Shown: piece after piece, positions 1 through 64,000 of the stretch
Layout: each line of letters begins with the position of its first letter
Numbering within the stretch: position 1 is the stretch's first letter
From: Octopus sinensis
Lineage: Eukaryota
NCBI RefSeq assembly: GCF_006345805.1
Contig: NW_021834674.1
Location: 1 to 64,000, forward strand
DNA length: 64,000 nt
Direction of reading: 5' to 3'
Notes under the pieces: model-generated
The model's database searches: none
What the model saw: only the letters and a program-made list of their open reading frames with translations
What the model was told of the DNA's origin: nothing
Position numbers and translations under genes: made by a program

Positions 1-1932
1 AATCTCCCTAACCTAAACATTCACACACAAATACACACTCGTAAACCACAGACCCACGACTTATACACATACCTATACTAACTTATAAACCTCAATATAC
101 ACCAAAACCCACTCCCTCCCACACAGACAAATTAACACATACATCCCAGAACCTAACTAACAAACCCATATAACATTCACACACAAACACACACACACGC
201 AAAACACACACACACAACAGATACATATACTCCCTCACATATACGCATATACATACTCACTAAACTCAATATATACAACAATATTTACACACCCACACTC
301 ATACAGATAAATAAATTAAACAACTAAAAACTCGCACACAATCTCATATAGATAAACACACCTATGAAAAACAACATTAAATACATCGTAATTAACCAGA
401 ATATCAAAAATAACAATATGACATAAGGATAAATAAAATACATACTTACAATTCAGTGTCAAATTATGAAGTGAAATTAAATTCTTAGCCGTTAAAAAAA
501 TCAAAACAAAATTACGTTACCATAGAAATAACTTATGTAAAAAAAGAATACGCGCCATGGAAAGTAAACGTCATTTAAATTATGAATGGAGAAATAGGAA
601 AATGGAACTAAAAACTATATCCACGTGGCAAACCAACACTACTTAAAAAAAAAAAAAAAAAAATTTATTATGAATGGATTCTTTAAAAAACTACCATGAA
701 AAATCATTATATACATCTATGAACTTTAGCTCACCTTAGCATCTCTAACAAACAACTTGCAGTAACCCAAACCCATTCTCTATGCCTACCTCACTACTAC
801 ACTATTCCATTCACAATTCCAAGCAACGCTATTCCACCACCCGGTTATTCACGTGGCAAAACGAACACCACTCAAAAATTATGAATGAAACAATGTAATA
901 ACACAACCAACATCGAAAATAGACAAATTACCACGAATTCCCTAAAATAACCATGATAAACCAAAACTCATAAAAGCATATAACGATAAAATCTCCCTTT
1001 ACTAAACTCTATAACAAACCTAAATAGTAATCCCCCTAAACCTAAACATTCACACACAAATACACACTCGTAAACCACAGACCCACAACTTATACACATA
1101 CCTATCCTAATTTATAAACCTCAATATACACCAAAACCCACTCCCTCCCCACACAGACAAATTAACACAAACATCCAAAAACCTAATAAAAACCCCTATA
1201 CACATTCCACACAAACCACACACCACACACAAAAAACACACACCCACAACCAGATACATATACTCCCTCACATATACTCATATAATACTCACTAACTCGA
1301 TATATACAACAATATTTACACACCCACACTCATACAGATAAATAAAATATACAACTAAAAACTCACACACAATCTCATATACATAAACACTCCTATGAAA
1401 ACAACATTAAATACATCGTAATTAACCAGAATATCAAAATAACAATATGACATAGATAAATAAAATACATACTACAAGTCATTTCAAATAATGAAGTGAA
1501 ATTAAATTCTTAGCAGTTAAAAAAACCAAACCAAATTACGTTACCATAAAATACTTATGTAAAAAAAAAAAAAAAAAAAAAAGAGAGAATACGCGCCATA
1601 GAAATTAAACGTCATTTAAATTATGAATGGAGAAATAGAATAAATGGAACTAAAACTATATCCACGCAGCAAACAACACTACGTAAAAAATTTATAATGA
1701 ATGGATTCTTTAAAAAACTACCATGAAAAACCATTATATACATTTATGAGCTTTAGCTCACCCTAGCAGCTCTAACAAACAACCTACAGCAACCAACCTA
1801 TTCCCGATGCCTACCTCACTACCACACTAATCATTCCCATTCCAAGCACGCTAGTCCACCACCCTGTTACAATTCCCAATTCCACCCATTATTCACAATT
1901 TCAACGATTTCACCTCCACAACGCGACATATA
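1..1932 (-). repeat. Inverted arm: reverse-complement copy of ~6478-8424 (3' region of the Penelope-like element); runs off the window start
   Basis: ORF 316..504(-) is identical to ORF 7919..8107(+). Position 1 aatctccctaacctaaac is the reverse complement of ~8407-8424, and cacctccacaacgcgacata (~1911-1930) matches tatgtagcgttgtggaggtg (6481-6500). Confidence 0.9.
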
Positions 1933-2833
1933 TTTCGATGTTAGTTGTTTTATTTATTTGTTTCATTCATAATTTTTGAGTGGTGTTCGTTTTGCCACGT
2001 GAATTTTATTTTTAATTCCATTTATTATTCCATGTCTCCATTCATTAATTTAGAGATGTTCGTTTCCAGAGCGTTATACTTTTTAATATATGTTAAGTTC
2101 CTTGTAAAGTAATTTTGTTGGTGGTGTATATGTTGAGGCTTATATGTACTTCTGGGTGTGTGTGAGTTGGGTGGGAGTTGTATTTGTTATGTGTGTGTGG
2201 TTTACGAGTGGTTTTGTGTGTGAATGTATAGGTTAAAGGAATTGCTATATAAGTTGTTTTAGTGTTTAGTAAAAAGGGAGGTTTTATCATTTCTGTTTTG
2301 TGAGTTTTAGTTTATCATGGTAGTTTTATAAAAAGAGATCCATTCCATAATTTTTTTGTTTATTGTCGGTGTTGGGTTGATGGGTTTTTTGAGTATATGT
2401 TGGGTTTTATATGTTTGTATTGGTATGTGTAAGTGTGTGGGTATTGAATATGTCGTGGGTGTGTCGTAGGTTTTTTTAGTTTATATATTGTTTATATATT
2501 GTTTATATATGGATTATAGATAGGTTATATATGGATTATATACTTATATTTTTTCATTCATACTTTAATTATTTTAAAATTATTATTTTTATATTTTAAA
2601 ATATGATTTTTAGATTGGAAGTCCACCTGAAGATTGTCGATCAAGACAAGAAACGATTGTAGTGGCGGTTTTTTTGACTATTTATTAAAATTTTATGTAT
2701 TAATTAAGTCTTTCCTTGTTTGTTTTGCAAAATAGTGGTTTTGTCTCGAATAATTTTATAATATTTTACTATAAAATCGATTAATCCTAAATCTGATTTT
2801 TTCCCTGTAAATTTGGATTTATTCCCTAATATT
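1933..2833 (+). repeat. 5' pseudo-LTR (direct repeat of ~9040-10553, lacking ~600 bp of it)
   Basis: 1941-2460 matches 9045-9560 (e.g. gagatgttcgtttccagagc, gaggcttatatgtacttctggg). 2470-2833 matches 10185-10553, and both end in attccctaatatt. Confidence 0.85.
2621..2666 (+). ncRNA. Minimal type I hammerhead ribozyme, copy 1
   Basis: ccac-CTGAAGA-ttgtc(gatcaa)gacaa-GAAAC-gatt-GTA-gtgg: complete core, 5-bp stem II, stem I ccac/gtgg, GUA cleavage triplet. Stem III ACGATTGT is self-complementary with G:U pairs. Confidence 0.85.
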
Positions 2834-2904
2834 ATTATTTATATATATTGATAATTTTGTATATTGAGTGTAATACCTCAATTTCGTAAATTATGATTTT
2901 ACAG

Positions 2905-5390
2905 GTAAGATAGAACCGCTGTTTTGGGATTCATCTTTGAAAGATATTCCTATTCCTTCTAGAAAGGAATTTATTTTGAAACTTGTTAATAACGTTAAAG
3001 ATTTTATTTCTAGAATTAAATGGAAAGCTTTTTACTATAATTTTTATTTATTTAATGATATTGATAGTAGGAATGATAATTTTACCTCTAAATTTAAATC
3101 TAGAAAGGAACCTCCATTTAATAAAGAATTAAAATTACTTGAAGATAGTATATGGAAGGTGGTAAAAAATATTGAATTCCATAAATACCCAAATAGAAAT
3201 AATGAATATTTAAGGAATTTAGCAATTAAAATTAAAGATATGAGAAATATGGATGGTATTTAGTACAATCTGATAAAACAGGACTTATATAAATTAGATG
3301 TTAAATTATATGATAAACTATTAGGGAAAGAAATAATTAAAAAATATAAAATTGTTCCAGATGATATTCTTTATAATTTTAATAAGGCCTCTAAAGTAGT
3401 AATGTTAAAATATGAGTTGGATAATAAAACTGAACCTTATGTACCTTTGCACCCCAGAATTACTCTTAAAGACCATAAAGATAATTTTTATTCAGACCCT
3501 AAAGTTAGATTAATTTGCCCATGTAAATCGGATCTAGGTAAATTAAGTAAATTTATTTTAGATAAATATATTGATAAGTTAAATAAACTTAATTATTTAA
3601 AATTATGGTTTAGTAATAATAATACATTGAAATGGTTTAATAATATTAAAGATAAAAATCGTTATAAATTTATTCAAATAGATATAGATAATTATTATTC
3701 TTCTATTAATGAAATTGTGTTTAATAAAGCGCTTATTTTCGCAATGAATAAAGCGGGTATGTCACGGGAAGAAGTTAATGTAATTAAAATGGCTAGGAAA
3801 TCGCTAATTAAATATAAAAATAAATTATGGGCTAGGAATGATACTAGAGATTGTTTTGATATACCTATGGGAGCACCAGATTCTGCACAGGCTACTGATT
3901 TAGTAGGTATTTTTCTTTTATCTGAACTCCAATTAGAAAATCTTAAGATAGAGGGTGGTTTATATAGAGACGATCTTCTACTAGTTACAAAAAATGTACT
4001 AATAGGAATCTAGAAGTATTAAGAAAAAACTATATAGTTTCTTTAAAAGATATGGTTTAAGTATTACTATATAAGGAGAATTATAATGTTAATTATTTAG
4101 ATGTTAATTTTAATCTTATTACAGGTAAAACACAACCATATCATAAACTTAATGAGAACCTTAGATATATAAATGTTAATAGTAATCACCCATTTTCTAT
4201 TAAAAAATCGTTGATTAATAATATAAGTAACGTATTTCATTACTCTATTATGAATAGAGATTTTTAATAAACATGCTAATTATTATAATGAGGCCCTTAG
4301 AGGGGCAGGTTATAATAGGAATATTAAATTTTATAATATTAGTGATAAAGATTTAATTGTTAATTTTCGAGATACTTCTAATAATAATTATAATTTTGTT
4401 AGGTTTATGGTAAAAATAATAGATATTTAAAAAAAAAATAATAAAATGATAAAAATATAAATAAGAATAATAATATTAATAATTATAATAATAATAATAT
4501 AAATAAGATTAATATAAATAAAAATAAATTTAATAATTATTATAATAATTATATTGATAAATTTAATAATATTAATAATTCCTTAAATGCTGTACATAGA
4601 TATAATTCTGATAATAATTTTAATAAAATAAAGAATTATAAATATATTTATAATAATGATAATAATAATAAGGTTAATAAGAATAAAATTTGGTTAATAG
4701 TTCCTTATGGAGATCAAGTAAAAACGAATATTATTAAAGAGATTTTAGATGTTATAGAACTATTTATTAGAGATAATCGTAAATATAGAAACATTTTCTC
4801 TTTTAATAATTTTGGAGTTGGTTACTCTACCACTAATAATGTTGGTAACATTATTTCTTCATTTAATAAATATAAACTGAATAATTTTTATAAAAAGAAA
4901 TTATTTGATAATAATATTAATAATGATAAGACTTATATTAATTGTACATGTAGAGATAAATCTAATTGTATATTAAATAATAATTGTGATATTAACGATG
5001 TAGTGTATAAATGTATAGTTACATTACATGATAATAACTTTAAATAATAATTACAAAAAAGCGGTTTATATAGGTTCTACTTCCTCAAAAATAAAACTAA
5101 GAATCGCACAACATATGAATTCTTTTAAAATAAAAACTTAATCAACTCAACCGGACTTAGTAAGTACATTTGGAGTCTTAAATCACTAAATATTAATTAT
5201 AGTTTAATTTGGGAAATAATTTGTAAAACTAAATCATATACTATAGGAGCTAATTGTTGTTATTTATGCTCTAATGAGTTTAAAGAAATTTTATTTTAAG
5301 TATGATAATTTACTTAATACTGGCGAGGAGCGCAAAATAAAATGCAGACATAAGTTACTTTACCTATATAATAAGTTTCATGATAAATAG
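2905..5390 (+). pseudogene. Frameshifted Penelope-like (Naiad-clade-like) reverse transcriptase + GIY-YIG endonuclease ORF
   Basis: Motifs in order: SLKDIPIPS..RIKWKAF, QSDKT, ITLKDHKDNF..PKVRLICPCKSDLGKLSK, FIQIDIDNYYSSI, FDIPMGAPDSAQATDLVG, GLYRDD, YLDVNFNL, SNHP, EALRGAGY, CTCRDKSNC..C..VVYKC, YIGST..KLRIAQH, LSKYIWSLK, CYLC, CRHK. Several frameshifts, and an Asn-rich insert at ~4380-4680. Confidence 0.9.
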
Positions 5391-6479
5391 CAATAATAGT
5401 TCCCTTTTAAGTTACTTTACTTTAGTTTAAATTAGTTTAGATAATATATTTTTGGTTATGTTGTCTAGGCTTTAATTATAGTTAGTCTTTATTTATATTT
5501 CTTTGTTTTAATTAGTTCATTTTTAATGTATATATTTTGGAGGATATATTTATATGTTTATGGGTGTTATTTAGTGGTGTTTTTATTGAGTTCTGTATGT
5601 ATGTGTGAATGTTTAAGATCCCTTTGTTTTTTGTTTTTTATTTGGTATGCTGAATTGACAGATTTTATTGGGTATTGTCTGTTATAATAAAGTACACACA
5701 CCCATAACAAATATAAGTACCCACTTCATTCGATGTACCTGGAATTGCATGTTGAGCCTCGGCATATACACCTAACGGCCACTCCCGCCCCACATGGATA
5801 AATAAACACATACATCCCCAAAAATGGGCGTAATCCCATTCACACCAATTATATGTATACAATTATACACACTAGAATAATACATAACTAACCCAAATAT
5901 ACAGAACATACTAAAAATCACCAACTAACCACTATCACAAATGAAACCCACACCCATACAATGACAAAATTCCCCCCTCCATATCCAATTTACACCCACA
6001 TAGTAATCCCAATATATTCATCCATATATGGACGCAAGTGCGTGAAGCACATGCATACAATTAATAAGTACAACCCCCTAATACACACTTATATAAATTT
6101 ATATTAAGCTCGACATCCACAGTGATAAGATTACACCCACTCACACCCAGATGGGTGAATTGCACAACCAGGGAACGCACACATACACGTGTGCGTTTTT
6201 TGATTGTGCAATTCGCCCATATGCATGTATGCGGGCGCGATTACATTGTTGCATATATCGAGCCTAAATAGCATGCATATGTACATGTGAGGGGTACACG
6301 CAAATGACGTGCGCATGTACCCCCTGCATTTATACCCGTGCGTAATATACACATGGAGACTACCACACAGGTACAAATGTGTATAGTAATGGGAGCCCCA
6401 TCACTACACTCAATGTATACTCTCACCCATCCGCACGGATGTGTAAGTGTATCTCCGGTGTATATGTTGAGGCTTATAT

Positions 6480-9110
6480 ATATGTAGCGTTGTGGAGGTG
6501 AATGTCGTTGAAATGTGAATTAATGGGTGGAATTGGGAATTGTAACCGGGTGGTGGACTAGCGTTGCTTGGAATGGGAATTGATTAGTGTGGTAGTGAGG
6601 TAGGCATCGGGAATAGGTTTGGGTTGCTGTAGGTTGTTTGTTAGAGCTGCTAGGGTGAGCTAAAGCTCATAAATGTATATAATGGTTTTTCATGGTAGTT
6701 TTTTAAAGAATCCATTCATTATAAATTTTTTTACGTAGTGTTGGTTTGCTACGTGGATATAGTTTTAGTTCCATTTATTCTATTTCTCCATTCATAATTT
6801 AAATGACGTTTAATTTCTATGGCGCGTATTCTCTCTTTTTTTTTTTTTTTTTTTTTTTTACATAAGTTATTTCTATGGTAACGTAATTTTGGTTTGGTTT
6901 TTTTAACTGCTAAGAATTTAATTTCACTTCATTATTTGAAATTGACTTGTAGTATGTATTTTATTTATCCTTATGTCATATTGTTATTTTGATATTCTGG
7001 TTAATTACGATGTATTTAATGTTGTTTTCATAGGAGTGTTTATGTATATGAGATTGTGTGTGAGTTTTTAGTTGTATATTTTATTTATCTGTATGAGTGT
7101 GGGTGTGTAAATATTGTTGTATATATCGAGTTTAGTGAGTATATATATGAGTATATGTGAGGGAGTATATGTATCTGTTGTGTGTGTGTGTTTTTTGTGT
7201 GTGTGTGTGTTTGTGTGTGAATGTGTATATGGGTTTGTTATTTAGGTTTTGGGATGTTTGTGTTAATTTGTCTGTGTGGGGAGGGAGTGGGTTTTGGTGT
7301 ATATTGAGGTTTATAAATTAGGATAGGTATGTGTATAAGTTGTGGGTCTGTGGTTTACGAGTGTGTATTTGTGTGTGAATGTTTAGGTTTAGGGGGATTA
7401 CTATATAGGTTTGTTATAGAGTTTAGTAAAGGGAGATTTTATCGTTATATGCTTTTATGAGTTTTGGTTTATCATGGTTATTTTAGGGAATTCGTGGTAA
7501 TTTGTCTATTTTCGATGTTGGTTGTGTTATTACATTGTTTCATTCATAATTTTTGAGTGGTGTTCGTTTTGCCACGTGAATAACCGGGTGGTGGAATAGC
7601 GTTGCTTGGAATTGTGAATGGAATAGTGTAGTAGTGAGGTAGGCATAGAGAATGGGTTTGGGTTACTGCAAGTTGTTTGTTAGAGATGCTAAGGTGAGCT
7701 AAAGTTCATAGATGTATATAATGATTTTTCATGGTAGTTTTTTAAAGAATCCATTCATAATAAATTTTTTTTTTTTTTAAGTAGTGTTGGTTTGCCACGT
7801 GGATATAGTTTTTAGTTCCATTTTCCTATTTCTCCATTCATAATTTAAATGACGTTTACTTTCCATGGCGCGTATTCTTTTTTTACATAAGTTATTTCTA
7901 TGGTAACGTAATTTTGTTTTGATTTTTTTAACGGCTAAGAATTTAATTTCACTTCATAATTTGACACTGAATTGTAAGTATGTATTTTATTTATCCTTAT
8001 GTCATATTGTTATTTTTGATATTCTGGTTAATTACGATGTATTTAATGTTGTTTTTCATAGGTGTGTTTATCTATATGAGATTGTGTGCGAGTTTTTAGT
8101 TGTTTAATTTATTTATCTGTATGAGTGTGGGTGTGTAAATATTGTTGTATATATTGAGTTTAGTGAGTATGTATATGCGTATATGTGAGGGAGTATATGT
8201 ATCTGTTGTGTGTGTGTGTTTTGCGTGTGTGTGTGTTTTGTGTTGAATGTGTATATGGGTTTGTTAGTTAGGTTCTGGGATGTATGTGTTAATTTGTCTG
8301 TGTGGGAGGGAGGGGGTTTTTGGTGTATATTGAGGTTTATAAGTTAGTATAGGTATGTGTATAAGTCGTGGGTCTGTGGTTTACGAGTGTGTATTTGTGT
8401 GTGAATGTTTAGGTTAGGGAGATTGCTATATAGGTTTGTTATAGAGTTTAGCAAAGGGAGATTTTATCGTTATGTTTTTAGGAGTTTTGGTTTATCATGG
8501 TTTTTTTAGGGAATTCGTGGTAATTTGTCTATTTTCGTTGTTGGTTGTTTTATTACATTGTTTCATTCATAATTTTTGAGTGGTGTTCGTTTTGCCACGT
8601 GAATAACCGGGAGGTGGACTAGCGTTGTTTGGAATTGTGAATGGAATAGTGTAGTAGTGAGGTAGGCATAGAGAATGGGTTTGGGTTACTGCAAGTTGTT
8701 TGTTAATCTTTTTTTACATAAGTTATTTCTATGGTAACGTAATTTTGGTTTGATTTTTTAACGGCTAAGAATTTAATTTCACTTCATAATTGCACTGAAT
8801 TGTAAGTATTATTTATTTACCTTTTGTCATATTGGTATTTTGATTCTTTTTATTACGATGTATTTAATGTTGTTTTGTTTTCATAGTGAGTGTTTATGTT
8901 ATATGATATTGTGTGTGTGAGTTTTTAGTTGTATAATTTATTTATCTGTATGAGTGTGGGTGGTGGTAATATGTTTTTTTATATAGTTTTTTTGGTTTAT
9001 CATGGTTTTTTATTGGAATCGTAGTAATTTGGTCTATTTTCGATGTTAGTTGTTTTTTATTATATTGTTTCATTCATAATTTTTTTGAGTGGTGTTCGTT
9101 TTGCCACGTG
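6480..9110 (+). repeat. G/T-rich tandem repeat, ~1.03 kb unit (two full units plus a deleted third)
   Basis: Recurring markers: gttgcttggaat ~6563/7601 (variant gttgtttggaat ~8623); ttctatggtaacgtaattttg ~6871/7897/8727; gtatgagtgtggg ~7091/8119/8948; tttgagtggtgttcgttttgccacgtgaa ~7552/8575/9084. Confidence 0.85.
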
Positions 9111-10553
9111 AATTTTATTTTTAATTCCATTTATTCCATTTCTCCATTCATTAATTTAGAGATGTTCGTTTCCAGAGCGGTTTACTTTTATATATATGTT
9201 AAGTTCCTTGGTAAAGTAATTTTGTTTGGTTATATGTTGAGGCTTATATGTACTTCTGGGTGTGTGTGAGTGGGGTGGGAGTTTGTATTTGTTATGGGTG
9301 TGTGGTTTACGAGTGGTTTTGTGTGTGAATGTATAGGTTAAAGGAATTGCTATATAAGTATGTTTTAGTGTTTAGTAAAGGGAGGTTTTATCATTTCTGT
9401 TTTGTGAGTTTTAGTTTATCATGGTAGTTTTATAAAAGAATCCATTCATAATTTTTGTGTTTATTTGTCTGTGTGGGGTTGAGTGGGTTTTTGGAGTATA
9501 TGTTGAGGTTTATATGTATGTATTGGTATGTGTAAGTGGTGTGGGTATTTGAATATGTCGTGGGTGTGTGGTTTACGTGTGTGTATTTGTGTGTGAATGT
9601 TTAGGTTAGGGGGATTGCTATATAGGTTTGTTATAGAGTTTAGTAAAGGGAGATTTTATCATTATATGTTTTTATGAGTTTCGGTTATCATGGTAGGTTT
9701 GATAAGGAATTTGTAGTAATTTGTGTCTATTTGCGATGTCTGTTGTTTTATTGCATTGTTTCATTCATAATTTTTAAGTAGTGTTCGTTTTACCAAGTGA
9801 ATATAATTTTTAATTCCATTTATTCCATTTCTCCGTTCATAGTTTGAGTGATGTCCGTTTTCTAGAGCGTGAATGAATGTGGGTTGTATGTGTGTGTGTG
9901 TGGGAGTATGAATAAGTATTGTGTTGAAGTATTTAGCTATTTTATTTATTTATAGTTGCCTAGACATTTTATGTGTATGTATAGGGATATATATATAGTG
10001 TGTGATTTAGTGTATGTAGTTAGATATGGTTATATATAATTAGGTATATGCGTATGGGTGTATATATAGTTTATTATTATATTATTATTATTATTTTTTT
10101 TTTTTTTTTTTTTTTTGTTTTGTTTTATATTTTATATTTTATTTTATATTTTATATTTTATATTTTATATTTAATTGTTGATAGGTTTTTTTAGTTTATA
10201 TATTGTTTATATATTGTTTATATATGGATTATAGATAGGTTATATATGGATTATATACTTATATTTTTTCATTCATACTTTAATTATTTTAAAATTATTA
10301 TTTTTATATTTTAAAATATTGATTTCTTAGATTGGAAGTCCACCTGAAGATTGTCGATCAAGACAAGAAACGATTGTAGTGGCGGTTTTTATGACTATTT
10401 ATTAAAATTTTATGTATTAATTAAGTCTTTCCTTGTTTGTTTTGCAAAATAGTGGTTTTGTCTCGAATAATATTTTATAATATTTTACTATAAAATCGAT
10501 TTAATCCTAAATCTGATTTTTTCCCTGTAAATTTGGATTTATTCCCTAATATT
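9040..10553 (+). repeat. 3' pseudo-LTR
   Basis: Direct repeat of 1933-2833. Contains the second hammerhead and ends at attccctaatatt before a (TA)n run. Confidence 0.85.
10338..10383 (+). ncRNA. Minimal type I hammerhead ribozyme, copy 2
   Basis: Same sequence as 2621-2666 (gtccacctgaagattgtcgatcaagacaagaaacgattgtagtggc). Confidence 0.85.
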
Positions 10554-10659
10554 TATTATATATTATATATATATAATATATATATATATATGTATATATA
10601 GATATATACATATACATGAATATATACGTATATATAATTCTGATAACTGTGTGTGCGTT

Positions 10660-10696
<37 letters not shown>

Positions 10697-10706
10697 ATAT
10701 ATATAT

Positions 10707-13700
10707 GGACCCGACGCACAAACAGAAACGGGGCCTCAAGCCAACACACAAACCTGAATAACAATAAAAATAGAAGCACACCATGCTGCAGTAATGCTGG
10801 TCCAGTCTTTTCAGGAAGACACAGAAACAACAACAACAAAAGTGGAAACTACAACCCTATCCAACAGTGCAACCACACCTCCAGCCAAAAACTGCTCGCT
10901 AAGCAGGAAAATTCTTTTTTAGCCATGTTGAACATGGCAAAAGAGATACACAAAAACATTCTAGCCATCACTCAACACCATCCTATGCTATTACCCCAGT
11001 GCACCAATTCCCCACATTGCTGCCACTAACACACACAAAAAATCCAAGCCCCCTGCAACAGTCAAAACCAGCCACTACACTAACCTCCACATTCCTACTC
11101 AATGCACAAGGTGTCAGCCCTTCCATCAATAACAAAAATGGAAGGTCCAATTCATTGAAGACTGGGTTGGTAACCATTCACACCACATCCCTTTCTTCAT
11201 TCTCACTGAGACCCACCTTGACAACTCCCACTTGGAAGCCGAAGTGAGAGTGAAGAATTTCACAACCATCCGCGCGGATCGTATCGGCAGGAGGAAGGGT
11301 GGAACTGCCATTTTCCTGCATGATTCATTTACGGCAGATGGAAATAGTATATTCTCCAACGGCTACTGTGAATCAGTCACCGTGCACAACAAAGCCAATG
11401 ACCTGACAGTAATTGGGCTCTATAGGCCGCCCCCAAACACCCATACTGTGCTTTAAAGAATGCCTCAACAGCATTAAGTGCTTTATCAACAGTGCCATTC
11501 TAGCAACATACTCATGATGGGAGACTTCAATCTACCCTGTGTTGACTGGACTACAAACTGTTTGAAACCAAGCACTCCCGCCTCAACCGCTGACAAAGAA
11601 GCAGCAAAGTCACTTTTCGACTTTACGAATGAGTTTTTCTTGTCCCAACTTGTCCTTGCACCAACAAGACATCAGAACATTTTGGACCTAGTGTTTAGTA
11701 ACCACACTAACACTATATAACGTTACAGTGGAAAAAACCCTTCTTTCAGACCATGACATGGTTCTCTGTAACATGAAATTCCACCAGCCGAAAGCTAATC
11801 CTAGTGACCTTCCTCCAGCCCACCCATTTGACAACATGGATCTCCATAAAGCCAACTGGGATGCAATCAGGAACGAGCTATCAAATGTTGACTGGTCCTT
11901 TACATACATACACATCTCCACCAACCATAAAACATCTTGGCAGATCTTTGTAGACACCGTCACAGACATATGTGCAAAACACTCCCCACCAAGACCTGTG
12001 AACAAAAAGTGCAGAATCCCCCAAAACAGAAAAACCATTATCAGAAAAATAAAAAGAACAAACAAAAAAATTAACAAACTAAAGTACTGCCAACAGCAAC
12101 ACACACATTCGACGGCTATCGCACTGCTTGAATCCAAAAAATATAACCTCCAACAATGCATGAAGACCCTCATCAATAACCAAAGATCAGCTGAGGAGAA
12201 GTGGGCCATTGAAAAAATCAAACTCAACCCCAAAATGTTCTTTTCATTTGCGAGGAAACGCGCAGGGTCACTGTCTCCACTGTAGGCCCTCTAATTGACG
12301 AAACTGGCACTCTCCAAGATAATGCCAAATCCATGGCCGAGATACTGCAGAAACAATACTGCTCTGTTTTCAGCAATCCTGATATGGCCGATCTGGGCTG
12401 TATCAGTGATGTCAACCCCCAACACACTATATCGGACATAACGTTTAGTGCCCCTGATGTCTTAGCGGCGATAAACGAAATAAAACACAATTCAGCAGTA
12501 GGCCCCGATAGGTTCCCTGCTTGTGTCCTGAAGGTGTGTCGACACCAACTTGCATCTCCCCTTGCTAATCTGTGGAGAAACTCACTGGATGCTGGCTATA
12601 TTCCAAAAAACCTTCTGTCCCAGTCTGTTGTCCCAGTTTTCAAAAAGGGAAACAAGTCCCTTGCAGTGAATTACCGTCCGATCTCACTCACCTCTCATAT
12701 CATCAAGGTATTTGAGAGGGTGGTGAGATCTCGAATAACCCAATTTCTGGAAAGCAACAGACGGCTGATCTCCAACCAACATGGTTTCCGTAATGGAAGG
12801 GACTGCCTAACGCAGCTCCTGCATCACTTTGAGGACATTTTGAGAGCTTTGGGAGAGGGCTCCAACACCGATGTCATCTACCTTGATTTCAGTAAGGCCT
12901 TCGACAGGGTCGATCACAAGATCCTATTGAAAAAAATAAACATTGGTGTCTCTGGAAAAGTTACTGAAATGGATTAAGTGTTTCCTGACAGACAGATCTC
13001 AACATGTTGTAGTTGAAGGGGTAAAATCAAGCCCAGCCAAAGTCAGTAGTGGCGTTCCGCAAGGCACTGTGCTGGGCCCACTTCTTTTCATCATTTACAT
13101 TAATGACATTAATGACATCATCAAGCACAGCAACATAAAAATCTTTGCAGATGACTCCAAGCTACAGAAGGTCATAAATGAGGCGAGTGACCGGACATGC
13201 CTTCAGTCAGATCTACTGGCTGTTATCCAATGGGCAGAAAAAAAACATATGCTGCTGAACGAGGATAAATTTGAGCTAATCCACTTTGGAAAAGAGGATG
13301 CCCTGAAACTCCCATACTCCCTTCCTTCAGGTGAAACTCTCGCGGCGTCCAACAACATCAGAGACTTGGGAGTAATTGTGGACAACAACGTAAGCTGGGC
13401 CACTCATATAAACACCAAAGTTGACATGGCCCGCAGAATGTGTTCCTGGATTCTCAGAACTTTCCAGTCGAGAGATATCCACACCATTATCCTTCTCTTC
13501 TCCACTTTTGCCCGACCCCACCTTGAATACTGTTGTCCACTGTGGTCTCCCCACACAATACAAAGTATCATAAAAGTTGAAGCACCTCAAAGGGCAATCA
13601 CAAAAAAGATAGATGGCATGACAGGCCTCGACTATTGGGGTCGACTAGAAAAGCTAAAACTCTATTCTCTCCAACGTCGTCGTGAGCGCTACATCATCTG

Positions 13701-14120
13701 CATGATGTGGAAAATATTCCATCAGCATTGCCCAAATGATGTTGGCATCACCTTTAAGGTACATCCAAGGCTTGGGCCCCGTGCCATCCGCCCAAAACAA
13801 AAATCGCACTCTCATCTCATAACAACAATACGGCACAATATTTCACCTCAATTGGCCCCGCTCTCTTTAACATTACACCAAAACACATTAAAACAGAAAC
13901 TGACCCTATAGGGTTCAAGAAGTCTTTGGACAGATTCCTTCAAGAAATCCCGGATAAACCCCCTACACCCGGATATGTCTCTGTAAACAATAACTCTCTA
14001 CTTGAGTGGGCCATAGTGCCCAAATTCTGACTTGAAAGACTTCACCAGGTGGTGCTATTAAGTTAGACATGGCCTGGGCCAATAATGGCCGAAACCTATC
14101 AAAGTATCAAAGTATCAAAG
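10707..14120 (+). mobile_element. 5'-truncated CR1-group LINE (end of ORF1, APE + RT ORF2, 3' UTR with tandem tail)
   Basis: APE and RT motifs. The 3' end has a ggcc..ggcc hairpin (14071-14090) and a (TATCAAAG)x3 tail (14097-14120). Both sides are flanked by (TA)n. Confidence 0.9.
11074..13911 (+). pseudogene. LINE ORF2 (apurinic endonuclease + reverse transcriptase), split by single-base frameshifts
   Basis: FLLNAQG, RADR..RKGGTAIF, MGDFNLPCVDW, LDLVFSN, SDHDMV; AVGPDRFPA, NYRPISLTS, QHGFRNGR, YLDFSKAFDRVDH, SGVPQGTVLGPLLF, IFADDSKL, IRDLGV, RPHLEYCCPLWSP, LYSLQRRRER. Confidence 0.9.
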
Positions 14121-14129
14121 TATATAAAT

Positions 14130-14160
<31 letters not shown>

Positions 14161-14239
14161 CCATACATATATACACACACACAGATATATCACAATTTGT
14201 AAAATAGTACTTAGATTAGTTCAAGTTAATTTCAGTTCC

Positions 14240-14487
14240 GCGGATGCAAACAGTCTCATACAGTTACGCATACACACACACACACATACACACACAAAAC
14301 CCTCTTACTTTTCTTTCTCCCGCCCTCTCTCTCTCTCTCTATTACTTTCTTTCCCCTCTCTCATTTACACTCTTCCACTATCAACGCTCATCTTTGACTG
14401 CTGACGCAAACTTTTCATATCGCATTCATATAATGAGAAATAAAGACGTCAATCTATATCTACACACACACGCACATACAAACACGC

Positions 14488-14565
<78 letters not shown>

Positions 14566-14766
14566 GCATAATTGTGTGCGGTGTGTTCCTATACTTCATG
14601 AATGGTAAATAAACAAATGACGCAAAATATATATTAATGTAGGAGTTTATATTTTTATATATGTGCGTGTATGTGTGTGTGTTTGCATTTATGTATGTAA
14701 GAGCTTGTATGTATATATTATGTATTTGTAAATGCACGTTGGGATATTTCAGATTTATTGCATATG

Positions 14767-14804
<38 letters not shown>

Positions 14805-14985
14805 CATATATGCATTCATAGACACACATACACACATACACACACACATATATAAGTTATTTGGAATGTGTTCACTTGTCGAATGTCAGGTTGACTTTTG
14901 TTTCACATTACAACTTGTTACGTCATTTGTTTATTTGCCATACATTTTTCATTGAAGTAGCGGAACACAACGCACACAATTATGC

Positions 14986-15048
<63 letters not shown>

Positions 15049-15272
15049 TGTGTGTGTGTAGATATAGATTGGCGTCTTTGTTTCTCATTATATGAAAGCG
15101 ATATGAAAAGTTTGCGTCAGCAGTCAAAGATGGGCGGTGCTAGTGGAAGAGTGTAAATGAGAGAGGGGAAAGAAAGTGATAGAAAGAGAGAGGGGAGGAG
15201 AAAGAAGAAGAAGAGGGTTTTGTGTGTTTGTATGTGTGTGTGTATGCGTAAATGTATGAGACTGTTTGCATA
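14240..15272. repeat. Foldback: inverted arms ~14240-14625 and ~14920-15272 around a ~300 bp spacer
   Basis: tctttgactgctgacgcaaacttttcatatcgc (~14390) versus gcgatatgaaaagtttgcgtcagcagtcaaaga (~15098). The microsatellite-containing flanks are also mirrored. Confidence 0.85.
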
Positions 15273-15675
15273 TGTTTATATATGTGCGTGCATGTGTGTT
15301 TCTATGTAGATTTGCGTCTTTTGTGCCATTTCATGGAAGGCATCAGCAAGGCAATCATTTTTTATCATGGTTGAAAGTTTTTGGTAAATTTCTTCTAATA
15401 TTTCAGATTTCAGTGATACGGCACACACACACACACACACATATGTGCATAAATGTATGATATCTATATATACATATACATATATATGTATATAGATATA
15501 TTCATATACATGAATATATACGTATATATAATTCTGATAATTGTGTGTGCGTGTTTATATATATATATATACATACATATACACACACACAGATATCACA
15601 ATTTGTAAAATAGTACTTAGATTATTTCAGATTTCAGGGATGCGGCACACACACACACATAAATGTGCATGAATG

Positions 15676-15748
<73 letters not shown>

Positions 15749-16790
15749 GGGCGTGCACTATCAGGTATGCAAGGTATGCGTTGCATGCCCTGTGATTTTC
15801 CATATGATCGGAAAATTAGATAAAATAGTTACTTTGTTTCAAAGAAAATCCGTCCAGTTGTATTTTTCTCCCCTTCTCTCTCAGTGACTCTTTTTCTGCT
15901 TTTAGAAGTCATGCATTGACAAGACCAGCATGTTAGACACTCCCTCTCTGTCTCAGTTTGTTCTTCCTTCCTCTCTCTCTCACTCTTAGCGACTTGTTTA
16001 AAAGACATGCTAAGGGGATAGGGCATTTGAAATATTTTTACTCCCTTCCTCTTTCTCTTAGTGGCTATGCTGTGAGAAGATCCGCATGACCTCCCTCTCT
16101 GTTTCTTAGTTTGTCCCTCCTTCCTCTCTCTCTCTCTTAGTAAATTGATAAAGCAGATGCTAGGAGGAAAGGTCGTTCATAATATCTTGTACCCCCTTCC
16201 TCTTTCTCTCAGTGGCATGTCATGCTATGAGCTGACCGCATGATACCCACTTTCTGTATCTTTTTGTTTTGTTGAAATTGACTTACAATTTACGCCGGCG
16301 CTTCCACGTGTGTTCGTATATAAGAACAGCCTTTTACGAAATGAGTGAAATGTGCGTTATAAACGATATTTTGAGAAATAGTTTTTCGAAAGGAGAATTC
16401 GATTGAAAATAATTAATTATATCGGTGGGAGACCAACACCGAAAAGGGCTAATGCATTAGATAACATTGTTAAAAAAAAAGATTTCCGAAGGCAACAGCC
16501 TCACGGCTTATTATTACCACAAAGGAAAATTATCATTTCATAATCAGCCTTTTTGAGCACATCATTGAAACTCCTGAAGCATGGGATGATACCACCATAA
16601 ATTCAGCAATTGGATCCTTCCAAACTTTAAAAGCTCCTGATTTCTTATTTTTGTTAGAAGTATTCAGTAAGATTTTTTCTTTTTTCATATTTAACATCCT
16701 CCAGAGTAAAAGTCATGACATAGTGTATTGTAAATATCAAATAGATAAAACTAGAACTGTACTCGAAAACAAACTTGATAATTTTTCAAT

Positions 16791-17111
16791 CTCTTTTACT
16801 TGTTTCAGTCATTTGAATGCGGCCATGGTCGAGCACCGCCTTTAGTCGAGCAACTCGACCCCGGGACTTATTCTATCGGTCTATTTTGCCGAACCGCTAA
16901 GTAACGGGGACATAAACACACCAGCATCGGTTGCCAAGCAATGCTAGGGGGACAAACACAGACGCACAAACACACACACGCATATATATACATATATACC
17001 ACGGGCTTCTTTCAGTTTCCGTCTACCAAATCCACTCACAAGGCTTTGGTCGGCCCGACACTATAGTAGAAGACCCTTGCCCAAGGTGCCACGCAGTGGA
17101 ACTGAACCCGG
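16791..17111 (-). mobile_element. tRNA-derived SINE (family A), nested in the hAT element
   Basis: Reverse complement of the gggttcagttccactgcgtggcaccttgggcaag..ctactatag..gccgaccaaagccttgtgagtggatttggtagacggaaactgaaagaagcc head/body and gctcgactaaaggcggtgctc..gactgaaacaagtaaaaga tail, also seen at 22.3, 28.3-29.6 and 35-45 kb. Confidence 0.75.
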
Positions 17112-17328
17112 GGGGGGGGGTATGGAGTCGATGCAGGAATCGGAATTCAGAGATCCAAGAATATATCTTTTGAGCCCCAACGACATTATAAAATGCTTTA
17201 TAACAAAATTATCAGTACAATAGTTGACCAAATAAAAGCACGATATTCATCCTTAGAAGAGTTTAAATTCATGGAACTTTCGAATTTCAACAAATTTGAT
17301 GAGTATTGCAAACAATTTAAAAATCATA

Positions 17329-17580
17329 GGTACTATTTAAGAAGAGTGGTCTCGGTGCGCGCACCCGAGCATCCACGCCAGCTAGTCGTGACTAGTCGAT
17401 CCTTACTTTGTGTTTTATTTACTTTGTTTAAAACATTATTTACTTTGTGTTTTTGTGTTTTATATATTTTGTTTAAAAATTTTATTTAGTTTGCTAGATA
17501 GTCGTAGGATCGACTAGTCACGACTAGCCAGCGCGGATGCGCGAGCGCGCGCAACGGGACCACTTTTCTTAAATAGTACC
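17329..17580. mobile_element. MITE with ~75-bp terminal inverted repeats, nested in the hAT element
   Basis: ggtactatttaagaagagtggtc...gctagtcgtgactagtcgatcct (17329-17403) is near-complementary to 17506-17580. No clean TSD was seen. Confidence 0.8.
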
Positions 17581-17742
17581 AAGGCGACGTTTTTTTTTAT
17601 TCTAGGTCATACGGGGTTGATTGCATATTCAGAATCTCCCATATGTAAATCGTAGGAATTCCAAAGTTTTTTCCTGAAAAATTGTCGGGGGGGGGGCAAA
17701 GAAATTCATTGCATGTCCAGTCCCGGAAGTCACCGCACGCCA

Positions 17743-17799
<57 letters not shown>

Positions 17800-17858
17800 T
17801 TAGATATATACATATACATGAATATATACGTATATATTATTCTGATAACTGTGTGCGT

Positions 17859-17916
<58 letters not shown>

Positions 17917-18635
17917 CATACATACATATACACACACATACAGAGATATCACAATTTGTAAAATTGTACTTAGATTATTTCAAGTTAATTTCAGTTTCGC
18001 GGATGCAAACAGTCTCATACATTTACGCATACACACACACAAACACACACAAAACCCACTACATCTTCTTTCTCCCGCCCTCCCTCTCTCTTTCTATCAC
18101 TTTCTTTCCCCTTTCTCATTTACACTCTTCCACTAGCACCGCCCATCTTTGACTGCTGACGCAAACTTTTCATATCGCTTTCATATAATGAGAAACAAAG
18201 ACGCCAATCTATATCTACACACACAAACACACACACAAACAGACATATATATATATATATGCATAATTGTGTGCGTTGTGTTCCGCTACTTCAATGAAAA
18301 AATGTATGGTAAATAAACAAATGACGTAACATATATATATATATATGCGCAAATATATATATAAACATTCACTAACTCTTACGAACAGAGGTGAAACCAT
18401 TTCTTTGGTAAGTTACGATTTTCATTATATTATATCGGCCTTCTATTGGCCATCGTCAAGCCTCCTCAACGGCATTTAGGATGGTAGCATAATTTCGGGC
18501 AAATATTAAGGTTTTATCCAAAAGTATTTGTGATATTGACGGGTAATCATTTGATACTGTTTTATAATTTAGAGTTGAGGAATTATGTATGATATTTGAA
18601 TTGGACGGGTAGATGTCTACACTTTATTGTTAATA

Positions 18636-18690
18636 GGACATCTGAAGAAGGCTGGAGAATTCCTCAGCCGAAACGTTGTAGTAACAACTA
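18636..18690 (+). ncRNA. Hammerhead-like motif (degenerate stem I)
   Basis: CTGAAGA-a-ggctg(gagaattcct)cagcc-GAAACGTT with palindromic AACGTT. Stem I pairing is poor in this copy. Confidence 0.45.
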
Positions 18691-18731
18691 ACAAGATGAG
18701 GACACCTGTCCGTCGATTGTAATTATTCTTA

Positions 18732-18934
18732 TCTACTCTAGTCACAAAGCCCGAAATTTTGGGGTAGAGCCCAATTGATTAGATCGACCCCACTATGCAA
18801 CGGGTACTTACTGTTTCAAACCCGAAAGGATGAAAGGTAAAGTCGAAATCGGCGAAATTTTGAACTCATAACGTAAAAACAGAACGCTAAGCATTTTGCC
18901 CTGCGTGCAAACGTTTCTGCCAACTCGGCGCCTT
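18732..18934 (-). mobile_element. tRNA-derived SINE (family B)
   Basis: The minus strand reads ggcgccgagttggcagaaacgtttgcacgc..gagttcaaaatttcgccga..gactttacctttcatcctttcggg. Related copies are at 27.0-27.9, 28.05, 53.2 and 54.1 kb. Confidence 0.7.
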
Positions 18935-19825
18935 GTCAATTGTAAATATTGCAATAATTTGACATGTCAAACTGAAGGAAATTCGTGCGTCTATGGTGGA
19001 AAGAGGGAAACCAAAAATAACATCTCAAGTGCAATTCCATAGCGGGAGCTCAACGTTATTCCTGACACGGTGTATAATACGGTCAACAATGCATTAACTA
19101 ATTCGACCCAAGTCGGATTTTCTGGGGCAAATGAGTCGGATGGAAAGCCTAGAATAGAAGATATAACCTCCCTCTCATACCCTTATCTGATATCGAACCG
19201 CTTAAGTCCATCCTTTTTTCACTAATTTAACTTGGACATAAACTAATCCACTTTCTACCACTCTCACCTTTAATACCATCAGTGGTCTTATGATCTTGAA
19301 ATCTATTTTCTCCATCCTGCAACTATTCTCTGTCTAAACATCCCTAACTCCCCTTCCTAATAAATATAGCCCTCTATGAAATCAATCAGTCTTTACCCTC
19401 TGTCATGTCAACATTTTAAATGCGAAATTTTTAATATAAAATTCTTCCCCTGGAGAGGTGATGTTATCAAACAATGGACCCTGATATATGTCATATATCA
19501 GGACCACAAAGATCCCTAAAACGGCCGTAGAACACTTAAAACTCTACCTATTCTCTTTGTGATACTGTTTTATCTGAAAATTAGACTATGTCTTCTTAAT
19601 ATCCATACACATTTACCTTTTTGTTTTCGATTCAATGTATCTTCATATATGTAAATGTAAATAAATATCTAATTTGCTTGTCGTTTCTTTACATATCTAA
19701 AGTCTCAAGTTCTAATCTCTTCAGCACTTCGAAGTGTTTCTATATATAGTGAACACCTTTATTTAAAGTAGAAAATAATATATATGAATATGTATGTATA
19801 TATATAAACACATATACATACGCAC

Positions 19826-19867
<42 letters not shown>

Positions 19868-19880
19868 ATATTTATATTAA

Positions 19881-20207
19881 GGGCATTACTATATAGAAAT
19901 GCCTCGCGCTAAGGGGGACTCTTGAAGTCAACACTACTATAATAACCACATTGTATCAAACGCAAGAATACATGTGTTCGTCTGGTAAATTGATTTTTGA
20001 TAATTTTTATATGTCTTGACTAAGGTTGCGCCGATGAGTGAAAAGTGCATTTTCTGCACTAATTACGAAATCATATTCAGCTAAGTCTGTTTCTGGAGGC
20101 TCGCTTTGAGAGTTGCATTCCCTCGCGGTTTGTACAATATGGGCATTATAGTAGTTTTGACTTCAAGAGACCCTCCTAGCGTGAGGCATTTATGTATAGT
20201 AATGCCC
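19881..20207. mobile_element. MITE with ~85-bp TIRs and a TTAA target duplication (Kolobok-like GG..CC termini)
   Basis: ttaa|gggcattactatatagaaatgcctcgcgct...agcgtgaggcatttatgtatagtaatgccc|ttaa. Confidence 0.8.
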
Positions 20208-20368
20208 TTAATATATATAAATATATTCATAGGGAATAATTAATAAGTTATCCCTTCTGAGGTTTTTCACAATAACTACTTAATAAATCCTCGTAAAAAT
20301 TTTATCCTATATTTCAATTATATATATTTATTAGTAGCCCCAAACTTACTTTGTTATATATTAAAAAG

Positions 20369-20688
20369 ACTCCGCCGGTTACGACGACGAGGGTCCCAGC
20401 TGATACGATCAACGGAACAGCTTGCTCGTGAAATTAACGTGCAAATGGCTGAGCATTCCACAGACACGTGTACCCTTAACGTAGTTCTCGGGGATAATCA
20501 GCGTGACACAGAGAGTGACAAGGCTGACACTTTGAAATACAAGTACAACTCATTTTTGCCAGCTGAGTGGACTGGAGCAACGTGAAATAAAGTGTCTTGC
20601 TCAAGGACACAACGCGTCGCCGGGAATCGAACTCACAACCTTACGATCATGAGCCGAATGCCCTAACCACTAAGCCACGCGCCCTCAC
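20369..20688 (-). mobile_element. tRNA-derived SINE (family C)
   Basis: Minus-strand head gtgagggcgcgTGGCTTAGTGGttagggc..gaGTTCGATTCCcgg (A and B boxes), followed by a CORE-like gtgtccttgagcaagacact. Confidence 0.8.
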
Positions 20689-21129
20689 TTTGTTATATAT
20701 ATACACACACACACACACTTATGTATATATATATATTTTTTTTTTTTTACATATATGTATATATCTATGTATATGTGAGCGTGTGTATGTATATGTGTAT
20801 GTGTTTCAGTTTATCCACTATGACCGCTTGGGAACAGGTTCCGATTTTTTACGTCCCAGTAATTTGGCCGATCGGTATCTTGTTAAGTTCCTTACAACCA
20901 CTTGAAACTTTTCAAATTTTTACCACATCATTTTCAAAGTATTTACTTCTGATGCAGAATTGCCTGCCGCTGGCGATAATTGCATTCATGTTTTTCTTTT
21001 TTCTGGTAATTAATAATGAAGATATCAAAAGTATAATGTTTTAGCCTAAAGACACATGGAGAGTAAACCACGTAGAATATCCCTTTCATTCTTCTGCTAG
21101 TAGCAGAATAATTCAGGCCTAGATGCCAT

Positions 21130-24100
21130 CTAATAAATTGATTGTTCATCTTGATAGTAAGGTCAGACTTATATGTCGGAGAGATCTATGAAAATTAACA
21201 ATTACATCATGTGATATATTACAATAATGATTGTAGCTGTAGGTTTCAGGACTAATGAATGCCCATTACTTGAACATTTGCGCTATCAGCCCTATCGTAA
21301 GCATTTGAGACAATGATATTCCATTGTCTCACACCCTACCGTCTTAACCACGGAAAGAATAGAACACACATTACGATGTAAATAAATCAAAGGGATGATC
21401 ATGACCGAAACGCCTCTGATCTTCGTCTTGTCATCAGAGAACAACAAGAATACTTTACAACCAACTGAAATATATTCTGTGAAACAAGGAAAATTCGTCG
21501 GCTTTGCATTTTAGTAATTAGAGAGATGAGGTCGTTTATTTGAGCAGATATCGCCATTCCAATAATCGATAAAAACAATGGCGTTTGTTTTACAAAAACC
21601 TTCAAGTAGATAAGAATATTCTCTGGGTGTTGCCAGGACATATGAAAAATAAATTTTGTAATATAAAAGAAGTCGAGTACACATGAAGTCGTGATTGGGG
21701 TACAAGGTCGTGATTTCAAATACAGGACCGAGATGTGTATTGCGCACTAGATACTTCATCTCATGTTACACAGCGACCATTTCAACACTTGACGTGTAGG
21801 AATGGTGACTAGCTGGAATATGGATTTATTTTCCGGATATTAAAGTATTTCAGCCAATCACATACATCAAGGGAAAATACTGCCACTCTCGTTTAAAAAA
21901 TATAGAGAATTATTACAACAGGATATTTCATTCAGTATGCATTTCGGATAGAAGCTGGAAGGTGAGACAAAAAATTTTTATGAGGCAATAGAATATTCAG
22001 ATAAGTGGATAAGACTTTTAATTTCTGTAAAAAAATTTGAAACTGAAGTAATATTTGGAGTCGGCTTTATAAAGGTAAATAAATTTTTGTTACTTTTCTT
22101 TTATGATTTAACATTTGTATCTACACACACATGTACATATGATTTATTTTTCCCTCTCTCTCTATCATTCTATAACTATGCAACTTAATAGAATAATTTT
22201 GTTCCTGACAATCATTTGTCGGTGAGCATTTGGTTCCAAGCAACCATAACATTGTTACATGCACGTCAGAATTATTATTTAAATATTTGTTTGTCTTGTT
22301 CATCCTGTATAAAGACTTATACATAAACACACATGCATAGGCGTGGCTATGTGGTAAGATAGATGGTTCGCAAGCAGATAGATCCAGGTTCAGTTTCACT
22401 GCATGGCAATTTGGGAAAGTGTCTTCTACTATAACCTCGGGCTGACCAAAGCCGTACGAGTGGATTTGGTAGACGAAAAAACCGAAAGAAGTTCGTATAT
22501 ATAATAATATATTATATATATTATATATATATATATAATATAATATATATATATATATATGGATGCATAAGTGTGTGTGAGTTTGTTTGTTTGTGTATGT
22601 GTGTGTCTGTCTTCGCGACTATGTTTGTTACCCTTTCATAACTTACAGCAGGTTTTTACGACCCCTCCTTAACATTGCGGTTCGGCAAAAGCGGATAATA
22701 AAATAAGTACTTGGCTTACAAAGAATAATCCCTGATGTCAATGTATTGGGCTTAAAGGCTTATGATATTGTGCTCCAGCATGGACGCAGGCAAATGACTT
22801 CAACAAGTAAAAGAATTAAAGAAAAAGTATACACATTGATATATGTGTGTGCTTATGTGTGTGTATATATCTAAATGCGTATGAATATTTATATATATGT
22901 ATTTATATGCCTATATATACGTGTGTGTGTGTGTGTGTGTGAATGTTTCGCCTCGTACACTTGTGCATGTATTCACACACACAGATGTATACACACGCAC
23001 ACAAATACATTCATATATAAATATATATATACATATTTTTTAATTATTTTTTTATATATATACAAACGTACATACATACACACACTCATATGCACACACA
23101 CTCATACACGCACACATTTTTGTGCGTGTTTGTGTATGTATATATATCCTCGTGCATTTTTATATAACCATACTTGATTACATATGACACCGTGTAGCAT
23201 ATCTTTGTCCTAAAATCCTAGATTGCCGCCTATAAAGTGGTTTCTGGCTTAGGTAGAATGCCAGTCGTTTTGTTATTGTGGGGGAGGTGGACAGTCGACT
23301 AATTGGACTTCAGCACCTCTGAGAAATGAAAGGCAAAGGGGAGTTCGACAGGAAAGGACCTCAGAACGTAAAGAGACAATTCCATTTTTGTTATTTTTCA
23401 TTTAAGATTTAACATTTATATACACACACACATATATATATGATTTAATTTTTCCATCTCCCTTTATCTTTCTAAAACTATGCAACTAAATAGAATAACG
23501 TTGTTCCCGACGATCATTTGTTGGTGAGCATTTGGTTCCAAGCAACCATAACGTTGTCACACGCATGTAAACACTATTAGTTAAACATTTGTTTGTCCTG
23601 TTCATCCTATACATAGACTTATACATAAACACACATGCATAGGCGTTGCTATGTGGTAAGAAACTTGCTCCTTAAGCACTTAGATCCAGGTTTAGTTTCG
23701 CTGCATGGCAACCTGGGAAAGTTTCTTCTACTATAGCCTCGGTCCGAGCAAAGACTTGTGAGTGGGTATTGTAGACGGACCCTAAGGAAGTCCTAGATGT
23801 CATTTAATATATTGATGGTTCATCTTGATAGAAAGGTCGAACTTATACATCGGAAAGATCTATGAAAATTAACATCCACATCATGTGATGTATTACAATA
23901 ATGATTGTAGATGTAGGTTTCAGGACTAATGAATGTCCATTACTTGTATATTTGCGCTATCAGCCCTATCGTAAGCATTTGAGACAATGATATTCCATTG
24001 TCTCACGCCCTACCGTCTTAACCACGGAAAGAACACAACACCAATTGCAATATATGTAAATCGACGGGATGATCACGACGGAAACGCCTCTGATCATAGT

Positions 24101-24680
24101 CTTCTCGTCAGTGAACAACAAGCATCCTTTACAACCAACTGAAATATATTCTGGGAAACGAGGGAAATTCGTCGGGTTGGCATTTTAGTAACTCGAGAGA
24201 TGAGGTCGTGTCTTTGAGCAGATATCGCCATCCCAATAATCGATAAAAACAATGGCGTTTGTTTTAGAAATGTGTCAAGTAGATAAGAATATTCTCTGGG
24301 TGTTACCAGGACATATGAAAAATACCATTTTGGTAATATAATAGAAGTCGAGAATACATAACATCGTGGTCAAAGGTGCTGCTCTCGATAACAAGGTTGT
24401 GATTTCAAATCCTGCAACGGGAGGTGTATTGCGCCAGAACACTTCATCTCATGTTGCACAGACACCATTTCAATACTTGTCGTGTAGGAATGGTGAATAG
24501 CTGGAAAATAGATTTATTTTCTAGATATTAAAGAATTTCAGCCAATCACAAACATCAAGGAAATTTACTGCCACTCTCGTTTTTAAAAAAAATAGAGAAT
24601 TATTTCAAACGGGTATTTCATTGTGTATGCTTTTCGGATAGCAGCTGAAACGTGAGACAAAAGTCTTATATGATTCAAGA
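21130..24680. repeat. Two older copies of the ~3 kb segmental unit (1 kb core + SINE-A pieces + microsatellites)
   Basis: The core ttcatcttgatag..gatctatgaaaattaac..gaaacgcctctgatc..agtagataagaa occurs at ~21145 and ~23817. ORF-track translations 21399, 21511 and 22121 match those at 36-44 kb. Confidence 0.85.
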
Positions 24681-24683
24681 GAA

Positions 24684-25092
24684 TTAGGTGGCTAGAGTTG
24701 GAATGACTTTGTGGAAAACTACGATCAGTGCAAACAACAACGTCGACCACAACACCCTAAGTAAAACACAAAAAATCAAACAAACATATGTACCTAAGGT
24801 TGGCTTCGTTCTCAGACTTTGTATCACCACACCAAACTCCGTAATTTTCTGCGTCAGTCTTTCTATCAGTACATGATACAACGCCATATCGTTAGCTGAC
24901 GAGAGGCATCTCTTAGGAGTAACGCTCAGATCGTTTTGGGGATCCATGAAAATTCAGTGGGTGTTGCTTCAGTAAAACGCCTAGTAGATAAGAGTGATTC
25001 CTGGGTTGCTGTCACACCTACATATGCCATGTACCATGTTTAATAATATATTCTTCTATACACACCTGTGTATTAGTGAATATATATATATA

Positions 25093-25147
<55 letters not shown>

Positions 25148-25160
25148 ATGTATTTATATG

Positions 25161-25210
<50 letters not shown>

Positions 25211-25224
25211 CGTGTATGTATGTA

Positions 25225-25279
<55 letters not shown>

Positions 25280-25606
25280 CTATATATATATATATAATGA
25301 TATTATTGCTTCCAATAATATCAAGTCGCAAGCATGCGTAAAAACAATCCCATAAGGTAAAGCCTCATTAATTAATAATTAAAGGTCCTACAAGCTGCAA
25401 CAGCACACTAAAAATAGCAGCACGAAGAGAGAGAGAGAGAGAGGAAGAGAGAAAGACAAGGGGAGAAAAAGAGAGAGAAAAAGAAAGTGTGGAACAGAGA
25501 GAGAGGGAAAGAAAATGAAAGAAATAGAGAAAGAGAGAGAGATAAATCGAAGAATAATTAGACAGATAAGCAAATAGAAACTTCTATAAATAGATTGATA
25601 GATAGA

Positions 25607-25637
<31 letters not shown>

Positions 25638-25888
25638 TCACACACACACTCATACACACACACATACATATATAAATGGTAAAAAAACGCAATAGAAGAC
25701 AATGAAAGATTCGGACTGATAGACGATAGAAAGGCGGACAGGAGAAACACCGATTAGAAGGACAGGCAAAAAAAGACGGCTCTTTCGTGGCTTTCTTTCC
25801 TCAGTCAAGTCCCAGAAGTCACGACCATCTCGGGCAGTTACACTTGAGATGGGTCGATCTGGTTGCCCCCATAAAAGTCTCTCTCTCT

Positions 25889-25952
<64 letters not shown>

Positions 25953-25955
25953 ATC

Positions 25956-26012
<57 letters not shown>

Positions 26013-26430
26013 CTGCGTGTATTCATTCGTCTTTTTTCCTCCTCTCACCAATAAGGGGTTCAACACCCGCCAACGACCTTCGCTGACCATTCCGTCTTCT
26101 TCCTGCCCGAAGTTTTGATGCAATAATCAACTTGCATTTGTCAAACGAGACATTTGCGTCGTTCAAAATCCGCTTCCCAAGATTCTTAGCACTTGCAAAC
26201 ACTTACTAAATTACGTAGCTGCACCAAGTGGGAAATTCCGTTTTAACCAGGGAAATATGTACAATTGTTCCGAGTATAAATTATTTGATAAACAATCCAC
26301 TTGACAAACAGTAGATAAGTAGACATTTAATAATTTTTAATCGAGAATAAGTGGAATAAGAAGAAACAGGTGGAGCAGAGAGACGCCCAGGAGATCATAT
26401 TACGTGAGACGAAAGAATTCAAATAAACTA
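24684..26430. repeat. Segmental duplication, partner of ~29610-31845
   Basis: cagtgcaaacaacaacgtcgaccacaacaccctaagt, cccataaggtaaagc and gattcggactgatagacgatagaaaggcggacagg blocks are shared. This copy lacks ~800 bp present at 29985-30775. Confidence 0.85.
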
Positions 26431-26433
26431 ATG

Positions 26434-26480
<47 letters not shown>

Positions 26481-26484
<4 letters not shown>

Positions 26485-26945
26485 TATTGATATGACTGTC
26501 CCAATCGATATAAACGTATATGTGAAGACCTACCAAAAACTGAGCAAATATAAAGATCTTGAAATAGAAATCAGCAAAATGTGGAAGCTGAAGACTAAAA
26601 CAATACCTGTTGTCATAGGTGCCCTGGGAATGATAGCAAAAGGGGCTGACTGCTACCTAACTCAGATACCAGGAAACCACAAAATGGCAGAAATTCAAAA
26701 GATAGTGCTCATGGGAACTGCTCATATCCTACGCAAAATACTCTCTATGTAATCCCAAGGTTTAAAACAAACTTTTTTTTTATTTATTTATTATTATTTT
26801 TTTATGTATTAGACATTCACTAGTACAACACCAAAAAAAAAAACAAATATATGGCTCAGAACTTCCAACCTGTTGTCTCTTGAGGTCTCTGGGTGAGACT
26901 TGGAGCCAACTTGTACAGACATAAAGCAAAAGTCAAACATAGAAT
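26481..26945 (+). mobile_element. 3' end of an R4/Dong-like RLE non-LTR retrotransposon
   Basis: IDMTVPID..QKLSKYKDLEIEISKMWKLKTKTIPVVIGALG..IQKIVLMGTAHILRKIL is the C-terminal restriction-like endonuclease region. It is followed by a 3' UTR and flanked by (AAT)n on both sides. Confidence 0.8.
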
Positions 26946-26949
26946 AATA

Positions 26950-26989
<40 letters not shown>

Positions 26990-27301
26990 CACAATCACAA
27001 TAATAATAATAACAATAATAACAGTCGTTCCAACTATAGGCACAAGGCCTGAAATCTTTTTGCGAGTGAATTAGTCGATTACATAGCCCCTAGTACAGAA
27101 CTGGTATTTAATTTATAGACATCGAAATGATGAAATGCGAAGTTGACCTCGGGGGAATTTGAACTCAGAAACTAATGATGGATGAAATACCACCAAGCAT
27201 TTTTCCCGGCGTGCTAACGATTCTGCCAGCTCTCCGCTTTAATAATAATAACAATAATAATAATAGTAATAATAATAATAATGATGATAATAATAATAAT
27301 A

Positions 27302-27352
<51 letters not shown>

Positions 27353-27435
27353 CAATAACAATAATAATAACAATAATAATGAAAATAATAATAATAATAA
27401 TAATAAAATAATAATAAAAATAATAATAATAATAG

Positions 27436-27476
<41 letters not shown>

Positions 27477-27915
27477 TCTACTTGAAGCACATGGACAAGT
27501 CCATTACATCGATCCCAGTGTGTAACTGGTACTGAATTTATCGTCACCGAAAGGATAAAAGGCAAAGTCAACCTCGGCGGAATTTGAACTCAGAACGTAG
27601 TGAGAGGCGAAATATCAAATTCTTTACTACCCACAAGGGCAAATAAGGACAGACAAACGGATTGAGTCGATTATATCAACCCCAGTGCGTAACTGGTACT
27701 TATTTAATCGCCTCCGAAATGATGAAAGGCAAAGTCAACCTCGGCGGAATTAGAACTCAGAACGTAACCACAGACGAAATCCTCCTAAGCGTTTCGCCTG
27801 ACGTGCTAACGTTTCTGCCAGCTCACCGCCTTTTGGCAGACGAAATACTTCTAAGCGTTTCGCCCGGCGTACCAATAATAACAACAACAACAACGACAAC
27901 AACAATAATAATAAA
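26946..27915 (-). repeat. (AAT)n arrays with three SINE-B copies or fragments (~27022-27240, 27490-27610, 27660-27870)
   Basis: ggcaaagtcaacctcggcggaatttgaactcagaacgta and variants, interleaved with AAT repeats. Confidence 0.75.
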
Positions 27916-28049
27916 GTGAAGATCAAATATATATTGCGTGTGTTTTCATTGGCAACAGACGACCATCTCCAAATAGAAGTATTTCTGTTTTAACACCCAA
28001 TTTCAAAAATGCATGAACGTAATGATATTAAATATTAAGTAGAAATATT

Positions 28050-29060
28050 CCGCCGAGGTTGTCTTTGCCTTTTATCCTTTCGGGGTCGATGAAATCAATA
28101 TCAGTTATGTACTGGGGTCGATGTAATCAACTTACTCCCTCTCCCGAAATTGCTGGTGTTGTGCCAAAATTTGAAATCAATGTGTAGGAGAAATAAAACA
28201 AAACACAGCATTACTCACTAATGGACACCATGTTAATGGTTTTAGCAAATTATAAAGTGAACGGCTTGGAGAGTGTCTCATCGTTTTGCGTGTTTCCTTG
28301 GATTGAATCTGTGTAGGGGGGCATGTTTAGGCGCGGCTGTGTGGTTAGATGCTTGCTTCCAAATCTGGTTTCGGGTTCATTTCCACTGCGTGGCACACTA
28401 AGCACGTGTCTTCTACTGTAGCCATTGGACTCTCAAAATCTTCAGGAGTGGATTTGGTAGATGGAAACTGAAAGAAGCCCATCGTGACTATTCTTTTACT
28501 TGTTTCACTCATTTGACTGCGGCCATGTTGGAGCTCCGCCTTCAGTCGTACAAATCGACCCTAGGACTTAATCTTTGTAAGCCTAGTACTTATTCTATCA
28601 GTTTCTTTTCCAGAACCGCTAGGTTATAGGAACGTAAACACACCAACACCGGTTGTCAGGGGATGGTGGAGGGACAACTATAGACACACAAATACACACA
28701 CACACATACGACGGGCTTATTTGAGTTTCCATCTATGAAATCCACTCACAATGTTTTGGTCGTCCCTAGGCTATAGCAGAAGACACTCAGTCAAGGTGTC
28801 ACGCAACGGGACTGAACCTGGAACCATGTGTTTCTTAATCTACGGCAACTCCTATGCCAATATATGTCTGTCTGTATGTATATCAGTGTGTGTGTGTGTG
28901 TCTTTTTGTGTCCGTGTTTGTCCCATCGCTTGATGACCTGTGTTGGTGTGTTTACGCTCCGGTAACCTAGCGGTTCACCATAATACTCCGATAAAATAAG
29001 TTCCAGGCTTAAATAATTAAGTACAGAGGTCAATTAGTTCGACTCAAAACTTCTCAAACC
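28050..29060. mobile_element. Cluster of SINE fragments (B + at 28050-28180; A + at 28330-28490; A - at 28495-28830; A tail + at 28850-29060)
   Basis: Matches to the family A and B sequences elsewhere in the window. Confidence 0.65.
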
Positions 29061-29609
29061 AGTGGCATCTTTATATATACACATAATCCTTTCCGAGCCA
29101 TGTTCGTTGAAGCAATTGTTCGTTACACAAGTAATTGAAATACATACAAATAGAAGAAATCCGATTCATGCCACTCCCCAAAGCCACATAAATGTATATA
29201 TTATACCTTAGCGTTCATACAAAAGAAAATCATGTAAAAGGTCGTATGTGGTGTGATTGCTCAGTTTGGTTTACTACTAAAACACCGGCTTGAACAGAAA
29301 AATGTGTAAAAATTGTGTAACAAAGGTGATATGAAGTGGTTGATCATTGAGCTGAGGGACATAAATTATAACAGATAATGATCAAGAAAAATATTTAGCG
29401 TTAATCAAGGACATTTATTTTATAATTTATAATATAAGTATAGGTGCTGGAGTGGCTGTTTAGTAAGTAGCGTGCTTACCAATCACATGGTTCGGGGTTC
29501 AGTCCAAGTGCGTGGCACCTTGGGAAAATGTGTTCTACTATAGCCTCGGTGCGACCAAAGCCTTTTTGGTGGATCTAGAAGACATGGTTGCTAATGTTGG
29601 AATAAACAA

Positions 29610-30797
29610 AAATTAAGTTGGTTATAGTTGGAATGCCCTTGTGCAAAATTACGAACAGTGCAAACAACAACGTCGACCACAACACCCTAAGTAAAACACA
29701 AATAACAAACAAACAAAGATATGTACCTAATATTGGCCTCGTTCTCAGACTTTGTATCACCACATCAAACTCCGCAATTTTCTGCGTCAGTCTTTCTATC
29801 ATTACATGATACAACGCCATATCGTTAGCTGACAAGAGACATCTCTTAGGGGTAACGCTCAGATCGTTTTGGGTTTCCATGAAAATTCAGTGGGTGTTGC
29901 TTCAGGAAAATGCCTAGTAGATAAGAAGGATTTCTGGGATGCTGTCTCGCCTACAGATGTCATGTACCATGTTTAATAATATAATTGGTGTCCAAGGCGT
30001 ATGACCACGCTGTTAATGGTGCTGCATTCGCGATAACGAGATCGCGGTTTCAATTCCCGGAGCGGGAGTTGTATTGCGTTCTTAAGCAAGACACCTCATC
30101 TCATATTACTTTGCGTCGTGCAGGAATGGTGAATTGGTGGAAAATGGATTTATTTTCCGGATATTAAAATACATCGAATCGCATACATCGACAGAAACTA
30201 CTGACACCGCTGTTAAAAAATAAAACACACACATAACGGGTTATAACAAATGTGTACTTCGGTCAGTACTCTTATCCGATTCAAGCCGCAAATTGAGACA
30301 ATAAACTTTCATGAGGTAATAGAATATTCAGATAAGTGGAGAAACCCTATTTAATTTCTGTAAAAAATTAAAATTAAAGTCTTATTTGGAACCGGCATTA
30401 TCGAGGAAAGTCAATCTTTGCTATTTTCCTGTTAAGATTTAAAATAAATATTTATACACATACATATCTTCACTGGCGAAATTAAATTTAAGACCGATGA
30501 TAATAGTCCTATATCTAAAAAATATTTTCTTACTAACACCATGCCTATATTTTACACATTATGCAGAATTTACTTCTCTTTCGAATGATGCAGACAATAA
30601 CTACTTTTAAACAACTTGAAGAATGCATGAAAGTACTCGTTCAATCAGAGTGGATATTTAATATTCTATCACTTCATTATGTTATCTTATCTTATCATAT
30701 ATTATTATAAGATTGTAAATAAATCTTGAAAATCAAAGTTGGAATTTCTTTCAGTAATGTATTCTTCCATACACAATCATACACACCTGTGTATAAG

Positions 30798-30834
<37 letters not shown>

Positions 30835-31116
30835 TATTGCTTATAATAATATCAAGTGGCAAGTATGCGTAGAAAAATCCCATAAGGTAAAGCATCATTA
30901 ATTAATAATTAAAGGTCCTACTAACATTAACAACACGAAGAGAGAGAGAGAGAATGAGAGAAAGAGAGAAGGAGAGAACAAGAGTGAGAAAAAGAAAGTG
31001 TGGAACACAGAGAGAGAGAGAAAGAAAAAAGAAAGAAATAGAGAAAGAGAGAGATAAATCGAAGAATAATTAGACAGATAAACAAATAGAAACATCTATA
31101 AATAGATTGACAGATA

Positions 31117-31159
<43 letters not shown>

Positions 31160-31391
31160 CACATATATATATATATATAAATGGTAAAAAACGCAATAGA
31201 AGACAATAAAAGATTCGGACTGATAGACGATAGAAAGGCGGACAGGAAAAACACCGATTAGAAGGACAGGCAAAAAAAGACGGCTCATTCGGGGCTTTCT
31301 TTCCACAGTCAAGTCCCAGAAGTCACAACCATCTCGGGCAGTTAAACTTGTGATGGTTCGATCTGGTTGCCCCGAACTGAAAGTCTCTCTT

Positions 31392-31424
<33 letters not shown>

Positions 31425-31517
31425 CATATGTTATCATTACCTTTCTACGTGTATTTTATATTTTAATTCTGTAAATATATTTCTAATATACTTATTTATA
31501 CATATATATATACATAA

Positions 31518-31557
<40 letters not shown>

Positions 31558-31843
31558 CAAACACACACACACACACACACACACATATATGTGTGTGTTG
31601 TGTTTGTGCGTGTATTCATTCAAACAATTACTAAATTACGTAGCTGCAGCAAGTGGGAAATTCCGTTTTAACCAGGGAAATATGTACAATTGTTCCGGGT
31701 ATAAATTATTTGATAAACAATCCACTTGACAAACAGTAGAAAAGTAGACATTATTTTAAATATGAAATAAGCGGGATAAGAAGAAATAGGCGTAGCAGAG
31801 AGTCGCTGAGGTGATAGTATATGAGACGAAAGAATTTAAACTA

Positions 31844-31845
<2 letters not shown>
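29610..31845. repeat. Segmental duplication partner of 24684-26430, with a diverged 1 kb core
   Basis: ORF 29575..29880 resembles ORF 24684..24947. 30120-30420 is homologous to the core tail (atggatttattttccggatattaaa; atagaatattcagataagtgg). Confidence 0.85.
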
Positions 31846-31882
<37 letters not shown>

Positions 31883-31916
31883 TAATATAATAATAATAAC
31901 AATAACAATAATATTT

Positions 31917-31947
<31 letters not shown>

Positions 31948-32082
31948 TAACAATAATATTTATAATAATAATAATATAATAATAATAATAATAATTATAA
32001 TAATAATAATAACAATTATAATAATAACAATAATAATAATAATAATAATATAATAATAATAATAATAATAATAATTATAATA

Positions 32083-32133
<51 letters not shown>

Positions 32134-32234
32134 TAATATAATAATAACAATAATATTTATAATAATAATATAATTATAATAATAATAATAATAATTATAA
32201 TAATAATAATATAACAATTATAATAATAACAATA

Positions 32235-32269
<35 letters not shown>

Positions 32270-32291
32270 TAATAACAATAACAATAATATT

Positions 32292-32333
<42 letters not shown>

Positions 32334-32442
32334 TAATAATAATAACAATTATAATATAACAATAATAATAATAATAAAATAATAATAATAATAATAATAA
32401 TAAATAATAATAATAATAATAATAATATAATAATAATAATAA

Positions 32443-32996
32443 GCCCTGATGCAGTACCAGGTAGAGGCTCTCATGGCTTCTGATCTTAACTGATTGGAAG
32501 TGGTATCATGTACATTGTTCTGTCTTGGTATAAAAGATGGGCTACAGCAAATATTCTGCTCAATACCACAGATTTGCTTGTCAGTTGTTTGACCTTAACC
32601 AGTTGAGCATGTCCCTTAGTGGCTGACAATACGTGCATCTCTGATCACGAGCAGAAGTAGTGTGGGAGCATCATGGCCATGTGTTGAGAGGGATTCTTTG
32701 GAGTTTGAATAATTCACCTCTGGAAACATAGGTGTTTCGTTCAACATCCTAAAGCAACCCTTAGTCAGGGACCTTTTGAGCGGGATGGGCTACTCAACCT
32801 GAAGAAAATTCTAACTGGGCCCCACCTGCAAGGTCATGTGCTGTTTATCTTGATATGAGATCACCATGTCGCGCACATATGGTTGTGATGCATGTGCCTG
32901 GTGTACCTTTATCAGACGGGTAGTCATGATGGGTATATTGGGCTTCGTATATTTTACCCCAGTGTCACTTTGATGGCATGAACTGCTCTCTCACTC
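32443..32996 (+). mobile_element. 554-bp non-coding interspersed-repeat-like element in (AAT)n, copy 1
   Basis: gccctgatgcagtaccagg...aactgctctctcactc. Appears identical to 33266-33819 by eye; no ORF. Confidence 0.6.
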
Positions 32997-33110
32997 AATA
33001 ATAATAAATATAATAATAATAATAATAATAATAACAATTATAATAATACAATAATAATAATAATAATAATAATAATATAATAATAATATAATAACAATAA
33101 CAATAATATT

Positions 33111-33146
<36 letters not shown>

Positions 33147-33179
33147 TATAATAATAAAAATAACAATTATAATAATAAC

Positions 33180-33265
<86 letters not shown>

Positions 33266-33819
33266 GCCCTGATGCAGTACCAGGTAGAGGCTCTCATGGC
33301 TTCTGATCTTAACTGATTGGAAGTGGTATCATGTACATTGTTCTGTCTTGGTATAAAAGATGGGCTACAGCAAATATTCTGCTCAATACCACAGATTTGC
33401 TTGTCAGTTGTTTGACCTTAACCAGTTGAGCATGTCCCTTAGTGGCTGACAATACGTGCATCTCTGATCACGAGCAGAAGTAGTGTGGGAGCATCATGGC
33501 CATGTGTTGAGAGGGATTCTTTGGAGTTTGAATAATTCACCTCTGGAAACATAGGTGTTTCGTTCAACATCCTAAAGCAACCCTTAGTCAGGGACCTTTT
33601 GAGCGGGATGGGCTACTCAACCTGAAGAAAATTCTAACTGGGCCCCACCTGCAAGGTCATGTGCTGTTTATCTTGATATGAGATCACCATGTCGCGCACA
33701 TATGGTTGTGATGCATGTGCCTGGTGTACCTTTATCAGACGGGTAGTCATGATGGGTATATTGGGCTTCGTATATTTTACCCCAGTGTCACTTTGATGGC
33801 ATGAACTGCTCTCTCACTC
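33266..33819 (+). mobile_element. 554-bp element in (AAT)n, copy 2
   Basis: Direct repeat of 32443-32996. Confidence 0.6.
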
Positions 33820-33872
33820 AATAATAATAAAATAATAATAATAATAATAATAATAACAATTATAATAATAAC

Positions 33873-33922
<50 letters not shown>

Positions 33923-33935
33923 TAACAATAATATT

Positions 33936-34045
<110 letters not shown>

Positions 34046-34078
34046 TATAATAATAATAATAACAATTATAATAATAAC

Positions 34079-34168
<90 letters not shown>

Positions 34169-34215
34169 TAGTAATGATAATAATAATAATAACAACAACA
34201 ACAACAACAATAATA

Positions 34216-45345
<11,130 letters not shown>

Positions 45346-47860
45346 TATATGTTGGACTGAAAGCAGAGCTGAGGCGATTTTCTTCAAAGAATTGAATCTT
45401 TCAGGCAACGTCTCCCAGCGATTGAAGATGGCAACTGACTTCTCTAAGCTGCTTCTTTCAAGAGATTTTAGTAATTCCATAAATTTTTTCCCCATAATTC
45501 TGAAGTGGTTAATTCAATCATTTCCACTTCAAAACTATCCTGTATATTTGTTTTTTAGCCAAAATGTGAGAGATTAAATGAGTTCGTTTTCAAATCCCTC
45601 AAAGTCGGGTTTGATGAGAAATGAAAATATAGGAACATCTGTTTCGAAATATTTATCTCACTTGGAAAATTCTTCTTTCAACGTTGCAATATATTTTTGA
45701 AGTTCGTTTTTATTAAATATTAAATCGATTTGAATAAGCTTTTACATTTGGAAAGTATTTTTATGTATTGCTAAGTTTATCACGCCAAAAAAATCTGATT
45801 TTAACAAAATCCTTTCCAATATTCAAAAACATCAAGTACTGTTTGACCTCTCTCTTGTAAATGCAAATTTTAATCATTCAAGTGACTGTCAGTTAGAAGC
45901 ATCAGTTTAAATAAACCGTCTTCGTTGTTCAATTCTGGCAACTGTTTCCTTTCAAGAAATATTCTTCTAAGCATGATACAAATCTGTTCAAAACATTACC
46001 CCGACAAAGCCAACGGACTGTAAGGACCGTGCGATGCGAGTTGACAAGAATGGCTCTTTAGTACCACATCACACAGCCCTTACAATAAAGAGAAAATTGA
46101 TAGTACCATCTATTTGCCAGATGGATAAAGGAGACAACCGCGTAGAATGATTAAAAGAAGATTTATTGATATGTTAACAGATGTGTCTGTGTGTGCATCA
46201 TGTATACTGAACGATAGACAGGCCGTCATGAGAACAGAATGTATGCGTATGGGTTCATAGATGTAGGAGACAATTAGAGGTATATGTTGAACGTGATGTC
46301 GTGGCTGTGATGCTGCTGCCTGGGTAACTTGTACAGGAATTCATACTGGTTGTATATTTGTTGTTGACCCATGATGAAGTAATTCACGAACAGTGAAGTG
46401 TTGGAACCTGGGTGCATCGCTTGCAGAGCTGTGTACGTAGAGAGATGATGTTGAAGACGTTAAGGACATGGTGATAGCGACGAAGATGGAGGTTGTTGGA
46501 ATGCTGTTGGACAAAGTTGGTAAGTCTCTGGAACTGGCTGTGTCTTTGTGGTCAGAGGCTAGTCCTTAAAAGGTCTGGAACCAAAAGACGAAAGGAGAAA
46601 AGGGGGAGCGTTTATAAGGAGAAATAGGCCAAAACGGGGTAGAGAACAGGCTGACTCCGACTGGTTATACGCGGCAGTTTGGCGCGACAAATTGCGCCAA
46701 TACCAACTAATCAGAGTAGTGGACAGAACGGGATCCAAATAGCGGCAAAAGGCTAGCTGTTCCGTGCTACTCTCGAATGCACGTATATATAATAAATGGG
46801 AGAGAGGAATTTTAACCGAGTCTACGCTGCAGGACTTTACTGTGAAGTGGGAAGTCTGCATATTCGCTGTCCAGTTCCTGCAGAAGAGACTTAAATTGTC
46901 TGTGAGTCAGTGAAGAGCAAGAAACCATGAAGTTAACTATTTTAACAACAGTTTCCACGACAGAACTCAAGCTTTGTGACGAAAGTTTTGCAACTAAATT
47001 TTCCTGATGTACAATGCAATTAAAACACATTACACTGCGTGAAATGTGATTTTCAAGACGCTTAATAAATCTTTTTTCCTTTCCACCCACTGCACGTGCA
47101 CCACCAGTAGTAATACAAAATATTTTATTTGTATTAATGGCTTGATTTTCGAAATAATTTAGAAATGCAGTCAGAATGTCCTGTCCTGTAGATGTATTGG
47201 TAAGAGGAATCAAACAACATGATTCTTCGTAAATACGATCATTGTCACAGCATCTTGCAACAATTGCTAGGTGCGCCATGTCATTCACTTGAGTACTTTC
47301 ATCGATAGGGGTCACTGAATGCAGCAGCATCTTGTAATCTAACTTTCTGTGTTATAATTATGTTTTCAGCTATATCAGTTACACGTCTCTCAACTGATCA
47401 TGCAGAAGTTGGTATTTCTTGAATTCGAGACAGTATTTATTCAGCGTTTGCTTAATCACTGAACAAAAATTTTGCCCTTCTCAGAAAATCTTTTTTGATA
47501 AATTCTCCGACTGTTAAAGGTTTACCTTTCTCAGCTCTACATTGAGCAATTGTCTAACTACATTATTTGGCTTCATTGTTGGTTCCAAGCATTTGAACAA
47601 AAACAGGAGTGCTTTTATTGTAACTAGAAATAGCCCTTTTTATGATTTGCCTTTTATCATCAGCGTTTTTAGACATAGTCTGGTGTCTAGTTTGATAGTG
47701 TCTTTGTACACTTGATGTACGACATACGACAAATTCACAGCAGAACGCACACACAACTCGATTTTGTTGTACAAATCCATACTCAGTGCTCCAGAAATCT
47801 TGAAATGAACGAACGTCAAATTTTGGTCCTTTGTTATTCAATTTGGGGCACTATATATTG
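45346..47860 (-). mobile_element. Degenerate hAT transposon (Charlie/Buster, GTF2IRD2-like transposase)
   Basis: BED-like FQDFWSTEYGF..VCAFC..VQRHYQTRH; IDESTQVND.AHLAI, TGQDI, ITTGGA, CIVHQE, THRQFKSLLQE, HSKV|RWLCRG, KKIASALLS. The C-terminal end is cut by the tandem array. Confidence 0.88.
46019..46831 (-). mobile_element. Solo LTR (813 bp, TG...CA) with a 4-bp TSD GGAC
   Basis: ggac|tgtaagg...cgctgca|ggac. Removing it restores transposase SKV-RWLCRG. Minus-strand TATAAA (~46615) and AATAAA (~46165) suggest the orientation. Confidence 0.88.
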
Positions 47861-48925
47861 ATAAGTGATATGACAGGTGTATAAACCCTTAAATTAGGTT
47901 CTACAAATAAAAATAACTAAATAAAATAATTAGAATAAAATAAATAGTAAAAAAGAATGAAATTAATTTAATGAATTAATTTTTGTAATAATAAAATAAT
48001 TAGATTAAAATAAATTATATGAATAAACAAAAAAATATATACCCAAAAGATCAGACAACTTGACTCCCGAAGGAGAAATTGAAACCTAAGAAAATAACTA
48101 TAATTTTTAACTTTTCATGTTTATTTCCTTTTGAAAACCCTACTCGTTACCGCTTTTTCTTCCCAAAATGTGAGAATAATTTTAAAAGCGTCTACTTATA
48201 GACGACCCGCAATGTAGCAGCCGATTTTAAAGAGTGTCTTTATTTAGACTGGCTGCTGTAAAGTGGTCAACCAAGTTTAACATAGTATGATCTGCACTGC
48301 TACATATACAGCCGAGTTCGAAACAACAAGCGTTCGCACCTCTAGCTCCCGGCTTCAGTAATAAAGTCCATAGAAATGCTTTCAGCACCAGCTTACAGAC
48401 AAATTAATTGTGCTAACATTCATAATTTCGTATCAAAATTGTGTTCAGTAGTACTATATTTTTAAGGAAATGTAATACTACCAAATACAACTAACTTCAG
48501 ATAGTTTAGGCTAGAATAGATGGATCGTAAAAAAGATATGTAAATTAATTATTATGATGTCGCTTCCTCAGAGTTAGTTATAAATAAAATTTTACTTTTA
48601 TTTTTTGCCAAGTGGTGTGCATGCCATTGTGAATTGTTCCGCGTGCTACACATGACACGCGTGCCACAGGTTACAGACACCTGGTCTAGACACTCCAAGG
48701 AAAACCTCCAGACGTCTGAAGATGTTCAGCTATCCTGAACGTGTCGAGGCATAAACAGCCACCAGACTGAGGACACCTCCGTTACTACTGTTCACGACGT
48801 CCAGGACCACCAACTTACCTTCTGGGTCCAGGAAGATAATCTTTGTGTTGAGATCCAGGCGTCTCTGGGACAACACTGCCATTCCACCCCGCACCCCTCA
48901 TTCCCGTTTGACATGGAAATAAATA

Positions 48926-50070
48926 TCAGGCTGAGTAAAAAGTAAGCAACGTTTTGAAACATGAAATTCATCACAATGTATTCCACCAATGCGGAAATTT
49001 TATTCATCAAAGTCTGTACCATTAATATAAACACATTTTTGCCAATGAGTTACAAAGTTTGTTTATTCCGTTAACATAAAAATCTGGAGTTCTGGAGTTG
49101 ATGGACTCTTTGAACGCGCTTTCAGCATCGGTTTGATTTTTCAACTCCTTCTCTCGAGGAAACTATAAAGATACTTGAAAAAGTGGTAGTCGTTGGGAGA
49201 AAGGTCTTGGGAATAGGCTGAGTAGGGAATATCTTCGTAGCCAGATTCCCTAAACCTCTGGCGCGTCATTAGTGAAACGTGTGGTCGAGTATTGTCATGA
49301 AGAATGATTGGCCCTCTTCTGTTGACCAGTCTGAGACAGAGGAGTAGCAGTTTTTCGTTCATATTGGCAATTTCTTGGTAATATGTTTCTGCAGTAATGG
49401 ATTTTCTGGGTTTTAATAAGTTATAGTGGATGATTCCAACAGCACATCACTAAATAATCACCATAATCTCTTTTTTGAAGAGATCGAGTTTAGGGAAGCT
49501 TTTCGGTGCTTCATTTGGGTCCATCCACTGCGAAAAACATTTTCTATTATTATACAGAATCTACTTTTCATCGCAAATACGGTCAAGAATTGGATCGGTC
49601 TGGTTTCGGCGAAGAAGTGACGAGCACATTTCATAAGTTCACATTTTCTGATTTTCATTCAAATGGTGAGGTACTCATTTGTCGAGCTTTTCTGATTTTT
49701 CGATCGCATGCAAATGGATTCAGGCATTTTCTGGCTTACTTGAAGTTCTTTGCCAGTTCTCGAGTGGTTTTACGTGGGTCTTTCTCAATGACAATCTTCA
49801 GTTGACCGTCATACGATGACAGACGGGCGTCCACTACGCTCAAGATCTTCAGGTTTCCACTGCTAAATCGTTTAAGCCATTTTCAAACTGACCACTCACT
49901 GGTCATTTCCTCACCAAACGTTTCGTTGACATCGTGAGCAGTTTAGGCTGCTTTACATCCTTTTTTGATGTTGAATAGCAAAATTGCTCGAATATCGCGC
50001 TTTGACAGTTGCATTTCAGATGATTGCAACAACGGTGAAAAAATATCAATGTTACTTTATTGATGCATTT
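48926..50070 (-). mobile_element. Degenerate mariner (D,D34D) transposon
   Basis: FGEE..SV.KW.KRF.SG..ERSGRP..EKDPRKTTRELA; ILHDNTRPH; IPYSAYSQDLSPNDYHFF. TIR-like ta|tcaggctgagtaaaaagtaa at 48924; the other end is eroded. Confidence 0.85.
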
Positions 50071-50449
50071 GGGAAAGTCTATGTCTGAATTGTCTGTGTG
50101 TTTTGGGTTCTGTTTCTTTTTCTTTTGTGTGTTCAGGCGACTACTTGCCATTTTTGTCTTTCGTCGTCCCTATCCGCGCAAGGTATGTCTGAGTGCTCCG
50201 AACAGGGGAGGGGCAAATCTTGTAGAGCTTTTTGGCGTTGTCCTATTCATAACGTTGTTGCCTTTTTGGTGGCGGGGACCGGGGTTGATGCTGTTGTTTT
50301 TGCTGCTGCCCGTGCTGCTGTGATTAGTGTTGCTGCTACTGTTACAATTGATTTTGTAGCCGCGATCGTCACCTGCCTCTGTTGGTGCTGTTGCTATTGT
50401 TGTTATTGTTGCTGTGGTGGTGGTGTTGATGATGTTGGCAAAATTGAGA

Positions 50450-50760
50450 GGCTCCTTTCTCTAATTTGTTGTGGGCAATAGAAGAATTTTAGATGATTTG
50501 TGTCCCCACACAGATGATACCGAAACCATCAGCTTTCAAAGGCCACGTGGAGGTTGGTGCCACCGTGTGAATTTATGATATCTGGAATTGTGTCCAGATT
50601 TTGGCTGTCCATTTTCACCCACAATTTTAGGCCTTGACCCGAATAGTTTTGTTAGTAAAGTTTCCGCATCTGTAAGATGCTCGTTTTGACCTATATGTCC
50701 AAGAGGACATCTACCAGCAAGAATCAGCCGTCTATTTCTGGTGGTGTGTCTTCTTTTTTA
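50450..50760 (-). pseudogene. Possible decayed LINE ORF1/gag-like zinc-knuckle fragment
   Basis: The minus frame gives LKLWVKMD..LHVAFES*WFRYHLCGDTNHLKFFYCP, a degenerate CX2CX4HX4C, followed by low-complexity sequence. Confidence 0.3.
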
Positions 50761-51189
50761 GGGTCAAAGTAGATTGATTCCTTGCCTCCTCTTCATTTTT
50801 CTGTTATGTTTTTGTTGGTGCTGATGGTTGTGATGCTGTTGTTGTTGTTGCTACAACTACTGCTGCTGCTGCTGTCTTTGCTTTGTTTCTCAAAAATATT
50901 AACAAGCGGAGGTGACAAAATGTCAAAACGGATGATGTAAGAACCTTTACTTGCCTCGATTTGGGAAGCCAGACTGAACTTTTTCTTTTTAAAATATAAA
51001 TTTGTAGTTTTTAAAACTCAAAATTCGCCTTTAAGGGGCGAATTCTGGCCACCGCAGCTAGCCCCGCTTACAGCGAGGTGGGTTCTGTGGTCAATAAAAT
51101 TTTGAAAACAACATTGTAACAACAAATTCTAAAGAAAACTTAGAGCTCCGAACAACTAGTCTCCAAAACCGACACAAATAATAATAATA

Positions 51190-51385
51190 ACAATAAAGAA
51201 ATGGAGAAACTTTCAAAATACAAAGACCTGGAGATAGAGGTAACTCGAACGAGGAATCTAAAAACAGAAACAATTCCTATCATAGTAAGTGCATTAGGCA
51301 TGATAAAAAATTATTCACACAAATACATAACAAAAACACCAGGATTTACAAACACATATAACATACAGAAAATTGCATTGTTGAA
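51190..51385 (+). mobile_element. Second R4/Dong-like RLE LINE fragment
   Basis: KEMEKLSKYKDLEIEVTR..KTETIPIIVSALG..IQKIAL, homologous to 26492-26752 and preceded by (AAT)n. Confidence 0.7.
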
Positions 51386-52550
51386 TTATTCTTTTAGATC
51401 AGTATTTCTCAACGAGGATATCAGAGGAGAGTTTCAGGGAGTCGCTGGCGATGTATCGTGATGATCAAAAATCCAACCTGCTAAAATTTGGTTAGTGATT
51501 CAAACTGCAGACTCAACGCAAAATGGTCACATTTAATTCAAAGCGTTAAAAATGGTATGAAAACAATTGGTATGAGTTCACAAAGTCCAAACGATTAATA
51601 GGGAAAAACCTCCAGGCTACATCCCGAATATTCATTTCTTTGCCGAATTTCTACAATGTTTACGGCGATTCGTCTTGCTTTTTTATTTTTCATGCAATTT
51701 ACGCATGCTTGCACGCGTGGTGAACACAGTTCACGTCAAACAGCTGACTGAGTAAAGTTCACTATTCAATGCATGGGAGAAGGCCTAAACAAACACATTA
51801 TCGATTTTTGCACTTGCGAGATGAATTTCGGAACAGAAATAGCGCAGTTCAATTTTCATTCGCCTAAACTTTAAGTGACCTATGTTTGGTGGTTCTACGA
51901 TTTGTTGGCTTGGAGGAGATGTGCCGGGAAGTAAAAGACACAGACACACACACAGATACACAGATAGACACACAAGTTGAGTTTTATATATATAGATTTA
52001 CGTTCATGCTTTATTCTTGTTTTCAGTAAAAAAAAAGTAAGTAAAATGAAATCATGATAGTTTATTTAAGGAAAAACTTTGTATGAACGCTTCTAAAACT
52101 GGGGTACAGGAGAAATCCTTTGATACAATACAGTTGCTTGTGGGGTCCCATCGGATTTAACGACCCAACCGGGTTTACAACCACTGCGTATTTAGGGTCT
52201 ACGAAACTCATGGTTCGCTAGTTTTGTATATATATATATTAGACCCCCCTCCGAGTATGGTTACAGATGTGTGTAGGAGTGCGTTTGTGTTTGTGTGTGT
52301 GAGTTTGGTGTTTTCTTTGATATTATTACGCGTTAAAGCTATAATATTTTTATAAATTTCTTCACACTAATTTGTCGAAATTTAATTTTTTAGCTTTAAA
52401 TATCCAATCATGAAAACAAAAATATATTTGTCATGTGGAACAGGGGTGAATTTTAGTTCCTTCAGAGAATCTGCAATTTGAAGTTAATAACATTGAAATC
52501 TCTGACATTTCCTATTTTCTTCTTTTACAGATAAATCTACGCCTGGCAAT

Positions 52551-52741
52551 ATGTTTCACCACGTAGTATCATATAGACGGTCTCTTGTGTTGATACTGTG
52601 TACGATATTGTTTTTGGAGACTCAAGCTGATTCAGATATATGCAAGATATGTACTTGCAATTCACTTACAACAAATATAGATTGTGTACATCGCAATTTA
52701 CCATCGATTCCACAACCAATTCCGACGAATGTTGAATATTT
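52551..52741 (+). CDS. First coding exon of a secreted/membrane leucine-rich-repeat protein (signal peptide + LRRNT)
   Basis: Acceptor ttttacag| at 52530, ATG at 52551. Hydrophobic signal SLVLILCTILFLETQA, then LRRNT CKICTC..IDCVHRNLPSIPQPIPTNVEYL. Donor tt|gtaagt, phase 2. Confidence 0.88.
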
Positions 52742-53197
52742 GTAAGTATTTGACACTTTCTACGTATTTTCCACATCCAATATTTTAAATTCTCATTGAT
52801 TATGTTCTCAGCTAATCGCTTATGCTGTTTATCTCACAGCTTTAAGCACAATCTTATGTTAGAGTAAAGCAAATCGATATGTTACCTGCTGTGAAGTCAA
52901 ATAAACTGTTACTTACCATATTGAATTTATAATATATAACATCGCATACACAGAGATTGGCTATGACTAGTATCTGACTTTGATTTCATTTGTCTGAACT
53001 TATCAAATCTTACGGTATATTCAATGAACGGACAGTATAAAAACTTTAGTGCTAAGAAAACGTGTATTCCACATAGTTATATTATATCATTAATTAGTTG
53101 AATTGTTACTTATTGTTACAGTAATATGATATAATATCAGTTGATCGTGTCACAGAATAATTGTTAATTATTGTTTGTGTTAATTTTATAATAGAAT

Positions 53198-53415
53198 ATG
53201 CAGCGAGCTATCAGAATCGTTGTGCACGCCAGACAAAATGTTGAGCGGTATTTCGTTCGTCTTTACGTTTCGATTTTAAATTCTGTCGAGGTTGACTTTG
53301 CTTTTCATTCTTTTGGAGTCGGTAAAATAATTAGCAATTTATCTCTGAGATCAATGTAAAGGACTTGTCCCTTTCCCAAAATTTCAGGTTTGTTCCTATA
53401 GAAGAAATTATTATT
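53198..53415 (+). mobile_element. SINE family B copy in the LRR gene intron
   Basis: gcagcgagctatcagaatcgtt..gaggttgactttgcttttcattc..tttcaggtttgttcctatag with an (ATT) tail. Confidence 0.65.
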
Positions 53416-55089
53416 TTTATAATTAAAAATGATACAGATGGATTAAACAGCAGATAATGACGAGATCCGCTTAAATTGCCAAATTCTTAAAATACCTAAG
53501 TGAAGAAATCAAAATAGTGTTGTTTTAACAAATTATGAGGAATTTATTTTTGATAGAATGTCATCAGTAAAATTTACCCTATCACGAACACAATAAAACT
53601 TATTACAAAATTATGCAAGCTTAATTGAAGTTTCGGCTGATTGATGTATCCCCGTTCACCTGAAAATTTACGTAATTTTTAAGTAAATTATTAAAATTTA
53701 ACGTCTCAAGAAATGGAATAGAATAAAAAAGAGTAATTATTTGATACATGCAATCATAACAAATACTCTGTTGCAACACATTGCTCTTCCAGGTGATTAC
53801 TTCCAGTTAATTGGCTTGCATCATTGCATTAATCACCTTAAACTTTCAGTTTTAATCAAATATTCTAATACTAAAGTGGATCAATTCATTCGATCAGATC
53901 TATTTCTCAAAACATTTGGAACGTTTTGACAAAATGAGAAATCCTAATGTAAAATAAAGAGAAAAGTTTCAATAATGGAATTCCTAAATCTCGTATAACT
54001 CAAGATGTTGAATAGTAAAGTTGAAGTTCTATTTAATAAGTTAGATATTTTCATCGTTCATAACTTGAGCGAGGATAGGCACAAATCTTTTGACCGTCTA
54101 GCAGAATACATTGCGTTCTGACACACGGCAATCTGACTTCAAGTCCCGCCAAGGTCAACCTTGGGTCATTCATTTCAGAGATCAATAAAGAACCATAACA
54201 GTTCAATGAACAAATGCAACTATGAGGACCTCGAATAAGACACCTTGCAGTATATTGTCCACTTTTTATTTTACCGATTTTGGAGAAAGGATCATACAAG
54301 TTTTTTAACCCCTGCAAGATCTCCAATACTTGTGAGACACATATCATTAATATTCCGTTTGAGCTGTTGCAGGTTAACCTTTACAGGAATGATTAACAGG
54401 GATGCTATTTAGGGGATGAAGGATTTAGCATAGATGGCTAATAATGGTAACAAACTGAGGTTTAATACAGCAAGAGTAAGGAGTAACGGGCTAAAAAAAG
54501 ACGAAAAAACTAAGGCAATGTATGTTGCCACATCCCTTTTTTAAATAACACCCTTAACCAGTTAAATCACCATGTAAGGTTGTTCTCCTTTGTAGCACAT
54601 AACTCAAAATTATATCAGGGTTTCCCCACTCTACCATCACCAATTCTATTAATAAATCCCTTTCTATTTCTGTTATGTTTTCCTTCCTAGTCTATTATTT
54701 CAGTCTTGAAGTTTTAGGGGTTTATTTATTTTTGTGAAGAACTTTTATGCATCAATTATGCAAAGGAGAGGAGTTTACTTTTGCAAAGATAAATTACTTT
54801 TGACAGCAAAGTGTAATAACAAATAGAATGCTCATTGGACAGAAACAAGATATTTATAAATAAAGCTGACTTCTGAGATGATAAAAATATCTTCCACTGA
54901 AAACTGATGTTGCAACGAAGGCTTTGTAAATCTAATTCAAATCACAAATATTTTGAACATCCATTCTTTTCTCATATTTTACATGCATGTGTGTTTTTCA
55001 TTCATACTTTACGTGGTGACTTAAATCTGTTTTATATCTTATATAATAAAATATACGAAAATACAAACAGAACCTTCGTGAAGACGAAA

Positions 55090-55805
55090 AGAAAGCCTTA
55101 CAAACTGCAAATTGACAATTTAATCATCCTAAACGAAACCGATTGGGGAAGGGTGATAGCAGTCACGGACCAAGACTACTATAAAGATAAAATATTGGAA
55201 ACAGACTAATCCTGCTACAAGGAAGAACCAAGACACGCGGAGAAAGTAATAATGAATACACCCAAAATTAAGATAAATGAATACCAACGTTCGTTCACAG
55301 ATAAAGAGAAAGATTATTTATGCAGCTCTGTAATGAAAGAGAGTAATTTCTATGGATCACCCAAGATCTGCGAATGCTCCAAAATGCAAGGATCAGCATA
55401 TAAAAATACTAAGACCTACGGACATCAAATTGAGACCAACAGTTGCTGGACCTTGAGCCCCAACACAACAACTGAGCCATCTTTTGGATATACTCCTCAA
55501 ACCGTTGTGCCCATTAATGCCCAGCTATACCCGAGACGATATGGATTTCATCAAACACATTCCACCCACTGTCCCAGAACGTACTATACTTAAAAGATTT
55601 TACTAATCTTTGTACAAATACATCACACTTTGGGCCTGGGAGCAATGAAACACTGGGTAGAAAAACATAGCGGACGGATGGACGAACGCTTCAAAACGCA
55701 TTTCCAAAGACACACGCCGGGAACTAGAAGACGACACCTTTAGATTCGATAATAAGCTGTATCGACAGATAAAAGGACACCACTACGGGGACGAGGTTCA
55801 CACAC
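55090..55805 (+). mobile_element. Decayed Penelope/Poseidon-type RT fragment in the intron
   Basis: DNLIIL..D.GRVIAV.DQDYY.DKI; FYGSPKI; RPTVAGP.APTQQLSHLLDILLKPLCPLMPSY.RDDMDF; NTFRFDNKLYRQIKG..GTRF. Confidence 0.75.
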
Positions 55806-56099
55806 ATACTCGCACCCAGAGGTAGATATACATATGTGTGTATATTTCTGAGTGTATATGTGTGTATGTGCTTATATGTGCATACATGTGCGTGTATGTG
55901 TGTGGATGTGTGTGTTGGTACATAGAGAGGCGAAGCGGATACTCGAGGTTGTGCAAGTCAAGTAGGAAATAAACATGAAACGGCTGCCACGTTAAGATAT
56001 TCTTCTCCTCCTGCTTCTTCTTCTTCTCCTTCTGCTTCTTCTTCTTCTTCTTCTTCTTCTTCTTCTTCTTCTTCTTCTTCTTCTTCTTCGTTATCTTTC

Positions 56100-57225
56100 T
56101 TCTTCTTTTTCTTCTTCGTTATCTTTCTTCTTTTTCTTCCTTTCATTCTGAAGTCACAGTGTTTGATATCGTATCACAAATATTTTCCATATAATCTATT
56201 TTACTCTTTCTTTACTGCTATAGAACTCTGACATGGAACAGCATTTCAACCATCAAAGAAGGTGCATTCACGGGGCTTTCAAATTTAAAAGAATTGTAAG
56301 TTCGTTCAGTTTCTTGATACTATTTTCCGAAAGTAATAATTGATGCTGATATATAAGCTCACAAACGTATAAAATTTCAGACTGAACCAAACAAAATCAA
56401 TTCAAATTTGTAGAATGAATACGATTTAGGAAGATACAAAGAGAATATGAGAGAGCGAGACAATGTGAAAGAAAGAGAGAGAATTTGAGAGAGAAAGTGA
56501 AATAATAGGAAAAATATAATGTTCCTTTATTGTAGTTGCTTTGTTTCAATTCGCATCTCAATAACTCATTTTTGTTCCCCAAATTTCAATGATTTTGATA
56601 TGAATTTGTATTAGAAATGGTAACGTTTGTGAGTTTACATGTTTGCATCAAATATTTTTAGCTGAAGTATATGTGTATGTTCATATATAAGTGTAGTTCT
56701 GTGTGAAATGTGACTATATTATTCCTTTATTTTATATTTTGCATCCTCCTCCATTTCTTATTTCAATATTCTCCTTCGTGTTTCGATATTATCATTCAAC
56801 TTCGAATTTTGTCATTCACTTCACGTTATTTATGTAATAGAGCAACTGAAGTGGAAGCGGAAAATATATATTCGAATAATATAGTCACATACATTCTATC
56901 TGTAAACCTGAAATACTTACTGTACTTGTAAGCTGGAATATTTGGCCTGATACAATTAAACTGCTGATATATTTCTTGTAAGCGTGTGTTTTCTAATATT
57001 CTTGTGACAATGAAGCGATATGAAATAAATAATCTCTCTCACCATATTTCCACAAGGGTGAGTGGGAATATGTGTGATGTGAGTGTGCATACCGCATTCC
57101 GTCGTTGATACTATGAATATAAGAATGCGTATGAGTGCATTTGAATATGTTGATTTCTGATTCCGTATATTCCCTGATTTTTCAGCCATGTTTCTCGCCC
57201 AAGATTTATCGATCTATCTCTTCAT
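56100..57225 (+). repeat. Exon-plus-intron cassette, duplicated at ~63095-64000+
   Basis: About 100 bp upstream and >700 bp downstream of each exon align; by eye ~12 differences in the first ~170 intron bases. Confidence 0.92.
56224..56295 (+). CDS. 72-bp single-LRR exon, cassette 1: (L)TLTWNSISTIKEGAFTGLSNLKE(L)
   Basis: Pyrimidine tract + tag acceptor, gtaagt donor, phase 2-2, exactly 24 codons. Fits LxxLxLxxNxIxxIxxxAFxGLxxL and is in frame with exon 52551-52741. Confidence 0.92.
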
Positions 57226-60209
57226 ATTCTTCTCCTCTTCATTTCCTCTTCATTTCTTCTTCTTCTTCCTTTTCTTCTTCTTCGTCTTCTTCTTCTTTCC
57301 TCCACCATTCCTCCTGCTCTTCCTCCTCGTCATTCTTTTTCTTCTTCCTCTCCTTCTTCTTCTTCTTCTTCTTCTTCTCCTTCTTCCGCAATTCCTCCTG
57401 CTCCTCCTCCTCGTCCTCCTTTTTCTTCTTCTTCTTCTTCTTCTTCTTCTTCTTTTCTTCTTCTTCTTCCTCCACCATTCCTCCTGCTCCTCCTCCTCGT
57501 CCATCTTCTTCTTCTTCTTCTTCTGCCTCCGCCATTCCTCATGCTCCTCCTCCTCGTCCTTCTTTTTCCTCTTCTTCTTTATCTTATTCTTCTTCTTCTT
57601 CTTCTTCTTCTTCTTCTTCTCCTTCTTCCGCAATTCCTCCTGCTCCTCCTCCTCGTCCTCCTTTTTCTTCTTCTTCTTCTTCTTATTCTCTTCTTCTTCT
57701 TCTTCTTCTTCTTCCTCCACCATTCCTCCTGCTCCTCCTCCTCGTCCATCTTCTTCTTCTTCTTCTTCTGCCTCCGCCATTCCTCATGCTCCTCCTCCTC
57801 GTCCTTCTTTTTCCTCTTCTTCTTTATCTTCTTCCTCTTCTTCTTCTTCTACTTCTTCTTTTCTTCTTCCTCCACCATTCCTCCTGCTCCTCCTCCTCGT
57901 CCTCCTTCTTCTTCTTCTTCTTCTTCCTCCGCCATTCCTCATGCTCCTCCTCCTCGTCCTTCTTCTTCTTCTTCTTCTTTTTCTTATTCTTCTTCTTCTT
58001 CTTCTTCTTCTTCTTCTTCTTCCTCCACCATTCCTCCTGCTCCTCCTCCTCGTCCTTCTTCTTCTTCTTCTTCTTTTCTTCCTCCGCCATTCCTCATGCT
58101 CCTCCTCCTCGTCCTTCTTTTTGTTCTTCTTTATCTTCTCCCTCTCCTTCTTCTTCTTCTTCTTCTGCTTCTTCTTTTCTTCTATCTTTCTTGTTCCCTC
58201 CTCCCCCTACCCCTCCTTCTTTTCTACTTCTAATGTTTTCTCTTCTCCTTCTCCGTCTTATTCTTCCTTTCTTATTGTAATTCTCTTCCCCTCCTCCTCC
58301 TTTTTCTTCTTGTAATTCTCGCCCTACCCCTCCCCATCTCCCTCCTTTTTCCTCCTTCTTCTTCTTCTCTTCCACCTCCTCCTCCTCATCATCTTTCTTT
58401 TTCTTCTTCTACTTCTTCTGCTCCTTCAACCTCCTCCTCTTCCTCCTCCTCCTTTTTCCTCCTCTTCTTTCTTCTTCTTATTCATCTTTTTTCCTTCTTC
58501 TTCTTTCTCTTCCTCTACCTATTCTTCTTCCTCTTCTTCTTGTACTTCTCATTTCTCTTCTCCTTCTTTTTCTTCCTCTTCTTCTTCTCCTTCTACTTCT
58601 CCTCCCCGTCTTCCTCCTTCTTTTTCTTATTCTTCTCTTTCATCTTTATTTTTCTTCTTCTCTTCTTCTTCTTCTACTTTGTACTTCTTCATCTACTTCT
58701 CTCTCCCTCCTCTTTCTTCTTCTTATCTTCTTTTTGTTATTCTCCTTCTCCTCCTCCACATCCTCCTTCTTCTACTTCTTCTTTTACTTCTACTTCCCCT
58801 TCATACTCCTCCTCCTTTTGTCTCCTCTTCCTCTTCTTCTTCTTCTTCTTCTTCTTCTTTTCTTCTTCTTCTTCTTCTTCTTCTTCTTCTTCTTCTACTA
58901 CTCCTACTTCTTCTTCTTCTTCTTCTTCTTCTCCTTCTTTTCCTCTTTCTTCTTCTTGTAATTCTTACTCTCCCACTCCCCCCTCATCCTCATCCTTTTT
59001 CTTCTTCTGCTTTTTCTTTACTTAATTCTACTTTCTACTTCTTCATCTACTTCTCCTCCTCCTCCTTCTTCTTCTTCTTGTCTTCTTTCTTTTTATTCTC
59101 TTCCTTCTTCTCCTTTTCCACCTCCTTCTTCATTTCTTTCTTCTTTTTCATGCTTCTTCTTCTTCTACTTCTTCTTCTTCTTCTTCTCCTTCTTCTTCTT
59201 GTTTCTCTTCTACTCCTCCTTCTTCTTCTTCTTTTTTCTTCCTCTTCTTCTTCCTCTCATCACCCTCATCCTCCTCTTTTTAATCTACTACATCTTTTTC
59301 TTTTACTCTACCCTCTGCTCCTCCTCCTATTTCCCTCCCCCTCAATGCATCTCCTTTTCCTCCCCCGTCCTCATCCTTCTTCTTTTCCTCCCCTCCTCCT
59401 CCAACTCCTCCTTTTTCTACTGCTTCTCCCCCTCTTCTTCCTTGTCTTCTCCTTTTCCCCTTCCCCCTTCACCACTTCTTCTTCGGATTCTACTTCTCCT
59501 TAATCTCTTTCCTCTTCCTCTCTTCTTCTTCTTCCTCTTCTTCTTGTACTTCTCATTTCTCTTCTCCTTCTTTTTCTTCCTCTTCTTGTTTCTCTTCTAC
59601 TCCTCCTTCTTCTTTTTCTTATTCTTCTCTTTCATCTTTATTTTTCTTCTTCTTCTTCTTCTTCTACTTTGTACTTCTTCATCTACTTCTCTCTCCCTCC
59701 TCTTTCTTCTTCTTATCTTCTTTTTGTTATTCTCCTTCTCCTCCTCCACATCCTCCTTCTTCTACTTCTTCTTTTACTTCTACTTCCCCTTCATACTCCT
59801 CCTCCTTTTGTCTCCTCTTCCTCCTTCTTCTTCTTCTTTTCTTCTTTTTCTTCGACGTCTTTTTTCCTTCTTCTTCTTTCTTCTTCTTCTACTACTCCTA
59901 CTTCTTCTTCTCTTCTTTCTTCTTCTTCTTCTTCTTTTCTTTTTCTTCTTCTTCTTCTTCTCTTCCACCTCCTCCTCCTCATCATCTTTCTTTTTCTTCT
60001 TCTGCTTTTATTTACTTAATTCTACTTTCTACCTCTTCATCTACTTCTCCTCCTCCTCCTTCTTCTTCTAATTGTCTTCTTTCTTTTTATTCTCTTCCTT
60101 CTTCTCCTTTTCCACCTCCTTCTTCATTTCTTTCTTCTTTTTCATGCTTCTTCTTCTTATACTTCTTCTTCTTCTTATTCTTCTTCTTCTTCTTTTTTTC
60201 TTCTTCTTC

Positions 60210-60241
<32 letters not shown>

Positions 60242-63135
60242 CTTCCTCTCATCACCCTCATCCTCCTCTTTTTAATCTACTACATCTTTTTCTTTTACTC
60301 TACCCTCTGCTCCTCCTCCTATTTCCCTCCCCCTCAATGCATCTCCTTTTCCTCCCCCGTCCTCATCCTTCTTCTTTTCCTCCCCTCCTCCTCCAACTCC
60401 TCCTTTTTCTACTGCTTCTTCCCCTCTTCTTCCTTGTCTTCTCCTTTTCCCCTTCCCCCTTCACCACTTCTTCTTCGGATTCTACTTCTCCTTAATCTCT
60501 TTCCTCTTCCTCTCTTCTATTATTTTCCTATAATAAGTTTTAGCTACTATATTGTTTCACGTTGTTCTGTTGATTCTGTGGTACCGTGTGGTTATTTATA
60601 CATACTTCCACCGAAATAAATGTTTTGTTATATTTGTTGTAGTCTTTGTTGTTGTTGTTCTTCTTCTTCTTGTTCTTCTTCTTCTTTTTCTTCTTCTTCT
60701 TCTTCTTCTTCTTCTTTTTCTTCTTTTTCTCCTTCTTCATCTTCTTCTTCTTCTTCTTCTTCTTCTTCTTCTTCTTCGTCTCCTTCTACTTCTTCTTCTT
60801 CTTCTTCTACTTCTTCTTCTTCTCCTTCTTCTTCTTCTTTTTCTCCTCCTCTACTTCCTCTTCTTGTTTCTTTCTTGTTCTTCTTCTTCTATTTCTCCTT
60901 CTTCATCTTCTTTTTCTTCTTTTCTTCTTCTCTTTCTTGTTCTTATTCTTCTACTTCTACTTCCACTCCTTCTTCTTCTTTTTCTTCTCCTCTACTTCCT
61001 CTTCTTGTTTCCTTCTTCTTCTTCTATTTTTCTTCTTCTTCTTCTTCTATTTCTTCTTCTTCTTCTTCTTCTTCCTTCTTCTTCTTCCCTTATTCGTCAT
61101 ATTACCATATAAATTCCTTCTTTACATAATGAACATTATTCAATATTTCGTCGCAATTACATACGATGTGAAACTAAGCAACGTTTCTTCCTGCTTCATA
61201 TATCTTCTGAACGATGACATTTTTTCGCATTTCCTTAATATATCGACGAATCAACTACTGGACTCTATTCATGATATATCTCTTTGAATGTGTCTGGACA
61301 TGACAACGACTGGCAGTTATTTATCCGCATTGTCGTTAGATTAATTTCTTCTTCTTCTCCTTCTTCTACTTCTTTTTCTTTTCTCTTCTTCTTCTTCTTT
61401 TTTTTCTTTTTCTTCTTCTTCTCCTTCTTCTTCTTCTTCTTCTTTTTCTTCTTCTTTATCTTCTTCTTCTTCATTTCTTCTAATCTTCTTTTCTCTTCCA
61501 CTTCTCCTTCATTTTCTTCTTGTAATTCTCTTCCTCCTCCTCTTCTTCCCCTCCCCCACCTTTTTCTTCTTGTAATTCTTATCCCCCTCCCCCTTCCCAT
61601 CCTGTTCCTTTTTCACCTTCCTCTTCTTCTCCTTCTTTTTCTCCTCCTTCTTCTTCTTATTATTATTCTTCTACATCTTCTCCTTCTTCTCCTCCACCTT
61701 TTTCTTCTTTTTCTTCTACTCCTCCTCGTCTTACTCCTCCTTTCTTTTTCTTCATCTTCTTCTTCTTATTATTATTATTATTCTCCTTCTTCTTCTTCTT
61801 CTTTTTCTTCTTTTCTTCTCCTTCTACTTCTTCTCCCCCTCCTCCTCGTCCTCCTCCTCCTTCTTCCTCTTCTAATTGTTTTTCTTCTTCTTGTTCTTCT
61901 TGTTCTTCTTTATTTTCTTTATTTATTTCTCTTCCACCTCCTCTCCACCCCTCCTCCTCCTTTTTCTTCTTGTAATTCTCCTCCTCCCCCTCCCCTCCTG
62001 CTCCTTTTCTCTCCTTCTTCTTCTTCTCCTCGTCCTCCTTCATTTTCTTTTTCTTCTTCTCTCTTTTCAATATATTTTGTTCTATTTCTTTTTCTTCTTC
62101 TTTTTCTCCTTCTTCTTCTTCTTCTTCTTCATCTTAAACTTCTTCTTCTTCTTCTCCTTCTCTTTCTTCTTTATCCTCTTATTCTTCGTCCTCTCGCCTG
62201 CTGCTCCTTCTCTTTCTTCTTCTTATTCTTATTCTTATTCTCTTCCTTCGTCTTCTACCTCTCCTCCTCGTCCTCCTTCTTATTAATTTTTTCTTCTTCT
62301 TCTTCTGCTTCTTCTTCTTCCTCCTCTTCTTGTTTTTCTTCTACTCCTACTTCTACCACTTTATCCTCCTCCTCCTTTTTCCCCTTCCTTCTACTTCTAT
62401 TCCTTTTTTTCCCCTTGTTTTTCTAGTTCTTCTAATTCTTCTTCTTCTTCTTCTACTTCTCCTCCTCGTTTTCCTCCTTCTTATTCTTCTTCTCTTTCGT
62501 CTACTTTCTTTTTTTTCTTTTTCTACTTCTTTATGTACTTCTCCTCCTACATTTTTCTTCTTCTTATCTTCTTCTTTTTGTTATTCTCCTTCTCCTCCTC
62601 CTCTTTCATTTCTTCTTCTTTTTCTTCTACTTCTTATTCTTCACTTTCATTCTCCTCCTCCTTTTTCGTCCTCTTCCACCTTTTTCTTCTTTTCTTCTCC
62701 TTCTTCTCCTTCTGCTTCTTCTTATTGTTCTTCTCCTCCTCCTCCTACTTCTTCTTCTTCTTGTTGCAATTCTTCTTCTTCCCCTCTACCTCCTCATCCT
62801 CCTTCTTTTTCTTTTTCTTCTTCTTCATCTACTTCTCCTCTTCCACTTCCTATTTCTTCTTCTTATCTTCTTCTTTTTATTATTCTCCTCCTTCTCCTTC
62901 TCCTTCTTCTTCTTTTTCTTCTTATCCTAGTTCTTCCTCCCTTTTATCCTCCTCCTCCTCCTTTTCCTCCTAATCCTTATTCTTCTTCTTTTTCTTCCTC
63001 TTCTTTTTCTTCTTCTCCATTCTTCTTCTTCTAATTATTCTTCTTCTTCTTTTCTTCCTCTTCGCCTTCTCCTCCTCTTTCTTCTTCTTCTTCATGTTTT
63101 TCTTCTTCTTCGTTATCTTTCTTCTTTTTCTTCCT
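57225..63135 (+). repeat. ~6 kb polypyrimidine (CTT/CCT-type) low-complexity tract with higher-order repeats
   Basis: Almost pure C/T. Recurring ttcctcc(a/g)ccattcctc(c/a)tgctcctcctcctcgtcc at 57.3-58.1 kb, a ~1 kb internal duplication (58535 vs 59541), and short unique islands at ~60520-60640 and ~61095-61345. Confidence 0.95.
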
Positions 63136-63217
63136 TTCATTCTGAAGTCACAGTTTCTGGTGTTTTCTCACAAATATTTTCCATATAATCTATTTTACTC
63201 TTTCTTTACTGCTATAG

Positions 63218-63289
63218 ATCTCTGTTCAAGAACAAGATTTCAACCATCAAAGAAGGTGCATTTACGGGGCTTTCAAATTTAAAAGAATT
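63218..63289 (+). CDS. 72-bp single-LRR exon, cassette 2: (L)SLFKNKISTIKEGAFTGLSNLKE(L)
   Basis: Same acceptor and donor context as 56224-56295, phase 2-2, 24 codons. Confidence 0.92.
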
Positions 63290-64000
63290 GTAAGTTCCTT
63301 CGGTTTCTTGATACTATTTTCCGAAAGTAATAATTGATGCTGATATATAAGCTCACAAATGTATAAAATTTCAGACTGCGCCAAACAAAATCAATTCGAA
63401 TTTGTAGAATGAACACGATTTAGGGAGATAAAAAGAGAATAGGAGAGATTGAGACAATGTGAAAGAAAGAGAGAGAATTTGAGAGAGAAAATGAAATAAT
63501 AGGAAAAATATAATGTTCCTTTATTGTAGTTGCTTTGTTTCAATTCGCATCTCAATAACTCAGTTTTGTTCCACAAATTTCAATGATTTTGATATGAATT
63601 TGTATTAGAAATGGTAACCTTTGTGAGTTTACATGTTTGCATCAAATATTTTAAGCTGAAGTATATGTGTATGTTCATATATAAGTGTAGTTCTGTGTGA
63701 AATGTGACTATATCATTCCTTTATTTTATATTTTACATCCTCCTCCATTTCTTATTTCAATATTCTCCTTCGTGTTTCGATATTATCATTCAAAATCGAA
63801 TTTTGTCATTCACTTCACGTTATTTATGTAATAGAGCAATTGAAGTGGAAGCGGAAAATATATATTCGAATAATATAGTCACATACGTTCTATCTGTAAA
63901 CCTGAAATACTTACTGTACTTGTAAGCTGGAATATTTGGCCTGATACAATTAAAATGCTGATATATTTCTTGTAAGCGTGTGTTTTCTAATATTCTTGTG

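What the first reader, a model, noticed from the sequence alone, without database searches (positions are those of the whole stretch)
52531..64000. LRR gene built from duplicated one-repeat exon cassettes diversified only at the ligand-binding face
Seen: a signal peptide + LRRNT exon is followed by two 72-bp phase 2-2 exons 6994 bp apart with closely similar flanking introns. The exons differ at 8 of the first 19 nt, all non-synonymous (T>S, T>F, W>K, S>K), and at only one synonymous site in the other 53 nt. The changed residues are x5, x7, x8 and x10 of LxxLxLxxNxL. Established: these are the concave-face positions that are hypervariable in lamprey VLRs and plant LRR receptors, and exon-per-LRR shuffling is described in brown algal ROCO genes. 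Inference: an invertebrate recognition receptor with a modular cassette array under diversifying selection, possibly with alternative cassette splicing or copy-number variation. Only two cassettes are visible here.
Basis: partly seen in the sequence, partly recalled or inferred. Interest (0 to 1): 0.82.

Follow-up and report, generated by a model that had tools for sequence, protein, structure and literature searches.

The report
Octopus hypervariable one-repeat LRR exon array
This is the start of an already annotated octopus receptor gene whose binding domain is built from near-identical one-repeat exons that differ almost only at the residues predicted to touch a ligand, a pattern shared by a whole octopus-only gene family linked to adhesion G-protein-coupled receptors.

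Summary
Exon 1 (52531-52741) encodes a signal peptide and LRRNT. Two 72-nt phase 2-2 exons lie at 56224-56295 and 63218-63289, 6994 bp apart. They differ at 8 of their first 19 nt and at 1 of the other 53, and their flanks are 93.6-96.6% identical.

The gene is Octopus sinensis XP_036355777.1, named 'LRRC4C isoform X5'. Its RefSeq models carry five such cassettes, each skip a different one, and all stop at an exon boundary.

Five paralogous loci show the same design. In 12 type-1 and 8 type-2 cassettes the four codons x3, x5, x7 and x8 have nucleotide diversity 0.54 and 0.47. The rest of the exon has 0.09 and 0.05, and the flanking introns 0.02-0.07. The interleaved Leu and Asn codons are almost invariant (one synonymous Leu site varies), and pN/pS is 1.8 in variable codons against 0.18 in the backbone.

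Every cassette follows a sense-strand (TTC)n tract, which spans 5.9 kb in this window. Close relatives continue into LRRCT, a Cys-rich module, a sub-threshold HRM match, GAIN/GPS and 7tm_2. This is probably the octopus-specific adhesion-GPCR expansion described by Ritschard et al. 2019.

Three things remain unshown: this gene's C-terminus, how much of the pattern is selection and how much gene conversion, and the transcript evidence behind the isoforms.

The parts
44577..52530 (+). Upstream region shared with paralogous loci. It is part of a recent segmental duplication that also covers exon 1, intron 1 and the first cassette.
   Evidence: window 44577-56141 aligns to L001 2047-13608 at 94.8% over 11.7 kb. 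L003 matches at 97.0% from 49990, and L002 and L004 at 92-94% from 51371.
52531..52741 (+). Exon 1. It starts at the acceptor ttttacag|, has a 20-nt leader, an ATG at 52551, a signal peptide (MFHHVVSYRRSLVLILCTILFLETQA), an LRRNT Cys knot (CxxCxCx8C) and the start of the first LRR. It ends in phase 2.
   Evidence: It is 100% identical to XP_036355777.1 residues 1-64. LRRNT is sub-threshold in Pfam in relatives (E 3e-4 to 1e-2). The signal peptide is called by inspection only. The exon is 93-97% identical in four paralogous loci.
52742..56223 (+). Intron 1 (3482 nt). It is mixed sequence with an unclassified 113-aa ORF and a (TTC)n tract at 56000-56139 just upstream of cassette A.
   Evidence: The whole intron is conserved in the paralogues.
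56224..56295 (+). Cassette A. It is a 72-nt phase 2-2 exon encoding (L)TLTWNSISTIKEGAFTGLSNLKE, and its variable patch is at 56225-56242.
   Evidence: It is present in RefSeq isoforms X2, X4 and X5 and skipped in X3.
56296..57218 (+). Conserved unique intron segment downstream of cassette A. It belongs to the roughly 1.1-kb repeat unit that travels with every type-1 cassette.
   Evidence: Identity over 700 nt is 94.6-98.2% to eight of the nine other type-1 cassette flanks in the window and four loci. The exception, L003_13712, is 67%.
57219..63133 (+). Degenerate (TTC)n microsatellite filling most of the A-to-B intron. It is pyrimidine-rich on the sense strand and contains an internal duplication of about 1 kb.
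   Evidence: period 3, about 1950 copies, 66% matches. (GC skew down to -0.9). (85% pyrimidine, with 46 of 70 100-nt windows at 90% or more). (59233-59526 matches 60225-60518 at 99%).
63149..63171 (+). Cluster of 7 substitutions in the intron upstream of cassette B. It is private to this copy, and its counterpart upstream of cassette A is 56155-56177.
63218..63289 (+). Cassette B. It is a 72-nt phase 2-2 exon encoding (L)SLFKNKISTIKEGAFTGLSNLKE, and its variable patch is at 63219-63236.
   Evidence: It is present in isoforms X2, X3 and X5 and skipped in X4.
63290..64000 (+). Conserved intron segment downstream of cassette B, cut off by the end of the window.
   Evidence: 24 differences in 711 nt against the copy after cassette A.

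Best explanation
The region is the 5' end of one member of a recently amplified, Octopus-restricted gene family. The family's extracellular ligand-binding domain is an array of single-LRR exons.

Shown here:
- Each 72-nt exon is symmetrical (phase 2-2) and sits in a near-identical unit of about 1.1 kb.
- Each exon is preceded by a sense-strand (TTC)n tract.
- Genes and cassettes are only about 3-8% diverged at neutral-looking sites, but the codons for x3, x5, x7 and x8 are close to saturation. x10 varies less.
- The Leu and Asn codons between those variable codons are almost invariant; one synonymous Leu site varies.

Inferred mechanism:
- Tandem duplication and unequal exchange between the repeat units add, delete and shuffle cassettes. 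Gene conversion probably contributes too, and the long TTC/GAA tracts may help.
- Selection favours new residues, or keeps different ones, on the concave beta-sheet face.
- Because every cassette is in-frame on its own, exon skipping yields receptors with different numbers and combinations of binding repeats. RefSeq models show this for this gene and its paralogues.
- The (UUC)n introns are plausible binding platforms for polypyrimidine-tract-binding proteins that could control skipping.

Inferred from relatives: the protein continues through LRRCT, a Cys-rich module, a sub-threshold HRM match and GAIN/GPS into a class-B 7TM domain. That would make it an adhesion GPCR with a variable LRR recognition head. 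Published expression of that expansion suggests it acts in the nervous system, suckers or skin.
For: Identity: the translated exons are 100% identical to Octopus sinensis XP_036355777.1.

Cassette count and skipping: five cassettes appear in isoforms X2-X5, and each isoform lacks a different one of the first four; the fifth cassette is present in all of them. Paralogues have isoform sets of 409/385/361/337 aa and 525/501/477 aa.

Family-wide variability: among 12 type-1 cassettes the pi values are 0.044 (intron -60..-1), 0.332 (exon 1-19), 0.080 (exon 20-63), 0.253 (exon 64-72) and 0.06-0.07 (downstream intron). The 12 nt of codons x3, x5, x7 and x8 have pi 0.54, against 0.09 for the rest of the exon. 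Eight type-2 cassettes give 0.47 against 0.05, with introns at 0.02-0.04.

Selection: by Nei-Gojobori, variable codons have pN 0.55-0.64 and pS 0.31-0.36, while the backbone has pN 0.036 and pS 0.20. Exon positions 5-6 and 14-17 do not vary among intact cassettes even though they sit between positions with pi up to 0.78; position 7, the synonymous third base of the Leu codon, varies (pi 0.39).

Protein level: in 55 distinct type-1 and 17 distinct type-2 cassettes, entropy is 2.1-3.3 bits (type 1; 1.8-2.3 in type 2) at x3, x5, x7 and x8 and below about 0.5 bits at most backbone positions.

Structure: the AlphaFold model of relative P0037 has LRR pLDDT around 90 and a 24-residue period with the strand on x3-L4-x5. 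Foldseek neighbours are LINGO-1, chondroadherin, LRIG1, NGL, LRRTM2, LGR4, Nogo receptor and TLR5.

Recency: 11.7 kb around exon 1 is 94.8% identical to a paralogue. Cassette A's 700-nt flank is 98.2% identical to a cassette in another locus and 96.6% identical to its neighbour B.

Adhesion-GPCR link: P0037 has the same type of N-terminus as the window gene (its close paralogue P0002 is 92% identical over exon 1). P0037 and P0025 are 71% identical through LRRCT and the Cys-rich module. P0025 and P0031 are 57% identical through HRM and GAIN. P0031 and P0049 carry 7tm_2, and P0038 carries GPS.

Literature: an octopus-specific adhesion-GPCR expansion has been described in which some members have LRRs, the genes are co-localised and positively selected, and expression is in axial nerve cord, suckers and skin (PMC6408891).

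TTC tracts: a tract lies upstream of every cassette in all loci examined.
Against: - The C-terminus of this particular gene was not seen. Its RefSeq models stop at an exon boundary, and four of the five paralogous contigs examined end within 1.4 kb of their last cassette; the fifth, L005, carries a complete cassette array.
- Three close O. vulgaris models end in a shared non-TM tail (…TAETNF), so some members may be secreted.
- Isoforms come from automatic RefSeq models. Some contain chimeric cassettes that splicing at the annotated sites cannot produce, which warns of mis-mapping or template switching among near-identical exons.
- Backbone synonymous diversity (0.20) is higher than intron diversity (0.06). 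Together with multi-nucleotide codon differences, this fits old patch diversity with homogenised flanks as well as it fits recent positive selection.
- The private intron cluster shows that clustered changes can also arise without selection on protein.
- The equation with 'group 3' of Ritschard et al. was not checked gene by gene.
Confidence: 0.7

Rival explanations
1. Gene conversion mosaic without ongoing positive selection. On this view the patch sequences are old. Frequent conversion and unequal crossing-over homogenise introns and backbone across cassettes and paralogues, and purifying selection merely preserves each cassette's established specificity. The contrast between patch and flank would then reflect homogenisation, not fast adaptive change.
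For: - Flanks form a star-like set with no within-gene clustering. Cassette A is closest to a cassette in another locus.
- Variable codons differ at 2-3 nucleotides each.
- Backbone pS is 0.20, above intron pi of 0.06.
- The same patch recurs on different backbones: SLFKNK and SLFENK in one gene, and RG in both L003 cassettes.
Against: - Positionally homologous first cassettes of paralogues have entirely different patches (TLTWNS, YLSENN, DLRGNK, DLNENN), although the whole surrounding 6-12 kb, including a unique intron 1 with no other copies to convert from, is 92-97% identical.
- pN exceeds pS within the variable codons.
- Even under this model, selection for diversity is needed to stop conversion from erasing the patches.
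Confidence: 0.2
2. A local mutational hot spot, or clustered multi-nucleotide mutation events, with no role for selection on the protein.
For: A comparable cluster of 7 differences in 19 nt lies in the non-coding sequence upstream of cassette B.
Against: - The intron cluster is private to one copy, whereas the exon patch varies in all 20 cassettes examined.
- Within the patch, Leu codon positions 5-6 and Asn codon positions 14-16 stay invariant (apart from a single change in the pseudo-cassette) between saturated codons.
- The variable codon at exon positions 68-70 is 50 nt away from the patch and is again an x position.
- The same register is seen in an unrelated-flank cassette class.
Confidence: 0.04
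3. Assembly artefact. On this view A and B are two haplotypes, or a collapsed or expanded repeat, of a single cassette wrongly placed in tandem across an unresolvable microsatellite.
For: - The 5.9-kb degenerate (TTC)n between A and B is hard to assemble.
- Four of the five paralogous contigs examined break next to such tracts.
- L001 and L005 are redundant copies of one locus.
Against: - The true haplotig pair L001/L005 is 98.9% identical and has identical cassettes. The A and B units are only 93.6-96.6% identical and differ in four residues.
- RefSeq isoforms X2 and X5 contain A followed by B.
- Tandem arrays of up to 12 cassettes exist on one contig.
Confidence: 0.04
4. The gene encodes a secreted or otherwise non-GPCR LRR protein, or a decaying truncated duplicate, rather than an adhesion GPCR.
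For: - No model with the MFHHVVSYRR-type N-terminus reaches a 7TM domain.
- P0012, P0016 and P0017 share a C-terminal tail with no TM segment.
- Pseudo-cassettes occur in paralogues, for example L002 13724 with a lost acceptor and a stop codon.
Against: - P0025 carries type-1 and type-2 cassettes and runs into the GAIN domain. P0049 joins LRRs and 7tm_2 in one model.
- The models are fragmentary because the genes span more than 100 kb and the contigs break.
- All three window exons are intact and have good splice sites.
Confidence: 0.25

Closest known systems
Octopus-specific adhesion-GPCR expansion ('group 3' of Ritschard et al. 2019, PMC6408891)
   Same: - It is restricted to Octopus.
- Its genes are co-localised and recently duplicated.
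- Some members carry LRRs, and GPS and adhesion-type 7TM domains are present.
- Positive selection has been reported.
- Relatives of the window gene are named 'adhesion GPCR G6-like' and carry GAIN/GPS/7tm_2.
   Different: - That paper, as far as the passages retrieved show, treats whole proteins. It does not describe the one-LRR exon cassettes, the conserved introns with variable patches, the TTC tracts or cassette skipping.
- The identity of the two families was not checked gene by gene.
- This gene's own 7TM part was not seen.
Ectocarpus LRR-ROCO genes (Zambounis et al. 2012, PMC3341825; PMC11378527)
   Same: Each LRR is a single 72-nt (24-aa) exon. The LRR domain is under diversifying selection, exons are shuffled and duplicated, birth and death rates are high, and later work describes alternative splicing.
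   Different: - ROCO genes belong to a different kingdom and encode a different protein: a cytoplasmic ROC-COR GTPase, against a secreted or membrane ectodomain with a signal peptide and LRRNT here.
- ROCO introns hold inactivated and reverse-strand LRR exons. Here every cassette found lies on the sense strand.
- No microsatellite introns are described for ROCO genes.
Lamprey and hagfish variable lymphocyte receptors
   Same: Diversity is concentrated at the concave-face x positions of 24-residue LRR modules. The protein has a signal peptide and LRRNT, variable LRRs and an LRRCT. Modules are drawn from a pool of near-identical cassettes. VLR-containing structures appear among the structural neighbours.
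   Different: - VLR cassettes are non-spliced donor segments copied into an incomplete gene by somatic gene conversion.
- Here the cassettes are ordinary exons with AG/GT borders, in order and on one strand. The diversity seen here is in the germline and, in the RefSeq models, by splicing.
- There is no evidence of somatic rearrangement.
Animal LRR genes with one LRR per 72-nt exon (Slit, LGR4-6 and glycoprotein-hormone receptors; from my own knowledge, not checked here)
   Same: They have exon-per-repeat architecture with symmetrical phases and an extracellular 24-residue LRR fold with N- and C-caps. LGRs also join LRRs to a 7TM domain. LGR4 and LGR5 are among the Foldseek hits.
   Different: - Those are conserved single-copy orthologues with old, diverged repeats and unrelated introns.
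- Here the introns are about 95% identical between repeats, and the family is lineage-specific.
- The RefSeq names 'slit-like' and 'LRRC4C' reflect generic LRR similarity. No EGF, laminin-G or Ig domains were found in relatives.
ADGRA2/ADGRA3 (GPR124/GPR125)
   Same: The architecture is an LRR head followed by HRM, GAIN and 7TM. The precomputed Pfam family PF26588 is listed for several relatives; one of them, P0044, is named 'ADGRA2/3 GAIN domain-containing protein' by UniRef.
   Different: - No Ig domain is present.
- A Cys-rich module and a possible SEA-like segment take its place.
- The family is large, tandemly expanded and variable rather than conserved.
- Orthology was not tested.
Dscam1 and clustered protocadherins (functional analogy only)
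   Same: Large numbers of surface-receptor isoforms arise from arrays of similar exons. A link to neural tissue is suggested by the published expression of the octopus expansion.
   Different: - Dscam uses mutually exclusive exon clusters, and protocadherins use promoter choice.
- Here the models show optional skipping of in-frame cassettes.
- No homophilic binding or cell-specific isoform choice has been shown.

Membership tests
Extracellular 24-residue LRR ectodomain with N-terminal cap | Repeats matching LxxLxLxxNxL with a 24-residue period | tested here: met
   Pfam LRR_8 scores E=9e-30 on the 100%-identical protein P0001. The two window exons translate to LTLTWNSISTIKEGAFTGLSNLKE and LSLFKNKISTIKEGAFTGLSNLKE. 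The AlphaFold model of relative P0037 has a strand every 24 residues at pLDDT around 90.
Extracellular 24-residue LRR ectodomain with N-terminal cap | Signal peptide and a Cys-knot LRRNT | tested here: inconclusive
   The CxxCxCx8C pattern and a hydrophobic N-terminus are visible. Pfam LRRNT is found only below its cut-off in relatives (15.9-20.7 bits against 25.8). No signal-peptide predictor was available.
Adhesion GPCR (class B2) | A GAIN/GPS domain followed by a secretin-type 7TM domain in the same protein | not testable with these tools
   The window ends 711 nt after cassette B, and the gene's RefSeq models are 3'-truncated. In relatives the feature is present: P0049 has LRR plus 7tm_2 (39.6 bits against 20.6), P0031 has 7tm_2, and P0038 has GPS (49.5 bits). 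These are linked to the window gene's subfamily by 57-71% identity over shared domains.
ADGRA2/3 subfamily | LRR - Ig - HRM - GAIN - 7TM domain order | tested here: not met
   No Ig-family hit appears in P0037, P0071, P0077 or P0012. HRM is only sub-threshold (17.8-18.0 bits against 26.2). A Cys-rich segment follows LRRCT instead.
Slit / LRRC4C (NGL), the names given by RefSeq | Slit has four LRR domains plus EGF and laminin-G. NGL has LRR plus Ig plus TM plus a PDZ-binding tail. Both have orthologues across bilaterians. | tested here: not met
   No EGF, laminin-G or Ig hits were found in relatives. All homologues with E<1e-20 are from Octopus or of unknown source.
Variable lymphocyte receptor system | An incomplete germline gene completed by somatic copying from flanking cassettes that lack splice sites | tested here: not met
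   Cassettes have conserved AG/GT borders and a common strand and phase, with two exceptions: the pseudo-cassette in L002 and a frameshifted copy in L004. They are joined by splicing in the annotated mRNA models.
Exon-per-LRR shuffling arrays (Ectocarpus ROCO type) | One 72-nt exon per LRR, recent exon duplication, and an excess of non-synonymous change at solvent-exposed positions | tested here: met
   This places the locus in the same design class only. The ROC-COR domains that define ROCO proteins are not expected and were not seen in any relative.

The most novel reading that the evidence does not exclude
The octopus LRR adhesion-GPCR cluster may be a germline-encoded, splicing-driven diversity system. 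Dozens of tandem genes each hold up to a dozen optional, in-frame LRR cassettes with variable concave faces. The beta-strand of each repeat is split across two exons, so x3 comes from the upstream cassette and x5-x8 from the downstream one, and every skipping event creates a new binding strand. (UUC)n introns kilobases long could act as splicing-repressor platforms. Together these features would give individual neurons, sucker receptor cells or immune cells distinct recognition heads. That would be a third, independent solution to the surface-diversity problem, alongside Dscam1 and clustered protocadherins, and built on the VLR-type scaffold. A more remote version holds that the chimeric cassettes seen in RefSeq isoforms reflect real recombination between cassettes, either as polymorphism or somatically.
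Probability: 0.15. Interest if true: 0.88.

Novelty: new variant of a known kind. Interest (0 to 1): 0.62.

Why it matters
Octopuses lack antibody-type immunity. They are known for lineage-specific expansions of surface molecules, such as protocadherins and GPCRs, that are thought to underlie their nervous system and their 'taste by touch' suckers.

This locus shows at nucleotide resolution how one such expansion creates diversity. A one-repeat exon unit has been copied within and between genes so recently that the introns are still about 95% identical. Yet four ligand-facing codons per repeat are close to randomised, and each unit can be left out without breaking the reading frame.

This is a clean natural example of focal diversification on an LRR scaffold. 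Here it sits at the head of what is probably a signalling 7TM receptor. It yields testable questions: which ligands are recognised, whether isoform choice is cell-specific, and whether TTC tracts control splicing or promote cassette turnover.

It also explains a practical problem. Four of the five paralogous contigs examined break inside these arrays, so current gene models are fragments carrying misleading names such as 'slit-like' and 'LRRC4C'.

Tried and rejected
- **Exact look-ups of the window gene's RefSeq isoforms.** Fetching the rest of its scaffold failed because the isoforms were not on record.
- **O. vulgaris relative P0012.** Its locus could not be fetched because the gene spans 105 kb. 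As a result, cassettes C-E of this gene and its 3' end were never seen as DNA.
- **More exons in the window.** tblastn of family proteins against the whole window found nothing beyond the three exons. A cassette blast found no further or reverse-strand copies.
- **The upstream 52 kb.** It holds only repeats and transposon remnants.
- **The Cys-rich module after LRRCT.** It looks like a Ly6/uPAR three-finger domain (…CCVGHLCN…), but Pfam gave no hit and the AlphaFold model was unreliable there (pLDDT below 50 from residue 384). This remains an untested lead.
- **Literature searches.** No prior description of the cassette architecture in cephalopods was found. The search for a citable source on 72-bp LRR exons in Slit also found nothing usable, so that comparison rests on my own knowledge.
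- **Transposon spread of the cassette unit.** I considered this and rejected it. The copies always lie in ordered, same-strand, in-phase arrays inside segmentally duplicated genes.
- **Collections not used.** The prokaryote, phage and plasmid collections, Rfam and the RNA-model tools have no bearing on this eukaryotic locus.


Full report
**What is in the window**

- An exon begins after the acceptor ttttacag| at 52531 and has its ATG at 52551.
- It encodes MFHHVVSYRRSLVLILCTILFLETQADSDICKICTCNSLTTNIDCVHRNLPSIPQPIPTNVEY. That is a hydrophobic signal-like N-terminus, a CxxCxCx8C LRRNT knot and the start of a first repeat. It ends in phase 2 at 52741.
- Two 72-nt exons follow at 56224-56295 (A) and 63218-63289 (B), exactly 6994 bp apart. 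Both are framed by ttactgctatag|…|gtaagttc.
- A and B differ at exon positions 2, 8-12, 18, 19 and 46. This changes T>S, T>F, W>K and S>K at x5, x7, x8 and x10 of LxxLxLxxNxL. The ninth change is synonymous.

The surrounding unit is duplicated as well. Region 63000-64000 matches 56011-57006 at 93.6%, and the 711 nt downstream of the exons differ at only 24 sites. With intron divergence of 31/795, eight changes in 19 nt has P = 2.7e-7, and only 0.02% of permutations reach that density.

One correction to 'only at the ligand-binding face' is needed. A second cluster of 7 differences in 19 nt lies in the intron about 50-70 nt upstream of B. The family alignment shows it is private to that copy.

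Most of the A-B intron is a 5.9-kb degenerate (TTC)n tract, pyrimidine-rich on the sense strand, with a 1-kb internal duplication.

**Which gene it is**

The spliced translation is 100% identical to Octopus sinensis XP_036355777.1, 'leucine-rich repeat-containing protein 4C isoform X5', a 160-aa protein on a 72.6-kb scaffold. Its sister isoforms X2-X4 are also 160 aa.

Decomposed into 24-residue units, the four models draw on five cassettes in the order A, B, LNLGRNN…, LSLFENKF…, LYLGSNS…. Each model omits a different one of the first four. All four models end exactly at an exon boundary (…NLKQL), so they are 3'-truncated. The rest of the scaffold could not be fetched.

**The family**

The first search returned four more O. 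sinensis proteins with the same signal peptide and LRRNT (86-94% identical over exon 1) and different cassettes. Their loci (L001-L004) were fetched. In every case the contig ends 0.8-1.4 kb after the last annotated cassette, which shows that the assembly breaks in these arrays.

A fifth locus, L005, is a whole 52.7-kb contig. It carries exon 1, twelve cassettes, and then an LRRCT exon and two Cys-rich-module exons. L001 is a 98.9%-identical redundant copy of the start of L005, probably a haplotig, with identical cassettes. That gives a yardstick of about 1% for allelic divergence.

The paralogy is segmental. Window 44577-56141 aligns to L001 at 94.8% over 11.7 kb, and L003 reaches 97% over 6.6 kb.

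There are two cassette classes, each with its own conserved introns:
- Type 1: x-L-x-x-N-x-I-[SA]-T-I-K-E-G-x-F-T-G-L-S-N-L-K-x, with acceptor ttactgctatag.
- Type 2: …I-S-R-I-E-K-E-M-F-Q-G-L-H-x-L-E-x, with acceptor ttcctgcttcag.

The window's A and B, and the three further cassettes of this gene, are all type 1.

**Focal variability**

Aligning cassettes with 200-nt flanks shows introns and exon backbone almost unchanged from copy to copy and locus to locus. A few codons are scrambled.

| Measure | Type 1 (n = 12) | Type 2 (n = 8) |
|---|---|---|
| pi, last 60 nt of upstream intron | 0.044 | 0.039 |
| pi, exon 1-19 | 0.332 | 0.278 |
| pi, exon 20-63 | 0.080 | 0.045 |
| pi, exon 64-72 | 0.253 | 0.143 |
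| pi, downstream intron | 0.06-0.07 | 0.02 |
| pi, 12 nt of codons x3, x5, x7, x8 | 0.54 | 0.47 |
| pi, other 60 exon nt | 0.09 | 0.05 |

- Column by column, positions 2-4, 8-13 and 68-70 reach pi of 0.5-0.8 (position 4 only 0.22). Of the interleaved Leu (5-7) and Asn (14-16) codons, positions 5, 6, 14 and 16 do not vary at all. Position 7, the synonymous third base of the Leu codon, has pi 0.39, and position 15 changes only in the pseudo-cassette. A mutational hot spot would not produce that alternation, which argues for selection.
- By Nei-Gojobori counting on eight intact type-1 exons, variable codons have pN 0.55-0.64 and pS 0.31-0.36. The 18 backbone codons have pN 0.036 and pS 0.20.
- At protein level, 55 distinct type-1 and 17 distinct type-2 cassettes from 85 family proteins show 2.1-3.3 bits of entropy (type 1; 1.8-2.3 in type 2) at x3, x5, x7 and x8, and about 1 bit (type 1) at x10 and x2. 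Most backbone positions show less than 0.5 bits. The pattern used to collect units restricts the backbone somewhat, so that contrast is slightly inflated.
- An AlphaFold model of relative P0037 has pLDDT around 90 through its 11 repeats. It places a short strand on x3-L4-x5 every 24 residues.
- From general knowledge of LRR structures, this strand and the residues just after it line the concave face that binds ligand in VLRs, TLRs and plant receptors.
- The exon boundary falls inside the L4 codon. Each repeat's strand therefore takes x3 from the upstream exon and x5-x8 from the downstream one, and skipping a cassette creates a hybrid strand.

**How the pattern arose**

Two readings fit, and they are not exclusive.

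*Recent amplification with strong positive selection.* Positionally homologous first cassettes of the paralogues have unrelated patches (TLTWNS, YLSENN, DLRGNK, DLNENN). Yet the entire surrounding region, including a unique intron 1, is 92-97% identical.

*Older patch diversity kept by selection while exchange homogenises the rest.* Several observations favour this.
- Flanks form a star with no within-gene clustering. A's flank is 98.2% identical to a cassette in another locus and 96.6% to its neighbour B.
- Variable codons differ at several bases each.
- Backbone pS exceeds intron diversity.
- Similar patches recur on different backbones.

Because all donors share the same backbone, any conversion tract would be visible only in the patch. 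Either way, selection for diversity at the x positions is required. Cross-species orthologous cassettes and complete arrays are needed to apportion the two readings.

**Alternative cassette use**

Besides this gene's four models, one paralogue has 13 RefSeq isoforms of 409, 385, 361 and 337 aa. Another has seven retrieved isoforms (numbered up to X9) of 525, 501 and 477 aa. Decomposition shows them to be skipping variants, mainly of the first few cassettes, with the C-terminal cassettes constant.

In L005, two intact cassettes with good splice sites (28668 and 31667) are used by none of the 13 listed isoforms.

There is a caveat. Several isoforms contain chimeric cassettes, with the 5' patch of one exon on the backbone of another. 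These cannot arise at the annotated splice sites. They may come from unassembled paralogues or alleles, from RT template switching, or from aligner freedom between near-identical exons. The underlying reads could not be examined, so the isoform evidence is second-hand.

Every cassette in every locus is preceded by a sense-strand pyrimidine tract of (TTC)n type. The inter-cassette introns are 0.8-2.4 kb in loci L001-L004, against 6.9 kb here. I infer, but did not test, two possible roles. The (UUC)n RNA could recruit polypyrimidine-tract-binding splicing repressors. The TTC/GAA DNA could favour the breakage and misalignment that drive cassette turnover.

**What the protein is**

Foldseek places the LRR domain with the neuronal and matrix extracellular LRR proteins: LINGO-1, chondroadherin, LRIG1, NGL-1 and NGL-3, LRRTM2, LGR4 and LGR5, Nogo receptor and TLR5.

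Searching with the region that follows the LRRs in the O. vulgaris relative P0012 found 37 proteins. All are from Octopus (sinensis, vulgaris, bimaculoides) or of unknown source. Many are named 'adhesion G-protein coupled receptor G6-like', and several carry PF26588, GPS or 7tm_2 (P0044 is named 'ADGRA2/3 GAIN domain-containing protein' by UniRef).

Pfam confirms 7tm_2 in P0049 (which also has LRRs) and in P0031, and GPS in P0038. A chain of overlaps links the window gene's N-terminal type to the 7TM part:
- P0037 and P0025 are 71% identical through LRRCT and the Cys-rich module.
- P0025 and P0031 are 57% identical through the HRM-like and GAIN regions.

The family architecture is therefore signal peptide, LRRNT, n variable LRR cassettes, LRRCT, Cys-rich module, a possible SEA-like segment, a sub-threshold HRM-like segment, GAIN/GPS and 7TM.

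This probably corresponds to the octopus-specific adhesion-GPCR expansion of Ritschard et al. 2019. In that study 5 of 22 members had LRRs, the genes were co-localised and showed positive selection, and expression was highest in axial nerve cord, suckers and skin (PMC6408891).

For this particular gene the 7TM end is inferred, not seen. Some close O. vulgaris models end in a shared tail with no TM segment, so a secreted form cannot be excluded.

**Comparison with known systems**

- The closest design parallel is the Ectocarpus LRR-ROCO family, which has a 72-nt exon per LRR, exon shuffling and diversifying selection (PMC3341825), with alternative splicing described later (PMC11378527). That family is in a cytoplasmic GTPase of a brown alga.
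- Exon-per-LRR structure is also ordinary in Slit and LGR genes (my own knowledge). Those repeats are old and their introns unrelated.
- The scaffold and the position of the diversity resemble VLRs. The VLR mechanism, somatic copying of non-exonic cassettes, is contradicted by the regular splice sites and ordered arrays.
- The RefSeq names (LRRC4C, slit-like, chondroadherin-like, LINGO-like) are generic LRR hits, not orthology.

**Verdict**

The gene is already annotated and the family expansion is published, so this is not a new kind of gene.

I found three things undescribed in the searchable literature:
- the cassette-level anatomy, with a recently amplified exon unit, about 95% conserved introns and four near-saturated codons per repeat;
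- the (TTC)n introns;
- the combinatorial skipping in what is probably an adhesion GPCR.

I rate it a new variant of a known kind, with interest about 0.6.

Noticed in passing
window 34241-44628: This is a tandem array of about three and a half copies of a repeat of roughly 2.9-3.1 kb, 94-97% identical to each other. Each copy carries a near-identical 118-aa ORF on the minus strand (36315-36671, 39183-39539, 42318-42674) with no Pfam hit. Parts of the array also occur upstream of the paralogous genes in L001 and L003.
   Followed up: partly
window 11728-13911 (+): Adjacent, partly overlapping ORFs of a non-LTR retrotransposon are present. Pfam finds RVT_1 in 12333-12977 and 12943-13911, split by a frameshift. 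The rest of the upstream 50 kb is AT-rich, full of microsatellites ((TA/CA)n-derived 'YIYIYI' ORFs) and contains no other recognisable gene.
   Followed up: partly
window 56155-56177 vs 63149-63171: A dense cluster of 7 substitutions in 19 nt lies in non-coding sequence upstream of cassette B. It is absent from the other nine type-1 cassette flanks compared at that point. It looks like a single complex mutation or a micro-conversion from an unknown donor.
   Followed up: partly
window 57219-63133: The (TTC)n intron has higher-order structure. 59233-59526 matches 60225-60518 at 99%, and 58661-58859 matches 59651-59849 at 94%, which together indicate a duplication of about 990 bp. There are also imperfect repeats with a period of about 150-250 nt at 57300-58100 (57324, 57569 and 57724; 82-85% identical). 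Two non-repeat islands sit at about 60510-60640 and 61100-61340.
   Followed up: partly
L002 13724-13795; L004 15914-15985; L005 11131-11202: Three cassettes look damaged. One pseudo-cassette has lost its acceptor (AG to AA) and has an in-frame stop. Two otherwise intact cassettes each have a 1-bp indel in a run of A's near the 3' end. These indels may be real or may be homopolymer assembly errors.
   Followed up: no
L005 28668-28739 and 31667-31738: Two intact cassettes with good splice sites lie between the last cassette used and the LRRCT exon at 38982. None of the 13 listed RefSeq isoforms of that gene includes them.
   Followed up: no
RefSeq isoforms of the L005 gene and of the P0046 gene (proteins P0047, P0051, P0053, P0056, P0062, P0069): Some isoforms contain chimeric cassettes. 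One example is the YLSENN patch on the backbone of a downstream cassette. A GT and an AG are available at the homologous internal site GAAG|GT.. / GAAG|GA... These could be artefacts of mapping, signs of unassembled copies, or real recombinants.
   Followed up: partly
L001 2946-17751 vs L005 1-14862: The two O. sinensis contigs are 97.6-98.9% identical over 14.8 kb and carry the same cassettes. The public assembly therefore holds this locus twice, as a haplotig or an overlap, and RefSeq annotates it as two genes.
   Followed up: yes
family proteins, e.g. P0037 residues ~385-478; L005 exons at 43815-43907 and 45865-46050: A Cys-rich module of about 90 residues follows LRRCT and ends in CCVGHLCNKNDF. 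It is reminiscent of Ly6/uPAR three-finger domains and is tandemly triplicated in P0045. There was no Pfam hit, and the AlphaFold model was unreliable there.
   Followed up: partly
protein P0024 (O. vulgaris, 477 aa): One relative of the post-LRR region carries ankyrin-repeat Pfam hits instead of LRRs. This may be a fused or mis-joined gene model in the 12-Mb O. vulgaris cluster.
   Followed up: no
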